This document shows, one piece after another, positions 1 to 64,000 of a stretch of 64,000 nucleotides of DNA (positions are counted from its first letter, which is position 1; each line of letters begins with the position of its first letter). The stretch covers positions 101,478-165,477 of the forward strand of contig JAZDHZ010000034.1 of the NCBI GenBank assembly GCA_043805415.1. The letters are read 5' to 3'. The notes beneath the pieces were generated by a model that saw only the letters and a list, made by a program, of their open reading frames with translations, searched no databases and had not been told where the DNA came from. This DNA comes from Candidatus Omnitrophota bacterium. Lineage in GTDB: Bacteria > Omnitrophota > Gorgyraeia > B26-G9. The position numbers and the translations under genes were made by a program.

Positions 1-2
1 AG

Positions 3-614
3 CAGGCGGGAGTTAATAGAATTAATAAAATATTTTTTAAGAAAAAAGCGGATAATTTCATTAAAAGTGTTTACAGAGAATATGATTTGCTAACTGATGA
101 TTATTTTAAAGAGGCAATCCAATGCGCTAAAAAAAATGAGCTGACATTATTAGAAAACAGAAAGTTGCAGGAGGAGGAATTTAGAAAACCATTTAATATC
201 CTTAAGCTGGGCCTAAAAAAATTTATAGTTGAAAGAAAAAGCATTATGCGGATAAAAGCTGAAATCATTGCCGATATTTTAGCAGCTATAGCTCAACCGG
301 ATATTTCTAATATTATTACGTATTATCATATTTTCTATAATAAATTAAATCTATGCAGGACTGTTTTAGCTGTAAAATTATATAAATCAGCTAAAGGAAG
401 CTTGCCGGATAGTTTAGCCTTGCTTGTGCCGGAGTATTTAGAAGAAATTCCCATGGATACCTATAATGACTTCAAGCCATTATCATATATTAAAACAGAA
501 AATACAGCTAAAATATACAGTATTGGACCGGACAGAAAAGATGATTCAGGAGCAATCGAGTTTAAAGAGGAGGATCTCTCTAAGGGAGGAGATATCCTGA
601 TTTCTGTTGAATGA
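3..614 (+). CDS. hypothetical protein, 5' end outside the window
   Basis: The frame is open from nt 3, with no in-frame stop upstream of the TTG at 87 used by the ORF track. Stop TGA 612-614. The C-terminal 'SIGPDRKDDSG' weakly recalls GspG-type pseudopilin tails. Confidence 0.45.
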   Translation, partial: QAGVNRINKIFFKKKADNFIKSVYREYDLLTDDYFKEAIQCAKKNELTLLENRKLQEEEFRKPFNILKLGLKKFIVERKSIMRIKAEIIADILAAIAQPDISNIITYYHIFYNKLNLCRTVLAVKLYKSAKGSLPDSLALLVPEYLEEIPMDTYNDFKPLSYIKTENTAKIYSIGPDRKDDSGAIEFKEEDLSKGGDILISVE

Positions 615-727
615 AAATAAAGAGAAACATTTCTGTAAAATTTTTAAATCAGGAAAACATGATCTTAAAAAACAGCCGGAGCAGTATTTACTTGTAGTTT
701 GATTAAGGAAAATAAATAGGAGAAAGC

Positions 728-1858
728 ATGAAAAATTGTCCAAAGTGCGCGAAAAAGTATGATGATTCATGCGAGGTGTGTCTTAATTGCAATGTGAAAT
801 TAGTCGATGTCAATGTCAGGCTTGCTCAGCTTGAAGCACAGGCCGATGCCCTGCGCCAAGAGGATCAAGGCATTGCTCGGGTGTCAGCAGTTGACCGCAA
901 CTCGTACCTTATCAGGAATGAGCTCAGAGAGATTCCAGCTGAGCTTGCCGGGAAGTTCTATTTCCAGGTTGAATCCCCGGTTGATCTGCCATGTGTCGGC
1001 GATTGGGTAACTGTGCGATATCACAGTAATGACACTGCGGCAATTATCCACGATGTGTTTCCGAGAAAGACCTTTCTCCGCCGTAAATCCGCTGGTGAAA
1101 AGGTGGATTTCCAGATGATTGGAGCCAACATTGATATTGCTTTCATTGTCCAGTCGTGCCATTTTGATTTTAACATGCAGAGAATGGATCGGTACCTGGT
1201 GATGGCAGCAGACGGGGGTGTTGAACCGATTGTTGTTCTTACTAAGACGGATTTGATTAGTTCCGAAGAACTGGAACACAAGCTTGTTGCCATTAAATCA
1301 AGCACCAGTACAGCCAGAGTCCTTGCTCTCAGCAATATCACGGGCAATGGTTTTGACGAATTTCAGCAGGTATTAGTTCCGGGAAAAACATATTGTCTTC
1401 TCGGTTCATCAGGAGTCGGCAAGACTACTCTGATCAACCGCTTGATTGGGCAGGACGCCTTTGACACAAAGGCAGTGAGTGGAACAGGAGAAGGTACGCA
1501 TACAACTGCGCGCCGCCAGCTTATTGTGCTTAAGCAAGGCTCCATGCTTATTGACACCCCAGGAATGCGGGAGCTGGGCCTTCTCGGTGCAGGCGCAGGG
1601 GTCAATCAAGGTTTTCAAGAAATCTTCCGGCTTTCGCTGGATTGTCGTTATCTGAATTGCGGCCATACCCATGAACCCGGTTGCGCGGTTCGAGCCGCGG
1701 TATCAAACGGGGGATTGAATGAAGAGCGCTATTCCAGCTTTATGAAGCTCAAGAAAGAGTCGGAGTTTCACGACATGTCTTACCTGGACAAACGGAAAAA
1801 GGACAGGGCATTCGGACGCTTTGTTAAGACCGCAAAAAAGAATATGAAAAATAAATGA
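728..1858 (+). CDS. rsgA: ribosome small-subunit-dependent GTPase A (RsgA/YjeQ) with an extra N-terminal zinc ribbon
   Basis: Walker A 'GSSGVGKTTLINRL', 'DTPGMRE', and the C-terminal Zn knuckle 'CRYLNCGHTHEPGCAV' are typical of the circularly permuted GTPase RsgA. The N-terminal 'CPKC...CLNC' is an add-on. Confidence 0.9.
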   Translation: MKNCPKCAKKYDDSCEVCLNCNVKLVDVNVRLAQLEAQADALRQEDQGIARVSAVDRNSYLIRNELREIPAELAGKFYFQVESPVDLPCVGDWVTVRYHSNDTAAIIHDVFPRKTFLRRKSAGEKVDFQMIGANIDIAFIVQSCHFDFNMQRMDRYLVMAADGGVEPIVVLTKTDLISSEELEHKLVAIKSSTSTARVLALSNITGNGFDEFQQVLVPGKTYCLLGSSGVGKTTLINRLIGQDAFDTKAVSGTGEGTHTTARRQLIVLKQGSMLIDTPGMRELGLLGAGAGVNQGFQEIFRLSLDCRYLNCGHTHEPGCAVRAAVSNGGLNEERYSSFMKLKKESEFHDMSYLDKRKKDRAFGRFVKTAKKNMKNK

Positions 1859-1925
1859 CGTGTGTCGAACAATCAGCTCCAGCGGACGCGCGCGGCTGAC
1901 CCATGTTTCTTAAACGAGAAAATAA

Positions 1926-2903
1926 ATGATGAAAACAAAAACAATTACAGTATTAGTAATGGCTTTTATCTTTGTTTCTGCAGGATTAGTTTTTCCTGAT
2001 TCTACCCAGGTAAAAGGAAAACCGCTTCCAGGTAAAATATTACTGATTGTGGGCCAGGACAACAAAACAATAGATGCGTATATTGAATCAACGGGAATAG
2101 TGCCCGGGGGATTCATGGGATATACTTCTATTCAGAAAATGGAAGGGCTCAATAGTCCTTCACCAGACTATGGGTCAGGTATTTTTTACGCGGATGAACT
2201 TATTCAAAAATACCCCAATACGGTTTTGCAGATCGGCTTATATATGGTAGATGGCCTGGAATCAACGTACCAGGGAGTATATGACGATAATATTAAAATA
2301 TTGGCAGATTGGTTGAAAAAAATAAATATCCCGGTATTCTTACGTATTGGCTATGAATGTGAAGGAATGCATAACCATTATGATCCCGAAAACTATAAGA
2401 AAGCTTACTGTTACTTGGTAGATAAATTGAAAGCTGCCGGCATTGGTAACGCGGTGTATGTATGGCATTTGCACGCGCACAGGACAGATACCAACCTTGA
2501 TCTTTGGTACCCGGGAAAAGATTATGTTGATTGGGTAGGTATTTCTTACTTCGCGCAAGACCCTAAAGCAATGGAACATGTAGTTAACTTCGCGAGAAAA
2601 GAGAATAAACCTGTGATGATTGCTGAATCTACCCCCTTAGGAGTAGGAACTATATGGGGAGAAATGTCCTGGAAAAGATGGTTTGAACGTTTTTTCCAGC
2701 TTATCGACGAATATGACATTAAAGCAGTCAGCTATATTAACAGCAATTGGGAAGAACAATCTATGTGGAAAGATCAAGGCTGGGGTGACGCGCGGATTCA
2801 AGCTAATTCCTATATAAAAGAACAGTGGCTCAAAGAAATCAGCAAAGATAAATATCTTAAATCATCCAAAGATTTATTTAGAAACCTGGGATTTGCTAAT
2901 TAA
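1926..2903 (+). CDS. secreted glycoside hydrolase, GH26-like
   Basis: N-terminal signal-like segment. 'RIGYECEG', 'WYPGKDYVDWVGISYF' and 'KPVMIAESTP' follow the GH26 pattern (R.G.E..., YYPGD.YVDW.G.D.Y, kP..i.E), recalled from memory. Confidence 0.6.
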   Translation: MMKTKTITVLVMAFIFVSAGLVFPDSTQVKGKPLPGKILLIVGQDNKTIDAYIESTGIVPGGFMGYTSIQKMEGLNSPSPDYGSGIFYADELIQKYPNTVLQIGLYMVDGLESTYQGVYDDNIKILADWLKKINIPVFLRIGYECEGMHNHYDPENYKKAYCYLVDKLKAAGIGNAVYVWHLHAHRTDTNLDLWYPGKDYVDWVGISYFAQDPKAMEHVVNFARKENKPVMIAESTPLGVGTIWGEMSWKRWFERFFQLIDEYDIKAVSYINSNWEEQSMWKDQGWGDARIQANSYIKEQWLKEISKDKYLKSSKDLFRNLGFAN

Positions 2904-3056
2904 ATATCGAACAATTTTATCCGCCTGACTTTTTCCGCGTTTTCTTTGCTCCAAAAACAGAGAAGACTTGCTAACCCTAATCATTGGCATAAATTAGAGA
3001 AATAGTGTATAGTTAGGCAATATGTTTTGCGGATTACTTTAGAAAAAGCGGGAATC

Positions 3057-3809
3057 ATGGTTATGAAAAATATTGTTATAGGCTTTATTTTGCTGATTAG
3101 TGTGTGTGTTGGCAACTGCTTTGCCCTGGATGCTCTGTCTCCGCGTTTGAGTCTGGATAAAACTACTTTTCAGGGATACTTGCTTAAACCTCAATTGGAG
3201 CTGCTAAAAACCGCTCAGGAATTTACCGCGGAATCTCCGAGTCCGGCGGATAAACTGGGTAAAGTTATTTTTCGAGTAAATCTTAATGGAGAAAAACTAA
3301 TTGTCCGCAAGCGCGTAGAAGATTACGGCGATGAGGTGGAAGTTCATCATGCCTTGACCCGGGTAGAGGCCAAGGGCAGGGAAAAATACTTAGGACAATG
3401 CTGGTACACTATTGATGATGTTCAGGCTGTGTTGCAGGAATCCTATGATATGACTCCTGCTGTGCGGATTGAAGACAAAGACAAAGGCAAAGGATATGGC
3501 AGCGTGCTTTTTGCCGCGGTTATTGAAAACGCTGGGCAAAATGGAATTAATCGCTTTCTTATTTACCAGCCGACAACTTCTTTGTACGAAAAATTCGGAT
3601 TTGAGGAAATTGGTGATTATGGCCTGTCTTATAAAAACCTCAAGCCAGATGATCCATCCGCGTTTAGCATAGCGCGGGATTTGGCTGGGCAGCGCGGCAA
3701 ATTACTTAGTGTTGAAGGCATGTTTTTATTTGCCTTAAAAACCGCGCGGCAGCCGATAGCTAAGTTGCAGTTTGAGATAGTAAATGATGTTCTCGATGGT
3801 TCAGTCTGA
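3057..3809 (+). CDS. terminal-signature family member with GNAT acetyltransferase motif
   Basis: Leader 'MVMKNIVIGFILLISVCVGNCFA', N-box 'ALSPRLSLDKTTFQGYL', tail 'LDGSV-stop'. GNAT motif A 'KGKGYGSVLFAAVIENAGQNG...LYEKFGFEEIG'. ATG 3057 preferred over TTG 3027. Confidence 0.7.
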   Translation: MVMKNIVIGFILLISVCVGNCFALDALSPRLSLDKTTFQGYLLKPQLELLKTAQEFTAESPSPADKLGKVIFRVNLNGEKLIVRKRVEDYGDEVEVHHALTRVEAKGREKYLGQCWYTIDDVQAVLQESYDMTPAVRIEDKDKGKGYGSVLFAAVIENAGQNGINRFLIYQPTTSLYEKFGFEEIGDYGLSYKNLKPDDPSAFSIARDLAGQRGKLLSVEGMFLFALKTARQPIAKLQFEIVNDVLDGSV

Positions 3810-3959
3810 TCCACGCCTTGTGCTGGTTCAAGCAGTAAGATATAATCAAAGTTTTCCTTCCGCGATGATTTTCCAAAGCAAAACAAGCCAGTTTCCTTTT
3901 ATCGGTTTTTAAGGTAAAATAAGATTAACCAGCGGAGAAGTCGGACGGGTCAAAAAAAT

Positions 3960-4424
3960 ATGCTGATGAACCTATACATTGACGGCGATGCTTTTCCCAA
4001 TAGTCTGAAGCAAATTTTATTTCGGGCGATTGAACGCTTTGCTTTGCCGACATTTGTAATCTCAAACAAGCGGATCAATATTGGAAATTCAAAGCACATA
4101 AATTATATTATTGTTGACGCTGGACCTGATGAAGCTGACCAGCGGATTGTGGAAATGGCTGAAGAAGGGGATCTGATCATTACCGCGGATATTCCTTTAG
4201 CTGACAAAGTGATAACAAAAAAAGCTTATGCCTTAGACCACCGCGGAAAGTTTTTCAGCGAGGATAATATCAAATACTATTTATCCATGCGTAATCTGAT
4301 GCAAGAGATCCGGGATAATGGGATGATGACTAAAGGCCCGGCGGCTTTTAGCCAAAAAGACGCGCATGAATTTGCTAATCAATTGAACCAATTTTTAATA
4401 GAGCAAAAACAGCTTAGGGGATAG
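3960..4424 (+). CDS. yaiI: UPF0178/YaiI (DUF188) family protein
   Basis: 'LYIDGDAFP...IVEMAEEGDLIITADIPLA' matches the YaiI/YqxD family pattern. Confidence 0.75.
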   Translation: MLMNLYIDGDAFPNSLKQILFRAIERFALPTFVISNKRINIGNSKHINYIIVDAGPDEADQRIVEMAEEGDLIITADIPLADKVITKKAYALDHRGKFFSEDNIKYYLSMRNLMQEIRDNGMMTKGPAAFSQKDAHEFANQLNQFLIEQKQLRG

Positions 4425-4484
4425 AAGCTGGAAGAATAGAAATGTGCTAAGCATTGAATGTAATAATAATTGAAAGGGACAAAA

Positions 4485-5399
4485 ATGTCAGCAGAATGCG
4501 TGTATCCTCTGGACAATGAGACGCTTGAGTTATTTGCGGGAACACAGAATCCACAGGGTTTTAATCCTAATGCAGTTAAGATAAGACGGATTATGCAGAT
4601 TACCCGCGACTTGGCAAAAAAGCCTTTTGATCAGCTAAAGATTCTGGACTTAGCCTGCGGCCAGGGTGTTTATGCTATTGAAGCAGCATTGCGAGGCGCA
4701 AAGGTATTAGCCATTGATGCCAGAACTGAGCGGATGAACCAAGGAATAAAAATCGCGGAAAGTCTTAAACTTAAGAATCTTAAGTTTGAGCAGGTTGATG
4801 TCCGCGAGGTTAATCTTGCCTTAAAGGGAAGTTTTGATGTTGTGTTTTTCCTGGGGATTTTGTATCATCTTGATAAAAGCGATATATTTACTGTTTTAAA
4901 GAATATTTATGATATCTGCCAAGAGTTTATGATTATTGATACGCATATCTCCTTAAACGGAGAGCAGACAGTTGAGTATAAGGGACAGATATACTATGGT
5001 AAACAGGTGCGTGAGCATGATAATCGGGATTCAGCTGATATCCGGAGAAACAGATTATTATCTTCATTGGATAATGAAATGAGTTTCTGGTTTACCAAAC
5101 AGTCTTTATTTAAACTGCTTAATGATCTTGGGTTCACTAGTGTCTGTGAGTGCATGGTGCCGCTGGAACCGCTTAAGCCGCAAGATAGGATTTCGCTTAT
5201 TGCTTTTAAGGGAGAACCAGTAAAAATTTCCGCATATCCCTGGATCAATGGAAAAAGCGAGGATGAAATAAAGCGGATTCTCGCTGATGCGGAGGACATG
5301 TCTCGCGGGAAAAATAAAAAAACCGGGGTCAAAGGATTTATTAAATCCTTAATCAATGGGATATTGAATTGGTTTGGACTGGAGATTAGGCGGCTGTAA
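4485..5399 (+). CDS. class I SAM-dependent methyltransferase
   Basis: Motif I 'ILDLACGQGVYA' and post-I 'VLAIDAR'. The AAAGGGA Shine-Dalgarno sequence sits 5 nt before ATG 4485. The ORF track starts at TTG 4470. Confidence 0.75.
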   Translation: MSAECVYPLDNETLELFAGTQNPQGFNPNAVKIRRIMQITRDLAKKPFDQLKILDLACGQGVYAIEAALRGAKVLAIDARTERMNQGIKIAESLKLKNLKFEQVDVREVNLALKGSFDVVFFLGILYHLDKSDIFTVLKNIYDICQEFMIIDTHISLNGEQTVEYKGQIYYGKQVREHDNRDSADIRRNRLLSSLDNEMSFWFTKQSLFKLLNDLGFTSVCECMVPLEPLKPQDRISLIAFKGEPVKISAYPWINGKSEDEIKRILADAEDMSRGKNKKTGVKGFIKSLINGILNWFGLEIRRL

Positions 5400-5455
5400 G
5401 ATTGAATGGATCGCAACCCGCTGCAAAATAGCGTTGATCAAATATTATCTGAGCG

Positions 5456-5926
5456 GTGAGACCTTTGAGCTTGTCGGCATTTCAGAACCTTGCTCAGAAA
5501 ATCGGAATTAAAACCACGCGGCTGTGGATTAAAAAAATCAGCTATGGCAATCAGGATATATCCGCGGGAATCGACTGTTTCTGGCTTGCAGCCAAAGCTA
5601 GGAAGACGATTCTTATTTCGCCAATGGAACAGGCGCAGTTAATGTCTAGGCTTATTTCCGGGAACACGGCTTTTTCCGCTAAATCAATCGCTGTACTCAA
5701 GGAAATGATGCGAACTAAACAGACAGAACAGGGAACTGTTTATGGAAAAACCGGTTCTGGTGTAAATGAAACCGGCAGCTATGATTTGGGATGGTATGTT
5801 GGTTTTGTGGAAAACAAACAAAAAACATATGCCTTTGCTTGTCTGGTCAAAGGGGATAATCTTATGGGAAAAGACGCCAAAGAGATTGTGGAAACAGTTT
5901 TTTTCAACAAGGCTGATTATAAATAA
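5456..5926 (+). pseudogene. class D (OXA-like) beta-lactamase / BlaR-sensor-type penicillin-binding domain, C-terminal remnant
   Basis: 'YGNQDISAGIDCFWL...ISPMEQAQLMSRL', the 'GKTGSG' KTG box and 'GWYVGFVE' match the C-terminal ~60% of class D enzymes. The STFK active-site region is absent, and only 56 nt separate this ORF from the upstream gene. Confidence 0.6.
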
Positions 5927-6156
5927 TCGCGGAAAATATTGTTTCGCTGATTTTTAATATCTGCAAATATGGAAAAAAGATGTATTTTGATTAATAATTG
6001 TTTTATTATCCTTGCCTGAAAATACCCTGGAGTTAATAAAAACAGCAAAGAACAATAAACCCAGCCATGTTTTACTCTTATAATAAACCTAATACCTTAG
6101 TCATAACTAACTAAAAATAAAAGAGTAGTGTTTATTATAAAAAGCTCGCTAGTCCA

Positions 6157-6185
6157 TTGAAAAACATTGTTTTATGTGGTATACT
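6157..6185 (+). promoter_or_regulatory. extended -10 promoter for the 6256-15142 operon
   Basis: TTGAAA (6157-62), 17-nt spacer, TGg TATACT (6180-85). A second TATAAT lies at 6196-6201. Confidence 0.6.
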
Positions 6186-6255
6186 TTCACGGTTTTTATA
6201 ATTTTTTATAACTCTAAATATGTCGGCTTGTTAGGTTAAGGTCAAAGGAGTAAAA

Positions 6256-9200
6256 ATGTTTTTTAGAAAAAGAAATAGTTATCGCGTTAAAATCACAACT
6301 TTTATTATTTTACAGTGTTTTATAATTATAAATAGTCAAAGTATTTTTGCCCAGGAACAGCGGATTGTTTTAAGCCGCCAGCAAACAAGTACTCTTTCTC
6401 CGCACTTAAGCATCGGAATGAACTTGATTCAAGCAATTTTTTCCGAAAAAAGTCAACAGCCGATTGCCGCATCCAATCTTCCCGGAACACTGATATCATT
6501 GCGTGATACCGGAAGTATCAAAGAATTATTAAGCGGCAAAGACGTATTTTTGAATGACCTTTGGGCTAGAAAAACCTTAGGAGTACCCACGGCAATCAGT
6601 AGCCTGCGCAGTGAAGATAATAATTTTGATTTATGGGATTGGGGAAAAGGGGACATGGGTGAATCCAGCCGCCAGCATATTTTATGGTTAGCCAAGAATG
6701 GCTTTTCCCGCTGGATGCGCTTACCTAACCGGAAAACCCGGGCTTTATTCGGAGACCCCAGCCCCTATGCTTCACGCAGCGCGTTTGCCGGGGAAGATTC
6801 GGATATTGCTGTGCCGGAAGTGGAGGAATTTATTAATTCAAAACAAGCGCAGGCTTGGTATGAGCAAAATAAAAACCGGATTAAGGATTTACATAATGCG
6901 AATAGAGTAAATGGAATGGAAGTAGCGAGATTGAAAAATGAGGCTTTGTGGCTGGCAATGGAGTATTTTAAAGAAAATCATTTAAATAAAAATACTTCGC
7001 GCGGTAAAGCTTTTGATAGTTTTTTAAATGATAAAGATAATGACTGGGTAAGTGAATACGCGGAATATATGGCCATAAGCGAATATTACTGGGATACAAA
7101 AAAAGCTGTTTTTTTTGAGATAAATGAAGATATCTGGTCAAACATCGACCAAAAATTAAAAGGCCTGGTGCATGACCTGAACGTGGCCATAAGCACTGAT
7201 AAAATTAAAGATGTCGGGCGTTTATATGAAATGATTGATGATTTTTTCGCGCAGTATTACCAGAATAGTATTGTGGCAAACGAAACCGATATCTTTAGAT
7301 TGAATATTTATCAGTCATTGCTGGACAAAATAAAACAGGGAATTTTAAAAGACCTTGTGCGGGGCAATATTAAATCGCTTGTTGAGGCAGATGAACCGGA
7401 ATGCGCGAAAATACTTTTGGATGGTTATGAGCGTTCCAAACAAGCGTTTCGCTATGATATCAAAGACGCGATTGGCCAGGAATGTATGGCTGACTGGAGA
7501 AATTGGGACAATGCCGGATTGGTGGAGCGCGATCCTATTGTTTTAGCCCAATTCCGGGAAAAACTGGAAGATAAAATATTGTTTCATAAGTACGCGCAGT
7601 TTATTTTTAATGAGCAGGAAAAAAACATGAAAGAATTTGCCAACAGCAATGGCATTGCCATAGAAGGAGATATTCCTTTTTATGTGTCAACCATAAGCTG
7701 TGAAACCTGGGTGTATAAAGATAAGATATTCCGGCTTGATCCGAAAAACCGCTATCAGCAGATGGCTGACAGCGGAGCGCCGCCAGACCAGTATGACCGC
7801 GAATACGGACAAAACTGGGGCGGGACTCCTTATTATATAAATGCGGCGTTTAAGCAATTTTTCTATAAACGCACAAAACATGAATTAAAGAACGCGGATG
7901 GTATCAGGATTGATCACTTCCGGGCGCTTAATGATTTCTGGGTAATTCCTCATGGCAAGCTTGGCCGGGACGGTAAGTTTGAAGATGGGCCAAAAGATGA
8001 ATTATTGCAGCCTTTGCTTAATCTGGCATTGGGACAGTTTAAACGTTTTTTTGCCGAAGATCTGGGCTCATATCTGGAAGGAGTCTGGGATCTGATGCGG
8101 GATAATGAAGTTAAGGGCTTTCGGGTAGCGATATTCGGCCATGGTGATGATGATGACATAGTTCATCGGCAATATTCCGGGCAGATTGCTTTTTCCGGCA
8201 CGCATGATACTCAGACCTGGTTTGGCGCTTGGAATCAATGGGATAGTGTTAAACGGAGAATATTCCTGGACAGGTTTACGCATGATGATATTCCGGAGAT
8301 TTGGCAGCGCTTAACATCTGAACAGAGAAAAGGGTTTTTAAAATACCTTAATTATTTAGTAAAGCAGTTAAAAGCAGATACAGCAAACATAAACAAACAT
8401 AGCGAGTTTCAATCTGAAAGCAAAGATTTTTTCACAGAGAATAATTTTAAAACGCAGTTGAAAAAAGTCCGCGTTATTACAAGGAGTTTGGTTGATCTTG
8501 AAGAATTGCCATTTGGCGTGCAAACCGCTGTTTTCGGAATCCTGGCTTTTTCCGAAGCAGATACAGTATTTCTGCCGATGCAGGATATATTCCGGCAGGG
8601 TGAAGAGTTTCGGATAAATGTTCCGGGCAGGCCCGGAGATTGGGGCTACCGCCATCCTTATACCGGACAGGAATTGAATAAAGCAATAAATGAAGAAATA
8701 AAAAAAGCTGATGAATTAATGCGGCTGCTGGCGCAAACTTCCGGCCGGGATGTTAGCGTGCCTTTGTACAAAAAAGGCCAAGGCGTGCATATTCTGGGTG
8801 TTTCTCCGGGTGTTAATGCCAAGAAGATGTGCAAACCAGGCGAGGAGTTTATTATCTGGGCGGCAGTACAGGGTGATAAACCAGCTAAGGTTAATCTGCT
8901 GACAAATATGCCTGAGCATAATGGCGCGTATCCTAAAGAACAGGCAGTGGCCATGGAATTAGTAAAAGAATTAAAGAGCGGAACCTATCTTTATGGAGTA
9001 AGAATAAGAGCAACACAGCCAGGCAAATGGGGAGTCGCGGTTGAGGCGGATAATGTAAGAGCCGGAGAGGTTAAGGAGAATACCAGTCTGGTTGTAAGCG
9101 CTTTGGATAAAATAGCGCCTTTGGCTAAAGAACAAGAAGCTGTGCTGCGGATCGCGGCCGGGATTTCCAAGGAAAAACTGCAAAGGATTTTAAATGAGTT

Positions 9201-11184
9201 GAATCCTGATTTGGCGCAGGCCCTGCGGCAGGCATTAAAAAATTATCAGGTAGAATATGCCGGTAATGATGAGGAAAAAATCATTAATCCCAGCGGACTG
9301 GATAAAGATTTATTATATGCGAATGTGAATTTAATCCGCGAAAAATTACTTAACCTTGATTACCAACAGTTAATCAAGGAAAATTATCCTGCTTTGAATA
9401 ATAAACTTATTGCTGAGTATATGAACAGGTCGGGATGGTATTCCGCGGCAGTGCCAAATAAAATAGCGCAGACTTTGCTTAATATCGCGGTTTTACCTGG
9501 AAATCCAGAGTCTGTTATGGAAAGTCTTACCACTATTCTTGGCCACGACAACACTATTAGCGGGGAAAAGCGGGTATTATTAGATCAGGCGTTTGCCAAT
9601 GCCGCCGCGATTGCTCATGACTCGGTATTTAGAAAAGGAGATTTGTTTGTCTTAAACAAGTTTAATGATCCTGAAGCTAATCAGAAGGTGCTGTCTTTTG
9701 CCCGGTATATGGGAAATGGCAGAAAGGCGATGGTAATCAGTAATTTCAATGACTCGCGCATTAACGGAACCCTTTTGCTCAATCAGCATAATTTTGACAA
9801 AATATTTAATATCTCCAGCACTCCAGGCAGTTATTATGCTTTGATTGACAGGGTAAGCGGAGAAATATACCTGCGTGAAGGAAAAGATTTGATCGCGCAT
9901 GGTTTGTATTTTGATCTTCCGGCTCAGTCCACGCATGTTTTTATGGTTCAGAGTTTACAGGATAATACAGCCAATGTTTTGCGGTCTAAATGTAATTATT
10001 ATAATGGCAAATCTCTGCCGCTGGAAGAAATTCTTTCGCTATTAAATAATTTTGGGCTGACTTTGGATTTTCCCTGTGTGGGAAAAACAGCGCGGGCTTT
10101 TGTTCTCCAGGGTCTTTTAAACAATGTTCCGGCAAATCAATTGATCCAGGCTTTTAAAAACAATCCGGAAATCAAGATAATCGAATTTGGGTTAAACCCG
10201 GCGGAAATCGCCGCTGAGATTAGCAAATTAGCGCAAGAGTATCAAGCTGATAAGCAAGTTCAGGCTTTATGCCAGGGCCTGCGGTTTTTAAATCAAAGAG
10301 GAGCATTAAATGAAATAAATCTTGTCCTGGTTTTAAATCAGGACAAAACATCAGTTGAGGCTGTTCAGTATTTTGATCATGGTTCAAAAAGCAGGAAAAG
10401 TTATTTGTATGTTAATTTGTCGCGGCTGAATCTGGATTCAAATAATAATTCTGAAACTAAACTTTCCGCCGCGTTAATAATCGGCGCGCGGATATCACGC
10501 CAAGGGTCGATCGCGGATTATGAATTAAGCCGAACCCTTAAAGCATTTTTAGCGCTTTGGGCGCGAGACGACGCGACTTTGCCAGGGTTAATCGACAGTG
10601 AACACAAAAGGATAAAAGGCATGTTGGAATATCTTGAAACAAATCTTAATTCAGTAATAGATGAATGGAAGCTGCCGTTTCATTATAACCTGGGACATGA
10701 TACGCTGTTAAGCCACTCTTTAAGGCGCGTAGTCATGGATTTGTTTTTAAAACAAAATACTGATAATCAAGTCAGTTTAGCCACTGTGCATAATTTTGCT
10801 TATTTCTTGGCGTATTATTTGGCTGATTCCGGACAGGCAGATAAGCTTCGCGATATTTTGCTTCAAGGATTTTCTGGAAAAAAAGCATCTTTTTATGAAC
10901 AATATTTTCTTACCAGCTTTATCTCCGGAGCACTGGTTTTAAGGGACAGCAGCATAGACGCGATTTTTATTGATTTACTGGAAAATCCTTTGCCGCAAAC
11001 GGATCTTGCCTTGCGGGAAAAAATTATAAAAACAATGTGCGGTCTAAACCGTTTTGATTTAAAATTAAACAAAATCTCAGTCAAAGAGTTGGGGGCGGTT
11101 CTCCAATCCGGCAAAGCTATTGAATCACTTCCTGAGGCAACAGTCGCGATCAGGCAGTATCAGGCGATTGGACAGGCGATTTAA
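6256..11184 (+). CDS. giant terminal-signature family protein carrying a GH77 4-alpha-glucanotransferase (amylomaltase) domain
   Basis: Leader 'FIILQCFIIINSQSIFA', N-box 'TLSPHLSIGMNLIQAIF', tail 'GQAI-stop'. GH77 blocks 'GDIPFYVS', 'GAPPDQYDREYGQNWGGTPY', 'GIRIDHFRA', 'FAEDLG' and 'GTHDTQTW' lie at nt 7666-8220. AAAGGAG Shine-Dalgarno sequence. Confidence 0.9.
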   Translation: MFFRKRNSYRVKITTFIILQCFIIINSQSIFAQEQRIVLSRQQTSTLSPHLSIGMNLIQAIFSEKSQQPIAASNLPGTLISLRDTGSIKELLSGKDVFLNDLWARKTLGVPTAISSLRSEDNNFDLWDWGKGDMGESSRQHILWLAKNGFSRWMRLPNRKTRALFGDPSPYASRSAFAGEDSDIAVPEVEEFINSKQAQAWYEQNKNRIKDLHNANRVNGMEVARLKNEALWLAMEYFKENHLNKNTSRGKAFDSFLNDKDNDWVSEYAEYMAISEYYWDTKKAVFFEINEDIWSNIDQKLKGLVHDLNVAISTDKIKDVGRLYEMIDDFFAQYYQNSIVANETDIFRLNIYQSLLDKIKQGILKDLVRGNIKSLVEADEPECAKILLDGYERSKQAFRYDIKDAIGQECMADWRNWDNAGLVERDPIVLAQFREKLEDKILFHKYAQFIFNEQEKNMKEFANSNGIAIEGDIPFYVSTISCETWVYKDKIFRLDPKNRYQQMADSGAPPDQYDREYGQNWGGTPYYINAAFKQFFYKRTKHELKNADGIRIDHFRALNDFWVIPHGKLGRDGKFEDGPKDELLQPLLNLALGQFKRFFAEDLGSYLEGVWDLMRDNEVKGFRVAIFGHGDDDDIVHRQYSGQIAFSGTHDTQTWFGAWNQWDSVKRRIFLDRFTHDDIPEIWQRLTSEQRKGFLKYLNYLVKQLKADTANINKHSEFQSESKDFFTENNFKTQLKKVRVITRSLVDLEELPFGVQTAVFGILAFSEADTVFLPMQDIFRQGEEFRINVPGRPGDWGYRHPYTGQELNKAINEEIKKADELMRLLAQTSGRDVSVPLYKKGQGVHILGVSPGVNAKKMCKPGEEFIIWAAVQGDKPAKVNLLTNMPEHNGAYPKEQAVAMELVKELKSGTYLYGVRIRATQPGKWGVAVEADNVRAGEVKENTSLVVSALDKIAPLAKEQEAVLRIAAGISKEKLQRILNELNPDLAQALRQALKNYQVEYAGNDEEKIINPSGLDKDLLYANVNLIREKLLNLDYQQLIKENYPALNNKLIAEYMNRSGWYSAAVPNKIAQTLLNIAVLPGNPESVMESLTTILGHDNTISGEKRVLLDQAFANAAAIAHDSVFRKGDLFVLNKFNDPEANQKVLSFARYMGNGRKAMVISNFNDSRINGTLLLNQHNFDKIFNISSTPGSYYALIDRVSGEIYLREGKDLIAHGLYFDLPAQSTHVFMVQSLQDNTANVLRSKCNYYNGKSLPLEEILSLLNNFGLTLDFPCVGKTARAFVLQGLLNNVPANQLIQAFKNNPEIKIIEFGLNPAEIAAEISKLAQEYQADKQVQALCQGLRFLNQRGALNEINLVLVLNQDKTSVEAVQYFDHGSKSRKSYLYVNLSRLNLDSNNNSETKLSAALIIGARISRQGSIADYELSRTLKAFLALWARDDATLPGLIDSEHKRIKGMLEYLETNLNSVIDEWKLPFHYNLGHDTLLSHSLRRVVMDLFLKQNTDNQVSLATVHNFAYFLAYYLADSGQADKLRDILLQGFSGKKASFYEQYFLTSFISGALVLRDSSIDAIFIDLLENPLPQTDLALREKIIKTMCGLNRFDLKLNKISVKELGAVLQSGKAIESLPEATVAIRQYQAIGQAI

Positions 11185-11185
11185 T

Positions 11186-14100
11186 ATGTCAGGAATTTTT
11201 AAAACTAAAATTTTAAATAGATTTCTCTGTCTGGTTATTTTGCAGATATTTCTTGTTTCCAATTTTTCCTGGGCCGCGGATGATTTGCGCGCGAATGATT
11301 TAGTTTATTCCAGCGCAACGCTTTCTCCTTCGCTTCAAATCAGCGCTGATGCGCTAAAACAATATTTTGCCCAATCCTTTGATTTAAAAACCGCGGCAAA
11401 TATAGATCCGGTTATAAAAGATATTTGCTTAGAGCTGTATAAGGCCAAGGATAAAACCACAAAAATAGAAGTTCTGGCCCTTGAGCAAGGCTATAGAGTA
11501 AAGATCAGGACTCAGAGCAATACGCCGCTTGTTTTACATTGGGGGTTTAATAATTGGCAAAAGCCTTTTAAGGAAATCTGGCCCCAGGCAGAGAATATCC
11601 GCACTTATTTTGATGAGCAGACCAAAGCAATGCGGACCATAGTCGAGGCTTCAGCTGAGGGAGATTATGTTTTTAATATTGATATCCCCTGGGAATTAGT
11701 TTCAGGAATAAACAATATTGATTTCACCTTCTTTTGCCCAGAAACCAAAGAATATAAGAAAGCAATTGAAAATAAGGATTATGTTGTGCCGGTTTCTAAT
11801 GTCTTGAACCTGGCCTTGGCGCGCTTGGCTGAAAATGCCGGGGCAGATGATCCTGAAAAAAAGCACGATCTGCTTAATTTGATAAACAAAAGGCTGGCTG
11901 CGGCCAAAGATTCAGCGGAAATAGATGAAAACAATATTCCTTTGTTTTATGACGCGCATGAAAATATTATTACCCAGATTGTGAAAAACAAAGCAGGAAT
12001 CAGAATTGATTTCTGGGTTGTAAGTAATGAGCCGCTGGTTTTACATTGGGGAATAAATGATTGGCAGTTGCCGCCAAAAAGCATTTGGCCGGACCGGACA
12101 TTATATAAAACCCGGGCTTATGAAAAAAAAGCAGTGCAAACTCAGATGCATTTGGCTTCTAAAGACGGTTTGTACCAGACCTCGATTTACATCCCTAACC
12201 AGAATTTAAAAGAAGTTAAAAACATCAAGTACAATGTACATTATCCAAATAATGGGTATTGGGATAATAATAATGAAGAGGATTATAGTTTATCGCTGCA
12301 AGCCCAGGATCTTATAGCCGCTTTGCTGCCTTACGCGACAGGCAGATTCGCTGCCCACATAAACGCCAAACAAGCTCGCGGCTTGTTAAAGAACATGGCG
12401 TTTTTCTACGCTGAGAATATGAATTACACTGATTTGTTAAAGCTTTTTCAGGGGATGGAAGGCATTGCCCCTGGGGATGATCTTGAAAAAAAAGATGTTT
12501 TGGGATTAATCCTTATTGCCAAATTAATGAACGAAGGCGCGGTTTGGGATAGTGACAAAGCTAAGATTATTATCAGTAAACAAAAGATCAGCGCCGCGAT
12601 AGCGGAGTTGATTGATAAACTTGACCCCTTAAGTGTGCAGTGGGCATTATATATATTCGGACTGCTTGACCCTTCCTGGGTCTCAATCCTTACGCATCAG
12701 CTTGATTATAAGCAGATATACCAGGATGTGCAAAACAGCAAGATCAAAGACCTGCCGAAATTTATCCAAGGGATAATCAACAGTTATGATGATTTGGAAG
12801 GAGCGCCGCAGGTTCTTTCCGCTGAGAGTATTGATGAAACCTGCCTGATCATAAAATTGAAATTCAATGATCAGATCATCAGTACAAAATGGGGCTATCC
12901 GACAAAACAGCAAAAGTATTATTATCAAAATGGGATTTTTGAACTAAGAGATTTCGGGGGAAATGAATTTTCGCCGGTAGGCCGTAAGCTTTCGCGTTAT
13001 GTGGATAAAGAAGTGATAAAAACCCAGATCTCCAGGCTGCGTGGCAAAGGCAAAAAGGCGATTGTTGACGGAATTTCCTGGCAGTCTCCGGAAGCGCTTA
13101 ATTCGGATAATTATATGTATTATCATCATAGTCTGCTGGAAAAAGACGCGGATGTCAGGAATTTATTGCTTTCCCGTGGTTCTTCCACGATCTTAGAACT
13201 TCCGGACGGGAAAAAAGCCTGGGTATTTCATCGGCCTGATTCATCAGATCAGCTTTCGCCTAATCTTAAATTCGGAACAAAGGCAGCGGAATACTGGAGA
13301 AATTATTGGCTGGAGTATTATAAATATTTTATCAATGAATTTGACGTGGATGGATTCAGGGTGGATTTACCCGGAGAGTTGAATCATCATGGAGATTATT
13401 CGGTATTTAAGAGTGTTTGTTTTGATATAGTGCGGTACGCGGCGGCAAAAGGCAAAAAAATATATTTTATTTTAGAAACATATCATGGGTACGCGAATAT
13501 CTGGGGCTGGGATGAGTTTTCCGCGTTAAATCATGATCCGCAGATAGCGCAATACGGCTATAAACCTTTCCGCTGTTATTATAAGCCGGTAATGACCAGT
13601 ATTTACCGCGGCAGCGCGTTTGATCTAAGAGCTGCTTTTGAACGCATAGCCGGCAGTGTTCAGGAATTGGTTATTTCAATTACTAATTTTGACGAGAAAA
13701 AAGCCGAGGATATTATTCCTGAAAAACAAAGGCTTAAGCGTTATATGGAGCTTTTGTATAATTTTGCCCGCGCGGGATTTGATGTAATGATTTATTTACG
13801 GGATTTAGGTCTGGGCGATATTTTGCCGATGTGCGGCGGAGATCGGGTTCTCTGGGGCGGAAAGCTGAGGGTTGTGGCGCATAAGCCGGCTACTCCGCGT
13901 CAGTTTCGGCAGAGATTGGAGCAAAGCACAGGCGATTTGCTTGAACAATCTCCTTTATATCAGGCGTTTAAAAAATCGCCGCAAAGCCCCTTATCGCGGC
14001 TGTTCTTCCGCGGCAATAAGTTAGTTTTTTATCAGCCGGGAAAAACTCCGGAAGTGTTTGATCTGGATAAGATGGCTAAGCCTGCTCCACCGGTAAAAGT

Positions 14101-15142
14101 TATGGACAGTGAGGAGGATATAAATATTTGGCTGCAGCAGCAGGTTTATTCATTAACAAATAATGAGCCGCAAACCCAAGCCTTAAGAGAAATTGAAAAT
14201 ACTTTAAAACGATTTAAGCATAGTGCAAGTGCAATGGCGGGAAAAGCTGTTTTGGCTCTGGTCTGTTCTGAGACTAAGAATTTCGCGGTTTGGGATCAGG
14301 CAAAAGGCCAAACTCAATGCCTGCGCATGCCGGTAAATAAAGTATTGGCCATAAAAAATGACCATGCTTTTGTTGTGGATATTAAACAAGCTGGCAAAAG
14401 CGAATCCCGCAGAATCCCGGCGCTGCAAATCAAGCAAAGCGGCAAATATTTGGCAATGGTTTTTGGCTTGGCTCCGGGTAAATACAGGTTTAATTTTTTG
14501 TGGCAGGAAAAACATGAAAACCAGGGCTGGGAAGAAGGCAATGGCTATGAGCTTGAAGTCAGTTCTCCGAAGACCGGGCAACCAGAGCTGGCGGTCTATA
14601 TCCCGCGTTTATCCGCTGAATATTTAAGGGATTGGGATGAAATGTTTTATCAGGCAAAAGATGCTGGCCGCAATCTGCTGACCGGAGATATGCTTACAAA
14701 GGGAATGCTTGAAAATATAGAATCCTCGATTGATTTTACCCTGCGTTATGAGTATGGCCGGGAGATTTTAGAACAAATTAAAGACAAAAAGAAAAAGCAG
14801 GTTTTCAATATTTTATATAATCAAATTTCGCAAAACCCGCGAGGCCGATACAGTTTACTGCATCATCACCATGAAAAAGATTTTTTTAAATTAGCGGAAA
14901 CTGTGCTTGAGAGTATCCCGGGTTTAGCAAGACCAGAGGCAGCCCCAATATGGCAATATTTGGACGCGCTCAAACAAGCGGATAATCCTGACCAAGGAGA
15001 ACAAAGCCAAATAGCCGTAAATATAAAACTGCTTGGTTTTATGTCTGGTTTGTTCGCGCAGATCGAAGCCCTGTCCGCGGCTAAACCCCTTGAGCTTTGG
15101 CTTAATATTGAAGCGGAGTTTTTGATTGGACAGGCAATATAG
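11186..15142 (+). CDS. terminal-signature family protein with GH13-like alpha-amylase-family core and two starch-binding-like modules
   Basis: The ATG lies 1 nt after the upstream TAA. Leader 'FLCLVILQIFLVSNFSWA', N-box 'TLSPSLQISADALKQYF', tail 'GQAI-stop'. 'VDGFRVDLPGEL', 'YFILETYHG' and 'ITNFDE' resemble GH13 regions II-IV. Tandem 'PLVLHWG.N.WQ.P' modules. Confidence 0.85.
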   Translation: MSGIFKTKILNRFLCLVILQIFLVSNFSWAADDLRANDLVYSSATLSPSLQISADALKQYFAQSFDLKTAANIDPVIKDICLELYKAKDKTTKIEVLALEQGYRVKIRTQSNTPLVLHWGFNNWQKPFKEIWPQAENIRTYFDEQTKAMRTIVEASAEGDYVFNIDIPWELVSGINNIDFTFFCPETKEYKKAIENKDYVVPVSNVLNLALARLAENAGADDPEKKHDLLNLINKRLAAAKDSAEIDENNIPLFYDAHENIITQIVKNKAGIRIDFWVVSNEPLVLHWGINDWQLPPKSIWPDRTLYKTRAYEKKAVQTQMHLASKDGLYQTSIYIPNQNLKEVKNIKYNVHYPNNGYWDNNNEEDYSLSLQAQDLIAALLPYATGRFAAHINAKQARGLLKNMAFFYAENMNYTDLLKLFQGMEGIAPGDDLEKKDVLGLILIAKLMNEGAVWDSDKAKIIISKQKISAAIAELIDKLDPLSVQWALYIFGLLDPSWVSILTHQLDYKQIYQDVQNSKIKDLPKFIQGIINSYDDLEGAPQVLSAESIDETCLIIKLKFNDQIISTKWGYPTKQQKYYYQNGIFELRDFGGNEFSPVGRKLSRYVDKEVIKTQISRLRGKGKKAIVDGISWQSPEALNSDNYMYYHHSLLEKDADVRNLLLSRGSSTILELPDGKKAWVFHRPDSSDQLSPNLKFGTKAAEYWRNYWLEYYKYFINEFDVDGFRVDLPGELNHHGDYSVFKSVCFDIVRYAAAKGKKIYFILETYHGYANIWGWDEFSALNHDPQIAQYGYKPFRCYYKPVMTSIYRGSAFDLRAAFERIAGSVQELVISITNFDEKKAEDIIPEKQRLKRYMELLYNFARAGFDVMIYLRDLGLGDILPMCGGDRVLWGGKLRVVAHKPATPRQFRQRLEQSTGDLLEQSPLYQAFKKSPQSPLSRLFFRGNKLVFYQPGKTPEVFDLDKMAKPAPPVKVMDSEEDINIWLQQQVYSLTNNEPQTQALREIENTLKRFKHSASAMAGKAVLALVCSETKNFAVWDQAKGQTQCLRMPVNKVLAIKNDHAFVVDIKQAGKSESRRIPALQIKQSGKYLAMVFGLAPGKYRFNFLWQEKHENQGWEEGNGYELEVSSPKTGQPELAVYIPRLSAEYLRDWDEMFYQAKDAGRNLLTGDMLTKGMLENIESSIDFTLRYEYGREILEQIKDKKKKQVFNILYNQISQNPRGRYSLLHHHHEKDFFKLAETVLESIPGLARPEAAPIWQYLDALKQADNPDQGEQSQIAVNIKLLGFMSGLFAQIEALSAAKPLELWLNIEAEFLIGQAI
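11460..12295 (+). repeat. two tandem ~110-aa starch-binding-like modules (intragenic duplication)
   Basis: 'NTPLVLHWGFNNWQKPFKEIWP' (about nt 11520) and 'NEPLVLHWGINDWQLPPKSIWP' (about nt 12029), each followed by 'A(M/V)(R/Q)T...' and a Y/W-rich beta region. Confidence 0.6.
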
Positions 15143-15196
15143 ACTTAGGTTTGTTTTTGTTTGCATTCCGCGCTAGAACTATTTATAATAGTAAAC

Positions 15197-15937
15197 ATGT
15201 CAAATTCTTCTGAGAAAAAACTGATTCCTTTTCCGATTTTAATCATCTCGATTTCCGTCGGGGTGCTGGGCGTGCTCCTGGCTTTTGATCTGCCGCCGGT
15301 GAGCGCTTATGAGCGGCAGCTGCTAAAAGACTTGATCCTGATCCTGCTATTTATAATCTTTTCCTATTTTATTCTGCGCGCACCAATTAAAAAAATCAGA
15401 GAAAAAATTTTTACAATCGTAAATAATAAGCTTTTTGATTCAAAGAAAATCACGGCCTTAATTCCCGAGGATTTTGCTCAGGAGATAGTCAAAGAAAAAG
15501 GATTCGCGTTTTGCTATCCAAAGACTTGGTTTCTTACCGCTGCCTGCGAACCTGGTTTGTATAAAGAAGCCAGAGAACAGCTGCTTGAGCCGGGGATCAG
15601 CGGAACAAGAAATTTTAATATTTCTTATCATGATATCCGGCTTGCTCCGGACCTGGAGAAAATGTTTAAAGCGATTATTAATGCCGTGCTCGAGGTTTTA
15701 AAATCCTCGAAGCTTGAGTTTAAGCAGAGCTTTAAGAATGATCAATTTCTCGGCATGCGCTATAAAGTAGTTTATCGAAATGCGCAAGGATTAGACTTGG
15801 CTTGCTACCAAGTGGTGCTTACAAACCAGCATAAGCGGAATATGCTGATCTTTACCTTTACTTCCCAGACAAATGATTTTGATAAATCAAAGCCTTTATT
15901 TGATAAAATCGCCGGTCTGGCAAAAATCTTCGATTAA
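15197..15937 (+). CDS. hypothetical membrane protein
   Basis: Two N-terminal hydrophobic helices ('FPILIISISVGVLGVLLAF', 'LILILLFIIFSYFIL'). No family recognised. ATG 15197 preferred over 15161. Confidence 0.6.
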   Translation: MSNSSEKKLIPFPILIISISVGVLGVLLAFDLPPVSAYERQLLKDLILILLFIIFSYFILRAPIKKIREKIFTIVNNKLFDSKKITALIPEDFAQEIVKEKGFAFCYPKTWFLTAACEPGLYKEAREQLLEPGISGTRNFNISYHDIRLAPDLEKMFKAIINAVLEVLKSSKLEFKQSFKNDQFLGMRYKVVYRNAQGLDLACYQVVLTNQHKRNMLIFTFTSQTNDFDKSKPLFDKIAGLAKIFD

Positions 15938-16038
15938 ATTTAAATCCGCGGGAACTTTTTGTTTAAAAATTTGTCTAACTATATACAGAGGAAATGAGCC
16001 GGATTAAGGTCAGAGTTTAAGAATTAAAGGAGGCAAAG

Positions 16039-17487
16039 ATGAAGAAAATTCTGGTTTTATTAAGCTTTTGTTTATTGGTTAATCTGAACGCGAATGCGAT
16101 TGCTTTGGCTGGCGAAGAGACAAGCACGGCTTTAGATCAAAAACAAGTGGCGATTACGATTTACAATAATAACCTGGGCTTAGTTAAAGATGTGCGGGAG
16201 ATTAAATTAAGTTCCGGCGTGCATGATCTGAAATTCATGGATGTGGCCAGTCAAATCAGGCCGGTGACAGTGAATATAAAATCATTATCCGCGCCGGATA
16301 AACTCTCTGTGCTTGAGCAGAATTATGAATATGATCTATTGAACGCGCAAAAACTTTTGGATAAATATGTGGGCAAACAGGTAAAACTATTGGATAAAAA
16401 TTATTATACCGGTAAAGAAGAAATAGTAACCGCCGAGCTTTTAAGTAATAATGGTTCGCCAATATACAAAATTAATAATGAGATCCAGGTTAATCCTTTG
16501 GGCCGGATAATTCTCCCGGAGATTCCGGATAACTTAATTGCCAAGCCCACGCTGATCTGGATGTTGAAAAACAGCAATCCCAAGCAGCAGGATATTGAAG
16601 CCTCGTATTTGACTAATGGGATTAACTGGAAGGCTGACTATATCGCGGTGATTAATCAGGATAATACAATCGCGGATTTAAGCGGCTGGGTTACGATTGA
16701 GAATAATAGCGGAGCAACATATAAAAATGCTCAGATAAAACTGGTTGCCGGAGATGTAAACCGGGTGCAGGAAGATCGGGGTTATGCTGGCCGGGCAAAG
16801 GCAAGCAGGATGATGGAACAAGACGCGGTGAAAAGCTTTGCCGAAGAAGCGTTTTTCGAATATCATTTATATACATTGCAAAGACAATCGACAATTAAAG
16901 ATAATCAAACCAAGCAGCTCGAATTATTAAAAGCAATGGATATTCCGATCAATGAAAAATTGATTTATTATGGAGCGGATTATTATTTCCGCAACCAGTA
17001 TACCGGACAGGCGCAGTCAAAGGAAAAAATCGGGGTGTTTTTGGAAATTGAAAATAAGCAGAAAAATAATTTAGGCATGCCGCTTCCGGCCGGAGTTATC
17101 CGCGCTTATAAAAAAGATAAAGAAGGCAGTCTGCAATTTATCGGAGAAGATAAAATCGATCATACTCCTAAAGATGAGAAAATCACAATTAAAATGGGCG
17201 ATGCTTTTGATGTAGTTGGAGAAAGAAAACAGCTGGAGTATCGGATTCTTTCAAAAAACGCCGCGCAGCGTTTTGATACAGAGCAGCAATGGCAGATCAA
17301 GCTGCGCAATCACAAGGAAAAACCAGTGGAAGTGGAAGTTGTTGAGCCGATTCCCGGAGACTGGCAAATAGTTAATGCTTCGGAAAAATATATTAAAACC
17401 GAAGCCAATACCATTAAATTTGTGGTAAAATTAAATAAAGATGAAGAAAAAACAATTGATTATCAAGTAAAAATCAGATACTGGTAA
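16039..17487 (+). CDS. DUF4139 domain protein (MuiA-like), secreted
   Basis: Signal peptide 'LVNLNANAIALA'. 'VAITIYNNNLGLVKDVREI' and the overall beta-rich layout match my recollection of DUF4140/DUF4139. GGAGG Shine-Dalgarno sequence. Confidence 0.7.
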   Translation: MKKILVLLSFCLLVNLNANAIALAGEETSTALDQKQVAITIYNNNLGLVKDVREIKLSSGVHDLKFMDVASQIRPVTVNIKSLSAPDKLSVLEQNYEYDLLNAQKLLDKYVGKQVKLLDKNYYTGKEEIVTAELLSNNGSPIYKINNEIQVNPLGRIILPEIPDNLIAKPTLIWMLKNSNPKQQDIEASYLTNGINWKADYIAVINQDNTIADLSGWVTIENNSGATYKNAQIKLVAGDVNRVQEDRGYAGRAKASRMMEQDAVKSFAEEAFFEYHLYTLQRQSTIKDNQTKQLELLKAMDIPINEKLIYYGADYYFRNQYTGQAQSKEKIGVFLEIENKQKNNLGMPLPAGVIRAYKKDKEGSLQFIGEDKIDHTPKDEKITIKMGDAFDVVGERKQLEYRILSKNAAQRFDTEQQWQIKLRNHKEKPVEVEVVEPIPGDWQIVNASEKYIKTEANTIKFVVKLNKDEEKTIDYQVKIRYW

Positions 17488-17590
17488 GAAAACGTAGGGC
17501 CACGGCGTGACGTGGCCGTATCATTAACCATAATTATTATATCCGTACCCACCATATATTGTGTTTAAAAAGTTTTTTTTAGCAAATATG

Positions 17591-17619
17591 TTGCATATAT
17601 TGCGTTAATCTGATATAAT
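17591..17619 (+). promoter_or_regulatory. extended -10 promoter for smc
   Basis: TTGCAT (17591-96), 17-nt spacer, TGa TATAAT (17614-19). Confidence 0.6.
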
Positions 17620-17668
17620 TTTTCCATGCAAGGGATTGCCCCTGCTTAAGATAATATAGGGATATAAA

Positions 17669-20600
17669 ATGTATTTTAAAAAGCTCGAACTCTTTGGATT
17701 TAAATCTTTCGTTGATAAAACAACTCTTATTTTTGAACCAGGCGTAACCGCGATTGTTGGCCCCAATGGTACAGGAAAAAGTAATATTTCTGACGCGATT
17801 AAATGGGTATTGGGAGAACAAAGTGCCAAGTCTATGCGTGGGGCAAAGATGGAAGATGTTATTTTTAATGGCACAGAAACCCGCCCTCCGGTAAATATGT
17901 CAGAAGTTTCGCTGACGCTTTCTAATGAAGAAAGAGTTTTGGCGATTGATTATGATGAAGTAACTGTAACCAGAAGGCTTTATCGCTCAGGAGAAAGTGA
18001 GTATCTTCTTAATAAAACCCCGGTTAGGTTAAGAGATATAAATGAACTATTAATGGGCACTGGCATAGGCACGGAATCGTATTCTTTGCTCGAGCAGGGC
18101 CGGATTGACGCGATTATTAGTTCCAAGCCGGAAGAACGCAGAGTGGTGTTTGAAGAAGCCAGCGGCATTACCAGATATAAGAAACAAAAAAATGAGGCAA
18201 TGCGCAAGCTGCAGGCAACAGAAGAAAACCTTTTACGGGTTAATGATATAATTGTAGAGGTTAATCGTCAGTTAAATTCCATAGCGCGTCAGGTAAGTAA
18301 AGCGCGCCGCTTTCAGGAAAATTTTGATGAACTTAAAACATTAGATACGCAGTATACATACCTTCAATATAAACAGCTTAAGGAAAAAAATGATTTACTT
18401 GCCAGTGAAGAGACTGCTTTTCATGCTGAGCAGGCGGGATTAGAAAAAGAGCTTGCTGTTTTTTCTGAAGAGTTTGACGCCTTAAAAGTAACCCTTTCTG
18501 AAGTGGAACATAATTACAGTCACTTGAACAATCAATTTGTCAGGACTACTTCGCAGATTGAGCAGAATGTTCACGCTGTGTCCATTAATAATGAACGCAT
18601 CCAGGAATTCAGCCAAAGAGTGCGGGATTATAACCGCGATCTGGAAAACTCCCAAAAGAAAATCAAAGAACTGCAGGAGCAGATAAACCAACTGCAAATC
18701 CGGATTTCCGCTTTTTCCGACGAGAAAAGCGCGAAAGAACTTAATTTAAATTTACGCCAGACAACAATCGCGGAAATTGAAAACCAAATAAAACTCGCGC
18801 AAAAATCCGGAGAAGAAAACCGGATCGTGGCGGTAAAATTACTCAGTGAACACGCGCAGATTAAAAATGAACTGGCCAAGCTTTCGGCGAATATCAGCAA
18901 TGCTAACGCGCGCTTATTGCGGCTTAATCAGGAAAAAGCGAAAACTAATCAGGAACGCGAGAAGATTGACGCGGAATTAAAAAGCAAAATAGCGGAAGTT
19001 GAAAATTTAAGAGGTAAGGTTAATAAAGAAGAAGGCGACGCTCAGAATCTTAAAAATAATTATGAAGAGCTTAATACTCAGATAAAAGAGCTGGAAGTAA
19101 ATATCCAAGACAGCAAGCAAGCTTTAGTCGGCTGTAAATCCCAGCTGGAAATGCTGGAAAGATTGAGCAAGGAATACGAATGGTTTTCCAGCTCAGTGAA
19201 ATCATTTATGCTCCAAAAAGAAAACTATCCCGAAGCTTTTGCCGGAGTCCATGATGTACTGGTAAATCTTATGGAGGTAAAGCCGGGATATGAAGTTTGC
19301 GTGGAAACCGCGCTAGCCGAATACTTGCAGGCCGTTGTTGTTGATAGCCGACAAGTGGCTTTAAGGCTGAGAGAATTTCTTAATCAGCATAATATCGGCA
19401 GAATTCGGTTTATTACTCTGGATTCAATTCCGCAAATAGCTAATCAGCAGTCTCAGATTGAAAATACAAAGAATTTTTTAGAAGTAATTACCTGCGATGA
19501 TAAATACGCGAAAGTTTTAGCGTTTCTGGTTAAGAACACTTTTATTTTACAAGAAAATATTTTTGACAATCCGTCAAATCCTTTGACTAATATCAAAGAT
19601 ACGCTGAGTGCTGAGCCAGATGCTTCTGGCTTGCTTGAAGCTGAGCTTTTGTTTTCTTTTAAAACAAACGCGGCCAATAGCGTTAAAATAGTCGGCGATT
19701 TTAATCGATGGAATGCTTCTTTTGACAGTGATCTGGAACGCAAAGACACGGAGCTTTGGCAAAAGGTTCTAAAGCTCGCGCCAGGACGCTATACTTATAA
19801 GCTGGTGGTTGATGGCCAATGGATCATTGACCCGAACAATCCGCTTAAAGAAATAGATGTAAACGGACATGAAAACTCAGTTATCGAAGTGCTGGCAAAA
19901 TCCCAGGATGCTTTGGTTGCTGAGGCTGATAAGCCGGCGGCATTTGATTTTAATTTTCTGGAAACGCTGGTGAGTATGAGCGGCGAGCTGCATTCAACCG
20001 CGGGATTAATCAGCCGGCCGGTTGCTGACCAGACAACAGGCCTGTTTTATCAAAAAGCAAAAATAAGGCAGCTTAAGCAGGAAAGTGTCGGCCTGGAACA
20101 AGCCGTAGTTAAATATAAACAAGAAATCGACACTAAAATCCAGCAGCTTAAGTTTGTGGAAACAGAATTTACTCAATTAAATGATGCTTTGCACGAAGAA
20201 AAGATTAGTCTGGCGAATCGGGACTCGGAAAAATCCAGTATTGAAATAAACCGGAAAAAACTTGTGGATGAGCTTTTAGTCATTGATCTGGAAATTGATG
20301 AAACAACTCTTGATGTTCAGGAGTTTGAAGAAAAAGAAGCGGCTAAGAGAGCTAGGCTGAGCATTGTGGATCAGGAAATAGTCGGCAATGAACAGACAAT
20401 GGCAAGTAATCATCAATTGATCGGGATAAAAAACAAGGAGCGGGAAGAGCTTTTAGTTATTATCGCGGAAATGAAAACAGAATTTTCTTTGCTCAATGAA
20501 CAGGAAGAATCTTTAAATCAGAGTTTTTCAATGCTGTATAATACGCTCAAAGAATTAACCCTGAACTCGGAAGAATTTGTCCGGTATAAGGATGAGAGTA

Positions 20601-21625
20601 TAAAGCGGATCGAGGCGCTGACGATTCAGGTAAGTGAACTGAATAAATCCACGCTTGTCCTTGAGCAGGAAAAAGAAGAAATCGGCATGTCTTTAGAAGA
20701 ATTTAAAGAAAAACGCGGTCAATTATTAAGTAAATTTGAAGATATCCAGAATAAAATAAAAGAAAAAGAAAACCGATTAAATTATACCAAGAATCGGATT
20801 CGCGATATTGATGTTAAAAAAGTCGAGATGAATTTTAAAACCGAGTCATTGGTAAATTCAGCGAGGCAGGCTTATAAAATCGAACTGGAAACCCTGGAAC
20901 TTGAATTGCCGGAAGATATAGACTGGCAGGCGCGGAAAGAACAGATCGATGGTTTAAAAAATAAGATTGACCGGATTGGGGCAGTTAATCTGGCGGCAGT
21001 AGAAGAAGAGGAAGAATTAAGACAGCGCGCTGACTTTCTTAATAGTCAAAGCGAGGATTTGTTCGCGGCTAAGCAGACATTAATGCAGGCAATCCAAAAA
21101 ATCAACCGCACAACTAAAGCGCTTTTTCTCGAGACTTTTGAGAAATCAAAAATCGCTTTTAAAGAGTATTTCAAGCTTTTATTCAGCGGCGGCGACGCGC
21201 AGCTTCTGCTTACCGAGGGAAAAGATGTTTTAGAATGCGGGGTGGAAATCGTGGTGCGGCCTCCAGGCAAAAGACTGCAAAGCATAACCCTGCTTTCCGG
21301 AGGCGAGAAAACGCTTACGGCAATTGCCTTATTGTTCGCGATTTTTAAGATTAAGCCAACACCGTTTTGCGTATTAGATGAAATGGATGCCCCCTTAGAC
21401 GAATCGAATATTGATCGGTTCACCCGGGTTTTACAGGAATTTTTGAAAAGCTCACAATTCATAATTATTACCCATAATAAAAAGACTATTTCCATGGCGG
21501 ATGTTATGTATGGGGTAACAATGGAGCAGCCGGGTATTTCTCGGCTGGTGAGTGTGAAATTCAGCGAATTTAAAGACTCGGATAAATTAAAACAAGAGCT
21601 TATTCCTGAAGAAGCTATAATCTAG
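17669..21625 (+). CDS. smc: chromosome partition protein Smc, with an inserted CBM48-like module in the hinge
   Basis: N-terminal 'LELFGFKSF...IVGPNGTGKSNISDAIKWVLGEQS', signature 'LSGGEKTLTAIALLFAI', Walker B 'FCVLDEMDAPLD', and long coiled coils. Confidence 0.95.
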   Translation: MYFKKLELFGFKSFVDKTTLIFEPGVTAIVGPNGTGKSNISDAIKWVLGEQSAKSMRGAKMEDVIFNGTETRPPVNMSEVSLTLSNEERVLAIDYDEVTVTRRLYRSGESEYLLNKTPVRLRDINELLMGTGIGTESYSLLEQGRIDAIISSKPEERRVVFEEASGITRYKKQKNEAMRKLQATEENLLRVNDIIVEVNRQLNSIARQVSKARRFQENFDELKTLDTQYTYLQYKQLKEKNDLLASEETAFHAEQAGLEKELAVFSEEFDALKVTLSEVEHNYSHLNNQFVRTTSQIEQNVHAVSINNERIQEFSQRVRDYNRDLENSQKKIKELQEQINQLQIRISAFSDEKSAKELNLNLRQTTIAEIENQIKLAQKSGEENRIVAVKLLSEHAQIKNELAKLSANISNANARLLRLNQEKAKTNQEREKIDAELKSKIAEVENLRGKVNKEEGDAQNLKNNYEELNTQIKELEVNIQDSKQALVGCKSQLEMLERLSKEYEWFSSSVKSFMLQKENYPEAFAGVHDVLVNLMEVKPGYEVCVETALAEYLQAVVVDSRQVALRLREFLNQHNIGRIRFITLDSIPQIANQQSQIENTKNFLEVITCDDKYAKVLAFLVKNTFILQENIFDNPSNPLTNIKDTLSAEPDASGLLEAELLFSFKTNAANSVKIVGDFNRWNASFDSDLERKDTELWQKVLKLAPGRYTYKLVVDGQWIIDPNNPLKEIDVNGHENSVIEVLAKSQDALVAEADKPAAFDFNFLETLVSMSGELHSTAGLISRPVADQTTGLFYQKAKIRQLKQESVGLEQAVVKYKQEIDTKIQQLKFVETEFTQLNDALHEEKISLANRDSEKSSIEINRKKLVDELLVIDLEIDETTLDVQEFEEKEAAKRARLSIVDQEIVGNEQTMASNHQLIGIKNKEREELLVIIAEMKTEFSLLNEQEESLNQSFSMLYNTLKELTLNSEEFVRYKDESIKRIEALTIQVSELNKSTLVLEQEKEEIGMSLEEFKEKRGQLLSKFEDIQNKIKEKENRLNYTKNRIRDIDVKKVEMNFKTESLVNSARQAYKIELETLELELPEDIDWQARKEQIDGLKNKIDRIGAVNLAAVEEEEELRQRADFLNSQSEDLFAAKQTLMQAIQKINRTTKALFLETFEKSKIAFKEYFKLLFSGGDAQLLLTEGKDVLECGVEIVVRPPGKRLQSITLLSGGEKTLTAIALLFAIFKIKPTPFCVLDEMDAPLDESNIDRFTRVLQEFLKSSQFIIITHNKKTISMADVMYGVTMEQPGISRLVSVKFSEFKDSDKLKQELIPEEAII
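19646..19891 (+). other. AMPK-beta/CBM48-type glycogen-binding module inserted in the SMC hinge
   Basis: 'FSFKTNAANSVKIVGDFNRWN...ELWQKVLKLAPGRYTYKLVVDGQWIIDPNNP' follows the CBM48 pattern (V.l.GsFn.W...W...L.pG.Y.YKf.VDG.W..DP). Confidence 0.7.
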
Positions 21626-21657
21626 CCGATTATTTGATTATCCCCGCGAACCGCGAA

Positions 21658-22851
21658 TCAGATAAATTCTGTGCTGAACATGCACACCCGATTTCTTCCG
21701 GTTTCTTTAGCTACATACAGAGCCTTATCAGCAAAAGCAATTAAATCATCTTTGTTCGAGGCATCCTGGGGAAAACTGGCGACTCCGATACTGATCGTGA
21801 TTCTTTTGGAAGGTTGTCCCTCTTTATAATGGCAAGGGTGAGCGGCAGTTAATTTTCTTATTCGCTCAGCAGAGGAATAAGCTTTTTCTTTAAATGTTTC
21901 CGGCAGAATAATCGCGAATTCCTCTCCGCCATAGCGGGCGACCAGATCAACTTCCCGGCAGGTGGACTGGAGAATTTCCGAGATTTCCTGCAATAATTTA
22001 TCTCCGGCCAAATGCCCCAGGCTATCATTAAATTTCTTAAAATGATCGATATCGATCATTAATAAGCTGACATGGCGGTTAAACCGGTTTGCTCTTTTAA
22101 CTTCTTCCGCTAATTGGTGCTGAAAATATCCATAGTTCCAAAGACTTGTCAGGCGGTCGGTGTTGGATAAGATAAGGGTTTTTTCAAATTCCTGAGAGTT
22201 GCCGATTGCCAGTCCGGCATTATTGGCAAACATAGTCAGTTTCCAGATATCATCTTTGGTAAGATCTCTTTTGGAATAGAAATTATCAACCAGCATTACT
22301 CCGAGAACCCGGTTTTTTGCCATTAAAGGAATCGTCAGACCGTATTCCATATTAAATAAGGAGATGATCGGGTCGTTTTTTTAAATTTGTTTTTTATACG
22401 TAGGGGTTATTATCTCAAACTGTTTTTTCTGAAGCACTGTTTGGGCTAAAATTCCCGAACTTGGATTAATCGGCAGCTTGATATTTTTAACATTATTATT
22501 AAAATGCGAATCCTGTTTGCGGCCGAATTCTTTATAATCTTTTAACAGCTCCTCAAGAGTTTTATGCGTGTTTTCAATAAACTCCCAAATATTTTTCGCG
22601 TCAGCTTCTGAATCAGGGCCAATACCCATCCGGCCTTCCAGGATATTTTCTTTCTCATTAACCAGAAAAACCATAGCCCGGTTAAACCCCAGGCCTTCGC
22701 CGGAAGTAACACTGGTAAGAATAATGTATAAAATTTCATCCAGCCTGAGAGTCGAGCTCATGGCCATGCTGATTTCATAAAGCATCAGCAGTTCGGCGTG
22801 ATATTTATCTTGTAGGTTTTTCGGTGTTTCTTCGATTGACATAGCCTTCAT
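21658..22851 (-). pseudogene. GAF-GGDEF diguanylate cyclase interrupted by a single in-frame TAA
   Basis: ORFs 22851-22381 (first half of the GAF domain) and 22350-21658 (rest of GAF plus 'RYGGEEF') share one frame. They are separated by TAA (22383-22381) plus 10 sense codons: '...TYKKQI*KNDPIISLFNMEYG...'. There is no Shine-Dalgarno sequence before ATG 22350. Confidence 0.65.
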
Positions 22852-23060
22852 TGTATAATTAGTGTCTTTAGTTTGTCAATCTCTTAGTTAGAAAATCGAT
22901 TAACTGAAATTAAGCTTTAAACTATTAAAAAAGAATAATTTAAATTTTCGCTTAAACTGTGTAAAATGTAAGCAGGTCAAGGCAGTTTATGCCCGGGCTG
23001 ATAAAGGAATCAATCTTAAGATCATAAGCTGGTTTAACTTTGTTTTGATTGGGGGAATGA

Positions 23061-24440
23061 GTGGTTAAGAAAAAAATAAATTCAGCAGGCATAATATGCG
23101 TGGTTTTTGTATTTCTCGCTTTACTTTTTGCTGCTTCTGGTTTTTGTGAGACTGAAGCGGAGTTTAAAGCTTTGATAAAAGAGTATGAGCAGAAATACGC
23201 TTATGATCCTTATGATGAAAATATTAAAAAACAATTAAGCGTTTTATATCATAATTACGCGATGGAGCTGGCTAATGAGGGTTTATGGGATGAAGCGATA
23301 GAACATGAAAAAAGAGCATTGGATATTGAGCCGGAGATCGCGAGCATAAAGAATGCTCTGGCGTATATGTACAATTGCCGGGGTTTGGAGCGGAAAGACG
23401 AAGGCTTGTATGATAAAGCGATTAGCGATTTAAAATCAGCGATAGAGTATAGCCCAGAAGAGCTGGTGCTTAAAAAAAATATCGCGGCAATTTATTTGGG
23501 CTGGGCTTATCAGTTTTTTGAAAACAATGAATATTCCAATGCTGAACGGATGCTGCTTCAGGTGCAGCATTATGATGATCAGAATCCATATCTCTATGTT
23601 GTCAGGGGAGACATTGCTTATACCCGGGATAGCTATTTTGCTACGCGTGATAATTGGCAGAAAGCTTTAAAGTTAAATCCCAGCCTTTATCAGGTTAGGA
23701 TGAAGCTGGAAAAACTGGAAAAGGAACAGGATGTGGAGAGAAATTTTAGTGTTCGGGAATTTGAGAACTTTAAATTAAAATTTGAAGGCATTGCCAGTGA
23801 GGGCTTAGCGGATAAAGCGGCGGAAATATTAAGAAATGCTTATAAGCAAGTGGGTAAAGACTTTGATCTTTATCCTCGGGCAACTGTTCCGGTTATTATT
23901 TATCCTTTTGTTAAGCTGAAAAAACTCGATTATTTTCCAGATTGGGCAGCTGGTACCTATGACGGGAAAATCAGGTTTGGCGAAGATTTAGGCAAAGACC
24001 CATTGCTGATGCAGGGAGTTTTATATCATGAATATACGCATGTTATTGTCAGGATGCTGGGCGGGGATAATGTTCCGCTCTGGTTAAATGAAGGCTTAGC
24101 GGAATATGAGGCAAAACAATTTAAAACCGCGCTTGTCAATAAATCAAGAAAAGAATTAATATCCAAGGCCATTGAAAAAGGAACAATCTTCCCTTTAGAT
24201 AAATTAGGAACAATGGATTTAAGTAAATTATCCTATCTTGCTCCGCACAGGATCGAGCTGGTTTATGCCCAGTCCGAGGCTTTTGTCCAGTATATTATTA
24301 ATCGCTCATCGCTTTATGACATAAAAAAGCTTTTGCAGGAGCTGGGCAAAGGCACGAATATTTATAAAGCGGTTAAAGATGTGCTGTATGTTGAAGTAGA
24401 GGTTTTGGAAAGAGACTGGAAAAATGAATATCAAAAATAA
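23061..24440 (+). CDS. TPR-repeat protein with C-terminal peptidase-MA-like HExxH domain
   Basis: GTG start, N-terminal TM/signal segment, TPR-like repeats, 'LYHEYTHVIV' plus 'LNEGLAEYEA'. Confidence 0.7.
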   Translation: MVKKKINSAGIICVVFVFLALLFAASGFCETEAEFKALIKEYEQKYAYDPYDENIKKQLSVLYHNYAMELANEGLWDEAIEHEKRALDIEPEIASIKNALAYMYNCRGLERKDEGLYDKAISDLKSAIEYSPEELVLKKNIAAIYLGWAYQFFENNEYSNAERMLLQVQHYDDQNPYLYVVRGDIAYTRDSYFATRDNWQKALKLNPSLYQVRMKLEKLEKEQDVERNFSVREFENFKLKFEGIASEGLADKAAEILRNAYKQVGKDFDLYPRATVPVIIYPFVKLKKLDYFPDWAAGTYDGKIRFGEDLGKDPLLMQGVLYHEYTHVIVRMLGGDNVPLWLNEGLAEYEAKQFKTALVNKSRKELISKAIEKGTIFPLDKLGTMDLSKLSYLAPHRIELVYAQSEAFVQYIINRSSLYDIKKLLQELGKGTNIYKAVKDVLYVEVEVLERDWKNEYQK

Positions 24441-24466
24441 AATGAAATAAGTTTAAAGGATTTTTT

Positions 24467-25600
24467 ATGCAGCCTATTGGTATCTATGTCCACATTCCCT
24501 TTTGTGTTAAAAAATGCGGTTATTGCGGCTTTAATTCTCTGGTTGCCAACAGCGCCGGGCAAATAAAAGCATATCTTAAGGCTTTATTCCTGGATATTCA
24601 ATTATCCGCTAAAAACCGGCAAGCCTTTGCGGTGGAAAGTATTTATATCGGAGGCGGGACGCCTTCTATATTAGAGGCAAAAGACATTGCTCATATCATA
24701 GCTGAAATTAAACAGTGTTTTCCGGTAGCAAGAGAATCAGAGATTACAATTGAGGTAAATCCGGCCAGTGTATCCAGGCAAAAGCTTCTCGAGTATAAAA
24801 AATCCGGGATTAATCGGATCAGCATGGGAGTCCAATCGTTTAAACCTAAGAATTTAAAATTTCTCGGCAGAGCGCACAGCGCTTTGGATGTGTTCAAGGC
24901 GCTTAAAATGCTTAAAAACCTGGAATTTAATAATATCAGTATTGACCTGATTTATGGCTTACCGGATCAGTCTTTAAAAGACTGGGAGGATGATTTAAAT
25001 CAATTCATTGATTGCGAGCTGAGTCATTTATCGCTGTATGATTTAACCATTGAAAAGGGAACGCCTTTTTATGAAATTAAAAATACGCTGTTGATCGCGG
25101 ATAATGATTTGCAGGCTTTAATGTATAAGAAAGCAGATGGTTTATTAAAAAAAAACCAGTTTAACCATTATGAGATTTCCAGTTTCGCTAAAAAAGGCAG
25201 GCAGTCAAAACACAATCTGATATATTGGAATAACTTAGATTATATTGGCTTGGGAGCAGGCGCTTATTCATATATTAATCGCCAGAGGTTTAGCAAAGCA
25301 AATGATCTTTATCTTTATGAACAGCAGGCAAAAAAAAACAAGTTTGAGCATTATGATTCAGAAAAGCTTAGTTTGGTAAAGCTGATGCAAGAAACATTAA
25401 TCCTCAGGCTAAGGCTGTTAAAAGGCTTTAGGCTTAAGGATATAGAGAATAAGCTGAATCATAAGATCAGGCAGGATAGTATGAACATTTTAAATGAATT
25501 TGTTAGGCAGGGCTTTATTTTGCTTCATAATAATCACTATAAACTGAGCAAAAAAGGTTTATTGCAATATGATACTATTGCCAGTGAACTATTATCATAG
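24467..25600 (+). CDS. hemW: radical SAM heme chaperone HemW (HemN-like)
   Basis: 'IYVHIPFCVKKCGYCGF' CxxxCxxC cluster motif, 'YIGGGTPS', and a HemN_C-like tail. Confidence 0.9.
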   Translation: MQPIGIYVHIPFCVKKCGYCGFNSLVANSAGQIKAYLKALFLDIQLSAKNRQAFAVESIYIGGGTPSILEAKDIAHIIAEIKQCFPVARESEITIEVNPASVSRQKLLEYKKSGINRISMGVQSFKPKNLKFLGRAHSALDVFKALKMLKNLEFNNISIDLIYGLPDQSLKDWEDDLNQFIDCELSHLSLYDLTIEKGTPFYEIKNTLLIADNDLQALMYKKADGLLKKNQFNHYEISSFAKKGRQSKHNLIYWNNLDYIGLGAGAYSYINRQRFSKANDLYLYEQQAKKNKFEHYDSEKLSLVKLMQETLILRLRLLKGFRLKDIENKLNHKIRQDSMNILNEFVRQGFILLHNNHYKLSKKGLLQYDTIASELLS

Positions 25601-25613
25601 AGCAAATAAATTC

Positions 25614-25641
25614 CAAATGACAAATGTCAAATGACAAAAAT
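25614..25641. repeat. heptamer tandem repeat (CAAATGA)x4, degenerate
   Basis: caaatga caaatgt caaatga caaaaat, directly after the hemW stop. Confidence 0.8.
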
Positions 25642-25806
25642 TGAAAGCAGAGAACAGAAACCGAGGGATGATCCTCCTTTGCCAAGGCTATGGAGGACAG
25701 ATGGACGATTGATGTGTTAGGATGAAGGACGAAAGAGCAGAAACAGAGAGTAGAAATTTGTTATTGTCCTTGTGTCTTGTGACTTTGTGTCTTGAGTCTA
25801 AATTGC

Positions 25807-25835
25807 TTGATATTTTTTTTGGTTCATGGTATAAA
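25807..25835 (+). promoter_or_regulatory. sigma70-type promoter for tRNA-Leu
   Basis: TTGATA (25807-12), 17-nt spacer containing TGg, then TATAAA (25830-35). About 18 nt upstream of the tRNA 5' end. Confidence 0.55.
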
Positions 25836-25853
25836 TAGAACACTCAATATTTT

Positions 25854-25939
25854 GCGGGGATGGTGGAATGGCAGACACGCTAGCTTGAGGGGCTAGTGGG
25901 AGCAATCTCGTGAGGGTTCAAATCCCTCTCTCCGCACCA
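25854..25939 (+). tRNA. tRNA-Leu (anticodon GAG), type II with long variable arm, CCA encoded
   Basis: Manual fold: acceptor GCGGGGA/UCUCCGC, D stem GUG/CAC, anticodon stem CUAGC/GCUAG, loop UUGAGGG, 15-nt variable arm, T arm GAGGG-UUCAAAU-CCCUC, ACCA. Confidence 0.9.
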
Positions 25940-25966
25940 AAAAACTCCTGAAATGGAGTTTTTTTG
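25940..25966 (+). terminator. intrinsic terminator after tRNA-Leu
   Basis: AAAAACUCC-UGAAAU-GGAGUUUUUUU hairpin plus U tract. Confidence 0.7.
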
Positions 25967-26023
25967 CTATTTATGATGATTTTTTCCTCGAAGCAAGTTT
26001 TTTTAAAAAATTCTTTGCCAGCC

Positions 26024-26052
26024 TTGTAATTTAAAAAAACCTATGGTATACT
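26024..26052 (+). promoter_or_regulatory. extended -10 promoter for the 26245 gene
   Basis: TTGTAA (26024-29), 17-nt spacer, TGg TATACT (26047-52). Confidence 0.6.
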
Positions 26053-26110
26053 TGCACTCCGTTGTAGCTGAATCTCAATATGTAACTATTAGTTAAAATG
26101 AAATATTAAG

Positions 26111-26193
26111 GGAATGCGAAGTTGAAACGTTCTTATTTATTAAGGCGTTTACGAAGACCCCTACTTCCCCCGTTCTTCGCATTCCTTTTTTTT
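26111..26193 (+). promoter_or_regulatory. structured 5'-leader element, copy 1 (long hairpin, C-rich internal loop, U8)
   Basis: GGAAUGCGAAG (26111-21) pairs perfectly with CUUCGCAUUCC (26175-85). Inner CUUA-N5-UAAGG hairpin, unpaired CCCCUACUUCCCC, then U8 (26186-93). Lies between the promoter and ATG 26245. Confidence 0.65.
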
Positions 26194-26244
26194 ATTTGTT
26201 TGAGATCTAACACATTTAAACCAAAGTATTTATCCAGATAAGCT

Positions 26245-27012
26245 ATGAAAAATCCGCTGCATAACAAAATAATCTGTATGGTTTGCTTATTTATTGCAAT
26301 CAGCAATACTGCTTTACCGGTTTTTGCTTTGAATAATCCGGAATCAAGCCGAAAATATTGCCTTTCCCCGTTTTTACGTATAATCAATTCTGATTTTCAA
26401 TCCAGATTTGAGAGTCTAAACTCTGACTTATTAGACAATAATTTAAACATGCCAGGGGATCTGAAAAGCCGCGCGCTGGTAGTTGGCAGGACAAGCATAA
26501 TTTTTAATAACAAAGAAATGAGCTTTTTTGAATTAACAAAAAGCCTAAACCTTTTACTTGCCAATGATCGATTTACTTACTTTGCCAGAATTGAAAAAGA
26601 TATGGTTAAATATGCGGCATTAAGCACTGTAGAGCAGCTTTTACTTGCTTTAAAGCAGTCAGAATTATCAGAATATGCTGAGCAAATTGATATTATTCTG
26701 GCAATTTTGCATCTTTCCGCTGAAGACGCGGCAATTATCCTTAGCGGCATTGAACCTTTGCAGCAAAAATCAATTACTAATCTTACTGATAAGGCCTGGA
26801 CGAATAAATTCAGAATGAAACGATTCAGCTTAACCATGGGCTATGAGCTTGATATTGCTAAAGCTTGGTATGTTAAAACATTGGAAACAGAGGCTGAGGA
26901 AAGACAGTGGTGGCATGCTATGTGCCGCAATTCAATGCCTATGAATATGTTTAAGGGTTTGAATGCTGATTTGCAGAAAAAAAATCATGGCTTAATTGAT
27001 GCTTCAATTTAA
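26245..27012 (+). CDS. terminal-signature family protein, function unknown
   Basis: Leader 'IICMVCLFIAISNTALPVFA', N-box 'CLSPFLRIINSDFQSRF', tail 'DASI-stop'. Confidence 0.7.
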   Translation: MKNPLHNKIICMVCLFIAISNTALPVFALNNPESSRKYCLSPFLRIINSDFQSRFESLNSDLLDNNLNMPGDLKSRALVVGRTSIIFNNKEMSFFELTKSLNLLLANDRFTYFARIEKDMVKYAALSTVEQLLLALKQSELSEYAEQIDIILAILHLSAEDAAIILSGIEPLQQKSITNLTDKAWTNKFRMKRFSLTMGYELDIAKAWYVKTLETEAEERQWWHAMCRNSMPMNMFKGLNADLQKKNHGLIDASI

Positions 27013-27045
27013 TTCTATTCATGGCTTAAAAAAATCCTCTGAACA

Positions 27046-27074
27046 TTGAAATTCCTGGAATAATATGGTATAAT
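27046..27074 (+). promoter_or_regulatory. extended -10 promoter for the 27275 gene
   Basis: TTGAAA (27046-51), 17-nt spacer, TGg TATAAT (27069-74). Confidence 0.6.
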
Positions 27075-27176
27075 TCTAATGAAGTAAGGAAGTTATGGAA
27101 AAACGGGGGTTTTGGGGCTTTTTTATCGTCTAAAATTAAACAATTTTAAAAAGTAATTTAAAACTATATGTAAAAT

Positions 27177-27258
27177 AGGGATACGAAGACCAGAATCGCC
27201 TTATCCCCTAAGGTGATTATTGGCCCCTACTTCCCCTGTCTTCGTATCCCTATTTTTT
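27177..27258 (+). promoter_or_regulatory. structured 5'-leader element, copy 2
   Basis: AGGGAUACGAAGAC (27177-90) pairs perfectly with GUCUUCGUAUCCCU (27238-51). Inner 14-bp hairpin 27190-27223 with apical CCUUA-UCCCC-UAAGG, unpaired CCCCUACUUCCCCU, then U6. The AAGGAAGG ribosome-binding site follows at 27263-70. Confidence 0.65.
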
Positions 27259-27274
27259 AAAAAGGAAGGTTTAA

Positions 27275-28969
27275 ATGCATTGTATTTTTTTAAAAAACTT
27301 AGCAAGAGGATTGTTAGTTAATACTGGTTTGCTTGGTTTGCTGGTATTAGCGCAGCTGGTATTACCAGCAAGTTATTTGCACGCGCAGCAAAGCACTAGT
27401 TTTCTCAGCACCAAGATAGAAACATTGGAAGGCCCGAAGCTAAAGAAAACCGCCAAAGTAGAGCAAGTACTGAGGAACCTGGATATTCCCGCGGAATTAG
27501 GGTTTATTAAAGAAATCCACGTGCCCAAGACTCCGACAGAAAAAATGATCATCAATATCCAGGATCTGCATTGTAATTATAAAGCCCAGAAAAACATAGC
27601 CGGCATACTTGAATATTTAACCCAGACCTATGGCTTAAAACTAATCAGCGTAGAAGGCGGATCCGGGAAAATTGATACCAGTTTTTATCAGGATTTACCG
27701 GATGAAAAAATCAAAGAACAAGTCGCGGATTATTTTTTACGCGAAGCCAGAATAAACGGCACAGAATACTTTGCCATTACCACTGATCGGTTGATCCGCT
27801 TATATGGAGCGGAAGATGAAAAATACTATGATAAAAACCTGGACGCGTTTATGCGGGCCCTGCCGGCAAGGGAAATTATTCTGGAGACAATCGCTGTATT
27901 AGAAAATGATCTGAACATTCTAAAAAACAAAAGCTATAATAAAAAGCTCAGAGAACTTGATGATCATATCGTGGCCTATGACAATGGAGAAATGGGATTT
28001 GAAGACTATATCCAATACATATCCAGATTATCCGCGGAACAAAACGTAAAGCAGGAATTTGACCAGGTAAACCAGCTGGTAGAAAGCATTAAATTCAAAG
28101 ACTCGATAAGCATAGAAAAAGCCGAAGCCCAGAGAAAAGAACTGATTGATCATCTGACCAGTAATTTGTCTCGATACGAGATGGAAGAATTTTTAAAAGC
28201 AACCGTAGAATATAAAGCAAAAACCATGGACAATCTGACCTATCACAGCACCTTGCAGAAACTATACAATCAAATGGATAAAAAGAGCCTGACTTTAGAT
28301 CGGAAATGGCCGGATTTAAATGGATACATTGAATACTTAAAAAGACATGAGACCTTGGATAAATTCGCTTTATTTACCCAGATCGACAAACTAGTGGAAC
28401 GGATAAAAAACAGTTTATATACCAGCTATACGCAAAAGACATTAGATTATAATTTAAAGATCGTCAGACTAGCCAGAAGCTTATTTTCCACCAAGCTGCT
28501 GAATAAAGATCTAACTTTAGTCAGCAAATACCACACAGACTTTAATGCTAAAAAGATGAAGACATATATTCAAAAAGAAGCCAAGCGGTTAAAGCTTGAT
28601 TTAGCTATACCGGATGATGAGCGGTTAAAGCAAATGGAAGAGACTTTACCGGCAGTAGAAGATTTTTATCGCTATGCTTCGAAGCGCAATGATATCCTGG
28701 CCAATAATACTTTGGACGGCATGGCTAAAGAAAACGAAGACATCGGAATCCTGATCACCGGAGGATTTCATACTGATGGTATAACCGATTACTTAAAAGA
28801 CAAAAGAATAACTTATATTGTAATCGTGCCCAAGATCGAAGAGCTGGAAACAGATGATACCCGCTATATTAATGCTTTGCAGGGCAAGAAAACGCCGTTT
28901 GAGGAAATGATTGAAAAAGAAGATAAATCAGCAGTAACTCCAGAAACTGCTGATTCAGCAACCCCTTGA
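27275..28969 (+). CDS. secreted hypothetical protein (possible Tiki/TraB/ChaN-like fold)
   Basis: Signal-like 'LLVNTGLLGLLVLAQLVLPASYLHA' and a weak N-box 'SFLSTKIETL', but the tail 'DSATP' is not the family tail. 'IINIQDLHCNY...ISVEGG' and 'ILITGGFHTDG' weakly recall GxxH-type Tiki/ChaN motifs. Confidence 0.65.
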   Translation: MHCIFLKNLARGLLVNTGLLGLLVLAQLVLPASYLHAQQSTSFLSTKIETLEGPKLKKTAKVEQVLRNLDIPAELGFIKEIHVPKTPTEKMIINIQDLHCNYKAQKNIAGILEYLTQTYGLKLISVEGGSGKIDTSFYQDLPDEKIKEQVADYFLREARINGTEYFAITTDRLIRLYGAEDEKYYDKNLDAFMRALPAREIILETIAVLENDLNILKNKSYNKKLRELDDHIVAYDNGEMGFEDYIQYISRLSAEQNVKQEFDQVNQLVESIKFKDSISIEKAEAQRKELIDHLTSNLSRYEMEEFLKATVEYKAKTMDNLTYHSTLQKLYNQMDKKSLTLDRKWPDLNGYIEYLKRHETLDKFALFTQIDKLVERIKNSLYTSYTQKTLDYNLKIVRLARSLFSTKLLNKDLTLVSKYHTDFNAKKMKTYIQKEAKRLKLDLAIPDDERLKQMEETLPAVEDFYRYASKRNDILANNTLDGMAKENEDIGILITGGFHTDGITDYLKDKRITYIVIVPKIEELETDDTRYINALQGKKTPFEEMIEKEDKSAVTPETADSATP

Positions 28970-29064
28970 TTTATTTTTTAAGGCTTATGAATATATCTTT
29001 ATATTTAGCAGTAAGTTAAGCGTTTTAAGCTAAAGAGTAAATACTGGCGGGAAATTTAATAATG

Positions 29065-29073
29065 TGGTATAAT
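29065..29073 (+). promoter_or_regulatory. extended -10 element upstream of the 29258 gene
   Basis: TGgTATAAT. No good -35 at 17-nt spacing. A second TATAAT lies at 29096-29101. Confidence 0.45.
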
Positions 29074-29257
29074 TTACCAGCTTTTTTACGGTTTTATAAT
29101 AGTGCAAGTAATTGAATATTAAAAATTAACAGCATTTTATTGCTGAAATAGTGATTATTTTATATTGCTACTTGTAGTGATTCTAAAAAAAAATAGAATG
29201 ACGAAAAGGTAGTGATTTATTCATTTTTATTTATTTACTTACCAAAAGCAAGGGAAA

Positions 29258-32200
29258 ATGAATTATAAACAGAAATCAAAATTCAGGCTGATATTTAGAG
29301 TCATTGCCAGCGTGCTTTTACAGGCATTTTTATTTACAAATTTTGCCTGGTGCGGTGCTGATCAGTTTATTCAAGGCAATACTGTTTGCGCGCCGGCAAT
29401 TAGCAGTACAACTATTTCTCCCGCGATCCAAGTCACTGAAGCTTCAATTCAAACTCTTTTTGTTCAATCCGCCGCGTTCCAAATGGGCAAAAGAGCAGAG
29501 TTTAAAGGCCTTGATTCTTTAAAGCAGGCAGAAGTGGAAAATGCTTTAGGCGATAAATTTAGTTTAAGCCTGAATCTAAAAGGAAAGCTAAACACCGCGT
29601 CAGTTATTCAAAATATCGAAAAAAGAACAGATATCAAAGCGGATTATAAGAAGATCCTAAACGCGATGATCCTTGAATTCGGCAAACTGGATGTTAAGTT
29701 CTATTCATATGAGACATTAGTTGAGGACTTGTTCGGGTTTGCTTCTGCTGGCAATAAGATGATCGCGATTCATTCCTCGGTATTCAGTAATCCGATTGCT
29801 CAGACGCATGAAATCGGGGAATTCTTAGCGCAAGCAGGAATGCTGAATTTTTCGCTTGGCCAGGATGACCAGCTATTGATCAGCTTAAATGGCAGTTTAA
29901 TCGGCAGGATAAAATTATCGGAAGATGCTTTGGCAATCGCGAAGAAAGATCCGTCCAGTAACCATTATTTGCTGCGGGCTTTTCAACGGGAGGTTTTTCA
30001 GGATAAGGATCGGGCTTTAACCGCTGGGATTAAAAACAAGCAGGGGGATTTATCTTCCGCGATGAAAATTTTTCTTAAAACCATAAATGCTGAGACTGGA
30101 AACAAAGTTGAAGCAAGTATGTCTTTGTCTAAACTTAATGACCCGATGTTCGAGGCGCTGTTTAAAGATATTGAGTTTAATCGGTTTTCCGAAAACGATG
30201 CGGCAAAATTAAAGATAGCGATACTATTGCAGAATAACATTGCTATTGAGCCTATTGCTGAACCCTTGCTTCAAGAGTGCGGGATGCTGAATAAGGAATC
30301 CGCTGATCTTTATGAAACCATATTCCCGGCTGCGGGAACTCCTGGTTTTAGCCCAAAAAAATTATTCGCGAAAGAAAATGTTAATCCGGATAATCTGCAT
30401 CTTATCTTTGAATTAGCTAAGCGCTATAGTCCGATTAAAGCGTTTAGCGATAAGTTAGACAGAATCTACCGCGAGCTTGCCTTATACACATTGCCGGTAA
30501 GTCCGGGAGCAAGATATCATATATCTTTGCTTAAAGATCTAAACAGTATTTTATTGTCCGGAGGACGGATTAAAGAATCAAAGCACTCGCTTAGCGGTCA
30601 GGGTGTTTATTTCTTTGAAATGGGAAATTCCGGCTTAGTCAATGCGCAGACACGCTTAGCTGAGTTTTTCCCTTTTATCTCCAGCTCGCCGCATGATCTG
30701 GCAGATGCGGATTATGTGGTTAAGGCGTTCAGGCAAAAGATTGCCCGAGACGCGAAAGATAATGCCCGGATATTCCCGGTTGTAATCCAGGTTGCTGAGG
30801 ATATCCCGGCTGAAGCTGCGATGGGCTGGGCTTTTCGTGAGGATTATAAAAAGGCGGGAAAGCTTATCCGCGATGAACTTAATGCCCAAGAGTATGAATT
30901 TTTAATCAACCTGAATTATTTATATCTTAGCGAGAACCAAGCGGTTAAAAACCATTTGCTCGCGAAAAATATTATTAGAGAAGAAAACGGGATAATCAGG
31001 CTGGTTGATGCTTCGCGGGCGATTCAGGATGAAAACAAAAAGAATACGGGTTGGGCCAGAATGAGATTTGCTGACTTGCGTTATGAAGTGATCAATCTTT
31101 CCTACACAAAGCTGGATAGTGATATCCAGAAGCTTAGCGCCAAGATGGCTCAATTACTCCAGAATCTTCTCGCTGATAAAATGAGCGTATCTTCGGTTGT
31201 GGATACAGGCTCATCAAATCGCGGGCTTACTGTGGAAAATCCGGATTTTGATTTTCTGATTAAAATTAATTCCCCAGAGGATTTTACGGCAATTGTTAAG
31301 CTGCTGCTTGATGAAAAAATATTAGAAAATTTTCTCAAGGAGCATAAAGCTGCTTTTGAAGCGATCTATGGCGATAAGTCCGTGAGTATTGTCACCGAAC
31401 AGCCGCATGCCGTAGGCAAAGGCAATTTATATTTGTTTCCGTTTAAATTTGTCGCGGCTAACCGGATTGTCGGCGGGGTTGATTTTAATTTTTCCAAGCT
31501 TTCAGCGGGAAAAGCCGAGACTTTGAGCTATCACGAGACAGCGCGGCAGCAGCTGCAAGCCATACTGGATAAAGTTCCCGAAGCAGAACAAAAACAGCTT
31601 TCCCGCTATCTTGCCGGAGAAATTAAAACCCTTAAAAAATTAATTATAAATCAGGGTTTATATAAAGATAAGGATACAAAACGAAATAGATTTATCGGCG
31701 TGGCAGTAGAACAAATGATCTACAATCTCAGCGATTATCTGTCTATGCCAAGCAATATTTCCACTGCTGAAATTAAGAGCATATTTTCAATAAAAACCGC
31801 GCTTTATTTAATCAGCCGGATGGAAAGCGAAAGATTAAATGGTCTGTCATTTTCTCTGTATCAAAGAGCAAATGGAAGCGGGTTTTCTAATCAATCGGTA
31901 AAATACGATTTAAGGGATAATGAAAAATCAGTTATCCCTAAAGTTGGGACGGCTTTTGCCGGTTTTAAAGAGTTTTCAGAAGCGGAAAATGCCGGAGTGA
32001 AAAATAAAATTAAAGGATTAATAACTGATTTTATTAGCCGGCCGGGGAATAAGGTAAAAATTATTGAGTTTTTTGCCAGGTACAATAATGAAGTTGACGC
32101 GGCGATTGCTTTAGGTCAGGCGAAACCTTTTAGTAACTGGGAATTTTTTGAAAGATGGGAATTCACGCACCGGTTTTTTACTCTGCATAAAACAGAGATT

Positions 32201-32560
32201 GATATATTCGCGATAGATAAGACTGATATGTCTCAGGACGCGAAGCTGAAAATAGCGGAAATGATCAACGGATTAAAAGCCGGGATAACTGAGTCAATGG
32301 GTGTGAGTGAAGATAAAATTACCGGTCGGGAAATCACGCGGTGGTTTAAAACTCCTTCTTCGCGGAATAAGCAGCTGAGAGATTTTTATTTTCAATATGG
32401 GGCAATAACAGCAGAACCTATATCCATCCTGGGTTTTGCTGGGTTTTTAATGAATATTCCGGCATTGCGTTCGGCAGCTGATGCTGAGCGAAAAGCGGCG
32501 CCTTTAAGCGGTATTATAAACCGCAAGCCGCTCGAACAATTAGTCGGACAGTCAATATGA
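29258..32560 (+). CDS. terminal-signature family protein with PARP-like ADP-ribosyltransferase motif and Pol-beta-type nucleotidyltransferase motif
   Basis: Leader 'MNYKQKSKFRLIFRVIASVLLQAFLFTNFAWC', N-box 'TISPAIQVTEASIQTLF', tail 'GQSI-stop'. Internal 'YHIS..LNSILLSGGRI...SGQGVYFFEM' and 'DTGSSNRGLTVENPDFDFLI'. Confidence 0.85.
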   Translation: MNYKQKSKFRLIFRVIASVLLQAFLFTNFAWCGADQFIQGNTVCAPAISSTTISPAIQVTEASIQTLFVQSAAFQMGKRAEFKGLDSLKQAEVENALGDKFSLSLNLKGKLNTASVIQNIEKRTDIKADYKKILNAMILEFGKLDVKFYSYETLVEDLFGFASAGNKMIAIHSSVFSNPIAQTHEIGEFLAQAGMLNFSLGQDDQLLISLNGSLIGRIKLSEDALAIAKKDPSSNHYLLRAFQREVFQDKDRALTAGIKNKQGDLSSAMKIFLKTINAETGNKVEASMSLSKLNDPMFEALFKDIEFNRFSENDAAKLKIAILLQNNIAIEPIAEPLLQECGMLNKESADLYETIFPAAGTPGFSPKKLFAKENVNPDNLHLIFELAKRYSPIKAFSDKLDRIYRELALYTLPVSPGARYHISLLKDLNSILLSGGRIKESKHSLSGQGVYFFEMGNSGLVNAQTRLAEFFPFISSSPHDLADADYVVKAFRQKIARDAKDNARIFPVVIQVAEDIPAEAAMGWAFREDYKKAGKLIRDELNAQEYEFLINLNYLYLSENQAVKNHLLAKNIIREENGIIRLVDASRAIQDENKKNTGWARMRFADLRYEVINLSYTKLDSDIQKLSAKMAQLLQNLLADKMSVSSVVDTGSSNRGLTVENPDFDFLIKINSPEDFTAIVKLLLDEKILENFLKEHKAAFEAIYGDKSVSIVTEQPHAVGKGNLYLFPFKFVAANRIVGGVDFNFSKLSAGKAETLSYHETARQQLQAILDKVPEAEQKQLSRYLAGEIKTLKKLIINQGLYKDKDTKRNRFIGVAVEQMIYNLSDYLSMPSNISTAEIKSIFSIKTALYLISRMESERLNGLSFSLYQRANGSGFSNQSVKYDLRDNEKSVIPKVGTAFAGFKEFSEAENAGVKNKIKGLITDFISRPGNKVKIIEFFARYNNEVDAAIALGQAKPFSNWEFFERWEFTHRFFTLHKTEIDIFAIDKTDMSQDAKLKIAEMINGLKAGITESMGVSEDKITGREITRWFKTPSSRNKQLRDFYFQYGAITAEPISILGFAGFLMNIPALRSAADAERKAAPLSGIINRKPLEQLVGQSI
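30509..30640 (+). other. PARP/H-Y-E-clade ADP-ribosyltransferase-like signature
   Basis: 'ARYHISLLKDLNSILLSGGRIKESKHSLSGQGVYFFEMGNS' parallels the PARP1 sequence '[20 protein letters not shown]...GKGIYFADMVSKS'. This is pattern recall, not a search. Confidence 0.4.
31190..31265 (+). other. Pol-beta superfamily nucleotidyltransferase signature (GS-x9-12-DxD)
   Basis: 'VVDTGSSNRGLTVENPDFDFLIK'. Confidence 0.45.
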
Positions 32561-32602
32561 ATATTCTCTAGGGCAATATGATTGGGTAAATGGAACAAGA
32601 TA

Positions 32603-35600
32603 ATGAATTATAAAAAATCAAAATTCAGGCTAATCTTTAGAATAATCTCATTAGTGCTTATCCAGGCATTTCTGGTGCTTGATTTTGCCTGGGCAATAGG
32701 CGGAGAATTTCCTATTGCTGATAAAATTTCTCAGGCTGCTACGCTTGCCCCGAAAATTAGTTTAAACACTCAGGAAGTCTGGGATGCTTATGTTTACAGT
32801 TCGCAAAATTCAGCTAAGATCAATGAACTTTCCTTACCTTCTGATCAGCCGATGGTTAATATTCCCAACCAATCTCCCCTGATCAGCCGGAGAGCGTTTT
32901 TCAAAACTGTTGGGCAAAAGGTTATTGGGGCTGCCGCGGTATTAACCGGAGCGGATCTGATATTGTCGGCGCCGGCAGAAGCCAGAGACTTAACCGTGGC
33001 TTTAAGCGATTTAGTGATCAATTTTGATAAAGGGGTTGCTGAAGCGGAGTTAAATAAATATATCGCGATTATTGAAGCTCAGGGTTTTAAAGAGTTATAC
33101 AGTTTAGAAAAAAAACAAGCGCAGACATTAATCAGAATTAAGGGGTTATTCCCGCTGAACGCGGAAAAATTATCTTACGCGCTTAATGCTCAGGCTAAAG
33201 CCAGAGGTCTGGCCAAAGGGTTTGTGGTCACAGCTAGTGACGCGAGCTGGAAGCAATCGCTTACTTATCGGAGCATGCAGGCTTTTGCGAATAAAGTAGC
33301 GCGTCTTTCAGCCAGCCTGGGATTCGGGGAGATCGATTCTCCGCAGCTTATTGGGCTTTATGAGGGGATTACCTGGGTTGAGAGTAAATTTAACCAATGG
33401 GAAACCGATGCCCAGGGCAGAATCAGACCAGTAAGGTCATATACCAATGCTATCGGAGTTACCCAGGTTATAGAATCTCAGGCTGTTAAGCAGATTGCCA
33501 GGTGGATAGTAACGCATAAGGGTGGAATATCCCGCTACGCGGAAATCATGAATGAGCTGGAAAGAATGATTTCCTCTGATAGTGAAAAGCTAAAGAAATC
33601 ACTCAAGGCGAATAAGAAATTCGGGGAAGAAGCCGAAGCCCTGAAACAGTTTAATGTCTATGCTGATTTCGCGGCTTATAAAAATGCCGGATCAGATATT
33701 GAAAAACAAAAACAGATAATTCAACGAATTCACAGAAAGATCAATAGTAATCCTAAGCTTATCGGCGTGAATTTATATTACGCGCTTGCTGTTTGGCAGT
33801 ATTTACAAAACAGGAATAATCTGCGAGCGGGAGTTACCGCTGAGCTTGCCGAATCAATGGGGCAAACCGGACAAGGGCTGACCAGAAAAAATCTTCCGCT
33901 TATTGAATCCGGTTCCGGGGCATATCAGCCAATGGATCTGGAAAAAGCCGGCTTGCAGTTTGAGAGTGATTATTTCCGCTTAAATCTGCTTTATCAAATG
34001 ATTAATCCCGAGAAGATTGCTGAGCTTTTGCAAGGCGCGGAAAGTAAAATATTAGTCAACACCATGGAATACTTATCGCGGCAGATGATGACAAAAATAG
34101 GCAACCAAAAGCTTGGCTATACTTATCTTACGCTGAACTGGGATCGATACCGCCGCCTGGAACTAAGGAAAAATAAAAATAATCAATATGAGTTTACCGA
34201 AAGGCCTTTAAGTTATTTTCAAAATAAGCCTAATGGTTTTTCCGTGAGTCTTGCCGCGGCAGCTTCATATAATTCCGGGACTGGCAGTGTGGACGATGCT
34301 TTGCTGAATTTTGGTAATGCCGTAGACGCGAATAATCTTCCCTTATGGATTAAAAATATGATCGGAGCCAATCCCCAAAATATTCGGGAGCCGATAAATT
34401 ATTTAAGGGTTTTTCTGGAAGATAAGTTTAATAATACCGGAGATCTCTCGGCCCAAGAGCAAAAAATTAAAAACGAGCTTATTGCCGAACGCTATAAACG
34501 CGTTTATAAAATCCAAGACCGATTGCTGGAAAAAAGAGCTTTAATCCACAAAAACAAGGTTCGGATATACGCGGCTTATCGGCGCGATGATGGTTTTGAT
34601 TATAAGCTGGCTGCCTGGGTTGCCCAGATCGCGGGCAGTGATTATGTGGATAGTTTTTTAAGAACCCATGGATTGGATAAAAAATGGCAAGAGGAAATTC
34701 TTAAATCTTCCCAGACACTTGATATTTTAGCACCGGCTTTGGCAGATGTGAATTCGCCGGGATATGCTGCCGCGGTAAATATCCGGCGGTATTTAGATTC
34801 AAAACAGCTGGCTTCTTTGGCTAAGCGGCAAGAAGCCTTTAAGTCTAAAGAACAGGCCCGGATCGCGAGAATTGAACTGGCTAAACAAATATCTAAGGAA
34901 AAACAATGGCAGAAAACCCTGGAGGGAATGACCAGCTGGGCAATGCGTTCCACGGTCGGGGTTGCTTCGCTTGGCGCGGCCGGCGCGATTGCCTGGATTA
35001 TAAACCGCAGGGTCAAGCTGGGTAAAAAACCAGTGCCTTCGCTTATCTATCGGCTGCCATTGCAGGGTTTTTGGATTCTGGGATTTGTTACTGTCCGGCT
35101 GTTCGCGATAGTTGGAAAAATTCTGTTTGGAACCGGTAAATATGTATTCAGCTTTTTTGCTAAAGCAAAACCGCGGATAAATAAACCAAGAAGCGCGCTT
35201 CTTGCCGATCAAAAGGTAGTTAGAAATAACCGGGTTAAACAAGCGGAAAACAGATATAAAAATAAGAACCGCTTTTTTTCAATAGCTAATTTAAAAAAAC
35301 TGATTCTGGGATCAATCTTACTGGCAATAATTGCCTGGCCTTTTGCTTCCCCGGCTTTTTCTCACGCGTCGCAAAAGCAGGCACAAGCTCCTCCGGCAAT
35401 TAGTTTAAGCCAAGAATTTAAAAAAGGCTTAATTGAAATCAGTAAGAAAAGTGACCATAAGCAGCTGAATGCTCAGGGCGAGCTTACCACAATAAAAGCT
35501 AATTTAAAAAAGAATCTTGAATTCAGCAATAGCAAAGCCCGGGAAAGGGTAGAGCAGATCAATCAGTTAGCGGAAAGAAATTGGCAAAAAGCGTATGTTA

Positions 35601-38600
35601 ATGGCGAATTAGATGAATACATAACAAAAAGAGGGCAGTCAGAAGATGCTCTTGCGATTGGCAAGGCGCTGTTTATTTTGCAAAGCGCTGCTCCGGAAAT
35701 TTATCAAGGTTTAAAAAAATATAATGCTTCTATATATCTGGCAGAGATCCCCTTCTATGGTTACGCGCGCGGTTCACGAGTATTTGGGCTTGGCGGCAAA
35801 CCAATGGTATTTGTAAATAAAGATTTTCTGAATAATCCTTTCAAAATCGCGCTTGTTTTATCTCACGAAGGTCATCACGCGATTCTTTTGCCCAAAGATT
35901 TACTGGAATCCGCGCTGCGGTATAATTTTTTTACTTTTATCAGGGATGTATTGTACAGTATTCCCCAGGGGGAAAAAGAAGCTTTCGAGATCCAGGCGGG
36001 AGTGGCCAGAGTTTTTTATATTGAGCCGATAAAAGGAAATATGTCTTATGACCCGCTTGATGTGGAAATTGCTTATGGTAGTCAGAAATGGCAAATAGTT
36101 GGGTTGGATATTTTAGGTACCGGCTTGTTCAATGTTATTCCTTTGATTGCCGGATGGTTAATCCTAAAGTTTTTTATGAATAGCAGCCGCGCTGGAAAAA
36201 GCCGAGATTATCAAAGATCAGGCAGCGGGGGATTGTCTAATCTGATAAACAGCAATTCAAGAAATAACAAGCGTCTGATTAGAAAAGGACGCGGTAAACG
36301 CAAAGGGAATTTCTTTTGGTCAATTATTTTAATCCCTTTGCTTGCTTTTCAATTCAGCAGTTTTCTTAGTCCCGCGATTACTCAAGCAAGTGATGTTTTT
36401 ATCCAGCCTCAGGAGAAAACAGAAATAACCGAGTATAAAAATGAACAGATTATAAATCCGATCCTTGGCACTGATCTTAAAGTAAACTCCCATTTTGGCC
36501 CACAGGAAGGAAAGCATAATAACGCGTTAGCTGATTGGTCCGAGGCGGTGATCAGAGGAGTTATTCAGCCCAACGCGGATATAATCCATGTTGATTTTCA
36601 TGCTGATGATTCCGGCGCGGTAATGGACGCGGATATGCTGGCCTTGAACGAAGTTAAGAATTTAAAAACTTCTCAGGAAAAAATCCAGGCAGTGCGGGAT
36701 ATCGCGGCTCATCTGAGAATAGATTCGTTTTATTACCCGGCTTATTTAACCGGACCAACCGGTCAATCAATATTGGGCACAACCTTTTGGGTTCGTCCGG
36801 AAGCAGAATGGCAGGGCGCGGCGAAAGAGCAATATATTGTCAGTGCTCCCTATGGAACGTTCCCCACGGATCATCCTGAGAAATATCCAAATGACAAGAG
36901 GATCAAAAGGTATGAGCTTAATGCCGATGATTTATCTTTAGTCGGGAAAAATGCTCAGTTAAAAAATGGGTTTATTCTGGACATTGATCTGGATTATTTT
37001 ACTTTGCATCGGGAAGATATGAATTGGGTTTATATGCGGGAGCTGCTTGAAAGAAAAGATGAAGCTTCTCAGAAATTAGCAAAGTCGATTCTTAAGACAG
37101 TCCACTATCAGCCGACCAGGCAGCAGCTGCAAAAAAATATTGATTTGTTTATTGACCAGCTCGCGAAGCTGCATGAACGCGGTATAGACCCGGGAATCAT
37201 TTCTGTTTTTGAATCACCGAATTTTACAGCTTATGCTGATGCTAAATGGGTAAATGACCAGTTAGTAAAGGGGTTCAAAGCTATTTACGGCAAAGGCTCT
37301 GCTTTAGCCGCGAAAGACCAGAAACCAAAGAGCGCGGCAAGCTCTGGCTGGAAAAAAATCTCAATCATGGGATTGGTGTCTGTAATCTCCGCGTCTTTTG
37401 CTAATTTGTTTTCCGTGGCTAATCTCTGGGCCATGGAAAATGGAGCGGATAAGGCTTTTGCTTCCTCTGATTTTAAATCAATAGTAACCTACCTTATCAC
37501 AATCGCCTTAATTGGCTTTTTAGTTAAATCGGGATTAAAAGCGCTTAGTTTAGCTAAACAAAAAAACGCGGAACAGCAGGCCGCGGTGATTGTTCCCAGC
37601 CAGGCGGCTTTGGATAAATTAAAAAAATTAGACACTGACATCAGCGCTTTATTTGCTCAAGGGAAAACTCAGGTTATTATCGCCTTTGACGGTCCCTCCG
37701 GCGCGGGCAAGACAACATTGGCTAATTATATTAAGGCAGTTGGTATTGCCGGAATACAGCCATCTGAAATACAGGTATTGTCGCGTGATGATTACGCGGT
37801 TGGCGGTGATTATAATGAGGCGAATATCGTGATTTTAGAAAAAATCTGGCATCGCGGAAAATTAGTTATTGTTGAGGGCAATGGAATCCAGTGGGCCAGT
37901 GCGGTATTAGCAGCAGATGCCGCGTATGCTAATCCGGATATATTTGTTAAAATAACCGCTGCTGAACAGCTGCGCAAACAAAGGCTATTAGAAAAAGGCT
38001 TGTCAGAGTCAGCGGCAAGTGAGCGGATTAGAACAGCATCTGGTCCTGATTCCGGTTTGTTTGATATTATTATTCAAGATCCTTATATCGAGGTTAACAG
38101 CTTGCGCAAGTCCGCGGAATATATAAAGGCTGAGAGCATATTGCGTTCATATCCTAATGACTCCGGCCTTGCTTTAATTCGTGAATTTGTCTTAGATCAA
38201 ATGCTTAGTTCTGATCGGCGCGGTATTATTGTTTATCATAATGAGCGCCATCTTAATGAGTTGTTTGAGTTTTTTGATGCAATATCAAAGCATTTACCGT
38301 TTAAAAATAAAGCCAGCGCCGAGCGTTTGATCCGCATGGCGATTTATCTGCATGATCTGGGCTACTTTTATTCAGAAGATGGATTGCTTATTCCTGGGCA
38401 TGAACAAAGAAGTAAAGATGAGGTTCTTGAATTTGTTAAGAAAAATCCCGGAATATTGTCCGCGGTTGAAGTCCAGTCGATTATGTATCTGATTGATAAA
38501 ACGCAGCTTAAAACCGGTGACGCGATTAAAAATGAAATCAGCGATGATAATAAAACCTATGACTTGCTGGATCGAATTAATAACGCGCAAGAATCAGGTT

Positions 38601-41542
38601 TAACTGCTGAGGATCAACAGTTTTTAGCAAGTTTTATGGAAAAAAACTTTCCGGACGCGAATCCGCGGAATCCGCGAGACCGGCAGCTGGTGCTGGATAC
38701 TATTTTGGGTGGCAAAGCCTTGGCTTTAGCGGATATCTGGGGCCAGGACCAGACATATCTTTATCAGGTTGCTTTATTAAGTCAGGAATTCCGTTATGAT
38801 AAACAGATAATGCTGAATAATAATGATCCTAACGCAGCCAAAAGCCCGGCAGCTATGAGCAATCTGGAACAGGTCGGGGGAAGCAGCGGATTCCAAAGCT
38901 TTGCTCAAGACATGAGGTTTGTTTTCTTTTTAAATAGCGCGGATTATCCGATGCTGGGCATGCAGCAGTATCTTGACGCGGAACAAAAGGAAAAACAAGC
39001 AAAAGGGGAAAAAGAAAAAGCGCTTATTGACCGCAGAACAGCGATGATTGAAAAGAGCAATCAGGTTCAATCTTTAACCAATGTTTTGACCAGCGGAGTT
39101 GATGAAAACCTTAATATCATCGGCCTGGCTAAAGACACTGATCAGCTTCCTCAGGTTATAGCTTTAAAAGAATTTATCGATGAAGGCCTTGGATTAGGCA
39201 TATACGATGACGCGCAAAAAGCGCAGTTAATCTCGGAAATAAACAGCAGAAACGGACTGATTTTCCGGGGAATAGACAATCAGTTTGATCTAGCGGTAGA
39301 CGCTGCTTACATCGCGGAGCTTGCTCCGACTGTTGATGATATATTAATCAGTTCAAAATTTGCTGAAATTTTAAGTGAGCAGGAATTAGCGGAATTGACT
39401 TCTTCCTGGGAGATTAAGAAGTTTTCTCCTGGTCAAGCGATTGTCCAACAGGATATTCCTGATGCGCAAGGGGTTTTTCTGATCCTATCCGGAAATCTGG
39501 ATGTTTTTGTCAATGGATATCATGTGGGGGAAATTCCTCAGGGTGAGCTGTTTGGGGAAATGTCAGTGCTTGATAGTGCTTTGCGCAGCGCCACTGTAAG
39601 AGTTTCTCAGCTTGCCAGCCAGCAGGCGGTAATCGCGGAAATACCAGCGCCTGTATTCACTAAATTATTCGGGGCAAACCGACAGCTGAAACAAAAGATT
39701 AAAGCCCTGATTCAGACAAGAAAAGAAAATTCGCGAAAGGTTTTGGACGCGGAAGAAGAAAAAGATGATGAAGTAAAATTAAAACATAAATTTGAAAGCG
39801 GCCAGCTGGATACAGTGGTTTTTGTTGATGTTGATCTGATGCGTTTAACCAATCAGTATGTTGCCAAGAAAAATGTGAATGTTTTGCTTGATGTTCTGGA
39901 AACAGAATTTGAAAAAGTGATAAAAGCTCTGGGCGCTGAAAATGCCGTAAGCCTGCGCCGCGGAGGAGATGAATTTATTCTGGCAATTAATTCCCGCGAA
40001 AATAAGCAGCAAGCGATTGATATTGCCGCAAAACTTAAAAATAATGTTCAGAGCGCGAAATTTTCGCTTGCTTCAATCGGAACTGACAGGCTTTCTCAGG
40101 AAAGAATCGCGGAAATCGAAAGTTTTGGATGCGGCATAGACACGATCGGTAAGCATAATATTATAATTGTTGGGCAGAAAACAGGCGGTAAAACAGGCCG
40201 GGCTTGTGTGCAGGAATTTCTCGATACAGTCAATGCCATTAGCAGCTTAAAAAATCCGGAAAACCCGGAAGCGGAAGTTTTAAGCATTCAAAGCTCTTGG
40301 CTGGACCAGCCGGCTGTTAACAATGAAGTTAGTTTTACCTTGTCAATCGGCTTGGCAAATGTATCTGAAATTGACAATGTGCCTGGATCTAATCTTTATG
40401 AAAAAGCGCGCAACTTCGCGGCGCAAAGAAAAGATAAATCAAAAGAAATATTTAAAAAACTCGGAGATGGACATATTGAAGCTGTTTCCAGTTTCGCGCC
40501 CTTGGGCGTGGCTGGGGAGAGTATTCTTTTGACTGAGCAAGCAATTGCTGAGCACGCAGATTTCGAACAGCTGCAGGCTGAAGCTAATCGCCTGGAAGCT
40601 GAGCAAATGGAAGCTGAGCAAATCCCGACAGGCATCAGGCATAAGTTTGCCGAAGGTGAGGAGGTATTGTATTTTTCTTCAGAAAATGCCGCGCGGAGTC
40701 ATCTTAACGCGATGCGAGACAATCAGGAACTTAATGCGGCGATTGCTTTTTCGCTGCAAGGATTGGGTTATTATGATCAGGAAGGAAAGATTGATCAATA
40801 TAAAGCGGAATACTACACTTCCCCTGGGGCAGTTAAAGATAATCGGATAGATATCCGTGATTTTAAAGTGGTTAATGAAGCGCATGGCTATGTGGCGGGT
40901 GATGAAATTATCGCGCGCCTGCGCATCGGCGCGATGCGCTTTGCCAGGTTATTTGAGAACTTTGATCTGGTATTTGCCCGCGGCCCTCCGGCAGGACCAA
41001 ATGGATTTCTTATTCCAAAAACAAAACAAGCCGCTGAAATGAACCCAACAGAAGTGCAGGTAATGTTTGTTGAATATATGCGGCAAATAAGAGATTATTT
41101 TAATAAACCGAATGAATCGGCTGTAAAAGTCGGGCAGTTAAGAGTTGTTTGGGATCGAGTTAGCCAAGAGGATAAAAATATCGGAAATGTGATCGAGCGG
41201 ATTAGTCAGACACGCGCGGTTTATGAACAAAAAACTAAACCGAAAAAAGGCAGAAACATGGTTTTAAGATATGATCCTAGTATCCCGGATAAGTGGAGCT
41301 CATTAGCGGAACTTAATGCCCCGGATGCTGTCGCGCAGCTTGAGAATCTTAAAATTATATGGCAGCAAAATAAGCAGCAGTTAGATGCTTTTGCTAATTC
41401 CCGGAAAGTTAGCGGAACCCTGAGACTTGGCACAAAGATTGATTCCATAGATCCTGGATTGCGCGGACCTGCGTTTTCTCTGCAAGGTGATAATCTTAAT
41501 CAGCAATCAAAAAATATCTCTCTTCTGGAACAAGCGATTTAA
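32603..41542 (+). CDS. 2,979-aa mosaic terminal-signature family protein (SLT / HExxH / arginase-fold-like / P-loop / HD / cNMP-binding / GGDEF x2) with multiple TM segments
   Basis: Leader 'MNYKKSKFRLIFRIISLVLIQAFLVLDFAWA', N-box 'TLAPKISLNTQEVWDAY', tail 'EQAI-stop'. ATG 32603 preferred over TTG 32582 by homology to the 29258 leader. Confidence 0.9.
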   Translation: MNYKKSKFRLIFRIISLVLIQAFLVLDFAWAIGGEFPIADKISQAATLAPKISLNTQEVWDAYVYSSQNSAKINELSLPSDQPMVNIPNQSPLISRRAFFKTVGQKVIGAAAVLTGADLILSAPAEARDLTVALSDLVINFDKGVAEAELNKYIAIIEAQGFKELYSLEKKQAQTLIRIKGLFPLNAEKLSYALNAQAKARGLAKGFVVTASDASWKQSLTYRSMQAFANKVARLSASLGFGEIDSPQLIGLYEGITWVESKFNQWETDAQGRIRPVRSYTNAIGVTQVIESQAVKQIARWIVTHKGGISRYAEIMNELERMISSDSEKLKKSLKANKKFGEEAEALKQFNVYADFAAYKNAGSDIEKQKQIIQRIHRKINSNPKLIGVNLYYALAVWQYLQNRNNLRAGVTAELAESMGQTGQGLTRKNLPLIESGSGAYQPMDLEKAGLQFESDYFRLNLLYQMINPEKIAELLQGAESKILVNTMEYLSRQMMTKIGNQKLGYTYLTLNWDRYRRLELRKNKNNQYEFTERPLSYFQNKPNGFSVSLAAAASYNSGTGSVDDALLNFGNAVDANNLPLWIKNMIGANPQNIREPINYLRVFLEDKFNNTGDLSAQEQKIKNELIAERYKRVYKIQDRLLEKRALIHKNKVRIYAAYRRDDGFDYKLAAWVAQIAGSDYVDSFLRTHGLDKKWQEEILKSSQTLDILAPALADVNSPGYAAAVNIRRYLDSKQLASLAKRQEAFKSKEQARIARIELAKQISKEKQWQKTLEGMTSWAMRSTVGVASLGAAGAIAWIINRRVKLGKKPVPSLIYRLPLQGFWILGFVTVRLFAIVGKILFGTGKYVFSFFAKAKPRINKPRSALLADQKVVRNNRVKQAENRYKNKNRFFSIANLKKLILGSILLAIIAWPFASPAFSHASQKQAQAPPAISLSQEFKKGLIEISKKSDHKQLNAQGELTTIKANLKKNLEFSNSKARERVEQINQLAERNWQKAYVNGELDEYITKRGQSEDALAIGKALFILQSAAPEIYQGLKKYNASIYLAEIPFYGYARGSRVFGLGGKPMVFVNKDFLNNPFKIALVLSHEGHHAILLPKDLLESALRYNFFTFIRDVLYSIPQGEKEAFEIQAGVARVFYIEPIKGNMSYDPLDVEIAYGSQKWQIVGLDILGTGLFNVIPLIAGWLILKFFMNSSRAGKSRDYQRSGSGGLSNLINSNSRNNKRLIRKGRGKRKGNFFWSIILIPLLAFQFSSFLSPAITQASDVFIQPQEKTEITEYKNEQIINPILGTDLKVNSHFGPQEGKHNNALADWSEAVIRGVIQPNADIIHVDFHADDSGAVMDADMLALNEVKNLKTSQEKIQAVRDIAAHLRIDSFYYPAYLTGPTGQSILGTTFWVRPEAEWQGAAKEQYIVSAPYGTFPTDHPEKYPNDKRIKRYELNADDLSLVGKNAQLKNGFILDIDLDYFTLHREDMNWVYMRELLERKDEASQKLAKSILKTVHYQPTRQQLQKNIDLFIDQLAKLHERGIDPGIISVFESPNFTAYADAKWVNDQLVKGFKAIYGKGSALAAKDQKPKSAASSGWKKISIMGLVSVISASFANLFSVANLWAMENGADKAFASSDFKSIVTYLITIALIGFLVKSGLKALSLAKQKNAEQQAAVIVPSQAALDKLKKLDTDISALFAQGKTQVIIAFDGPSGAGKTTLANYIKAVGIAGIQPSEIQVLSRDDYAVGGDYNEANIVILEKIWHRGKLVIVEGNGIQWASAVLAADAAYANPDIFVKITAAEQLRKQRLLEKGLSESAASERIRTASGPDSGLFDIIIQDPYIEVNSLRKSAEYIKAESILRSYPNDSGLALIREFVLDQMLSSDRRGIIVYHNERHLNELFEFFDAISKHLPFKNKASAERLIRMAIYLHDLGYFYSEDGLLIPGHEQRSKDEVLEFVKKNPGILSAVEVQSIMYLIDKTQLKTGDAIKNEISDDNKTYDLLDRINNAQESGLTAEDQQFLASFMEKNFPDANPRNPRDRQLVLDTILGGKALALADIWGQDQTYLYQVALLSQEFRYDKQIMLNNNDPNAAKSPAAMSNLEQVGGSSGFQSFAQDMRFVFFLNSADYPMLGMQQYLDAEQKEKQAKGEKEKALIDRRTAMIEKSNQVQSLTNVLTSGVDENLNIIGLAKDTDQLPQVIALKEFIDEGLGLGIYDDAQKAQLISEINSRNGLIFRGIDNQFDLAVDAAYIAELAPTVDDILISSKFAEILSEQELAELTSSWEIKKFSPGQAIVQQDIPDAQGVFLILSGNLDVFVNGYHVGEIPQGELFGEMSVLDSALRSATVRVSQLASQQAVIAEIPAPVFTKLFGANRQLKQKIKALIQTRKENSRKVLDAEEEKDDEVKLKHKFESGQLDTVVFVDVDLMRLTNQYVAKKNVNVLLDVLETEFEKVIKALGAENAVSLRRGGDEFILAINSRENKQQAIDIAAKLKNNVQSAKFSLASIGTDRLSQERIAEIESFGCGIDTIGKHNIIIVGQKTGGKTGRACVQEFLDTVNAISSLKNPENPEAEVLSIQSSWLDQPAVNNEVSFTLSIGLANVSEIDNVPGSNLYEKARNFAAQRKDKSKEIFKKLGDGHIEAVSSFAPLGVAGESILLTEQAIAEHADFEQLQAEANRLEAEQMEAEQIPTGIRHKFAEGEEVLYFSSENAARSHLNAMRDNQELNAAIAFSLQGLGYYDQEGKIDQYKAEYYTSPGAVKDNRIDIRDFKVVNEAHGYVAGDEIIARLRIGAMRFARLFENFDLVFARGPPAGPNGFLIPKTKQAAEMNPTEVQVMFVEYMRQIRDYFNKPNESAVKVGQLRVVWDRVSQEDKNIGNVIERISQTRAVYEQKTKPKKGRNMVLRYDPSIPDKWSSLAELNAPDAVAQLENLKIIWQQNKQQLDAFANSRKVSGTLRLGTKIDSIDPGLRGPAFSLQGDNLNQQSKNISLLEQAI
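32882..32986 (+). other. internal twin-arginine (Tat)-like signal motif
   Basis: 'ISRRAFFKTVGQKVIGAAAVLTGADLILSAPAEA' has SRRxF(F/L)K, an h-region and AxA, about 95 aa after the protein's own Sec-type leader. Confidence 0.5.
33347..33505 (+). other. lytic transglycosylase (SLT) catalytic motif
   Basis: 'ITWVESKFNQ...SYTNAIGVTQVI' follows the E-S ... GLMQ-type SLT signature. Confidence 0.65.
35251..35440 (+). other. internal copy of the family leader plus N-box module
   Basis: 'RYKNKNRFFSIANLKKLILGSILLAIIAWPFASPAFSHA-SQKQAQAPPAISLSQEFKKGL' has a basic n-region, hydrophobic core, AxA-like site and an 'PAISLSQEF' box. Compare 'DFAWA...TLAPKISLNTQEV' at the true N-terminus. Confidence 0.5.
35864..35878 (+). 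other. HExxH zincin-like motif
   Basis: 'LVLSHEGHHAILLP'. Confidence 0.4.
37691..37717 (+). other. P-loop (Walker A) of a nucleoside/nucleotide-kinase-like domain
   Basis: 'IIAFDGPSGAGKTTLANYI'. Confidence 0.7.
38240..38560 (+). other. HD phosphohydrolase domain
   Basis: 'NERHLNELFEFF ... AIYLHDLGY'. Confidence 0.6.
39421..39610 (+). other. cyclic-nucleotide-binding domain
   Basis: 'FSPGQAIVQQDIPDAQGVFLILSGNLDV...GELFGEMSVLDSALRSATVRV'. Confidence 0.8.
39814..40340 (+). other. GGDEF domain (intact RGGDEF at 39959-39976)
   Basis: 'VVFVDVDLMRLTNQY...SLRRGGDEFILAI'. A second, degenerate GGDEF-like region lies at about 40850-41010 ('FKVVNEAHGYVAGDEIIARL'). Confidence 0.75.
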
Positions 41543-41620
41543 ATTATTCCTAATTTATAAGTAATTACTTGCCAAGCACTTACAATCCTGGAAAACCCTG
41601 CGCCAAAACCCCTGATTTGC

Positions 41621-41649
41621 TTGTAAAACCATAAGCTTTATGGTATACT
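41621..41649 (+). promoter_or_regulatory. extended -10 promoter for the 41723 gene
   Basis: TTGTAA (41621-26), 17-nt spacer, TGg TATACT (41644-49). Confidence 0.6.
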
Positions 41650-41722
41650 TAAAACCTTTTTAAATTAATACAAAAGTGTGTAACATCTTTATTTACTATT
41701 AGTTAATGTTTAATGCGAGGAG

Positions 41723-43429
41723 TTGATTTTGAACTTAAAATTTCTTAAATGCGCAATGATTTTATTTATGGTTTTTCTCCTGAATACAAAAAATTGCTTT
41801 GCTGATTTGCTTTCTGAATCTTTTCTTAGCCCGGTATCAAATATTGATCTGGGATCATTGCAAAAAACATTTACCTATTTAGTAAATGAGCAAACTTATT
41901 CAGAATATAAAGCAATCTTTGAAATCAATGATCAGGATAAACCGCGGCGCGATCTTAAAGCGCGGGATTTAGAAGATTTTTTACAAGTCATAACCGATAT
42001 TCGCTTGATCCTGGAAATGTTTTCCCAGGGAAATGCGTTTAAAGGAATTATGAACCAGGCAGATAAAGAAACAATAGATGATTTCCTGAGCAATCATCCG
42101 GATGAGATTGAGCTGCTGAAAGATTCAGGAATTAAACCTGTTCTTAGCGCTATCCTTGAGCGCGCTTTGGCGCAGCTGGCTGCAAGGCAAAGAGCGGTCC
42201 CGTCTTTGGCTGAAACCATGTATAAGGAATTAATTTTTAGATTAAAAACAAAGCTGGAAACAGCCGCGGGAATGCTTAAGACAGGCATGCCGATTAAATC
42301 AATCAATTTTAATCAGGAAATACTTTCCTATCTAAAACCAGAAACCCTTAACCGGATAATCGAAAACATTAACTGGCAAAATCAAGACCCTGATGATTAT
42401 AGCGGGCAAAGAAAGATTATTTTAAACCTGGATAAACCAATTGTTTTGGAAAACGGTAAAATAATCAACTCAATTGAAATCAAAGGAGTTGTTTACCGAA
42501 AAGATGAGGTTGCGGTTACTCCTTTACAGGAGAGGTTTAACACAATAAAAGTTCCAAGATTAGACAAAAACAATCTAACTGCTTTGAAAAAAAGAGTACA
42601 TTTAAAAGGCGGAATGCCTTTTGCCGCGGCTAAAAGAGAATATATGATTTTAGAAAAACTTTACGCGCAAGGTAATTACCAGTATGATTATCCCATCGGA
42701 TACGGCAGGTATAAGAATTATACGTTCCAGGGCAAACAATTTGGATTTATCATCACAGGTGTGGAAAATTCAAGGCGAACAAGAATGGGCGACTGGTTTT
42801 TTGATAACTATCAGGAGATTTTTGATTTACTCACGATTGATAAAGTCAGATTCGCTAATTTAGCAGTAGAACTCTTTGAGGTTCATGAAACTTTTCTCAG
42901 GCATTATGGCCGGGAGTTGCGGAGGTTTCATGACAGCGGATTTTATCATGGTTATCCGCATACTTTAAATGTAAGCTGGGATAAAGAATTTAAAAATATC
43001 GTGCTTAATGATTTTGAAGCCAGCAAGCTGATTTCCCATTTGCCTGTTGAAAAAAGAGTTGGCTACCGATTGATAGATCTAAGCTCGGCTTATGCCCATT
43101 TTATTTACTTTCTTACCAATGATCGGGATTTAATGGAACTAGCGGCGTTTTCCGAAGGCATGAATCATCTGAATAATCCTTTTCGCTATTTTCTTCAGGG
43201 GTATTTTGGCAATGATTTGCCAAATTTTAATTTTGATGGTTTTATGAGTGAAGCTATTTATCCGGCGGTTGTGTCCGGGGTAGATGTGATTAATGACCTG
43301 GATCAGGATATTGTGAGTAAACTTTTGAATATTGAAGGCGCGGATTATAAGCGAGTTAAGTATATTGATCAAATTGTTTTTGATGCGCAGGGCTTTGTAA
43401 ATGAACTTGCCTGTCAAGAAGCGATCTAG
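41723..43429 (+). CDS. terminal-signature family protein with atypical protein-kinase-like (Kdo/WaaP-like) motif
   Basis: Leader 'FLKCAMILFMVFLLNTKNCFA', N-box 'FLSPVSNIDLGSLQKTF', tail 'QEAI-stop'. 'FHDSGFYHGYPHTLNV...VLNDFEAS' resembles the HGD.H..N / DF(G) kinase core. The start is TTG 41723 or 41729, after a GAGGAG Shine-Dalgarno sequence. Confidence 0.75.
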   Translation: MILNLKFLKCAMILFMVFLLNTKNCFADLLSESFLSPVSNIDLGSLQKTFTYLVNEQTYSEYKAIFEINDQDKPRRDLKARDLEDFLQVITDIRLILEMFSQGNAFKGIMNQADKETIDDFLSNHPDEIELLKDSGIKPVLSAILERALAQLAARQRAVPSLAETMYKELIFRLKTKLETAAGMLKTGMPIKSINFNQEILSYLKPETLNRIIENINWQNQDPDDYSGQRKIILNLDKPIVLENGKIINSIEIKGVVYRKDEVAVTPLQERFNTIKVPRLDKNNLTALKKRVHLKGGMPFAAAKREYMILEKLYAQGNYQYDYPIGYGRYKNYTFQGKQFGFIITGVENSRRTRMGDWFFDNYQEIFDLLTIDKVRFANLAVELFEVHETFLRHYGRELRRFHDSGFYHGYPHTLNVSWDKEFKNIVLNDFEASKLISHLPVEKRVGYRLIDLSSAYAHFIYFLTNDRDLMELAAFSEGMNHLNNPFRYFLQGYFGNDLPNFNFDGFMSEAIYPAVVSGVDVINDLDQDIVSKLLNIEGADYKRVKYIDQIVFDAQGFVNELACQEAI

Positions 43430-43570
43430 GCTCAAATATTAAAATTTTTAAAAAAATTGTAATCTTTATACTTATTCAAAAGAGGTTGTTTTTTTTAGTG
43501 GCTGTTCTGCCGCGGGTAGTGAGCTTATTGAGTTTTTTGTGGCTCAATCAATATAGTCGAAGTATTTATC

Positions 43571-43599
43571 TTGCCTTGTTGTTTCTCCCTTGCTAAAAT
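43571..43599 (+). promoter_or_regulatory. extended -10 promoter for the GH116 gene
   Basis: TTGCCT (43571-76), 17-nt spacer, TGc TAAAAT (43594-99). An AAGGAGG Shine-Dalgarno sequence follows. Confidence 0.55.
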
Positions 43600-43625
43600 G
43601 ATATTTATCAAGGAGGACACTAAAA

Positions 43626-45791
43626 ATGCCTTTATATAATTCCCAGCAAAAAGTACAATCCGGAATGCCTTTGGGCGGTATCGGCGCCGGCAAATTCGAA
43701 ATCACGCCTTATGGGACCATTGATTATATAACCTATCAAAATAACTGGAGCCGGCCGATAGCCAATCAAAGTAATAAAGCCCAAGGTAAGGCTCTGGGAA
43801 TTACGGGTTTTCACTTTGCCTTATATGTTAATACGCAGGCAGCGGCGATCTGCAAGCTTCTGCAAACCGAACCCATCAGCGCTTATAATACAATTCAAGC
43901 CATAGATTTCTTTGGAAAGTTTCCCTTGGCGCGGCTGGTATATAAAGACGATAATCTGCCGGTGGACATATCGCTGACTGTTTATTCCCATCTTATTCCC
44001 GGGGATATTAAAAACTCCAGCTTGCCAGGGGCGGTGTTTGAATTTGATCTTAGCAATAAACTGGATAAAAATATTGAAGTGGCAATAATGTTTATCGGCC
44101 GAAATCTTGTTTCAAGAAATTCCGTGGGCAGAATTAATAATTTTAAGCAGGAACATGATTTGGCTGGTCTGGAGTTTACCCACACAAAACCTTTAAGCCA
44201 TGATGAACAAGCTGGAGATACTTTTATCTGTTTGCCCAAAGACATTGGTAAAATCAGTTTTTTAAGCGGCTGGAACATGCAAAAGGAAAACTTTATTTTT
44301 GAGCCAAAAGTCGGGCTGGATGCTTTGGATTATTTTAGCAGTCATGGCAGATTGCCGAATATTAAAATGAAAGAACCGACCCAAAGCCAGAGCATTGAAT
44401 TAGGCGGGGCATTAGCAGTTAGTTTTAATTTAGCGGCGCGGCAGAATAAAAAAGTTCCGTTTATTTATTCTTGGCATTTCCCCCAGCATTTTCAAGGCCA
44501 TGTTTATGAAAAGTATTTTAAAAAAAGCCGCGATGTCGCGGTATATATTAATCGCAACAAAGATGAGCTTTTTAAAAAAACCGCTTGCCTGCCGAATATA
44601 TTGGAGCGCATGGGCTTAGAAGACTGGCTGTCTGACGCCTTATTAAATAATCTATATACCTTGTTTTCTTCGAGCTGGCTTACCCGCAAAGCTGACTTTA
44701 CCATGTATGAGGCCCCGATAATCTGTCCTTTAATGGGTACGCTGGATGTTTATTTTTACGCTTCAACGGCAATTGGTTTATTGTTTCCTTCATTAGATAA
44801 AAAAGCATTGAGTTTATTTAAACAGCATATTCGTAAATCAGGATATGTGCCGCATGATATTGGTTTAGAGCGGATTGATCTTCCTTCTAATGGGACTACG
44901 ATGGTATTGTGGAAAGATTTAAATCCCAAGTTTATTCTTTCCTGTTACCGCGCTTTCTGCGAGACAAAGGACCTTAAGTTTTTAAAAGAAGTTTATCCGG
45001 TTATGAAAAAAGCCTTTGAATATAGTTTAAAACTGGATAAAGACGGAGATGGTTTGCCGGATAATGAAGGTTTTGACACCACCTTTGATACTTGGGGATT
45101 TAAAGGCGCCAGTGCTTATAATGGCGGAGTGTTTCTGGTCAGCCTTTTGGCTTTAAGACGCGTGGCTGAGCAGTTTAATGATAAAAAACTGGCGAAAAGA
45201 TGCATTGATCTATTTAGCAAAGGAAGAAAGAGTTTTGAGCAAAAACTCTGGAACGGCAAATATTATATTACTGCCAAAAGCGCGGAGCAAAGTTATGAAT
45301 CCTGCATTCTTGGCCAGCTGACGGGCCAATGGTACGCTTATTTACTCGGCCTGGGCAGAATTTTCCCTGAAGAAAATATTAAAAGCGCGATAAAGTGGAT
45401 TTTAAAATTAAATGAAAAAGATTCAAAATACGGCGCGACCAATTCAGTATTTATGGATAAAAAAAGAGATCTGGAATCTTATCACTCCCAGAATATCTGG
45501 CCTGGAGTGTGTTATTCTTTTGCTGCTTTAGCCATATATGAGGGATTTGTTAAAGAAGGTTTGAAATTAACTAAAAAAGTCTGGAATACAATATCAGTAA
45601 AAAATAAAAATCCCTGGAACCAGTCGGATGTGATTATTGCTAAAGACGGCAGTTATGGTTTTGGCGATTATTATATGCGCAATTCAGTTATTTGGGCTGT
45701 GCTGATTGCTTTGGCTGAGAATAATCCCGCAGTTGCCAGCGGAATAGCTGAGATCCGGAAAATGGTTCAGTCTTCAGAGCCAAAAGGATAG
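43626..45791 (+). CDS. GH116 family glycoside hydrolase (GBA2-type beta-glucosidase-like)
   Basis: N-terminal 'MPLGGIGAGKFEITPYGTI...QNNW' and C-terminal (alpha/alpha)6 block 'GLPDNEGFDTTFDTWGFKGASAYNGGVFLVSL'. No signal peptide. Confidence 0.75.
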   Translation: MPLYNSQQKVQSGMPLGGIGAGKFEITPYGTIDYITYQNNWSRPIANQSNKAQGKALGITGFHFALYVNTQAAAICKLLQTEPISAYNTIQAIDFFGKFPLARLVYKDDNLPVDISLTVYSHLIPGDIKNSSLPGAVFEFDLSNKLDKNIEVAIMFIGRNLVSRNSVGRINNFKQEHDLAGLEFTHTKPLSHDEQAGDTFICLPKDIGKISFLSGWNMQKENFIFEPKVGLDALDYFSSHGRLPNIKMKEPTQSQSIELGGALAVSFNLAARQNKKVPFIYSWHFPQHFQGHVYEKYFKKSRDVAVYINRNKDELFKKTACLPNILERMGLEDWLSDALLNNLYTLFSSSWLTRKADFTMYEAPIICPLMGTLDVYFYASTAIGLLFPSLDKKALSLFKQHIRKSGYVPHDIGLERIDLPSNGTTMVLWKDLNPKFILSCYRAFCETKDLKFLKEVYPVMKKAFEYSLKLDKDGDGLPDNEGFDTTFDTWGFKGASAYNGGVFLVSLLALRRVAEQFNDKKLAKRCIDLFSKGRKSFEQKLWNGKYYITAKSAEQSYESCILGQLTGQWYAYLLGLGRIFPEENIKSAIKWILKLNEKDSKYGATNSVFMDKKRDLESYHSQNIWPGVCYSFAALAIYEGFVKEGLKLTKKVWNTISVKNKNPWNQSDVIIAKDGSYGFGDYYMRNSVIWAVLIALAENNPAVASGIAEIRKMVQSSEPKG

Positions 45792-45798
45792 AAAACTT

Positions 45799-46215
45799 AT
45801 GCGCCGGTTCAGAGTTCCCGATAGCTTATCAATGCTTACGGTTTTTATTTATAAATATCCGCTGTTTTGTTTGTTTGTGTTTTTAAGCGTGGTTTTAATG
45901 CTCATAACCATGGCCTTATCTTTTGGCGCGATAAATTATAAATGGGAAAAACGCTGCGCCAGAATGCTGATTTTTTGCATGATTCCGGTTTGCAGCTGGA
46001 TGGCGTATTTTCTTCAGCCGGTTTTCTCTCCTTGGTTAATTACTGCGCTGCTCTGGCTGATTTTTCCTTTGAGTTTTCTTAAAAACAAAATCAAAGCCAA
46101 AATAGAAAAAAATATTCAGGTTTCTAAAATAAAAGGCTGGGTATGCAAGCAGTGTAAAACTGTTAATGAAGATCTGTTTCTGGTTTGCAAAAAATGTAAA
46201 GTTCCTAAGCAATAA
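45799..46215 (+). CDS. small membrane protein with C-terminal zinc ribbon
   Basis: Three hydrophobic helices and 'WVCKQCKTVNEDLFLVCKKCK'. Confidence 0.55.
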   Translation: MRRFRVPDSLSMLTVFIYKYPLFCLFVFLSVVLMLITMALSFGAINYKWEKRCARMLIFCMIPVCSWMAYFLQPVFSPWLITALLWLIFPLSFLKNKIKAKIEKNIQVSKIKGWVCKQCKTVNEDLFLVCKKCKVPKQ

Positions 46216-46238
46216 CTTGTTTGTCAGCAGTGAAGTAA

Positions 46239-46267
46239 TTGCAAACATATCGCTACTGTGGTATAAT
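46239..46267 (+). promoter_or_regulatory. extended -10 promoter for smpB (predicts a leaderless or near-leaderless mRNA)
   Basis: TTGCAA (46239-44), 17-nt spacer, TGg TATAAT (46262-67). ATG at 46276 with no Shine-Dalgarno sequence. Confidence 0.55.
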
Positions 46268-46275
46268 CCTCGTCT

Positions 46276-46731
46276 ATGGAAAAAAAAATCATTGCGTCTA
46301 ATAAGCGGGCAGCGCATCGCTATGAGATTATTGAAAAAATCGAAGCTGGCATTGAATTGCAAGGCACAGAGGTTAAATCACTCAGAGCCAATCAGGTTGA
46401 CTTAAAAGACAGCTTTGCCAGAATTGACGGCGGACAGATTTTTTTGCATAGTTTATACTTAAGTCCCTATGAAAAAGCAAGTTATAATAATGCTGATCCC
46501 AAAAGAGTCAGAAAGCTTTTACTGCATAAAAAGCAGATTACCAAGCTGTTTGCGAAAATGCGGGAAAAAGGCTATACTTTAATAGCTTTGAATATTTACT
46601 TTAATGATAAAGGCCGGGCAAAAGTCGAACTGGCTTTGGCCAAAGGCCGCAAATTGTACGATCAGCGGGAAAAGATTAAAGATAAAGAAACTGAACAGCG
46701 TTTGCGCAAGATAAGCAGCATTCGGAAATAA
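46276..46731 (+). CDS. smpB: SsrA-binding protein SmpB
   Basis: 'NKRAAHRYEIIEKIEAGIELQGTEVKSLR' and a basic C-terminal tail. Adjacent to tmRNA. Confidence 0.95.
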   Translation: MEKKIIASNKRAAHRYEIIEKIEAGIELQGTEVKSLRANQVDLKDSFARIDGGQIFLHSLYLSPYEKASYNNADPKRVRKLLLHKKQITKLFAKMREKGYTLIALNIYFNDKGRAKVELALAKGRKLYDQREKIKDKETEQRLRKISSIRK

Positions 46732-46765
46732 ATGGCTAATGGTCAATGGTCGATAGTCAATAGTT
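46731..46765. repeat. heptamer tandem repeat (AATGGTC)x5, degenerate
   Basis: aatggct aatggtc aatggtc gatagtc aatagtt, directly after the smpB stop. Confidence 0.8.
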
Positions 46766-46813
46766 TTTACTTTAAACTATAAGCCATAAGCTATTAGCTA
46801 TCGACTTTTTTTT
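46750..46813 (+). terminator. long-loop hairpin plus U8 between smpB and ssrA
   Basis: UCGAUAGUCAAUAG (46750-63) pairs with CUAUUAGCUAUCGA (46791-804) at 13 of 14 positions. A C and then U8 (46806-13) follow. Confidence 0.5.
46777..46804. repeat. heptamer tandem repeat (CYATWAG)x4
   Basis: ctataag ccataag ctattag ctatcga. Confidence 0.75.
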
Positions 46814-46819
46814 AGATTG

Positions 46820-47252
46820 GGGGGTGAAGGGTTTCGACTTATGTGGATGTTATAAGGGCAGCATGTCGAGGTGGTCGGGAGGCCTCGTTAAACACCTGGC
46901 AAAATAATAAATGCTGAAACTAAAGTTCCAGTAAGTGTAGATGCACTTCTTGAGAGAATTGGATCGGGCATTGCTCATCCGACTTTCACAGGATTTGTAC
47001 CTGCAGCAGTGTTACTTTAATAAAATAAAGTAACCCGTTTTTTGGCCTTTTGTCTGGGGGGTCAGAGAACGTCATTTACAGGCTCGCTTTACCTGGTTGG
47101 TTTTTGACAGGTAAGGTTAAACACTCAAAAGCTGCCTGTTTAAGTACCTCGCCTATTGGGGATTTAAACAGAAAGATAAACAATAGGCTAAACATGTAGA
47201 TACTCTTATTTGTCGCTTAAGGACGCGAGTTCGATTCTCGCCACCTCCACCA
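46820..47252 (+). ncRNA. ssrA: tmRNA (SsrA), about 433 nt
   Basis: 5' GGGGGUGAAGGGUUUCGAC. The 3' end is the tRNA-like GGACGCGAGUUCGAUUCUCGCCACCUCCACCA, and the acceptor GGGGGUG/CACCUCC pairs. Internal tag frame GCU(46913)...UAAUAA(47018-23). Confidence 0.9.
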
Positions 47253-47261
47253 AATAAACAA

Positions 47262-47298
47262 AAACCTCTGTTCTGAGAAATCAGGGCAGGGGTTTTTT
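47262..47298 (+). terminator. conserved terminator-like repeat, copy 1 (immediately 3' of tmRNA)
   Basis: AAACCUCUGUUCUGA-GAAA-UCAGGGCAGGGGUUUUUU. The stem uses G-U pairs, so it folds only in the + sense. Confidence 0.7.
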
Positions 47299-47469
47299 GT
47301 GTGCGGAGATCAGGGAGATTTCTCCTGTTTTAAGAGAATAAATTTGGTTTTTAATCAGCAGAGATTAATCGTTTTAACGGTTTTTTTATTTAGCTTTTTT
47401 AAATAAAAAGAGTATAATTATAATGTGGAAAATTTAATTTAAACTTAAACAGTCAAAAAGGGGGGGGGT

Positions 47470-47886
47470 ATGAACAAAATTAAGGCAAAGCTTATTCTGG
47501 GTATTTGTGTTTGTTTTCTTCTGTTTGCGGCCTCAGTGGTTAAAGCCGAAGAGGGATCAACAATTGTTAATCAGCTGAGCAATGAACTGCAGCATGAAGG
47601 TAAGATTACGTCTGATGAGGCAAAGGCGCTAGAGCCTTCGATTCAAGAGATGATTGAAAAAGGGGAAAGTAAGCAAGAAATAAAAACTTTTATTGCTCAG
47701 GCAGTAGCCCAGGCTCATGCCCAAGGACTTAAAGGCAAAGATTTGGCAGCTAAAGTTCATGTTGCAATTCAGGAGCGCAAAATGCAGAGGACTGAAGCTA
47801 AAACAGCGGCTAAAGATAAAAGTAGTAAAACGGACGGAGCAACTAAAGGAAAAAGCAGCAAAAAGAATAGTAAAGGAAAAAAATAG
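47470..47886 (+). CDS. small secreted Lys/Ala-rich protein
   Basis: Signal peptide 'LILGICVCFLLFAASVVKA', then a low-complexity basic tail. The ribosome-binding site is a G9 run. Confidence 0.6.
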   Translation: MNKIKAKLILGICVCFLLFAASVVKAEEGSTIVNQLSNELQHEGKITSDEAKALEPSIQEMIEKGESKQEIKTFIAQAVAQAHAQGLKGKDLAAKVHVAIQERKMQRTEAKTAAKDKSSKTDGATKGKSSKKNSKGKK

Positions 47887-47936
47887 TTTAAATAGTTAGA
47901 GATTGTTCTGGAAACGCTTATGCTTGCGGAGGAATT

Positions 47937-48470
47937 GTGAAGTATTTACTAGTTTGTGTTTTTTTTGTTTGCTTTGTCTGCGGCTGCGCCGGAGCAATAC
48001 AACCGTATATACTTTATTCCGATGCCGGGGTATCGCCGGAAGACATTGTGGTATTAACATCAAAAAACAATGCTGAGGTTAAAGAATTAGTTTGCCAAAA
48101 AATAGGATCATCTGCTGGGCAGCTAATCTCTATGGCGGTTGTTAAATCTGTCGATGGAGAGACCGGAGATTCTACGTTGCCGTATATGGGGCAGGTTTTT
48201 AACAGTGGGTTTAATTGTCAGTTTGAAATTCAATTAATGCCTGGGAAGCATCAATTAGTAGTATTGCCGAATTGTTATCTGGCAAGCGGAAGAGATTCCG
48301 TGCCTATGACTATCAATGCCCTTGCCGGTCATCACTATTTTATCGGGAATATTCTCGAGATTCTTCAAGTTCCGAGCCTGGGTGTACGCGGAAAATACCG
48401 CTGGCGGCCGTTTATTGTTGATATGACAACAAATGAAATGGTCAGTCTTTATCCATTTATATCTCACTAA
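47937..48470 (+). CDS. putative lipoprotein
   Basis: GTG start after a GGAGG Shine-Dalgarno sequence. 'LLVCVFFVCFVCGCAGA' is lipobox-like (VCGC). Confidence 0.6.
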   Translation: MKYLLVCVFFVCFVCGCAGAIQPYILYSDAGVSPEDIVVLTSKNNAEVKELVCQKIGSSAGQLISMAVVKSVDGETGDSTLPYMGQVFNSGFNCQFEIQLMPGKHQLVVLPNCYLASGRDSVPMTINALAGHHYFIGNILEILQVPSLGVRGKYRWRPFIVDMTTNEMVSLYPFISH

Positions 48471-48482
48471 TCAGTGGGGTAT

Positions 48483-48504
48483 AAGGCAGCACAATACTTA
48501 ATTA
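48483..48504 (+). repeat. 22-nt dispersed element 'AAGGCAGCACAATACTTAATTA'
   Basis: The reverse complement recurs at 48779-48800 (AAGGGGACACAATACTTAATTA, 19 of 22 identical with a 15-nt perfect core). An interrupted copy lies at 52848-52887. Confidence 0.7.
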
Positions 48505-48525
48505 ACCGATTATGCTTTTTAAACT

Positions 48526-48566
48526 AAACCTTTGTTCTGATAATTTATCAGGGCAGGGGTTTTTTT
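48526..48566 (+). terminator. conserved terminator-like repeat, copy 2
   Basis: AAACCUUUGUUCUGA-UAAUUUA-UCAGGGCAGGGGUUUUUUU. Confidence 0.7.
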
Positions 48567-48778
48567 GTTTTGGGCGGGGATTATCGCAAAAATAATAGCA
48601 GTATTTCGAGACCTTTTTAGGGAGCCAATTAAAAATCCAAACTTTTTATGCTTACTTTCTGTAATATGATGTGGGTATAATGTATCTTAAGTGGACTATG
48701 GAAATAGTTCGGATATTAGAGGCAATTGAGGTAGTTAATTAGAATTAATGTCCCAATACCTGATCTTACCCTGTTAAG

Positions 48779-48800
48779 TAATTAAGTATTGTGTCCCCTT
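48779..48800 (-). repeat. inverted copy of the 22-nt element
   Basis: The + strand reads TAATTAAGTATTGTGTCCCCTT. It sits 15 nt upstream of the -35 of the 48991 gene promoter. Confidence 0.7.
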
Positions 48801-48814
48801 ATATGATGTTAACG

Positions 48815-48843
48815 TTGTAAATTATTGAATTATATGGTATATT
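48815..48843 (+). promoter_or_regulatory. extended -10 promoter for the 48991 gene
   Basis: TTGTAA (48815-20), 17-nt spacer, TGg TATATT (48838-43). Confidence 0.55.
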
Positions 48844-48990
48844 TTACAGTCCAAGTTGAGGCTAATTAATAAAGTTATTATAAATATAAGAACAGGTTAT
48901 AGCATTTAATTGCTGGTTTGGACTTTAAAGATATAAGTTGTTTTCTCAAAACTTATTAGACGAAATTAATTTTTTCTGGAATAGGCAGGT

Positions 48991-51357
48991 ATGAGAAAGT
49001 TTAAAAATATTTTCATAAAGGTACTTATAGCAGCGTTTCTGTTGCAGACGCCATCTGCTTTTGCGTTGAAAAGTGCCCAAGACAGTGTATGTGCCAACGC
49101 GGGTACAGTTTTTCTGGCGCCTTATCTGACCATTGATGCCACATCAATTCAAACGAGTGCCTCCAAACTATATGATTTTTCCCAACAGGCTGCTTTACAA
49201 CCTGTTCTCGAAACTCTTACAGATAATTTCGGATGGCCGGAAGAGATTGCTGTTTCTGTTAGCCAGCGAGTGGCGTTTACACTCAGTCAAACAGAGACAT
49301 CAGTAGATTATCGGCCGGATATTGCCATTATTGCTACCGCGACTACGTCAGATCAACAGTATATCCGTTATGTTTTTCCGTTAAACCAGGAAAATTCTAT
49401 TAGCGTGGTTGATCAAGACATGAGGATAATCCGTTTTGTCTGGAATGGAAACGAGTTATCAATCGCGGAAATTGGAACAGGGGATCGAGGAACTGTGCGC
49501 TATGCGGATCAACAGATGCTTTTATCGCTTAAGGATCACATTAAAGATAGAATGGAAGAACTGCTTAAAAGAGATTCTGTAACATTAGAAGACTTGCAAG
49601 AATTATTGTGGATGGACCCCCTAACTTTTTTAAAAGACCAAGACTATGAGCCGCGACCCTTAGAAAACGACGAAATATTTTTTCTCATGAAGCGTTTAAA
49701 CGATTTATTCTTTGAATTGAAGGTTGATGATCCATGGGTTCTTCCCAAGATTAACGATCCTAATGCTTTGGCGGCAGATGATCCGTATCACCTGTTAACC
49801 TCCAGACGACGTGTCCAGATTGATGAGCGTGTTGTTGATCATGGAATTTTGTTTGAAGCAATGAAGTTAGAAGCTGATGAGTTTGCTCTGTTTCTCGCTC
49901 GGGATGCGATGAGCGCGCATGAATTTATCACCCATCTGCAAACCTTACAAGGCAACTCACAAGCCCTGTCAGGATTAGTTTATCAGCCAGGGCTTCGCAG
50001 CGCGTTTCAAACTGATTTTGACAAGAAACATAAGCGGACAGCATATGTGGATGAGGAAAGTTTAGAACATACCATGAGAAGAATAACCCAGGCTTTTCAG
50101 GGCACTTTGCAAAAATTGGGAAAGCCTGTTCAGAGAATAACCCGAGGCGAGGCTGATAATAAAGAATTTAACGCTGATGAATACAATGAGTTTTATTCGC
50201 TTTTTAAGCAGAAAATAATCGAGCTGATTAATTCCGAAGAGCATGTTCGCAAAGAATCGGAACTTATATTGAACCAGATAAAAAGAGCGATTCATGGAGA
50301 TTTTAAGAAGATCCGGGTTATTGATTTGGATGCGACAGGGAAAACAGCGCTTTATGTAAGAGCGGTTATTGAGTATTATGCTGAGAAGGGAGAGCTTGAT
50401 GTGGAGAGCGCTGAAGTATTTATCGGCAACGGACGTGGAAGCTCGGTAAATGTTCCCAAGGTGCGTCAAGGCGCGACAGACCCTCAGGTGAGTTTTGTTG
50501 ATTTGAACTGGCCATTTATTGCTGAGCAAAGAGATGCTGCTACGGGAATGGTTAACTTTAGAGTTACTAAGTCTCGCTATCGCTTCCTTGAGCTTACGTA
50601 TCAGAGTTTGCGTTTGTACAATGAAGCAATCAGTTTTTTTGAAAACGGGCAGAAAGGCTCAGTGTCCAGGCTTTCAAAGAAAGAGAATGCGAAGGCGTCC
50701 AAAGCTAAACCAAATAATATACTGGATATGACAAAGTATGAATTTTTAAACCAGTATCAGAGAAACGGGTTTTTCCGTCCAGGGTTTTATGGAAGCAAAC
50801 GATTGGCAATTGAAGCGCGGCTCAATGAGTGGTTTGGAAAAGGTAATTGGCAGGAGCGTTATGCGATCAATGGGAATCTTAGTACTAAGGATGAGATGCT
50901 TGTGTTTTATGAAGATGCCTATGTCGCGTATTTACGGGATAATAGTCCTCTAGCCACTTGGTTGGAAGAAACAGCAATCGACGTATTTGATAATAGTACA
51001 TCTAATCTGGATAGCAGGATGGATTATTCCATTCAGGAAACGACAAGCAACCATTACCAGGATATTGCTATACGCAGAGCATTTGATCGTTTAGGCAAAA
51101 GTTTTGGAGGTTCTGAACTGATTCAAGTTCGCGGAAAGGATTCGAAAGGGGCTAAATTAAGTCCAGGGGTGGTACCTTTTAATAAGCCGTATCTGCTTTT
51201 CAATCCTCCGCTCAAAGGTTGGTGGAACAAAGGTTCTATCGAAGAATTTTTGCAAAGCTCAAAAGTTATTGTTATCCTGCCGGCTACCTTTAATATTGAA
51301 ATAAAAAGTGCTGTTCAATACAGCAGAGAGCAGTTTGTTATCGAGCATTCGATATAA
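48991..51357 (+). CDS. terminal-signature family protein, function unknown
   Basis: Leader 'IFIKVLIAAFLLQTPSAFA', N-box 'FLAPYLTIDATSIQ', tail 'EHSI-stop'. Confidence 0.8.
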   Translation: MRKFKNIFIKVLIAAFLLQTPSAFALKSAQDSVCANAGTVFLAPYLTIDATSIQTSASKLYDFSQQAALQPVLETLTDNFGWPEEIAVSVSQRVAFTLSQTETSVDYRPDIAIIATATTSDQQYIRYVFPLNQENSISVVDQDMRIIRFVWNGNELSIAEIGTGDRGTVRYADQQMLLSLKDHIKDRMEELLKRDSVTLEDLQELLWMDPLTFLKDQDYEPRPLENDEIFFLMKRLNDLFFELKVDDPWVLPKINDPNALAADDPYHLLTSRRRVQIDERVVDHGILFEAMKLEADEFALFLARDAMSAHEFITHLQTLQGNSQALSGLVYQPGLRSAFQTDFDKKHKRTAYVDEESLEHTMRRITQAFQGTLQKLGKPVQRITRGEADNKEFNADEYNEFYSLFKQKIIELINSEEHVRKESELILNQIKRAIHGDFKKIRVIDLDATGKTALYVRAVIEYYAEKGELDVESAEVFIGNGRGSSVNVPKVRQGATDPQVSFVDLNWPFIAEQRDAATGMVNFRVTKSRYRFLELTYQSLRLYNEAISFFENGQKGSVSRLSKKENAKASKAKPNNILDMTKYEFLNQYQRNGFFRPGFYGSKRLAIEARLNEWFGKGNWQERYAINGNLSTKDEMLVFYEDAYVAYLRDNSPLATWLEETAIDVFDNSTSNLDSRMDYSIQETTSNHYQDIAIRRAFDRLGKSFGGSELIQVRGKDSKGAKLSPGVVPFNKPYLLFNPPLKGWWNKGSIEEFLQSSKVIVILPATFNIEIKSAVQYSREQFVIEHSI

Positions 51358-51458
51358 CAAGCCATGACTGAGCCTGGATGCAGTTGCTTGAGACTATTTT
51401 GTTTATGTGTAATCCCCTTTTTGCTTAAGTAATAATCGCTAACTTTCTTTGGATATAG

Positions 51459-51493
51459 CCCCAGTTACCTATCGTAGCTGGGGATTTTTATTT
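51459..51493 (+). terminator. intrinsic terminator candidate
   Basis: CCCCAG-13 nt-CUGGGG followed by AUUUUUAUUU. Confidence 0.5.
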
Positions 51494-51737
51494 GTTTAAT
51501 AATTAAAGTATAATGAGTTATAATATATTTATTATAGATTGAAAAATTTTGGATATTTGGGTCACTTGAGAAAGGAATCGAAAATTAAAACTTCCTGAAT
51601 AAGGAAATGCGCTAAAGCATTTTTTGAGTAAATATGCCTATTTAACGTTGGATATGAGAATTGAAAATATAGGCGGATTTTGACTCGTGCGGTTTTAGTG
51701 TTTGTGATGTATTCGGGAATATTATTGGGAAATAAAT

Positions 51738-52823
51738 ATGATTAAATTAAAAATAAAATTTAGCATATTGCTTTTAGCTTTATGCCTTGTGTTTATCATC
51801 GGCTCTAAGGTTAACGCGGCGGATAACACTCCTTTTGGTGTCGGCACATTCCTTTCTTGGAACCATGAGTGGAATAATTATATGTACAATAATGAAGAGG
51901 AAGTAGATAAGGCTGTAGCGATCCTAAAAAAGCTCGGAGTTTCCATTATTAGAAATGAATTCTCTTGGAATGAAATAGAATCAAATCAAGGGGTTTTTAA
52001 CTTTGAGCGATATGATTATATTGTAAAGGTCTGCCAGGAGAAGGACATTGAAATATTAGCTATATTAGGATTTTCAGCTCCATGGACAGGAAAACAGTGG
52101 AATGATGCTCCGACCGATGAAACAGCATTCCTGAATTATGTGAAGGTTGTTGTGCGACGCTATAAAAATTCAATAAAATATTGGGAATTTTGGAATGAGC
52201 CGGATACAAACCTATACTGGAATCCGCAGGACAAAATGAAAACATATACACAAATGCTAAAGAAAGTGTATAAAACTATTAAAGAAATTGATCCCTCCGC
52301 CGTAGTTGTTTTAGGTGGATTAGCAAACAGTCCCTATTTTTCCTTAAAGAATGTATTGAAAAATGACGGGGCTGACTACTTTGACATTGTTAATATCCAT
52401 CCCTATGTAAGCCCGAATAATGGCGAGGGGATAAAGCAGGTGAGATCTTTACTGAATAGTATAGATAAGGAACTAGTTAAACGTAATCTTAATAAAAAGA
52501 TCTGGATAACCGAAATAGCATGTCCTGGCATAGACCAATCCAGCGCAAGCAAATGGTGGCTTGGTGAATCTCAAAATGAGCAGCAACAAGCTCAATTTTT
52601 AAATGAAGTCTATTCTTTAATAGATACGCATAAAAATGTAGAAAAAATATTTTGGTCAATGTTTCGGGATACAGATCATTTTAAGGATGGGGTTGATTAT
52701 TTTGGATTGCTGTCTTGGGATTATGGCCCCAAGACAGCATATTTTGCCTATAAGCAGCTGATTGATGATGCTTATAAAAAAAGTGAAACAGGTCTTACCC
52801 CGAATAATAAAATATATAAATAG
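51738..52823 (+). CDS. secreted clan GH-A glycoside hydrolase (GH5/GH39-like)
   Basis: Signal peptide. 'YWEFWNEPD' (acid/base NEP) and 'IWITEIACPG' (nucleophile TE). Confidence 0.65.
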   Translation: MIKLKIKFSILLLALCLVFIIGSKVNAADNTPFGVGTFLSWNHEWNNYMYNNEEEVDKAVAILKKLGVSIIRNEFSWNEIESNQGVFNFERYDYIVKVCQEKDIEILAILGFSAPWTGKQWNDAPTDETAFLNYVKVVVRRYKNSIKYWEFWNEPDTNLYWNPQDKMKTYTQMLKKVYKTIKEIDPSAVVVLGGLANSPYFSLKNVLKNDGADYFDIVNIHPYVSPNNGEGIKQVRSLLNSIDKELVKRNLNKKIWITEIACPGIDQSSASKWWLGESQNEQQQAQFLNEVYSLIDTHKNVEKIFWSMFRDTDHFKDGVDYFGLLSWDYGPKTAYFAYKQLIDDAYKKSETGLTPNNKIYK

Positions 52824-52913
52824 TCAAATCCTCTTGCCTGGATATACGGGGGCACAATTGAAAATGCATGGATGCAATCCTTAATTATCCAATCATGTTT
52901 TTTTAACAAACTA

Positions 52914-52951
52914 AAACCTCTGTTCTGAGAATTTATCAGGGCAGGGGTTTT
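52914..52951 (+). terminator. conserved terminator-like repeat, copy 3
   Basis: AAACCUCUGUUCUGA-GAAUUUA-UCAGGGCAGGGGUUUU. Confidence 0.7.
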
Positions 52952-53146
52952 CTGGTTTTAGGCTTCAGAAAGTTAATTAGCCGGATTATTTGCTTTTTTA
53001 GCTGAATTCAGGTATATTTTTGGTAGTTTTTGTTAGGCTGATTTTGCTGTTTATCGTTAATTTTCAAATGGTTGCGTTCCTGGCAGCTGTTTATACGCTA
53101 ATTTTCAGACATATCCGCCTTATTCATAATTAAGAAAGCAAAAAAA

Positions 53147-55489
53147 ATGATTTATCAAATAAGAAAATTTATTTTATTGCTCCGATTTATATGCCTAATC
53201 CTGGGACAGTTATTGCTGATTAATGGCTTTGCCTGGGCAGGGCAGATGAATACTTTGTCTCCGGTAGCAGTTGTAAGCAATGCTAATTTTAAAAAAGCTT
53301 TTGATGATAATTTAGACGAGATATACGCGCTTAATAATAAAATTAAAAGCATCAAACAGGTTTATAGCATGATCACGGAATTAGATGCTTATCCGGGTTT
53401 TACCCGAATGCTTGATTCAGATGATGGATACAGAGATATCGGCATTTTTCTGGTTTCTGATCTTGATGAGGTAAATAAAATTATAAACATATTGCCAGTA
53501 GATAAACATTCTGAGGTTTGTGAGCTGGGCAGCGGCATTGGTAATGTCAGTGCTTTATTTGCCGCCAGAGGGGCAAATGTAATTGGTTATGAAATTGACC
53601 AAAAGCTGGTATGGTTAAGTAATAATATAGCGCAAATTGATTTAAAAGATATTCTTGCTCCGGAAAGAATAAAGTTTGAGCGCGCGAATTTTTTAAGCAA
53701 GGATCTTTCTAAATTTGACATTATATTCTATTACTGGAACAGCATGGTTTCTGAATATAAAGATGAGCTGCAGAATAAAATTTTAAAAGAACTTAAGCCC
53801 GGTGCTTTATTGGTATTGTTCGGGGTGAGCAAGGATAAAGCATATTTCTCGGGATTAAAAGAGATGACTGGCTTACCGGGCTATGAATCAATAAGCGCGT
53901 ATGCCAAGGTATATGCGCAGCCGGATAAACCTATTGCCCAAACCAATGAACAATCAAAGCTGCAATCATTTCGCGATGATTTAGATTCGCCGGATACAGA
54001 GGCGCGTTTGCAGGCAGCGCTTGCTTTAGCGCAAAGCAAGCATGCTGATGATAAAGCATACGCGATTATTAAGGAATCAGCAATTAATAAAAACTTAACG
54101 CTGAATGAAAGAATAAGAGCGGCGAGATTCTTAAGCGATTCAGACCGGATGGAATATGCCGGGCAGCTTATAAGCGATGAACAACAGTTTGCCAGAATAG
54201 AACGCGACGATAAAAAAGACTTTGACAGTTTGGAGCTATCAGCGGCAAGTCTAGAGCAAGTTCAAGGGCAAATAAAAATGATATCAGGCATAGATAAGCA
54301 AGTTGCTGATGAACTTATGCTCAAGGCGGGTAAACTTGCTTTTTTAAGTGAGGAGCTTTCCCGGCTTAGTAACGCGATAAGATATTTTGAGGGAAATTGG
54401 CATGCGCTTTTAGAGGAAAAACTGGATAGCGAATATGGCTATGCCAAAGAAGTAAATGAGGCAATGATCGCGGACGATATGCTAGGGGTTGAGCTTTTTA
54501 ATGCCGTAGATTATGTAAAAGCTTATTTGGTTTGCCAAAAGTTAATATCCCGGCTTAGAGATAAAGGGATAATAGTTATGGGCGGAGATAGAGAATGGTT
54601 TTTGCTTGAGGCTTTTCAGTATATTTTTAAGAGAAATTATACAATGGAACAAGCAGAAAAGATGCTGGAAAATAAATGGGAAGTATCAACAGCGGCAATA
54701 AGAGCAAAAGAAATATTTAAAGATTTAATAACAATTGGCCTTAGCCCGAGTGGGTTTATGTCAGAAGTGAAAATAGGATTTTTCGCTAATACGGCGCAGC
54801 AGTTCATCTATCGGGGTTATGACGACGCGAATCATCTTGAATACGCGCCCGGCCCGAATTATGATGCCAGAAATATTTCCATTGGAGTGGAGAACAATAT
54901 TGGTTCAGTAAATGCCATGCACATTAATCTTGGGGTGCCCTGGGCCTCAAAATATATCTGGGCATCATATTTGGCATTGCATAATTTTATTGATTCAAAT
55001 ACTATGGCCAAAGGTTATTATGATTATTTTTATGATCAGCAAATCAAAGACAGCAGTCAATTATTCCCCGGCCAGCGCAGGGTTTCTTATATCGGGGTTT
55101 GGACCGAAGACCTTGATGATCTGGATTCAATAATCGAGACTTTTGTGCCCTTGAGCATTGGTTTAAATAATTATATGTCAAAAGAAAATCCGGAAATAGC
55201 GGAAATCTGGAAAACTTTTAGAATCGAATTTGAAGAGATTATAAATTCGCAAAATGATCAACAGTTAAAAACGGAATTTTTTGAACAAGCCAGGATGGTA
55301 AGATTCGTGGAATTGATATCGGAAAAAAATCGCGGCAATATTTTTTACCAGCAAGTTGAAAATCTTATTCAAAAAACAATCAAACAAATTAATCATAATC
55401 TCGCGAATCAAAACAAGAATCAGGCTTTAATCAAACATTCCCCGGAATTTCTTCAATTTCCAGAAACCGCGGTACTTAATTCAATTTAG
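53147..55489 (+). CDS. terminal-signature family protein with SAM-dependent methyltransferase domain
   Basis: Leader 'FILLLRFICLILGQLLLINGFAWA', N-box 'TLSPVAVVSNANFKKAF', tail 'LNSI-stop'. Motif I 'VCELGSGIGNVSALFAARGANVIGYEID' at nt 53518-53600. Confidence 0.8.
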   Translation: MIYQIRKFILLLRFICLILGQLLLINGFAWAGQMNTLSPVAVVSNANFKKAFDDNLDEIYALNNKIKSIKQVYSMITELDAYPGFTRMLDSDDGYRDIGIFLVSDLDEVNKIINILPVDKHSEVCELGSGIGNVSALFAARGANVIGYEIDQKLVWLSNNIAQIDLKDILAPERIKFERANFLSKDLSKFDIIFYYWNSMVSEYKDELQNKILKELKPGALLVLFGVSKDKAYFSGLKEMTGLPGYESISAYAKVYAQPDKPIAQTNEQSKLQSFRDDLDSPDTEARLQAALALAQSKHADDKAYAIIKESAINKNLTLNERIRAARFLSDSDRMEYAGQLISDEQQFARIERDDKKDFDSLELSAASLEQVQGQIKMISGIDKQVADELMLKAGKLAFLSEELSRLSNAIRYFEGNWHALLEEKLDSEYGYAKEVNEAMIADDMLGVELFNAVDYVKAYLVCQKLISRLRDKGIIVMGGDREWFLLEAFQYIFKRNYTMEQAEKMLENKWEVSTAAIRAKEIFKDLITIGLSPSGFMSEVKIGFFANTAQQFIYRGYDDANHLEYAPGPNYDARNISIGVENNIGSVNAMHINLGVPWASKYIWASYLALHNFIDSNTMAKGYYDYFYDQQIKDSSQLFPGQRRVSYIGVWTEDLDDLDSIIETFVPLSIGLNNYMSKENPEIAEIWKTFRIEFEEIINSQNDQQLKTEFFEQARMVRFVELISEKNRGNIFYQQVENLIQKTIKQINHNLANQNKNQALIKHSPEFLQFPETAVLNSI

Positions 55490-55737
55490 CAGAAAGATTA
55501 TAAAGGATAATAACCGCGAGCTTGTTGTTAACCTAAATGGATATATTTTTTTTAGTGTAAATATCGCCTATTTTAAACAGGGAATATGGTGAGCAAAGAG
55601 TAAATTAAGTGCGGGAAATAAGGGGAAATCCCGGTTTATTTGCGCGATGTTTGTTTTCTACTGGAGAATAATAAGTTTGCATGATATAATACATTTTACA
55701 TAATAAAACTATGACAGATAATTAGTGAGCAGGATTT

Positions 55738-56805
55738 ATGCTTTTTAAGAAGAAAATAGAGATAATATTATTAGTAGTGCTTTTTTGTGTTTTATCAGGA
55801 TGTGCTGGTTCTCAAAAGGGGCTAAGGTTAAACAAGGACAAATATCGATCTATTGCTCAGGTTTGTGCTGATATTAATTTAACCTGGGATTGGGACGGTT
55901 TTTCCAATATTATCACTGTTAAAAATCTTAAAGTCAGCGCTAAGTTGTATCCGGGCAGCAGCTTAGTTCTCTATGATAATCAAGTATGTGATTTAAAAAG
56001 CCCGGTAATAATAGACCAGGGTATAATCAAGGTGCCAGCGTCTTTTGCTAGGTTGTTTGCTGGAAAAGTAGTGCCTTATAGAGAAACAAAAGCAAAGCCA
56101 AGCAATTTCAGTATTCGGAAAATTGTAATTGATCCTGGCCATGGATCCCAAGACCCCGGAGCGATTGGGACCAAAGGAATTCAGGAAAAAGATATTGTCC
56201 TGGATATTGCCCTGCGTTTAAAAAAAGAACTGGTTGCTGATGGAATGGAAGTTGTCTTAACCCGGCAAACAGATGTTTTTCATGCTTTGGAAAAAAGGGC
56301 GGAAATCGCTAATCAGGCAAAAGCGGATTTTTTTATCAGCATCCATGCTAATGCCGCGGAAGCAAAATCCGCCAATGGCTTTGAGGCCTACTTTTTATCA
56401 ACAGCTTATGATGATTTTAGCAAAGCCGTGCAGATCAGGGAAAACGCGGTTATTAAATATGAAGAAAACGCGGATTATAATAAAGCCGATGACTTAAATG
56501 CCACGCTTTGGGATATGATCTTGTCGGAAAATAGAATCGAGTCAATTGAAATGGCAAACTCGATTGCCGAAGAATTAAGAAAAAGCTTAAAGTTAAGAAC
56601 CCGCTTTGTAAAAGGCGCGAAGTTTTTAGTGTTAAAAGGAACGCGGATGCCGGCGGTATTACTGGAAGCCGGGTATTTGAGTAATCCGGAAGAAGGGGCG
56701 AAATTAAATAACCCTTATTATCGTCAGATGCTTGCTGAGTCAATTGCTCAGGGAATTATAAGTTATAAAAAAATGTTTGAACTAAGTGATGGGTTTAGCA
56801 GATGA
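55738..56805 (+). CDS. N-acetylmuramoyl-L-alanine amidase (Amidase_3), lipoprotein
   Basis: Lipobox 'VLSGCAG'. 'IVIDPGHGSQDPGAIG', 'FISIHANA'. Confidence 0.85.
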   Translation: MLFKKKIEIILLVVLFCVLSGCAGSQKGLRLNKDKYRSIAQVCADINLTWDWDGFSNIITVKNLKVSAKLYPGSSLVLYDNQVCDLKSPVIIDQGIIKVPASFARLFAGKVVPYRETKAKPSNFSIRKIVIDPGHGSQDPGAIGTKGIQEKDIVLDIALRLKKELVADGMEVVLTRQTDVFHALEKRAEIANQAKADFFISIHANAAEAKSANGFEAYFLSTAYDDFSKAVQIRENAVIKYEENADYNKADDLNATLWDMILSENRIESIEMANSIAEELRKSLKLRTRFVKGAKFLVLKGTRMPAVLLEAGYLSNPEEGAKLNNPYYRQMLAESIAQGIISYKKMFELSDGFSR

Positions 56806-57611
56806 ATGATCCAAGGCCAATTGGAATTTTTGATTCAGGAATGGGCGGGTTGACTGTGGTTAAAGAAGTCATGCGCAATCTTCCCAATGAAAAGATTGTT
56901 TATTTCGGCGATACAGCGCGGGTGCCTTATGGTCCGAAATCCAAAGAAACAGTTATCCGCTTTTCGATTGAAAATATTTTATTTTTGCTGAAAAATAATG
57001 TAAAACTGATTATTGTCGCCTGTAATACCGCCTCGAGCGTAGCTTTATCGGCTATAGAGAAAAACTTTAAAGTGCCGATAATGGGAGTAATCGAGCCCGG
57101 GGTCAGTGAAGCAATCCGGATAACGAAAAATAAACGCATTGGGATCATCGGCACAAAAACCACGGTTAATAGTCTGGCTTATGAAAAACAAATAAAAAAA
57201 ATTGACCCCAGGATCAAAGTTTATAGCAGCGCCTGTCCTTTATTTGTGCCTTTGGTTGAAGAAGGCTGGCTTAAGACAAAGATCACCAAAGAGATTGTGG
57301 CTAAGTACTTATTGCCGCTTAAAAACAAAAATATTGATACAATTGTTCTGGGATGCACGCATTATCCCTTGCTTAAACCAGTGATAAAAGATGTTTTAGG
57401 GCCAAACGTTAAGCTGATTGACTCAGCAAGACAAGTAGCTTATCAAGCAAAATACATTCTTGAAACCCAGGGTTTATTAACAACTAAAAAAAATACTAAG
57501 CAACCCAATGTTTATTTTTATGTCAGTGATGAACCTGACAATTTTGCCCATCAGGGTCAAAAATTCCTTGGTTTTGCCTTGAAAAATGTAAGGAAGGTAG
57601 CTAATGTTTGA
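56802..57611 (+). CDS. murI: glutamate racemase
   Basis: 'IGIFDSGMGGLTV', 'VACNTAS', 'LGCTHYP'. 4-nt overlap with the amidase gene. Confidence 0.95.
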   Translation: MNDPRPIGIFDSGMGGLTVVKEVMRNLPNEKIVYFGDTARVPYGPKSKETVIRFSIENILFLLKNNVKLIIVACNTASSVALSAIEKNFKVPIMGVIEPGVSEAIRITKNKRIGIIGTKTTVNSLAYEKQIKKIDPRIKVYSSACPLFVPLVEEGWLKTKITKEIVAKYLLPLKNKNIDTIVLGCTHYPLLKPVIKDVLGPNVKLIDSARQVAYQAKYILETQGLLTTKKNTKQPNVYFYVSDEPDNFAHQGQKFLGFALKNVRKVANV

Positions 57612-57972
57612 AATCAGCGTGATTATGGATTTTAGCGCGGCGCATAATTTAAGAGATTATAAAGGCAAGTGTGAGAATCTGCATGGACATAACTGGCAGG
57701 TAGAAGCGGTTTTTGCCGCAGAACAGCTGGCTAAAGGCGATATGGTAATGGATTTTAATGCGGCAAAGAAAATGCTGAAAAAGCTGCTGCAGTATTTTGA
57801 CCATGGCTATATTAATGAAACTGAATATTTTAAAAAATATAACCCGACTTCGGAAAACATTGCCAAATTTATTTTTCAAACTCTGGTTAAAAAAGTAAAA
57901 AAATATAAATGTATTGTTAAGCAAGTTAGCGTTTGGGAAAGCCCGCGGAGTAAAGCAACATACTACGAGTAA
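57604..57972 (+). CDS. queD: 6-carboxy-5,6,7,8-tetrahydropterin synthase
   Basis: 'FSAAHNLRDYKGKCENLHGHNW'. Confidence 0.9.
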   Translation: MFEISVIMDFSAAHNLRDYKGKCENLHGHNWQVEAVFAAEQLAKGDMVMDFNAAKKMLKKLLQYFDHGYINETEYFKKYNPTSENIAKFIFQTLVKKVKKYKCIVKQVSVWESPRSKATYYE

Positions 57973-57986
57973 TGGGGATTACTCGT

Positions 57987-58021
57987 AAATGACAAATTAC
58001 AAATGACAAATTACAAATTCA
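57987..58021. repeat. heptamer tandem repeat (AAATKAC)x5
   Basis: aaatgac aaattac aaatgac aaattac aaattca. It contains the queC ATG (58003). Confidence 0.8.
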
Positions 58022-58692
58022 AAAAAAACAGAAAAAAGAAGGCTGTTGTTCTATTGTCCGGAGGATTGGATTCTTCGGTCAGCTTGTATTATGCCTTAAG
58101 TAAAGGTTATGAGGCGCATTGCCTGACTTTTGATTATGGCCAAAGGCATAAAAAAGAGATTGAGTTAGCGCGGCAAATCGCCAAAAAAGCGAAAAGTAAA
58201 TGGCAGCTGGTAAAAATCGCGTTGCCCTGGAAAGGCTCATCTTTACTGGATCGAAAACAAAAGATTCCCCAGCAGAGAAAAATTGACGCGGCAGTGCCAT
58301 CGACTTATGTTCCGGCAAGAAATATTATTTTCTTAAGTTTTGCCGCCTCTTTTGCTGAGAGCGTAAATGCCCAGGCGATTTTTATCGGCGCAAATGAAAT
58401 TGATTATTCCGGTTATCCTGATTGCCGGGAGGAATTTTTAAATGCTTTTTCCCTGGCTTTGGAAAAAGGCACAAAATGCGGAATACAGGGATTTAAGACG
58501 AGAATTCGCGCTCCCCTGGTTAAAAAGAATAAACAGCAGATTGTGAAATTAGCTGTGCGTTTAGGAGTGCCGCTGGAATTAACCTGGTCTTGTTATCTGG
58601 GCGGTAAAAAACCCTGCGGCGTGTGTGACAGTTGCCGTTTGCGGCAAAAGGGTTTTGCCCAAGCAAAAACGAAAGACCCGGCAGGATGTTAA
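58003..58692 (+). CDS. queC: 7-cyano-7-deazaguanine synthase
   Basis: 'AVVLLSGGLDSSV' and the C-terminal 'CGVCDSCRLR' Zn cluster. Confidence 0.9.
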   Translation: MTNYKFKKNRKKKAVVLLSGGLDSSVSLYYALSKGYEAHCLTFDYGQRHKKEIELARQIAKKAKSKWQLVKIALPWKGSSLLDRKQKIPQQRKIDAAVPSTYVPARNIIFLSFAASFAESVNAQAIFIGANEIDYSGYPDCREEFLNAFSLALEKGTKCGIQGFKTRIRAPLVKKNKQQIVKLAVRLGVPLELTWSCYLGGKKPCGVCDSCRLRQKGFAQAKTKDPAGC

Positions 58693-59366
58693 AAGCTAAA
58701 ATATCGGAAATATTTTTTAGTCTTCAGGGCGAAGGGATTTACGCCGGCACGGCGCATGTTTTTATCCGGTTTTTCGGCTGTAATATTAAGTGTCGATATT
58801 GCGACACAAATAAAAACAGTTTTAAAGAATATAGTGTTGCCCAACTGATTGCCCGGGTCCGGAAACTAGTAAAAGAGCATAAGGCAAAGTATATTACCCT
58901 AACCGGCGGCGAACCGCTTTTACAAGCTGATTTCATTAATCGGTTTTTAATTAAATCGCAATCAAATAAAACTCGGATTTATCTGGAAACAAATGGGCTG
59001 CTGTGTTCTGAGTTTTTAAAAATAAAAAATCAGGTTGATCTTGTGGCAATGGATTTTAAGCTGCCTGGGGCAACCGGGCTGAGTGATTTTTGGGCTGAGC
59101 ATGAGCGGTTTTTAAAATTATGCAAACCAAAGTCGGTATTTATTAAAGCAGTTATCAGTCTGAAAACAAAAGCAGCGGAAATAAAAAAAGCAGCGGAATT
59201 AATCAGCCAGGTAAATAAGGATATAGTTTTGGTATTACAGCCAAATCATGATGAATTATCTCCTGAGCTGATAAAAAAAGCCATGCTTTGGCAAACAAAT
59301 AGCCAGCAGTATTTAACTGATGTCAGAGTAATTCCGCAGATGCATAAACTTATAGGAGTCCGTTAA
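58686..59366 (+). CDS. queE: 7-carboxy-7-deazaguanine synthase (radical SAM)
   Basis: 'ISEIFFSLQGEGIYAGTAHVFIRFFGCNIKCRYCDT'. ATG 58686 overlaps the queC stop. Confidence 0.85.
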   Translation: MLKAKISEIFFSLQGEGIYAGTAHVFIRFFGCNIKCRYCDTNKNSFKEYSVAQLIARVRKLVKEHKAKYITLTGGEPLLQADFINRFLIKSQSNKTRIYLETNGLLCSEFLKIKNQVDLVAMDFKLPGATGLSDFWAEHERFLKLCKPKSVFIKAVISLKTKAAEIKKAAELISQVNKDIVLVLQPNHDELSPELIKKAMLWQTNSQQYLTDVRVIPQMHKLIGVR

Positions 59367-59779
59367 TGAAAAAGCAAACACAAAAGAAAAGCTTGTATGA
59401 GAATCTGCAAAAAGACATTCGCGACTTAAAACTGCCGGATATTGAAGTTTGGCAGAATATGTACGCGGATAAAGATTATTTGATTCAAATGGATGTGCCG
59501 GAATTTACCTGTATCTGTCCCAAAACCGGATTGCCGGATTTTGCTAAGATCACGATCGCGTACACTCCGGATAAATCCTGTCTTGAGTTAAAATCATTCA
59601 AGCTGTATATTAATGCCTATCGTGATGTCGGGATTTTTCATGAACATGTGGTTAACAAGATCTTAGATGATTTAGTCATAGCTTGTAAACCCCGTTCAAT
59701 CAGCGTTAAGGGTGAATTTAATCTCCGCGGGGGAATTAAAACCAGTGTCTCGGCTGAGTATAAAACAAGGAAAAAATAA
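59366..59779 (+). CDS. queF: NADPH-dependent 7-cyano-7-deazaguanine reductase
   Basis: 'EFTCICPKTGLPDFAKITIAY', 'FHEHV'. Confidence 0.9.
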   Translation: MKKQTQKKSLYENLQKDIRDLKLPDIEVWQNMYADKDYLIQMDVPEFTCICPKTGLPDFAKITIAYTPDKSCLELKSFKLYINAYRDVGIFHEHVVNKILDDLVIACKPRSISVKGEFNLRGGIKTSVSAEYKTRKK

Positions 59780-59783
59780 TAGG

Positions 59784-60623
59784 ATGAGAAAAATATCATC
59801 TGAATTAATTAAAAATAAAGTGACAAAACTGGCTATTGAGGCAAATACCAAATTGCGTTCAGACGTATTGGTATTGCTTAAAAAAGCATTATTAAAAGAA
59901 GACCGGGCTTTATCCAAAAAAGCGATTGCCGCGATTATTGAAAATGCCAGGATTGCTTTAAGCCGGAAATTGGCGATTTGCCAGGATACCGGCATGCCGG
60001 TAGTATTTGTCGAAATGGGAAGCAATGTTTATATTAAAGATAATATTAATCAGCTTATCACTCAAGGCATAAGCCTGGGCTATAAGCAGGGCGGCTTAAG
60101 GGCATCGATTCAAAAAGATCCGATATTCAGACAAAGTAAATTAGCTTATGACCCGATTATTACGCATATTGATATTGTAAAAGGGGATAAACTTAAAATA
60201 ACTGTTTTGCCTAAAGGATTTGGCAGCGAAAATAAAGCGCAGGTTAAAATGCTCAATCCCACTGCTTCTATCGCGGAGATTGAGGATTTTATTGTTCAGG
60301 CTGTGAAAGTTGCCGGAGCTGGAGCTTGTCCGCCTTATATTATCGGCGTGGGCATTGGCGGCACTCAGGATTATGCTTGTTTGCTGGCAAAAAAAGCATT
60401 ATTAAAACCAATTACAGCTAGAAACAGGAATAAAGAATTAGCGGGATTAGAGCAAAGCTTACTTGAAAAAATCAATAAACTTGATATCGGGCCATTTGGC
60501 TTTGGGGGTAAGGCAACCGCGCTTAAAGTAAATATTTTAACTTATCCCACGCATATAGCAGGATTGCCGGTCAGCGTTAATATCAGCTGTCATGCTTTGC
60601 GCAGCGCGAGTATTATTATTTAA
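59784..60623 (+). CDS. class I fumarate hydratase / Fe-S hydro-lyase, alpha subunit
   Basis: 'ICQDTGMPVVFVE', 'GVGIGGT'. ATG 59784 preferred over the track start at 59712. Confidence 0.85.
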   Translation: MRKISSELIKNKVTKLAIEANTKLRSDVLVLLKKALLKEDRALSKKAIAAIIENARIALSRKLAICQDTGMPVVFVEMGSNVYIKDNINQLITQGISLGYKQGGLRASIQKDPIFRQSKLAYDPIITHIDIVKGDKLKITVLPKGFGSENKAQVKMLNPTASIAEIEDFIVQAVKVAGAGACPPYIIGVGIGGTQDYACLLAKKALLKPITARNRNKELAGLEQSLLEKINKLDIGPFGFGGKATALKVNILTYPTHIAGLPVSVNISCHALRSASIII

Positions 60624-60647
60624 ATTAAAAAACTGATATAGGATAAA

Positions 60648-61178
60648 ATGAATAAATTAAATGTAAGTTTAACCAAAGAAAGCATAAAAGACCTGGTTGT
60701 CGGTCAGGAAATTCTGTACACTGGAGTTTTATATACAGCCCGCGATCAGGCGCATAAGCGTTTGATTGAGCTGATTGATACAGGTAAAAAACTCCCTTTT
60801 GATATTCAGGATAAAATAATTTATTACTGCGGTCCGACTCTTGGCCTGAAAGGCCAGATAGTGGGTTCCTGCGGGCCGACAACTTCCAGCCGCATGGATA
60901 TGTTTACTCCCAGGCTTTTGGAAAACGGATTATTAGCCACTGTGGGCAAAGGAGAGCGGTCGCTTGAGGTTATTAACGCGATCAAAAAAAACAAGTCAGT
61001 TTATTTTTCCACTTATGCCGGCTGCGGCGCGCTTTTAGCTCAATATGTGATAAAAAAACAGCTGGTTTGTTTTAAAGACTTAGGCGCGGAAGCTGTTTTC
61101 GCGTTTACGGTCAAAGATTTTCCATTAATTGTGGCCATTGATTCCAAGGGGGGTAATATTTATGCCAAGAACAGCTAA
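60648..61178 (+). CDS. class I fumarate hydratase / Fe-S hydro-lyase, beta subunit
   Basis: '[11 protein letters not shown]', 'GPTTSSRMD'. Confidence 0.85.
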
Positions 61179-61896
61179 AAAAAAGCCGGATGCTTTGCGC
61201 AAGGTTTGCATTACCCGAAATTATATGAAATATGCCGAGGGTTCCTGTTTGATTGAAGTCGGCAATACAAAAGTTATCTGCACTGCTTCGGTTGAAGATA
61301 AAGTGCCGGCTTTTTTGCGGGATAAAGGTACCGGCTGGATAACTGCCGAGTACTCAATGCTGCCCAGATCCTGTCTTACCCGCAGTCCGCGGGAATCAAG
61401 CAAAGGCAAGGTCGGCGGCCGGACGCATGAAATTCAGCGCTTGATCGGCAGATCGCTGCGCACAGTAGTTGATTTAAAAAAATTAGGAGAACGCACGATT
61501 TGGATTGATTGTGATGTTATTCAAGCAGACGGCGGCACACGCACAGCCAGTATTACCGGCAGTTTTGTCGCGCTGGTAGATGCTTTATACGCTTTGCAGA
61601 AAGCAGGCAAAATACAGTTATTTCCAGTAAAGAAATATGTCGCGGCAACTAGTGTCGGGATTGTTGCCGGAACGCCGACATTAGACCTTGATTATGAGCA
61701 GGATTCTAACGCTGATGTGGATATGAATGTTGTCATGACCTCATCCGGAGAATTCATCGAACTGCAGGGAACAGCAGAGCGCGTGCCGTTTAATCAAAAG
61801 CAGCTTATCCAATTAACCAAACTGGCGAAAAAAGGCATTGATAAACTGATCAAGCTGCAGAAAAAAGCCTTGGATGATTTACCATTTAACATATAG
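61162..61896 (+). CDS. rph: ribonuclease PH
   Basis: '[24 protein letters not shown]', '[16 protein letters not shown]', '[18 protein letters not shown]'. ATG 61162. Confidence 0.95.
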
Positions 61897-61906
61897 AATA
61901 ATTATT

Positions 61907-61934
61907 AATGACAAGTTATGAATTATGAGTTTAA
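61907..61934. repeat. heptamer tandem repeat (ARTTATG-like)x4
   Basis: aatgaca agttatg aattatg agtttaa, just after the rph stop. Confidence 0.6.
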
Positions 61935-62020
61935 AAATAAAGAAGGTAAAAGTATTCAGCATATATAAAAAATTAAAAAACGCGCAAACACGATAACTCT
62001 AAAACTTTTTGTTATCAATT

Positions 62021-62048
62021 TGACTATAGACTATTAGCTATTAACTGT
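62021..62048. repeat. heptamer tandem repeat (WRACTAT-like)x4
   Basis: tgactat agactat tagctat taactgt. It shares the 10-mer CTATTAGCTA with 46791-46800. Confidence 0.65.
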
Positions 62049-62083
62049 GATCTGGCAACCGGTGAACTGGAGAACTCTTAGAA

Positions 62084-62713
62084 ATGGAAGTTATCGTATC
62101 AACGAGAAATAAAAATAAGTTTCAGGAAATAAGCAAGATCTTATCTGATGCCAAGATCAAAGCGCTTAACTTGCAAGGATTTCCGCTTGCGCCTAAAAGA
62201 ATAAAAGAAGACGGCGATACTTTTAGCGCTAATGCTTGTATCAAAGCTTTAAAAATTGCCCGCAGTACCAAGCGGTTAACCGTGGCAGATGATTCGGGTT
62301 TGGAAGTAAAATCCTTAGCCGGCGCTCCCGGGGTTTATTCCGCGAGATTTTCCGGACAAGGGGCTACCTATCAATCAAATAATACTAAATTGCTGAAACT
62401 TTTAAACCATTTGCCGAATAAAAAGGACCGCAAGGCCAGGTTTGTCTGCGCTGTGGCGATTGCCGATGCTAAGGGGATTATTGCTGTAGTCGAAGGAATT
62501 TGCCCTGGCTATATCGCTCTGGAAGAAAAAGGGACAAAAGGATTTGGCTATGATCCATTGTTTGAAGTCAGCCGATATAAAAAAACATTCGCTCAATTGA
62601 GTCCTAAGCTTAAAAACCAAATAAGCCATCGGGCAAAAGCGTTTGCCAAAGCAAAAAAAGTTGTTCTGAGATATATCAATAAAGCTCAAAGAACAAATAA
62701 AATTTTTACTTAG
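62084..62713 (+). CDS. rdgB: dITP/XTP pyrophosphatase (RdgB/HAM1)
   Basis: 'VSTRNKNKFQEI', 'DDSGLEV', 'GFGYDPLF', 'SHRAKA'. Conserved rph-rdgB pairing. Confidence 0.9.
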   Translation: MEVIVSTRNKNKFQEISKILSDAKIKALNLQGFPLAPKRIKEDGDTFSANACIKALKIARSTKRLTVADDSGLEVKSLAGAPGVYSARFSGQGATYQSNNTKLLKLLNHLPNKKDRKARFVCAVAIADAKGIIAVVEGICPGYIALEEKGTKGFGYDPLFEVSRYKKTFAQLSPKLKNQISHRAKAFAKAKKVVLRYINKAQRTNKIFT

Positions 62714-62730
62714 TCTGGAAAGGTGATTTC

Positions 62731-64000
62731 ATGAAACTGTATTACCGCTTATTAAAAAACTTTATTGGGCCGCACTTATTCACATTGGGGCTTTCGGTGC
62801 TGTTTATGTTTTTATCAGCTATTTTTGACAGCGCGTCCTTAACTATGCTCGTTCCTTTAAGTGATAAAGTTCTTGGACAAAATAAGATTGTTTTTGATAA
62901 GCCGCTGCCGGAGTTTTTGGCAAAAATTGTTGAACAGATAAATGAAACTCCTCCTTTAGAAATGCTGAATATAATTGTAGTTATAATTCTAGTGGTATTT
63001 ATCTTAAAGGGAATATTTTCTTTTGGCCGGACATATTTAGTAACTAAATTAAGTCAATTGGTTATTCGGGATATTAGAGATACGATTTACCGAAAAATAC
63101 AGAATTTTTCTCTGGATTATTTTACCCAAAGCGTTACCGGGCATTTGGTTTCCCGGATTACTTATGATGTTGATATTTTAAAAGGCACAATATCCGTTGG
63201 CTTGACAATGATCTACAATTGCCTGACCATGGTTTTTTTGGCAGCGATTGTATTTTATATAAATTGGAAATGGGCGCTGATGTCCGTGGCGCTTGTGCCT
63301 TTAGTTGCTTGGCCAATTGTTAGCATCGGACGGATGATAAAGAAAATCAGTACGCAAGCGCAGGAAAAAATGGGAGATTTAAATCGGAAATTATTTGAAA
63401 CAATTTCCGGAGTGAGAATTGTAAAAGCTTTTTCCATGGAAGATAAGGAAATTATTAAAGTCGGTAATCATAATCTTTCTTTTTATAAAATAATGATGAG
63501 ACTGGAAAAAAGGTCTCAAATCCTTGGGCCGTTTACTGAATTTATCGGTGCCTGTGGCGGTCTGGCTTTTCTTTATTATGGAGGCAGGAGTGTTATTAAC
63601 GGCAATATGTCTTTTGGAATTTTTGTGCTTTTTCTTACTGCTTTATTGTCATTAATTAAGCCGTTTAGGCGATTAAGTGAAATCCACAGCATAAATCAAC
63701 AGGGCTTGGCAGCGGCAAAAAGGGTTTTTGATGTTTTAGATTCGCCGATAAAAGTAGCGGAAGCTAAAAACGCGATCAAATTGCCGGGGTTTAAAAAGGA
63801 TTTGGTGTTTACCAACGTGAGTTTTGGTTATGACGAAACAATGATTTTAAATCAGATTAATTTAACCGTAAGCAAAGGTGATATTATTGGCTTGGTGGGA
63901 GCCAGCGGTGTGGGAAAAACTACTTTAGTTAATTTAATCCCCAGATTCTATGACCCGACTCAAGGTTCAATAAAGCTGGATGGAATAGACATAAAGGATG
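62731..64000 (+). CDS. ABC transporter permease/ATPase (MsbA-like), 3' end outside the window
   Basis: My own translation from ATG 62731 gives 'MKLYYRLLKNFIGPHLFTLGLSVLFMF...' through to Walker A 'LVGASGVGKTTLVNLIPRFYDP' at the window edge. It is not in the ORF track because no stop is reached. Confidence 0.85.
   Translation, partial: MKLYYRLLKNFIGPHLFTLGLSVLFMFLSAIFDSASLTMLVPLSDKVLGQNKIVFDKPLPEFLAKIVEQINETPPLEMLNIIVVIILVVFILKGIFSFGRTYLVTKLSQLVIRDIRDTIYRKIQNFSLDYFTQSVTGHLVSRITYDVDILKGTISVGLTMIYNCLTMVFLAAIVFYINWKWALMSVALVPLVAWPIVSIGRMIKKISTQAQEKMGDLNRKLFETISGVRIVKAFSMEDKEIIKVGNHNLSFYKIMMRLEKRSQILGPFTEFIGACGGLAFLYYGGRSVINGNMSFGIFVLFLTALLSLIKPFRRLSEIHSINQQGLAAAKRVFDVLDSPIKVAEAKNAIKLPGFKKDLVFTNVSFGYDETMILNQINLTVSKGDIIGLVGASGVGKTTLVNLIPRFYDPTQGSIKLDGIDIKD

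Follow-up and report, generated by a model that had tools for sequence, protein, structure and literature searches.

The 64-kb stretch of Omnitrophota DNA analysed here (the window) carries two similar structured elements, and the question they raise is whether they are leaders of genes or independent RNAs. The initial annotation had offered both answers, an attenuator or riboswitch-like leader, or else a pair of sRNAs. We found that a different answer fits each copy. Copy 1 (type A) is predicted from sequence to be a stand-alone sRNA gene of ~135 nt and not a leader; here the sRNA reading stands and the leader reading falls. Copy 2 (type B) reads as a 5′-UTR module of the mRNA for a 564-aa protein and not as a conserved terminator, so the leader reading is kept for this copy and the sRNA reading is dropped. 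Both copies belong to a conserved family of RNAs, not described before, in one clade of Omnitrophota; we call them the C-box RNAs.

Aligned over 129 columns, the two copies share 80% identity. Each is built of an outer stem (P1) that encloses an inner hairpin (P2), together with an unpaired run, the C-box; all features given below lie on the + strand. Copy 1 (26108-26193) pairs GGAAUGCGAAG (26111-26121) with CUUCGCAUUCC (26175-26185), followed by U8 (26186-26193), and copy 2 (27172-27258) pairs AGGGAUACGAAGAC (27177-27190) with GUCUUCGUAUCCCU (27238-27251), followed by an A and U6 (27253-27258). Hence, in the window a U-tract follows P1 in both copies. With the repeat search, the 5′ arm of type A P1 extends over 26108-26121 (12 pairs by alifold) and its 3′ arm over 26175-26188, overlapping the U8 tract, and the two jointly make an intrinsic terminator. 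The perfect inverted repeat of copy 2 is 19 nt long (27172-27190 with 27238-27256), so the 5′ arm of type B P1 is 100% complementary over 19 nt, and alifold draws 13 pairs. The P2 hairpin occupies 26126-26149 in type A (AACG/CGUU plus UCUUA/UAAGG, with a variable loop) and 27194-27218 in type B, where the apical loop UCCCC (27204-27208) is invariant. The C-box is the 13-mer CCCCUACUUCCCC, an unpaired stretch that in type A lies in the internal loop between P1 and P2, on its 3′ side; the only exact copies of the 13-mer in the 64 kb are at 26158-26170 and 27224-27236. Folding z-scores against dinucleotide shuffles were -4.5 and -8.0, more than chance would give. Every coordinate and pairing of the initial annotation matches the sequence: the outer stems differ at two positions, each of them compensated, the CUUA-N5-UAAGG inner hairpins are present (26132-26145 and 27200-27213), the single-stranded run described as identical in both copies is the 13-mer, found at both sites, and the second ACGAAGA of copy 1 is at 26151-26157.

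We found 41 distinct homologues at ~25 Omnitrophota loci, and they fall into two paralogous types, with 21 sequences of type A and 20 of type B; both copies recur in synteny in many other genomes. Pairing in the consensus P1 and P2 is 98.2% and 99.5%, with double changes in 6 and 7 pairs. The covariation score was reached by 0 of 500 shuffles, and slid controls pair at only 36-53%. Taken by type, double changes occur in 5 of the 12 pairs of type A P1, whose cells are 99.6% paired (alifold), and the 9 pairs of type A P2 are paired in 96% of cells; type B P1 has double changes in 4 of 13 pairs (alifold), and type B P2 has 8 pairs, 100% paired, 3 of them with double changes. Hence, the argument from compensatory mutations, first made from two copies, is vindicated by 41 homologues in which both stems covary.

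The fold is also strand-specific, since its G·U pairs exist on the + strand only: 25 and 34 cells turn into A·C on the other strand, and reading the opposite strand drops pairing to 92.5% and 91.4%. Covariance-model (CM) scores for the + and - strands were 106.5 versus 37.3 bits, and 52.8 versus 21.9 bits for copy 1. All 41 elements have the same orientation relative to the flanking genes, and the CM search adds no copies.

The comparison with Rfam, suggested as a check in the initial annotation, matched neither copy to a family. With cmscan and 4227 models over the whole window, there was no match for the family at the gathering threshold, and a scan of 25900-27400 with E up to 10 returned nothing beyond chance matches to unrelated families, the best of which (rli60, mir-240) fell far short of their cut-offs. 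CM searches, also with filters off, found no member upstream of 564-aa homologues of 59%, 41% and 31% identity (L009, L010, L044 and L045) and none in L003. Hence, the family appears confined to one clade. The leaders in L009 and L010 carry instead a G-rich stretch and then an ordinary terminator hairpin.

The C-box is invariant in the family, an invariance partly built in because the genome and metagenome scans demanded the exact 13-mer, TAAG and CTYCG; it is identical in 10/10 elements of protein-anchored loci, and its independent support comes from the window and five such loci only. The invariant part comprises the 13-14 nt of the C-box and much of P1, while the neighbouring proteins are only 57-84% identical between genomes.

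The predicted type A sRNA spans 26059-26193, its ends placed by the promoter and the terminator. The promoter scan found both of the extended -10 promoters that had been proposed, each with its TG, and the one for type A is at 26024-26052 (TTGTAA, 17 nt, TG-n-TATACT). Its consensus is TTGYAA-N17-TGGTATACT, and cTTGtAA..N17..TGGTATACTT is upstream of type A in 20/21 loci. Behind it come a variable 5′ part (26059-26107) and then the conserved P1/P2/C-box module with U8. The 5′ part is 13-96 nt long across loci, with no conserved structure found in it, and the orthologues measure 93-172 nt. In 18/21 type A copies P1 leads into a run of at least five U, and a new extended -10 promoter (TGnTATAMT) lies downstream of type A in 17/21 loci; only the window, L005, L021 and L028 are without a promoter before the next coding sequence. 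Hence, with its terminator and a fresh promoter behind it, type A would control nothing in cis in these 17 loci. Type A could double as an attenuator of the 255-aa gene in the window and L005 only. In eight distinct loci, L008, L014, L015, L016, L021, L024 and L025 among them, A is followed in tandem by B without an intervening gene.

The second promoter, at 27046-27074 (TTGAAA, 17 nt, TG-n-TATAAT; 11/12 matches), is conserved upstream of type B, and the predicted 5′ UTR of the 564-aa mRNA is ~195 nt. Type B lies directly upstream of a homologue of the 564-aa gene (27275-28969 in the window) in 16 loci, and the 15-40 nt between the end of P1 and the 564-aa start in type B loci are too short for a promoter. 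In the window, the SD AAGGAAGG and ATG of the gene (27262-27277) are 19-24 nt past P1. We found a U-run of at least 5 after type B P1 in only 7/20 orthologues, the terminator being absent from the other 13/20, and it is because of this that type B is better read as a UTR module than as a conserved terminator. The initial annotation had drawn each copy as a terminator ahead of a coding sequence; this agrees with the U-tracts of type A, but not with their scarcity in type B nor with the fresh promoter behind most type A copies. A conserved UUUUAAAAAG box (27144-27153), present in nearly all B leaders between P1 and the G-box described below, may pair with the U-run behind the G-box. A leader peptide was considered and rejected: the 12-codon ORF at 27095-27133, which follows AAGGAAG, has ATA for its ATG, or no start at all, in L001, L005, L006 and L020.

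We found a complement of the C-box near the 5′ end of the B leader. This G-box, GGGGGUUUUGGGG (27105-27117), is followed by a C and U6 (27119-27124), and it is complementary to the C-rich loop in copy 1 as well as in copy 2; type A lacks such a box. The bipartite G-run box with its U-run is present in 17/20 B leaders in the general form G5-11, N1-8, G3-5 and a U-run. Its end is always ~105 nt upstream of the C-box, and it is ~170 nt upstream of the start codon. The predicted G-box:C-box duplex is at or below -22 kcal/mol in 17/20 leaders and beats at least 99% of flanking windows. Within 250 kb, both strands, the non-coding sites at or below -20 kcal/mol are essentially G-boxes, tRNA/tmRNA and one translation-initiation region. 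Hence, the G-box is the only conserved C-box partner found, and pairing between the two is predicted. Since the C-box never varies, covariation speaks neither for nor against this pairing.

Other partners fared less well. The initial annotation had proposed that CUUCC pairs with GGAAG in the SD of the 27275 gene; at -7.2 kcal/mol this duplex ranks only 17th of the 39 translation-initiation regions in the window. The best duplexes of translation-initiation regions with the C-box RNA are at 23061 (-20.2 kcal/mol) and 47470 (-19.2 kcal/mol), and the former, that of the peptidase gene, was rejected as a conserved target, being G-rich in 4/9 loci only. No conserved 5′ hairpin presenting the G-box was found in the first ~60 nt of 18 leaders, where folds are weak (-2.5 to -15 kcal/mol) and inconsistent. 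P1 and the G-box:C-box pairing together would form a sterically awkward pseudoknot.

The reading we favor is that the C-box RNAs act by base-pairing in the manner of RsaE/RoxS, with the G-box as the conserved partner in cis or in trans, and we give it a probability of about one half. The C-box would be a pairing seed for G-rich RNA, with the G-box of the B leader as its principal conserved partner. In cis, the leader would toggle between a P1-closed form and a G-box:C-box form. The two pairings are about isoenergetic, so the leader could move between the folds, and when full leaders are folded, the minimum-free-energy structure contains P1 in some orthologues and the G-box:C-box pairing in others. 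In trans, type A, as an sRNA with the identical C-box, would compete for the G-box and so set the state of the leader, and this state would act on termination, stability or translation of the 564-aa mRNA. The sequences establish the family with its structure, strandedness and synteny, the two transcription-unit architectures, and the G-box with its complementarity; that the boxes do pair, which way regulation runs and what further targets there may be is inferred.

The extreme invariance of a single-stranded run of 13-14 nt, together with a near-invariant P1, is equally what a protein-binding site would lead one to expect, and this brings in a protein-titration pair of the Csr/Rsm kind. The C-box, and in B the UCCCC loop as well, would bind a protein that recognizes C-rich RNA; through the B leader this protein would control the 564-aa mRNA, and type A would draw it away as a decoy. 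The occurrence of the motif in a free sRNA as well as in one mRNA leader, and its presentation on a rigid scaffold of two stems, suit such an arrangement. However, no RNA-binding protein was recognized among the conserved neighbourhood genes, so the neighbourhood offers no candidate, each RNA has only 2-3 C-runs where known sponges have many repeats, and a conserved, position-fixed G-box suited to the C-box is left unexplained. The RNAs have no GGA motifs of the Csr/Rsm type. We consider protein titration unlikely.

A 5′ UTR in which covarying stems frame unpaired nucleotides that never change, with an alternative pairing on offer and with P1 overlapping a terminator in type A and some type B copies, also recalls a riboswitch-like sensor. 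The aptamer would then comprise P1, P2 and their large, asymmetric internal loop, the choice between G-box pairing and P1 would serve B as its expression platform, and A would be a ligand-responsive terminated sRNA. The genomic context includes cNMP_binding, GGDEF and PilZ domains, and because the neighbourhood is rich in such proteins, the ligand might be a nucleotide messenger. Several results make this sensor quite improbable. Rfam offers no aptamer family, even when E is allowed to reach 10; each genome has the element at a single locus and in association with one gene family, not with a metabolically related gene set; type A is terminated and, in most loci, followed by a new promoter; and most type B copies lack the terminator. 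The invariant segment is moreover a plain pyrimidine run with no conserved purines, a make-up that fits a pairing seed better than a binding pocket. Hence, the riboswitch-like leader of the initial annotation is not borne out: it has neither an Rfam match nor a consistent expression platform, and one downstream gene family only.

A further version of pairing, which we regard as a long shot, is that the G-box and its U-run are the 3′ half of an intrinsic terminator with no 5′ arm of its own, the C-rich arm coming from type A in trans or from the leader C-box in cis. If so, synthesis of the 564-aa mRNA would be cut short ~45-50 nt from its start, where the sRNA would finish a hairpin on the nascent RNA; in broader terms, the free sRNA and its leader paralogue, competing for one G-box, would be a molecular-mimicry switch. 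Oligonucleotides replacing the upstream arm of a hairpin reportedly induce termination in vitro (work of Yarnell and Roberts in 1999), and we know of no description of arm-supplied termination as a natural sRNA mechanism.

Type A P1 with its U-tract is a textbook intrinsic terminator and both copies are intergenic, but that the elements are purely structural, copy 1 being a terminator of the tRNA-Leu region or else a leader hairpin and copy 2 an mRNA-stabilizing 5′ hairpin, or both a DNA-level repeat, is hardly credible, since the tRNA-Leu has its own terminator (25939-25964) and type A its own promoter after it, a terminator needs neither an invariant 13-nt bulge nor a conserved P2, the G·U pairs tie the fold to one strand, and, contrary to the dispersed DNA repeat that the initial annotation had named as the reading opposed to its own, there are just two copies in 64 kb, in fixed orientation and synteny and none dispersed.

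The base-pairing reading has partial precedents. In the attenuation systems of pT181 and pIP501/pAMβ1, the antisense RNA is encoded opposite its target and is fully complementary to it. As proposed here, those systems use a small RNA that binds the leader ahead of its U-run or terminator and thereby determines which of the alternative folds forms; unlike them, the sRNA here is a same-strand paralogue of part of the leader, and the complementarity is a short bipartite G/C box. Listeria SreA and SreB are trans-acting RNAs derived from or containing riboswitches. They share with the C-box RNAs the use of a structured module both as a terminated small transcript and as an mRNA leader, whereas the C-box module has no aptamer family match and no metabolic gene association.

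The nearest functional parallel is RsaE/RoxS (RF01820), whose unpaired C-rich regions pair with G-rich SD sequences (PMC4409812). Like it, type A, to judge from its sequence, is transcribed by itself as an sRNA of ~100-150 nt, from a promoter to an intrinsic terminator that both belong to it. Both have several unpaired runs of 4-5 C in loops (here CCCC and CCCC(C) in the C-box and UCCCC in B P2), a C-rich motif duplicated within the RNA, and, for the C-box RNAs by prediction, pairing with G-rich RNA. Unlike RsaE/RoxS, the C-box RNAs come from a different phylum and have no homology to it in sequence or structure (no RF01820 match at E up to 10), their C-runs are gathered in a single bipartite box of 13 nt that occupies an internal loop flanked by two stems, an mRNA leader contains a paralogous copy, and the best conserved partner is a G-box ~170 nt before the start codon and not an SD. 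RoxS also has G-rich partners in the RosA sponge and the 5′ end of the yflS mRNA (PMC8216469, PMC5419742). There, as proposed here, a C-rich regulator is set by pairing with a dedicated complementary segment, which is either a sponge or the very 5′ end of an mRNA, and not with an RBS. What differs is that here the complementary box and a copy of the C-rich module share one leader, so that pairing in cis is possible, and that the sequence points to no nuclease or sponge function.

The layout of the family is unusual in that one module occurs both as a free sRNA and inside an mRNA leader that also carries the complementary box. If the boxes pair, this would be a compact natural case in which RNA partners in cis and in trans compete. 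The phylum Omnitrophota consists of ultra-small bacteria, almost all of them uncultivated and believed to rely on hosts, and our literature search found no described regulatory RNA for them. Hence, with 41 sequences, both stems covarying, and defined promoters and terminators, the family is a first testable regulatory RNA for the phylum, and its pieces are short enough for in vitro or E. coli reporter tests without culturing the organism.

The order of the locus is peptidase, radical-SAM gene, tRNA-Leu, copy A, copy B and the 564-aa gene. The tRNA-Leu(GAG) (25854-25939; ARAGORN and Rfam) is a conserved neighbour upstream of type A, its 3′ end being found there also in L005, L006, L014, L016, L024, L034 and L039. 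Between the two RNAs, the window has a gene for a 255-aa signal-peptide protein (26245-27012) with no match in Pfam or NCBIfam and a homologue in L005 only; this slot is variable and holds other genes or none in other genomes. The conserved 564-aa protein had no match by sequence in Pfam, NCBIfam or PDB, and a weak one by Foldseek (E = 0.06). It appears to be membrane-anchored or secreted, with a TM or signal helix at the N terminus and an EreA/ChaN/TraB-like domain that a helical insert divides in two.

Two loci depart from the common order. In L030, type B and the G-box are kept with no adjacent type A, which counts against the base-pairing reading. In MAG JAHITE01, type B is uncoupled from the 564-aa gene, the G-box has shrunk to GGG, and B has a U8 terminator; this counts in favor of that reading. 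An 11-nt perfect complement to the B C-box lies upstream of the relocated 564-aa gene of JAHITE01; it is inside a GC-rich REPIN-like inverted repeat that has relatives elsewhere and at which three assemblies break, so we did not count it as evidence. The locus headed by the RNA pair encodes giant proteins with cNMP-binding and GGDEF domains.

Both copies of the element lie on the + strand of the window. In copy 1 (type A, 26108-26193), the outer stem (P1) pairs 26108/26111-26121 with 26175-26185/26188, as checked on the sequence, and is followed directly by a U8 tract (26186-26193); in copy 2 (type B, 27172-27258), P1 (27172-27190 with 27238-27256) was recovered by a repeat search as a perfect 19-nt inverted repeat and is followed by a U6 tract ending at 27258. 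Both carry the hairpin CUUA-N5-UAAGG inside P1 and an identical unpaired 13-mer, CCCCUACUUCCCC (the C-box; 26158-26170 and 27224-27236), whose exact sequence occurs nowhere else in the window. Folding energies were -26.9 and -36.9 kcal/mol for copies 1 and 2, with z-scores of -4.5 and -8.0 relative to dinucleotide shuffles. The positions, stems, hairpins and shared 13-mer given in the initial annotation agree with the sequence, both outer-stem differences between the copies are compensated as it had stated, and a promoter scan recovered the promoter before each copy, each with an extended -10. No Rfam family was matched by the elements, whether at curated cut-offs or with E relaxed to 10.

Homologous loci were fetched independently of the RNA sequence, via homologues of the protein encoded downstream of copy 2 (the 564-aa gene, 27275-28969, +). 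This protein has 84 homologues, almost all from Omnitrophota, and matches one from a Candidatus Omnitrophota MAG at 100% identity. All loci anchored by this protein (L001, L005, L006, L007 and L008; 84-65% identity) hold both elements with order and orientation kept, and the 13-mer is unchanged in 10/10 of their elements. A pattern scan of genomes and metagenomes gave 24 further true loci and 9 chance matches (about the number expected); because TAAG, CTYCG and the exact 13-mer were all required by the scans, the invariance of these positions in the scan-derived loci is by construction. De-duplication left 21 distinct type A and 20 distinct type B sequences. A covariance model built from the type B sequences matched the + strand of the window exactly twice (106.5 and 52.8 bits, compared to 37.3 and 21.9 bits on the reverse strand at the same elements), found no other copies there, and found no element upstream of distant 564-aa homologues (59%, 41% and 31% identity). 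Hence, the family is real, occurs as one pair per genome and is confined to a single clade.

RNAalifold gave both types a P1 of 12-13 bp and an inner hairpin (P2) of 8-9 bp. Standard pairs fill 98.2% of cells in type A and 99.5% in type B, and sliding the partners by 1-3 columns left 45-53% and 36-46% pairing, respectively. Pairs changed on both sides number 6 in type A and 7 in type B, and the covariation score was reached by 0/500 shuffles for each. Read on the opposite strand, pairing is 92.5% and 91.4%, with the 25 (type A) and 34 (type B) G·U cells becoming A·C mismatches. Hence, the fold is that of + strand RNA and not a DNA palindrome. The P1/P2 internal loop is asymmetric, its long 3' strand consisting of the C-box and 3-9 flanking nt; the P2 apical loop AUCCCCU, which supplies type B's third C-run, is invariant in type B, unlike in type A.

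Type A has a conserved promoter (TTGYAA-N17-TGGTATACT) 13-96 nt (typically 45-70 nt) before the element, and a U-run of at least 5 follows in 18/21 copies. Another extended -10 promoter lies between type A and the next gene in 17/21 loci, and in eight distinct loci it is all that lies between type A and type B. Hence, with its own promoter, a U-run and a fresh promoter downstream, type A is a free-standing sRNA gene. The predicted sRNA spans 93-172 nt among the loci (135 nt in the window), and its 5' part has neither sequence conservation nor consistent structure among orthologues. Only in the window and L005 could type A double as an attenuator; there, the 255-aa gene (26245-27012, + in the window) begins about 50 nt past the U-tract with no recognisable promoter between. 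The upstream neighbour of type A is usually tRNA-Leu(GAG). In L030 (530-780, - strand), type A is absent and a second copy of the tRNA-Leu 3' end (caagtccctctctccgcaccagtgaac) lies about 150 nt past the tRNA, resembling a scar left by insertion or excision.

Type B has its promoter (TTGAAA-N17-TGGTATAAT) about 120 nt upstream, ends 15-40 nt before the Shine-Dalgarno (SD) and start codon of the 564-aa gene, and is directly followed by a 564-aa homologue in 16 loci. A U-run follows P1 in only 7/20 copies; where it is absent, the A/U-rich P1 extension is often altered on both sides (UUAAUU/AAUUAA in L006, UUU/AAA in L026). Thus, type B is a 5'-UTR module rather than a conserved terminator. The initial annotation had offered an attenuator or riboswitch-like leader or a pair of sRNAs; the sRNA holds for copy 1 and the leader for copy 2, whose terminator is not conserved. 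The extended -10 region AATAATRTGGTATAATT (27059-27075, +) is repeated near-exactly at 29058-29074 (+), upstream of a 1100-aa gene, with no third RNA module after it; since TGGTATAMT stands at most promoters of these loci, this motif seems to be the consensus for strong promoters in the clade.

A bipartite G-run (the G-box) is present in 17/20 type B leaders, some 35-45 nt downstream of the -10 element, with the layout G5-11, N1-8, G3-5, sometimes C, CUC or CUA, then U5-9; leader comparison places that of the window, GGGGGUUUUGGGG-C-UUUUUU, at 27105-27124 (+). Few G-runs occur in this genome (40% G+C): outside the G-box, intergenic ones in the window are confined to tRNA, tmRNA and a G9 SD at 47460. 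The G-box layout fits the C4-N5-C5 layout of the C-box, and the predicted duplexes (-22 to -28 kcal/mol) invariably end some 105 nt upstream of the C-box and outscore at least 99% of the 30-nt windows within 3 kb on either side. In 250 kb of related loci (both strands), non-coding C-box partners at or below -20 kcal/mol were the G-boxes, the trivial antisense of the elements, tRNA/tmRNA, the window's peptidase translation-initiation region and one other site. Minimum-energy folds of the whole leader, in which RNAfold handles P1 or G-box:C-box but never both because together they form a pseudoknot, contain P1 for roughly half of the orthologues; for the others they open P1 and form G-box:C-box instead. 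Hence, the two states are close in energy. Since the C-box never varies, covariation is uninformative on this pairing. MAG JAHITE01 provides a natural control: its A-B pair (L016) is no longer followed by the 564-aa gene, which is on another contig (L003, L046, L047); only GGG is left of the G-box there, and type B ends in U8. A 12-codon ORF with a good SD (MEKRGFWGFFIV, 27095-27133, +) overlaps the G-box and is probably not a leader peptide, its start codon being unconserved in close relatives.

The structure and architecture of the family are well supported, and its function we infer from sequence. The evidence best supports a base-pairing system in which the C-box would be a seed for G-rich RNA, its conserved partner being the G-box in the leader of the 564-aa mRNA. 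The C-box of type A is identical to that of the leader's own module, so free type A could compete with the cis interaction; this would shift the leader between P1-closed and G-box-paired forms and may act on termination at P1 (if a U-run is present), mRNA stability or translation. A rival is that the C-box is a site for a C-rich-RNA-binding protein and type A a decoy, which accounts for C-box invariance but leaves the G-box unexplained. The element's architecture is also compatible with a riboswitch; however, type A has no cis-controlled gene, a single gene family is involved and the expression platform is not consistent. The last rival, a plain terminator or a DNA repeat, is excluded: the promoter positions, the number and orientation of the copies and the G·U asymmetry speak against it.

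Base pairing through a C-rich seed has a precedent in the RsaE/RoxS sRNAs, whose C-rich regions pair with G-rich sequences (PMC4409812) and whose activity responds to a complementary sponge and to pairing at an mRNA 5' end (PMC8216469, PMC5419742). The likeness is a C-rich seed pairing with G-rich RNA, here predicted; by homology, however, the Omnitrophota elements fall outside RsaE/RoxS. Our literature search found neither the motif nor any described regulatory RNA of Omnitrophota. The elements form a new RNA family whose general kind, the C-rich-seed sRNAs, is already known; unusual is the presence of a paralogous module copy and its complementary box on one mRNA leader.

The 564-aa protein has a hydrophobic N-terminal helix and no sequence match in Pfam, NCBIfam or PDB. 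Its gene heads a conserved block encoding giant proteins with cNMP-binding and GGDEF domains and PilZ proteins. In the window, very large + strand ORFs (6256-21625 and 29258-41542; 1642, 1340, 1318, 1100 and 2986 aa) have almost no recognisable domains, the 2986-aa protein having cNMP-binding, UPF0489 and weak GGDEF matches. A second paralogue of the 564-aa gene occurs in genomes that also have an A/B pair, L009 and L014 sharing a contig. Its leader (L009 3900-3990, L010 3880-3960) differs (GAUGGGAGGGCGGGCG): here the G-rich run forms the 5' arm of an ordinary terminator hairpin, with a U-run after it immediately upstream of the SD. In principle, this arm could be sequestered by a C-box RNA. 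For the relocated gene of MAG JAHITE01, three independent assemblies break 56-167 nt upstream (L003/L046 1-125, L047 1-107). The retained DNA forms an imperfect inverted repeat, GC-rich and headed by GTAG (GTAGGGGCCGTGCTTGCCTCGGCCC ... GGGCGCAGGCAAGCAGCGCCCCTAC; fold -59 kcal/mol), that looks REPIN-like, with related pieces (GGCAAGC..GCCCCTAC) in L029 and L041; an 11-nt stretch in it is perfectly complementary to the type B C-box, perhaps by coincidence.

Among start sites in the window, the best predicted C-box partner (-20.2 kcal/mol) is the translation-initiation region of a Peptidase_MA_2/TPR gene (23040-23065, +; GTG 23061), UUGGGGGAAUGAGUG, which agrees with the perfect C-box complement at 11/14 positions. 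A similar G-rich peptidase start site is found in L016, L030 (GGGAAGUAGAUG) and L011 and is missing from five other orthologous loci. The second-best (-19.2 kcal/mol) is an extreme G-only SD (47460-47472, +), nine consecutive G directly before the ATG of an ORF (47470-47886; 138 aa) without family matches. Compared with the Rfam model, the nearby tmRNA (46820-47252, +; 176 bits) carries about 77 inserted nt in its tag-coding region; the tag predicted by ARAGORN is unusually long (ALLERIGSGIAHPTFTGFVPAAVLL, 25 aa), and an in-frame GCU upstream would lengthen it further.

What the first reader, a model, noticed from the sequence alone, without database searches (positions are those of the whole stretch)
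30509..31265. Possible PARP-like ADP-ribosyltransferase plus nucleotidyltransferase pair inside a family protein
'ARYHISLLKDLNSILLSGGRIKESKHSLSGQGVYFFEMGNS' mirrors the NAD-binding core of H-Y-E ARTs. The PARP1 equivalent is '[20 protein letters not shown]...GKGIYFADMVSKS'. About 220 residues later, 'DTGSSNRGLTVENPDFDFLIK' fits the Pol-beta NTase GS...DxD signature. ART domains are hallmark toxin and effector modules, and a combination with an NTase in a leader-bearing 1,100-aa protein would be novel. This rests on pattern recall only.
Basis: inference. Interest (0 to 1): 0.55.

Follow-up and report, generated by a model that had tools for sequence, protein, structure and literature searches.

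The report
Real nucleotidyltransferase, unproven ADP-ribosyltransferase
A 1,100-residue protein with an export-type leader, from an uncultured Omnitrophota bacterium, contains a genuine and probably active nucleotide-adding enzyme domain, but no test I could run supported the PARP-like ADP-ribosyltransferase proposed next to it.

Summary
The ORF is 100% identical to a hypothetical protein of a Candidatus Omnitrophota MAG.

**NTase half: correct.**
- G651-S652, R655, D663, D665 and a third Asp (D742) are invariant in all 8 relatives.
- The AlphaFold model is confident here (pLDDT 75-92).
- The family consensus passes Pfam NTP_transf_2.

**ART half: not supported.**
- No ART profile matches any of the 3 homologues or their consensus.
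- hhalign against a PARP profile gives probability 12%; against Tpt1/KptA, 0.09%.
- The proposed catalytic His is Gln in the closest homologue, and neither candidate Glu is invariant.
- Two AlphaFold runs left this region below pLDDT 50, so the fold remains untested.
- The block is still real: it is the conservation peak of an uncharacterised ~200-aa domain that precedes the NTase in the three closest relatives.

**Verdict:** a new, rare, divergent member of a known enzyme superfamily in an Omnitrophota modular protein. An ART-NTase pair is not shown. Modest interest.

The parts
29258..32560 (+). ORF of 1,100 aa. Modular protein with an N-terminal leader, from a Candidatus Omnitrophota MAG.
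   Evidence: 100% identical to NCBI 'MAG: hypothetical protein V1747_07845 [Candidatus Omnitrophota bacterium]'.
29258..29356 (+). N-terminal leader (aa 1-33): basic n-region, hydrophobic core, 'FAWC|G' with small residues at -3 and -1. Predicted Sec signal peptide or signal anchor (inferred).
   Evidence: Hydropathy peak at aa 7-34. The same leader type occurs on several other ORFs of the window.
29414..29434 (+). Post-leader motif 'ISPAIQV'. This is the family-wide 'LSPxLxI' motif about 20 aa after the leader.
   Evidence: Read directly from the N-termini listed. Coordinates.
29456..30124 (+). N-terminal module (aa 67-289; 'QMGKRAE...EDLFGFA...NPxAxxHExGE...HYLLRAxQRExF'). It is an uncharacterised module repeated in giant proteins. 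It is absent from P0002.
   Evidence: Most of the 86 hits of the full HMMER search match only this part. 118 copies in 77 proteins, one copy in the window. No Pfam or PDB match.
30470..31093 (+). Conserved domain of unknown fold (aa 405-612) directly upstream of the NTase. It is found only in P0002 and P0004, and in part in P0029.
   Evidence: No Pfam or PDB match. AlphaFold pLDDT below 50 for aa 413-545 and 57-80 for aa 546-607.
30509..30631 (+). The 'PARP-like' block (aa 418-458). It is the conservation peak of the protein. H421 and Y451 are the proposed ART residues.
   Evidence: H421 is Q in P0002. Weak PARP similarity only.
31109..31837 (+). Pol-beta-superfamily nucleotidyltransferase domain (aa ~618-860): catalytic lobe plus helical second lobe.
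31208..31252 (+). Catalytic signature G651-S652-x2-R655-G...P662-D663-F-D665 (hG[GS]x10DhD).
   Evidence: Invariant in 8 sequences. Sub-threshold Pfam NTP_transf_2 and MTPAP-like hits lie exactly here.
31481..31483 (+). D742, the third catalytic carboxylate, in strand 'GGVDFNF'.
   Evidence: Invariant. Lies in predicted strand aa 736-747.
31622..31714 (+). Second-lobe motif 'I-K-x-L-K-x6-G-L-Y ... G-x-A-V-E-Q' (aa 789-819), resembling the neck motif of archaeal CCA-adding enzymes.
   Evidence: L792, K793, G800, Y802, G814, E818 and Q819 are invariant. Weak profile hits to archaeal CCA-adding enzyme chains (E 0.16) and Pfam tRNA_NucTransf2 (E 0.075) fall at this position.
31838..32557 (+). C-terminal region (aa 861-1100) of unknown function. 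It is shared only with P0002 and ends in the tail '...LVGQSI'.
27275..28969 (+). Upstream gene (564 aa, unknown function). It is a conserved neighbour, and in P0003 it is fused to copies of the N-terminal module.
   Evidence: fusion in P0003. (72% identical C-terminus upstream of P0002).
32582..41542 (+). Downstream gene (2,986 aa) with the same leader and tail. It contains UPF0489, cNMP-binding and weak GGDEF domains. It is a conserved neighbour.
   Evidence: A homologue lies directly downstream of P0002 (46% identity over 366 aa).

Best explanation
ORF 29258-32560 encodes a modular Omnitrophota protein. In order it has a Sec-type leader, a repeat module typical of the phylum's giant proteins, a conserved ~200-aa domain of unknown fold, a genuine two-lobed Pol-beta-superfamily nucleotidyltransferase (aa ~618-860) and an unknown C-terminal region.

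**Shown here**
- The NTase fold.
- Strict conservation of the complete catalytic set: G651-S652, R655, D663, D665 and D742.
- A CCA-enzyme-like second-lobe motif.

**Inferred from established NTase chemistry**
- The GS loop, and possibly R655 and K793, hold the NTP triphosphate. The roles of R655 and K793 are my own assignment.
- The three Asp residues hold two Mg2+.
- NMP is transferred to a hydroxyl acceptor. By nearest structural neighbours this is most likely an RNA 3' end. Less likely are a second nucleotide (cyclic or oligonucleotide synthesis) or a protein or small molecule.

**The 'PARP-like' block**
It is the conserved core of the adjacent unknown domain. That domain travels with the NTase as a cassette in P0002 and P0004, and I read it as a substrate-binding or regulatory partner. 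It is not demonstrably an ADP-ribosyltransferase.

**Speculative**
The leader and the conserved three-gene neighbourhood suggest the protein is exported or membrane-anchored together with its giant neighbour, possibly acting on or in another cell.
For: - **Catalytic residues:** invariant in 8 sequences that are 23-36% identical to the window sequence.
- **Model:** AlphaFold pLDDT 75-92 over aa ~618-854, with the canonical order helix, strand, GS loop, strand carrying DxD, later strand carrying D.
- **Foldseek against PDB:** 57 hits at E<=1e-3; the 50 listed are all poly(A) polymerases, GLD-2, TUT1, TUT7, Cid1, Trf4 or the MenT3 toxin.
- **Pfam:** NTP_transf_2 at 17.5 bits for the window sequence and 26.2 bits (cut-off 21) for the family consensus.
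- **Weak profile hits at the expected motifs:** OAS2, archaeal CCA-adding enzyme and a minimal NTase.
- **Cassette:** P0004, a 7,281-aa protein, matches aa 327-862 as one block.
- **Synteny:** the same upstream and downstream genes flank P0002.
- **ART tests, negative or marginal:**
Against: - No substrate or activity is known.
- The window sequence alone is below the Pfam threshold.
- An NTP-dependent enzyme behind a signal peptide is puzzling unless it is delivered into another cell or the leader acts only as an anchor.
- The neighbouring domain could not be modelled (pLDDT below 50), so a divergent ART or another enzymatic fold cannot be excluded.
- The marginal PARP profile similarity (1 of 150 shuffles) is not zero.
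- Only three sequences carry that domain, so profile methods have little power.
Confidence: 0.75

Rival explanations
1. Residues ~405-560 form a divergent PARP-like H-Y-E ADP-ribosyltransferase, with H421, Y451 and E545 or E547. This would make an ART-NTase two-enzyme effector.
For: - BLASTP and hhalign both reproduce the H / IL..G.RI / GxGVYF alignment to PARP1.
- The hhalign score of 28.3 compares with a shuffle mean of 15.1 +/- 3.0, and 1 of 150 shuffles reaches it.
- The block is the conservation peak of the protein.
- The predicted strand-helix-strand order around it is compatible with an ART fold.
Against: - hhalign probability is only 12%, and the alignment ends before the Glu strand.
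- No Pfam ART family matches at E<=10 for the three members or their consensus.
- No ART appears in the PDB profile search.
- The Tpt1/KptA profile gives probability 0.09%.
- PADLOC and NCBIfam give nothing.
- H421 is Q in P0002, E547 is K in P0004 and E545 is Q in P0002.
- Foldseek on the low-confidence model gives 0 hits at E<=1e-3.
- The match was picked post hoc from a 64-kb window.
Confidence: 0.12
2. The NTase is a second-messenger synthase of the CD-NTase/OAS type rather than an RNA 3'-end transferase. It would signal to the cNMP-binding and GGDEF-containing giant protein encoded directly downstream.
For: - The motif 'GSSxRGT...DxD' resembles OAS and CD-NTase loops (own knowledge).
- Weak Pfam SMODS hit (E 0.073) and weak OAS2 hit (E 0.034).
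- The conserved downstream neighbour has cNMP-binding and weak GGDEF domains.
Against: - TUTase, PAP and CCA-adding enzymes score the same or slightly higher.
- No CBASS-type effector or Cap genes were seen in the Pfam scans of the neighbours, and PADLOC gave no hit to the NTase protein.
- The second-lobe motif is closest to archaeal CCA-adding enzymes.
Confidence: 0.15
3. The NTase-fold domain is a catalytically dead scaffold, like NF45/NF90 or MiD49/51, and the protein is purely structural.
Against: The GS loop and all three carboxylates are invariant in 8 sequences that are 23-36% identical to the window sequence. Dead NTase folds characteristically lose these residues (own knowledge).
Confidence: 0.06

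Closest known systems
Non-canonical poly(A)/poly(U) polymerases (TENT/TUTase family: TUT7, GLD-2, Cid1, Trf4) and canonical PAP
- Same two-lobed catalytic plus central-domain layout.
- Same GS...DxD...D active site.
   Different: - Only 9-15% sequence identity.
- No PAP-associated or nucleotide-recognition motif was detected by Pfam.
- The setting is bacterial, behind an export-type leader, in a multi-module protein.
- RNA substrate untested.
Archaeal class I CCA-adding enzyme (e.g. A. fulgidus, PDB 4x4n/1r89)
- 'GSxxRGT...DxD' head motif (comparison from own knowledge).
- Second-lobe motif 'LKxxxxxxG(I/L)Y...GxxGxxxEQL', which aligns to the CCA-enzyme neck (PDB profile E 0.16; Pfam tRNA_NucTransf2 E 0.075).
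   Different: - All sequence scores are below threshold.
- No body or tail tRNA-binding domain was recognised.
- The context is an Omnitrophota modular protein, not a housekeeping tRNA enzyme.
CD-NTases / OAS / cGAS (SMODS)
   Different: The SMODS hit is only E 0.073. There is no CBASS operon partner. Product unknown.
PARP catalytic domain (H-Y-E ADP-ribosyltransferases)
   Same: Local pattern 'H-x-S ... IL..G.RI ... GxGVYF', aligned by BLASTP and hhalign.
   Different: - Probability 12%.
- The His is not conserved.
- No conserved Glu aligns.
- No ART profile or fold hit.
- The Tpt1 clade test is negative.
Omnitrophota giant multi-enzyme proteins ('Archaeovorins', bioRxiv 10.1101/2023.11.21.568195; 10.64898/2026.06.07.730766)
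   Same: - Same phylum.
- N-terminal signal or transmembrane segment followed by a string of cytoplasmic-type enzyme modules.
- The N-terminal module of this protein recurs in proteins of 2,000-7,700 aa, and the NTase cassette sits inside the 7,281-aa P0004.
   Different: - At 1,100 aa this is a small member.
- Neither paper contains the word 'nucleotidyltransferase' or the term 'ADP-ribosyl'.

Membership tests
Pol-beta-superfamily nucleotidyltransferase | hG[GS] loop preceding the first catalytic strand | tested here: met
   G651-S652 are invariant in 8 sequences.
Pol-beta-superfamily nucleotidyltransferase | [DE]h[DE]h carboxylate pair 9-13 residues after GS | tested here: met
   D663-F-D665-F lies 10 residues after S652 and is invariant. 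It sits in a predicted strand.
Pol-beta-superfamily nucleotidyltransferase | Third carboxylate on a later strand | tested here: met
   D742 in 'GGVDFNF' is invariant. Strand aa 736-747.
Pol-beta-superfamily nucleotidyltransferase | NTase alpha/beta fold | tested here: met
Pol-beta-superfamily nucleotidyltransferase | Pfam NTP_transf_2 gathering score (21 bits) | tested here: inconclusive
   The window sequence scores 14.6-17.5 bits, below the cut-off. The consensus of the 8-sequence family scores 26.2 bits, above it.
Pol-beta-superfamily nucleotidyltransferase | Mg2+-dependent nucleotidyl transfer | not testable with these tools
   Needs biochemistry.
H-Y-E (PARP/diphtheria-toxin-like) ADP-ribosyltransferase | Significant profile match to an ART family | tested here: not met
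   - Pfam gives none at E<=10 for 3 members and the consensus.
- PDB profile search gives none.
- hhalign against a 120-sequence PARP profile gives probability 12%.
- hhalign against a 14-sequence Tpt1/KptA profile gives 0.09%.
- PADLOC and NCBIfam give none.
H-Y-E (PARP/diphtheria-toxin-like) ADP-ribosyltransferase | Conserved catalytic His on strand 1 | tested here: not met
   H421 in the window and in P0004, but Q in P0002.
H-Y-E (PARP/diphtheria-toxin-like) ADP-ribosyltransferase | Conserved Tyr on strand 2 (GxGxYF) | tested here: met
   Y451 and G447/G449 are invariant in the 3 sequences.
H-Y-E (PARP/diphtheria-toxin-like) ADP-ribosyltransferase | Conserved catalytic Glu (or Asp/Gln) on strand 5 | tested here: inconclusive
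   Candidate positions vary: E545 reads E/Q/E/D and E547 reads E/E/K/E across the four sequences. The PARP alignment does not reach this strand.
H-Y-E (PARP/diphtheria-toxin-like) ADP-ribosyltransferase | ART split beta-sheet fold | tested here: inconclusive
   aa 413-545 has pLDDT below 50 in two AlphaFold runs. Foldseek on that model gives no hit at E<=1e-3.
Archaeal class I CCA-adding enzyme | Head plus neck domains with family-level sequence match | tested here: inconclusive
Archaeal class I CCA-adding enzyme | Body and tail tRNA-binding domains | tested here: not met
CD-NTase (CBASS) / SMODS | SMODS profile match and an operon with an effector or Cap genes | tested here: not met
   SMODS E 0.073, below the cut-off. 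PADLOC gives no hit to the protein. The neighbours are not CBASS components.

The most novel reading that the evidence does not exclude
The conserved aa 405-612 domain is an extremely divergent NAD+-using ART-fold enzyme (PARP-like N-terminal half with a relaxed H/Q-Y-E/Q/D triad) that is obligatorily coupled to a CCA/TUTase-like nucleotidyltransferase. The cassette would be exported via the leader/tail signals of Omnitrophota giant proteins, to modify nucleic-acid ends or proteins of a prey or host cell.
Probability: 0.1. Interest if true: 0.6.

Novelty: new member of a known kind. Interest (0 to 1): 0.3.

Why it matters
The result gives a first functional handle on one module of the largely unannotated modular and giant proteins of Omnitrophota, a phylum of ultra-small, possibly predatory or parasitic bacteria. 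That handle is an apparently active nucleotidyltransferase.

The NTase family is very rare, with about 8 representative clusters among 1.84 billion, and no single sequence of it passes a Pfam threshold.

The work also shows that the more exciting claim, a fused ART toxin domain, currently rests on a short motif only. This saves effort on a probable false lead.

The conserved unknown domain next to the NTase, and the leader/tail signature shared by the neighbouring genes, are better targets for follow-up.

Tried and rejected
1. **Family and structure searches of the whole protein and sub-regions.** Pfam, NCBIfam, PADLOC and PDB sequence searches gave only sub-threshold NTase hits.
2. **AlphaFold of aa 327-640 with a 4-sequence alignment.** Mean pLDDT was 52 and the ART-like core was below 50, so it is unusable. 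Foldseek on that model returned noise only; two Vis-toxin ART rows at E~5 and probability 0.01-0.02 are not evidence.
3. **Deepening the alignment of the ART-like domain.**
   - A word-index search with the alignment returned only P0029.
   - Scans of GTDB genomes and JGI metagenomes found no relatives.
   - The first attempt failed for lack of conserved stretches.
4. **hhalign against PARP and Tpt1/KptA.** Against a real PARP profile the result was marginal. Against a real Tpt1/KptA profile, built from 13 plasmid genes plus E. coli KptA, it was negative.
5. **An ART-like region in other relatives.** By eye, the region upstream of the NTase in P0065 and P0082 ('MHQT...ILTAGYIIP...VHFS') looked Tpt1-like. 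hhalign found no relation to the window domain or to PARP, and Pfam found nothing. Rejected.
6. **Internal duplication.** The unknown domain is not a second, dead NTase. The only hhalign hit was the 31-residue overlap between the two alignments.
7. **tblastn of the domain against phages and plasmids.** Nothing relevant.
8. **DarT resemblance.** A resemblance to 'YHIT..NL..IL..G.L' is recalled from memory only. Pfam and PADLOC gave no match of any kind to this region; I assume but did not verify that both libraries include DarT models.

Full report
**Observation**

The window carries a 1,100-aa ORF at 29258-32560 on the + strand. The protein is 100% identical to an NCBI entry, 'MAG: hypothetical protein V1747_07845 [Candidatus Omnitrophota bacterium]'. 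It starts with a basic plus hydrophobic leader; the hydropathy peak is at aa 7-34.

**Relatives**

A word-indexed search found only one near-full-length homologue, P0002 (893 aa, 37% identity), plus a partial one. An exhaustive HMMER profile search of 1.84 billion cluster representatives gave 86 hits.
- Most hits match only aa ~70-265. This is an uncharacterised module that recurs up to four times in proteins of 2,000-7,700 aa: 118 copies in 77 proteins, one copy in this window, and no Pfam or PDB match.
- One 7,281-aa protein, P0004, matches aa 327-862 as a single block.
- Five proteins (P0029, P0048, P0065, P0082, P0086) match only aa ~620-860.

The protein is therefore modular. The NTase-like part is an independent evolutionary unit. 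In the window protein, P0002 and P0004 it is preceded by the same ~200-aa domain, the one that contains the 'PARP-like' block. P0029, an N-terminally truncated fragment, carries the C-terminal half of that domain.

**The NTase half**

An 8-sequence alignment, with members 23-36% identical to the window sequence, has these invariant residues: G651, S652, R655, P662, D663, D665, Y704, D742, Y758, L792, K793, G800, Y802, G814, E818 and Q819. That set comprises the complete hG[GS]-x10-DhD signature, a third carboxylate on a later strand, and a second-lobe motif.

Sequence evidence:
- The window sequence alone is sub-threshold against Pfam NTP_transf_2 (14.6-17.5 bits against a cut-off of 21) and MTPAP-like.
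- The family consensus passes NTP_transf_2 at 26.2 bits, E 1.1e-5. It also gives weak hits to SMODS and to the second domain of archaeal tRNA nucleotidyltransferase.
- A family profile against PDB sequences gives weak hits at the expected positions to OAS2 (E 0.034), archaeal CCA-adding enzymes (E 0.16) and a minimal NTase.

Structural evidence:
- An AlphaFold2 model of aa 395-920 is confident over aa ~618-854 (pLDDT 75-92). It shows the canonical order of helix, strand, GS loop, DxD strand and D-bearing strand, followed by a helical lobe.
- Foldseek against the PDB returns 57 hits at E<=1e-3. The 50 listed are all poly(A) polymerases, GLD-2, TUT1, TUT7, Cid1, Trf4 or the MenT3 NTase toxin.

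The fold, the catalytic residues and their strict conservation establish a Pol-beta-superfamily NTase of the two-lobed PAP / TUTase / class-I CCA / OAS-CD-NTase type. It is probably active. Which acceptor it uses cannot be decided, because these subfamilies score equally.

**The ART half**

The block is real. Against P0002, aa 430-459 is the identity peak of the whole protein (63% against 36% overall).

Every formal test is negative or marginal:
- No Pfam family matches at E<=10 for the window region. No ART family matches for the three members scanned individually or for their consensus.
- NCBIfam and PADLOC give no match to this region.
- A profile search of PDB sequences finds no ART.
- hhalign against a 120-sequence PARP profile, built from database sequences, gives probability 12% and score 28.3. 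The null from 150 column shuffles is 15.1 +/- 3.0, and one shuffle exceeds the observed score. This is roughly a 1% event, for a motif chosen post hoc from a 64-kb window.
- hhalign against an independent ART clade gives probability 0.09%. That was a 14-sequence Tpt1/KptA profile assembled from annotated plasmid genes.
- The alignment to PARP ends before the strand that should carry the catalytic Glu.
- The proposed triad is not conserved in the tiny family. H421 is Gln in P0002. Of the two candidate Glu residues, E545 is Gln in P0002 and E547 is Lys in P0004. Only Y451 and the GxG are invariant.

Two AlphaFold runs left aa 413-545 below pLDDT 50. A Foldseek search with that model found nothing at E<=1e-3. 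The fold is therefore untested rather than refuted. No further homologues could be found to deepen the alignment.

My reading is that this is a conserved domain of unknown fold, functionally coupled to the NTase. I put the chance that it is a very divergent ART at about 10-12%.

**Context**

The gene sits in a conserved triad.
- The upstream 564-aa gene (27275-28969) and the downstream 2,986-aa gene (32582-41542) both have homologues flanking P0002 on its contig, from a different sample.
- The downstream gene has the same leader and contains UPF0489, cNMP-binding and weak GGDEF domains.
- In P0003 a homologue of the upstream gene is fused to copies of the N-terminal module.

Two preprints describe Omnitrophota giant proteins as signal-peptide or transmembrane-bearing strings of cytoplasmic-type enzyme domains, possibly used against other cells (bioRxiv 10.1101/2023.11.21.568195; 10.64898/2026.06.07.730766). 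A term search found 'nucleotidyltransferase' and 'ADP-ribosyl' in neither. This 1,100-aa protein looks like a small member of that world.

**Mechanism**

Shown: the NTase fold and its active-site residues.

Inferred from established NTase chemistry: the GS loop, and possibly R655 and K793, position the NTP triphosphate (the roles of R655 and K793 are my own assignment). D663, D665 and D742 bind two Mg2+. NMP is transferred to a 3'-OH-type acceptor, most likely RNA.

Speculative: export via the leader, with action outside the producer's cytoplasm.

**Verdict**

The NTase half of the finding is correct. It is a new, rare and divergent member of a known superfamily. The ART half, and therefore the 'novel ART+NTase pair', is not supported by any test available here. 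Interest is modest.

Noticed in passing
window ORFs 3027-3809, 6256-11184, 11120-15142 (true start probably the ATG at ~11186), 26245-27012, 29258-32560, 32582-41542, 41723-43429, 48991-51357, 53147-55489: Several + strand ORFs share an N-terminal leader: a basic N-terminus and a hydrophobic core such as 'LIQAFL..NFAWA'. About 10-20 aa later comes a motif like 'TLSPxLxI....LQ..F'. Homologous giant proteins from other metagenomes start with 'NNIAWAYPD'-type leaders followed by 'LAPxS'. This may be a lineage-specific sorting signal.
   Followed up: partly
C-termini of window ORFs ending at 11184, 15142, 27012, 32560, 41542, 43429, 51357, 55489: The ORFs with this N-terminal signature almost all end in a common C-terminal tail...IGQAI...LIGQAI...LVGQSI...LLEQAI...CQEAI...IEHSI...VLNSI...IDASI. 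The exception is 3027-3809, which ends ...LDGSV. ORFs without the leader (SMC, GH116, amidase) lack the tail. P0002 ends ...LLGQSI. Related giant proteins end in ...LFLLAA...ALQMA or ...ILRSL. An N-leader paired with a C-tail suggests a dedicated recognition or sorting system. I did not search the literature for it.
   Followed up: partly
window 29456-30124 (aa 67-289 of the target): An uncharacterised ~200-aa module ('QMGKRAE...EDLFGFA...NPxAxxHExGE...HYLLRAxQRExFxxxDRxL') occurs as 118 copies in 77 mostly giant proteins, up to 4 per protein. It has no Pfam or PDB match.
   Followed up: partly
window 27275-28969; locus L001 7659-13190 (P0003); locus L015: The upstream 564-aa protein of unknown function ('INIQDLHCNY...ITGGFHTDG') is fused in P0003 to three copies of the N-terminal module. 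A homologue also precedes P0002. The order 564-aa gene, NTase gene, giant gene is conserved in a second organism.
   Followed up: partly
window 17669-21625: The SMC protein (1,318 aa) carries a glycogen-binding CBM48/AMPK1_CBM module (aa 667-744, E 3.4e-13) just after the hinge. This is an unusual insertion for an SMC.
   Followed up: no
window 6256-15142: Two large ORFs with this leader type carry starch/glycogen-type domains: GH77 4-alpha-glucanotransferase in a 1,642-aa protein, and an alpha-glucan water dikinase N-terminal Ig-like domain in a 1,340-aa protein. GH116 and other glycoside hydrolases lie further downstream.
   Followed up: no
window 32582-41542: The 2,986-aa neighbour combines UPF0489, cNMP-binding and weak GGDEF domains behind the same leader. 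By eye it also has a P-loop kinase-like 'GPSGAGKTT' and an 'HEGHH' metallopeptidase-like motif. PADLOC hits to PycTIR and TIR-effector models fall on the cNMP-binding segment only.
   Followed up: no
P0065 aa ~790-960 and P0082 aa ~1300-1470 (not in the window): In two other giant proteins a different conserved region precedes the same NTase family ('GHLAMHQTK..L.E.I.T.GY.IPA...VHFSID...YA.VYPLEM'). It looked Tpt1-like by eye, but hhalign shows no relation to the window's domain or to PARP.
   Followed up: yes

What the first reader, a model, noticed from the sequence alone, without database searches (positions are those of the whole stretch)
32603..41542. The 2,979-aa mosaic protein looks like several family proteins fused, with internal signal-like modules
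In order, the ORF contains:
- the family leader and N-box;
- a Tat-like motif;
- an SLT lytic transglycosylase motif (33347-33505);
- at least six hydrophobic segments;
- HEGHH (35864-78);
- an arginase-fold-like 'HVDFHADD...DIDLDYF' region (about 36590-37000);
- a P-loop, an HD domain, a cNMP-binding domain and an intact RGGDEF;
- a degenerate second GGDEF;
- the EQAI tail.

Two internal stretches mimic the family N-terminus.
- 35251-35440: 'RYKNKNRFFSIANLKKLILGSILLAIIAWPFASPAFSHA SQKQAQAPPAISLSQEFKKGL'.
- 36262-36405 (weaker): 'NNKRLIRKGRGKRKGNFFWSIILIPLLAFQFSSFLSPAITQA SDVF'.

Inference: this may be a fusion of three or more ancestral family genes, or a polyprotein whose internal leader-like modules are cleaved or used as re-entrant anchors. 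Such an arrangement would couple an extracytoplasmic cell-wall-cutting domain to c-di-GMP and cNMP signalling.
Basis: partly seen in the sequence, partly recalled or inferred. Interest (0 to 1): 0.7.

Follow-up and report, generated by a model that had tools for sequence, protein, structure and literature searches.

The report
Cassette-built mosaic membrane signalling protein
One unbroken 2,979-residue gene of an uncultured Omnitrophota bacterium encodes a many-times membrane-spanning protein built from reusable cassettes, each outward-facing enzyme-like domain carrying its own signal-peptide-like helix, joined to an internal cyclic-nucleotide/c-di-GMP signalling tail; it shows how these bacteria build large mosaic proteins, but it is a variant of something already described for the phylum.

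Summary
The ORF (32603-41542, +) is real. It is identical to an NCBI Omnitrophota MAG protein, and a 52%-identical, syntenic, collinear 2,855-aa orthologue excludes misassembly. Every listed motif sits where stated.

- Clearly detected: cNMP-binding, UPF0489/arginase-like, RGGDEF, P-loop.
- Supported only by profiles or a model: the split SLT-like domain and the zincin-like HExxH domain.
- Weak: HD and the second GGDEF.

The two internal "leader-like" stretches are conserved and signal-peptide-like: a basic n-region, a hydrophobic core, Pro at -6 and small residues at -3/-1. They are not copies of the family N-terminus. A leader HMM does not find them, and they lack the N-box. Single-module relatives carry both the true leader and the module's own signal-like helix.

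Modules A, B and C occur alone or in other combinations in about 20 family proteins, each with one leader and one x[AS]I tail. A third syntenic locus has A joined directly to the GGDEF pair. No split version was found.

Best reading: a polytopic protein built from topology-preserving cassettes. Three enzyme-like domains face outwards, and a kinase-like/HD/cNMP/GGDEF train lies in the cytoplasm. Cleavage at the internal AxA sites remains possible but untested.

The parts
32603..32698 (+). Family leader H1 (aa 1-32): MNYKKSKFRLIFRIISLVLIQAFLVLDFAWA.
   Evidence: Conserved in 23 family N-termini. Kyte-Doolittle hydropathy (KD) 2.3-2.6.
32741..32764 (+). N-box TLAPKISL (aa 47-54).
   Evidence: The pattern occurs once per family protein, at aa 36-52, and never at the internal modules.
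32879..32992 (+). H2: Tat-like internal signal (aa 93-130). It has SRRAFFK, a weakly hydrophobic core, and APAEA followed by RD.
   Evidence: The RR-x-F-[FL]-K motif is kept in 5 of the 7 module-A proteins examined and lost in L004g and the L009 gene. Its hydrophobicity is lower than that of the other segments.
32999..33241 (+). Module A, small ferredoxin-like/PII-like domain (aa ~133-213).
   Evidence: This is the only confidently modelled part of the AF2 model that gave local Foldseek matches, with probability 0.94-0.99 over ~80 aa.
33248..34948 (+). Module A, split SLT-like (family-1 lytic-transglycosylase-like) domain (aa 216-782). Motifs: E260-S261, G285-Q288, N501..YL509, S555-YNSG. About 210 aa are inserted between motifs II and III.
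   Evidence: Sub-threshold Pfam SLT hits in three homologues. hhalign against E. coli Slt70/MltE/MltD/MltC gave probability 85.7%, E 5e-6 after removing the insert, compared with a control maximum score of 18.6.
34952..35134 (+). Return helix H3 (aa 784-801) and amphipathic H4 (aa 820-844), followed by a very basic loop.
   Evidence: Positive-inside counts. H4 is absent in P0004 and P0038.
35252..35407 (+). Internal signal-like segment 1 (H5-type, aa 884-923) plus the conserved QAQAPPAISL box (aa 926-935).
   Evidence: Conserved in 13 homologues: Pro invariant, small residues at -3/-1, then Q-A-x-A-P-P. Flank K+R is 6 against 1.
35372..36094 (+). Module B: zincin-like HExxH domain (aa 924-1164; HEGHH at 1088-1092).
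36095..36310 (+). Return helix H6 (aa 1165-1190) and basic cytoplasmic loop (aa 1191-1236).
   Evidence: Flank K+R is 1 against 4. The loop N-terminal to H7 has 9 K+R in 15 aa.
36260..36388 (+). Internal signal-like segment 2 (H7-type, aa 1220-1262), ending in SPAITQA followed by SD.
   Evidence: In the 16-sequence alignment, Ala is at -1 in 15/16, a small residue at -3 in 14/16, and Pro at -6 in 11/16.
36512..37012 (+). Module C: UPF0489 / peptide-arginase-like domain (aa 1304-1470), with HVDFHADD and DIDLDYF.
   Evidence: Pfam PF12640 30.1 bits. NCBIfam pept_arginase E 7e-11. PDB 8brp E 1e-4. Stand-alone relatives are P0010 and P0006.
37358..37540 (+). H8 (aa 1586-1606; probably non-spanning), the conserved ANLWAMENG loop, and H9 (aa 1624-1646; return helix).
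   Evidence: P0013, P0012, P0007 and P0009 have a single helix here before the same cytoplasmic domains.
37628..38092 (+). P-loop nucleoside/nucleotide-kinase-like domain (GPSGAGKTT, aa 1697-1705).
   Evidence: AAA_18 E 1.6e-4, below the Pfam cut-off. NCBIfam kinase families at E 4e-6 to 1e-3. Found with module B alone in P0014.
38210..38902 (+). HD-type domain (YHNERH at aa 1878; YLHD at aa 1915).
   Evidence: Pfam HD only 14.7-15.9 bits against a cut-off of 22. The region is conserved in 7 family proteins. The class-I phosphodiesterase resemblance is only a lead.
39332..39682 (+). Cyclic-nucleotide-binding domain (aa ~2244-2360).
   Evidence: Pfam PF00027 37-39.8 bits against 27.5. PDB PKG cNMP-binding domains at E 6e-13.
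39791..40522 (+). GGDEF domain 1, with intact RRGGDEF (aa 2452-2458) and a divergent N-terminal half.
   Evidence: Pfam GGDEF 23.1-28.9 bits against 23.8. NCBIfam GGDEF E 1e-5.
40700..41242 (+). GGDEF-like domain 2. It keeps DIRDFKVVNEAHGYVAGDE, and the signature is replaced by RGPPAGP.
   Evidence: Pfam E 0.11. In the profile-vs-PDB search, 9 of 14 hits are diguanylate cyclases at the same motif, E 0.04-1.5.
41528..41539 (+). Family C-terminal tail EQAI (x[AS]I-COOH).
   Evidence: The same tail type ends every complete family protein examined.

Best explanation
This is one genuine gene for a polytopic inner-membrane protein. It belongs to an Omnitrophota-specific family that evolves by shuffling cassettes.

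Cassette structure. Each extracytoplasmic cassette has three parts:
- its own signal-peptide-like start-transfer helix;
- an enzyme-like domain;
- a return helix, followed by a strongly basic cytoplasmic loop.

The three cassettes:
- Module A: twin-arginine-type start helix; small ferredoxin-like domain plus a split SLT-like domain.
- Module B: Sec/signal-peptidase-type start helix; zincin-like HExxH domain.
- Module C: Sec/signal-peptidase-type start helix; UPF0489/arginase-like domain.

Each cassette enters and leaves the membrane once. Cassettes can therefore be added or lost without flipping what follows.

The last ~1,330 residues stay in the cytoplasm. In order they are a P-loop kinase-like domain, an HD-type domain, a cNMP-binding domain, a GGDEF domain with an intact signature, and a degenerate GGDEF-like partner.

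The two 'leader-like' stretches are the start-transfer helices of cassettes B and C, not leftovers of fused gene starts.

Shown: ORF continuity, cassette distribution, conservation of the signal-like segments, the alternating charge bias, and the domain identities at the strengths stated.

Inferred: the in/out topology, and that the protein links envelope-facing (peptidoglycan- or peptide-directed) activities or sensing to cNMP-modulated c-di-GMP output.
For: ORF continuity:
- A collinear 2,855-aa orthologue aligns over residues 1-2932 at 52% identity in a syntenic locus.
- Base composition is uniform across the ORF.

Cassette census, where K = P-loop kinase-like domain, GG1/GG2 = the two GGDEF-type domains, C' = degenerate module C, X = an unrelated module, HD' = the P0003-type HD region, GGDEF' = the P0003/L004-type GGDEF-like region:
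- this protein: A-B-C-K-HD-cNMP-GG1-GG2
- P0005: B-K-HD-cNMP-GG1-GG2
- P0013: X-B-K-HD-cNMP-GG1-GG2
- P0012: B-GG1-GG2
- P0008: B-C'-GG1-GG2
- P0014: B-K
- P0007: B-HD
- P0006: X-C-HD
- P0010: C
- P0034: A-C'
- P0038: A
- L004 gene: A-HD'-GGDEF'
- L009 gene (syntenic): A-GG1-GG2
- Every complete one has one leader, one N-box and one x[AS]I tail.

Recombination: the L009 gene is 75% identical to the L004 gene in its N-terminal half and 75% identical to P0002 in its C-terminal half.

Charge bias, in 16 proteins:
- Signal-like segments have 4-9 K+R on the N-side and 0-1 on the C-side.
- Return helices show the reverse.
- This places the nucleotide-dependent domains inside.

c-region conservation: Pro at -6, a small residue at -3 and Ala at -1.

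Domain evidence:
- Tat-like features are kept in 5 of the 7 module-A proteins examined: the RR motif, low hydrophobicity, and a basic residue after AxA.
- Other domains.
Against: - No topology predictor or experiment was available.
- Counting the N-terminal leader as a spanning helix gives an odd number of helices before the cytoplasmic-type domains. The leader's behaviour is therefore unexplained.
- H4 and H8 must be assumed non-spanning.
- In the L004/L009 subclade, H2 has lost the RR motif. In the L009 gene the flanking charge bias is gone as well.
- The SLT assignment needed a post-hoc splice. The AF2 model of module A was poor, with pLDDT 57.5.
- HD and GGDEF-2 are below the Pfam thresholds.
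- UPF0489-type enzymes are normally cytoplasmic, so an outward module C is unusual.
- The function of the whole protein is inference only.
Confidence: 0.6

Rival explanations
1. Membrane polyprotein. The same cassette protein is cut by signal peptidase I at the internal signal-peptide-like segments. The predicted sites follow AEA (aa ~127), SHA (aa 922) and TQA (aa 1261). The products would be separately anchored pieces:
- a leader/N-box peptide;
- module A with its return helices;
- module B with its hairpin;
- module C joined to the cytoplasmic signalling train.
For: - All three segments have a full n-h-c organisation.
- The c-region is conserved far beyond what a plain anchor needs. In H7-type segments Ala is at -1 in 15/16, a small residue at -3 in 14/16 and Pro at -6 in 11/16. 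In H5-type segments Pro is invariant and A/T is at -1 in 11/13.
- A conserved motif (QAQAPPAISL) begins 3 residues after the predicted H5 site, as a new N-terminus might.
- Cleavage of giant Omnitrophota proteins into smaller polypeptides has been suggested, but not shown (bioRxiv 10.1101/2023.11.21.568195).
Against: - There is no direct evidence of cleavage.
- Keeping the modules in one ORF, in the same order, in the orthologue suggests that physical linkage matters.
- My literature search returned no bacterial precedent for signal-peptidase processing at several internal sites.
- The -3/-1 pattern can also be tolerated in uncleaved signal anchors.
Confidence: 0.2
2. Head-to-tail fusion of three or more complete family genes. 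The internal stretches would be degenerate copies of the family leader.
For: - Modules A, B and C each occur in separate family genes with their own leader and tail.
- The family genes lie in tandem clusters, which would favour fusion.
- The leader HMM gives a few weak hits to H7-type segments of other proteins: 9.0 bits and up to 16.4 bits against a decoy maximum of 3.7.
Against: - Single-module proteins already contain both the true leader with its N-box and the module's own signal-like helix. The internal helix therefore predates any fusion.
- The leader HMM does not hit this protein's internal segments above reversed decoys.
- H5-type and leader profiles do not cross-match: 5.4 bits or less, against 57-79 bits for self matches.
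- There is no internal N-box and no internal x[AS]I tail remnant.
Confidence: 0.08
3. Assembly or annotation artefact: several neighbouring genes merged by misassembly or sequencing error.
For: The source is a metagenome-assembled genome, and no reads were available to check.
Against: - An independent assembly (Logan SRR21677147) has the same collinear single ORF at 52% identity, in the same gene neighbourhood.
- A third syntenic locus also has a single ORF.
- The ORF has no internal stop over 8.9 kb at 42% GC.
- There is no convincing internal start site. No in-frame start codon lies upstream of H5, and the only candidate before H7 is a TTG at aa 1211 with a weak G-rich upstream stretch.
Confidence: 0.02
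4. Exported effector. The whole family would be secreted through its leader (and perhaps its tail) and act in or on a prey or host cell. The hydrophobic segments would insert into the target membrane, where ATP, GTP and SAM are available.
For: - Omnitrophota are proposed to be predatory or parasitic (PMC10066038).
- Family members with only the leader carry GH77, a glucan-water-dikinase-like N-terminal domain and a SAM-methyltransferase-like motif.
- This reading would remove the odd-helix parity problem.
Against: - It is entirely indirect.
- The regular positive-inside alternation is what is expected for insertion into the producer's own membrane.
- No secretion-system genes were identified next to the gene.
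Confidence: 0.05

Closest known systems
Giant or long mosaic multi-transmembrane proteins of Omnitrophota (bioRxiv 10.1101/2023.11.21.568195; bioRxiv 10.64898/2026.06.07.730766)
   Same: Same phylum. Signal peptide plus many transmembrane helices. A patchwork of divergent enzyme and signalling domains that includes GGDEF. Cell-wall-directed domains. Possible processing into smaller polypeptides has been discussed.
   Different: This protein is much shorter: 2,979 aa, against more than 10,000-100,000 aa. Pfam and NCBIfam scans found no SecA-DEAD, C39 or S8 domain. The leader/N-box/x[AS]I-tail signature and the signal-bearing cassettes did not turn up in keyword searches of those two papers. Internal signal-peptide calls were treated there as artefacts.
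Dual Sec-Tat-integrated polytopic proteins, such as the actinobacterial Rieske protein Sco2149 (PMC3471235, PMC5449189)
   Same: An internal twin-arginine motif precedes a helix of relatively low hydrophobicity that has a positive charge on its C-side. This is the property set shown there to hand a helix from Sec to Tat.
   Different: In the known cases the Tat-dependent helix is the last one and follows an even number of Sec helices. Here it follows a single hydrophobic leader and is followed by seven more hydrophobic segments and 2,800 residues. Tat dependence, and the presence of tatAC in this genome, were not tested.
Viral polyproteins with internal signal peptides cut by host signal peptidase (flavivirus type; from general knowledge)
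   Same: One ORF in which successive lumen- or periplasm-facing domains are each preceded by an internal signal sequence with a -3/-1 cleavage motif and followed by a stop-transfer helix.
   Different: This is a bacterial chromosomal gene. Cleavage is not demonstrated. The domains are enzymes and signalling modules, not virion proteins.
Membrane-bound diguanylate cyclases with periplasmic sensor domains (for example DgcN/YfiN; weak NCBIfam matches)
   Same: An extracytoplasmic N-terminal part is coupled through transmembrane helices to a cytoplasmic GGDEF output.
   Different: The outward parts are three enzyme-like domains rather than a ligand-binding sensor. The output train adds a kinase-like P-loop, an HD-type domain, a cNMP-binding domain and a second, degenerate GGDEF-like domain.
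Family-1 lytic transglycosylases (E. coli Slt70, MltC, MltD, MltE; Pfam SLT PF01464)
   Same: The four signature motifs appear in the correct order: E-S, G-x-x-Q, N..G..YL and (A/S)YN(A/S)G.
   Different: About 210 residues are inserted between motifs II and III. Pfam scores are below threshold. No confident model is available.
UPF0489 / peptide arginase (FlmR/OhkR family; PDB 8brp)
   Same: Significant sequence similarity over ~165 residues, including His/Asp-rich motifs.
   Different: The score is far below the NCBIfam family cut-off: 42 against 350 bits. The domain is embedded between transmembrane segments and probably faces outwards. It is degenerate in the closest orthologue.

Membership tests
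Lytic transglycosylase family 1 (SLT, PF01464) | Catalytic Glu in an E-S motif, followed by the G-L-M-Q-type motif. | tested here: met
   WVE260S261 and G285VTQ288 are invariant in the module-A alignment. They align to the ES/GLMQ motifs of Slt70/MltC/MltD/MltE.
Lytic transglycosylase family 1 (SLT, PF01464) | The N..G..YL and AYNAG motifs, in order. | tested here: met
   NQKLGYTYL at aa 501-509 and SYNSG at aa 555-559. Pfam's partial hits fall here in three homologues.
Lytic transglycosylase family 1 (SLT, PF01464) | Score at or above the Pfam gathering threshold, and a contiguous domain. | tested here: not met
   14.3-16.3 bits against 21.3. The domain is interrupted by ~210 aa. hhalign reaches 85.7% probability only after the insert is spliced out.
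Lytic transglycosylase family 1 (SLT, PF01464) | Lysozyme-like fold. | tested here: inconclusive
   The AF2 model has pLDDT 57.5, and the catalytic region is below 50. Foldseek gave no meaningful match.
Twin-arginine (Tat) signal peptide | S/T-R-R-x-F-L-K consensus. | tested here: met
   SRRAFFK at aa 95-101. Relatives have SRREFFK, GRRTFLK, SRRNFFR and DRRGFLK. The motif is lost in the L004/L009 subclade.
Twin-arginine (Tat) signal peptide | Moderately hydrophobic h-region, and a c-region with a basic residue and AxA. | tested here: met
   KD 1.7-1.9, against 2.1-3.1 for the leader and H5-type segments. AEA followed by RD.
Twin-arginine (Tat) signal peptide | Located at the N-terminus of the precursor. 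| tested here: not met
   It starts at aa ~93, after a hydrophobic leader. In P0004 it lies at aa ~1030.
Twin-arginine (Tat) signal peptide | TatA/TatC encoded by the organism, and Tat-dependent export. | not tested
   Only a 64-kb window was available. No mention of Tat was found in PMC10066038.
Signal-peptidase-I-cleaved (Sec-type) signal peptide, applied to the two internal stretches | Basic n-region, hydrophobic h-region, helix breaker near -6, small residues at -3 and -1. | tested here: met
   Flank K+R 6-9 against 1. Conserved P, [ST] and A columns in 13 and 16 homologues.
Signal-peptidase-I-cleaved (Sec-type) signal peptide, applied to the two internal stretches | N-terminal position and actual cleavage. 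| not testable with these tools
   The segments lie at aa 884-923 and 1220-1262. Cleavage needs proteomics or LepB assays.
The window's leader/N-box/x[AS]I-tail family (undescribed) | N-terminal LIQAFL..(D/N)xAWA leader, an N-box at aa 36-52, and a C-terminal x[AS]I. | tested here: met
   All three are present once each in this protein.
The window's leader/N-box/x[AS]I-tail family (undescribed) | Internal stretches are additional copies of the leader and N-box. | tested here: not met
   The leader HMM gives no hit to this protein's internal segments above decoys. There is no internal N-box.
UPF0489 (PF12640) / peptide arginase (NF052474) | Pfam gathering score. | tested here: met
   30.1 bits against 27 when the 410-aa segment is scanned. 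25.3 bits in the full-length scan.
UPF0489 (PF12640) / peptide arginase (NF052474) | NCBIfam peptide-arginase cut-off (functional subfamily). | tested here: not met
   42.2 bits against 350.
GGDEF diguanylate cyclase (PF00990) | GG[DE]EF signature, and a domain score at or above threshold. | tested here: met
   RRGGDEF at aa 2452. 28.9 bits against 23.8 in the C-terminal fragment. Borderline alone, at 23.1 bits.
GGDEF diguanylate cyclase (PF00990) | Canonical D-x-D..FK..ND..GH..GD nucleotide/metal-binding half in the same domain. | tested here: inconclusive
   Domain 1 has DVDLMRLTN but lacks GH..GD. Domain 2 has DIRDFKVVNEAHGYVAGDE but has RGPPAGP in place of GGDEF.
Cyclic-nucleotide-binding domain (PF00027) | Pfam gathering score. 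| tested here: met
   37-39.8 bits against 27.5. PKG domains at E 6e-13.
HD domain (PF01966) | Pfam gathering score, with H..HD metal ligands. | tested here: not met
   14.7-15.9 bits against 22. The H1880..H1917-D1918 motif is present. The profile-vs-PDB search was not significant.
Zincin-like metallopeptidase fold | HExxH on a helix within an alpha/beta zincin core. | tested here: met
   [not shown]

The most novel reading that the evidence does not exclude
A bacterial membrane polyprotein. One 2,979-aa precursor would be threaded by Sec and Tat and then cut by signal peptidase at three conserved internal signal peptides. The products would be a separately anchored lytic-transglycosylase-like enzyme, a zincin-like enzyme, and an arginase-like receptor/cyclase. 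On this reading the signal-bearing cassettes are the shuffling unit of an Omnitrophota-specific family. Its N-terminal leader/N-box and C-terminal x[AS]I tail would mark an undescribed sorting or quality-control route.
Probability: 0.15. Interest if true: 0.8.

Novelty: new variant of a known kind. Interest (0 to 1): 0.5.

Why it matters
Large mosaic membrane proteins are a hallmark of Omnitrophota, but how they are built and inserted is unknown.

This locus and about 20 relatives give a concrete rule. Each outward-facing domain travels with its own signal-like helix and its own return helix, so modules can be swapped without disturbing topology.

The work also yields directly testable predictions:
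- three exact candidate cleavage sites;
- an internal Tat signal;
- a leader that behaves oddly.

If the internal sites are cleaved, this would be a bacterial counterpart of viral signal-peptidase-processed polyproteins. If they are not, it is still a compact model for how envelope-directed enzymes are wired to c-di-GMP and cNMP signalling in uncultured, possibly predatory bacteria.

Tried and rejected
- Exact-sequence lookup of the protein's contig found nothing.
- The first genome-contig scan with the single protein found nothing. The second, with the module-A alignment, found only L004. The metagenome scan found only L009.
- AF2 of module A with a 4-sequence alignment was poor (pLDDT 57.5). 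Its Foldseek search was uninformative apart from a small ferredoxin-like domain.
- Profile-vs-PDB sequence searches for modules A, B and the HD region gave nothing significant.
- The afdb50 fold library was unavailable.
- Leader HMM, H5-type and H7-type HMM cross-searches were run to test homology between the leader and the internal segments. The homology was rejected; only marginal hits appeared.
- N-box pattern at internal sites: rejected.
- Nested genes with internal starts: there is no start codon before H5, and only a weak TTG before H7.
- A link between the x[AS]I tail and the tmRNA tag: the predicted tag does not resemble it.
- A literature search for bacterial polyproteins with internal signal peptides returned nothing relevant.

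Full report
**1. The ORF**

The window has an uninterrupted + strand ORF at 32582..41542, with the first ATG at 32603 (2,979 aa). GC content is even across it, at 0.41-0.42. The protein is identical to an NCBI record named 'MAG: UPF0489 family protein [Candidatus Omnitrophota bacterium]' on a 169.5-kb contig.

A second assembly (Logan SRR21677147) encodes a 2,855-aa protein, P0002. It aligns collinearly with residues 1-2932 at 52% identity. Its neighbourhood is the same: TPR/Peptidase_MA_2, radical SAM, family genes, GH116, SmpB (compare). Misassembly and accidental gene merging are therefore very unlikely.

**2. The listed motifs**

Their support differs.

- Firm:
  - cNMP_binding: 37-39.8 bits against 27.5, and PKG domains at E 6e-13.
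  - UPF0489: 30.1 bits against 27 for the segment; NCBIfam peptide arginase E 7e-11, far below that family's 350-bit cut-off; PDB 8brp E 1e-4.
  - GGDEF with an intact RRGGDEF: 28.9 bits against 23.8 in the C-terminal fragment.
- Weaker:
  - P-loop kinase-like: AAA_18 E 1.6e-4.
  - HD: 15-16 bits against 22.
  - Second GGDEF-like domain: Pfam E 0.11, but 9 of 14 profile-vs-PDB hits are diguanylate cyclases at the DxDxFKxxNDxxGHxxGD motif.

There are nine hydrophobic segments.

**3. Module A, the 'SLT' region**

Pfam gives only sub-threshold SLT hits. They recur at the same place in this protein, in P0002 and in P0038.

I fetched E. coli Slt70, MltE, MltD and MltC and compared their catalytic domains with a five-sequence module-A alignment using hhalign.

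- Two collinear local matches appeared. One covers VES...GVTQ against ES...GLMQ. The other covers NQKLGYTYL...SYNSG against N..G..YL...AYNAG.
- After removing the ~180 residues between them, the match rose to 85.7% probability, E 5e-6, score 41.7.
- Sixty random splices scored 15.2 ± 4.0, with a maximum of 18.6.
- The splice was chosen after seeing the local hits, so this is support, not proof.

AF2 on the shallow alignment was poor: pLDDT 57.5, with the catalytic stretch below 50. Foldseek recognised only a small ferredoxin-like domain at aa ~133-213.

**4. Module B, the HEGHH region**

**5. The mosaic is combinatorial**

Mapping this protein's segments onto all retrieved relatives gave the following architectures. 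Here K is the P-loop kinase-like domain, GG1 and GG2 are the two GGDEF-type domains, C' is a degenerate module C, X is an unrelated module, HD' is the P0003-type HD region, and GGDEF' is the P0003/L004-type GGDEF-like region.

| Protein | Architecture |
|---|---|
| This protein | A-B-C-K-HD-cNMP-GG1-GG2 |
| P0002 | the same, with module C degenerate |
| P0013 | X-B-K-HD-cNMP-GG1-GG2 |
| P0005 | B-K-HD-cNMP-GG1-GG2 |
| P0012 | B-GG1-GG2 |
| P0008 | B-C'-GG1-GG2 |
| P0014 | B-K |
| P0007 | B-HD |
| P0009 | B plus the HD' region |
| P0006 | X-C-HD |
| P0010 | C alone (486 aa) |
| P0034 | A-C' |
| P0038 | A alone (1,051 aa) |
| P0003 = L004 gene | A-HD'-GGDEF' (2,019 aa) |
| L009 gene (third syntenic locus) | A-GG1-GG2 (1,528 aa) |

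The L009 protein is 75% identical to the L004 protein in its N-terminal half and 75% identical to P0002 in its C-terminal half. That is direct evidence of recombination between family genes.

Each complete protein has exactly one leader, one N-box at aa 36-52 and one x[AS]I C-terminus. These are paralogous architectures, however, not split orthologues. All three syntenic loci keep a single ORF.

**6. What the internal 'leader-like' stretches are**

Both are conserved in P0002: SFSHAS.KQAQAPPAISL, and SIILIPL..QFS.F..PAITQA. Both are also conserved across the family.

They are not copies of the family N-terminus.

- In single-module proteins the true leader and N-box come first. The module's own signal-like helix follows at about residue 80-125.
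- A 23-sequence leader HMM does not score this protein's internal segments above reversed decoys.
- Leader, H5-type and H7-type profiles each score 33-79 bits on their own class. Cross-class scores are 5 bits or less between H5-type and leader, and at most 16 bits for a few H7-type segments.
- The N-box pattern never occurs internally.

They are more than generic transmembrane helices.

- The H5 type has an invariant Pro, small residues at -3/-1 and a following Q-A-x-A-P-P box.
- The H7 type has Asn-Pro at -7/-6, S/T/A at -3 in 14/16 and Ala at -1 in 15/16.
- This is the classical signal-peptidase-I c-region.

Module A is preceded by a third such element with a twin-arginine consensus. It reads SRRAFFK here, and SRREFFK, GRRTFLK, SRRNFFR and DRRGFLK in relatives. 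It also has low hydrophobicity and AxA followed by Arg. In the L004/L009 subclade the RR motif is lost, and the helix is more hydrophobic.

**7. Topology (inferred)**

K+R counts in the 15 residues flanking each hydrophobic segment alternate with great regularity in 16 proteins.

- The signal-like segments have 4-9 K+R before and 0-1 after, which reads as in-to-out.
- The following helices (H3, H6 and the last helix before the cytoplasmic domains) show the reverse.
- The loops between a return helix and the next signal-like helix are extremely basic.

This places modules A, B and C outside. It places the kinase-like, HD, cNMP and GGDEF domains inside, as their nucleotide substrates require.

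Each cassette crosses the membrane twice. Gain or loss of a cassette therefore leaves downstream topology intact, which explains the free recombination seen in section 5.

Two helices must be non-spanning.

- H4 is amphipathic and is absent in P0004 and P0038.
- H8 must be non-spanning because P0013, P0012, P0007 and P0009 have a single helix in front of the same cytoplasmic domains.

**8. An unresolved problem**

The N-terminal leader is itself strongly hydrophobic, has a basic tip and ends in AWA. If it spans in-to-out like a normal signal peptide, the next signal-like helix cannot also be in-to-out. The helix count before the cytoplasmic domains then becomes odd: 3 in P0014, 5 in P0007, P0009 and P0012.

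Family members in the window whose only hydrophobic segment is the leader carry the following:
- a GH77 4-α-glucanotransferase (E 4e-77);
- a glucan-water-dikinase-type N-terminal domain;
- a Rossmann methyltransferase motif.

P0011 has a methyltransferase-like stretch between its leader and its H5-type helix. These hints suggest that the polypeptide after the leader/N-box stays cytoplasmic, so the leader would not be an ordinary export signal. I could not resolve this.

**9. Cleaved or not**

Nothing here shows cleavage.

- For: the conserved -6/-3/-1 pattern and the conserved motif just after the predicted H5 site favour recognition by signal peptidase.
- Against: the retention of one ORF with conserved module order, and the lack of a bacterial precedent in my literature search, favour an uncleaved polytopic protein.

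I rate the uncleaved cassette protein at about 0.6 and the polyprotein variant at about 0.2.

No in-frame start codon lies upstream of H5. The only candidate before H7 is a TTG at aa 1211 with a weak G-rich upstream stretch. Nested genes are therefore unlikely.

**10. Comparison with the literature**

Two preprints describe Omnitrophota proteins of 10,000 to more than 100,000 aa. These have many transmembrane helices, mosaic and divergent domains (including GGDEF), cell-wall-directed functions and possible proteolytic processing. One of them explicitly discards internal signal-peptide calls as artefacts. The present protein is a small relative of that phenomenon, so the mosaic itself is not new.

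My keyword searches of those two papers turned up none of the following:
- the signal-bearing, topology-preserving cassette as the unit of shuffling;
- the internal Tat-type signal;
- the leader/N-box/x[AS]I family signature.

The nearest mechanistic precedents are two.
- Dual Sec-Tat-integrated proteins (PMC3471235, PMC5449189). These share the internal RR motif, low hydrophobicity and a C-side positive charge, but their Tat helix is the last one.
- Viral polyproteins processed by signal peptidase (general knowledge).

**11. Verdict**

The protein is a mosaic of family modules, yes. Relic leaders, no. Cleavage is open.
- The feature is a new variant of a known kind, of moderate interest.
- Its main value is a set of sharp, testable predictions about how large modular membrane proteins are assembled in this phylum.

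Noticed in passing
window 6256-11184, 11183-15142, 26245-27012, 29258-32560, 41723-43429, 48991-51357, 53147-55489; L001, L004 and L009 neighbours: There is a large, tandemly clustered protein family. It shares a leader (..LIQAFL..(D/N)xAWA), an N-box ([T]L[AS]PxLx[LI]) at a fixed position (aa 36-52) and a C-terminal x[AS]I. Its passengers are very diverse: GH77, a glucan-water-dikinase-like domain, a methyltransferase, and the cassettes described here. Pfam and NCBIfam have no model for the leader region.
   Followed up: partly
L009 7109-11695 (JGI Ga0180007_10001568): The gene at the syntenic position in a third genome is A-GG1-GG2 (1,528 aa). Its N-terminal half is 75% identical to the L004 gene, and its C-terminal half is 75% identical to P0002. 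It is a clear recombinant between family paralogues.
   Followed up: yes
window 32603-32992, and all family N-termini: Parity puzzle. The hydrophobic leader and the next signal-like helix both look in-to-out, with no return helix between them. Counting the leader gives an odd helix number before the cytoplasmic-type domains across the family.
   Followed up: partly
window 36587-37000, compared with P0002, P0008 and P0034: The UPF0489 His/Asp motifs (HVDFHADD, DIDLDYF) are intact here and in P0006 and P0010. In the closest orthologue and two other relatives the module is too degenerate to recognise, and in P0002 the two motifs themselves are visibly lost. This region is only 14-32% identical between this protein and P0002.
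   Followed up: partly
window 38234-38365: The 'HD' region carries YHNERH...YLHD, which resembles the class-I cyclic-nucleotide phosphodiesterase signature, and it sits just upstream of a cNMP-binding domain. The only PDB profile hit is a phosphodiesterase at a non-significant E of 1.5.
   Followed up: partly
[not shown]
   Followed up: no
window 46820-47252: A tmRNA gene lies next to smpB (46276-46731). ARAGORN's predicted tag, ALLERIGSGIAHPTFTGFVPAAVLL, is atypical and does not resemble the family tail.
   Followed up: no
P0019, P0028, P0029, P0030, P0032 (4,067-7,071 aa): The module-B zincin-like domain also occurs deep inside much larger proteins that lack the x[AS]I tail and end in ..AA, ..SL or ..KA. 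This links the family to the truly giant proteins.
   Followed up: no
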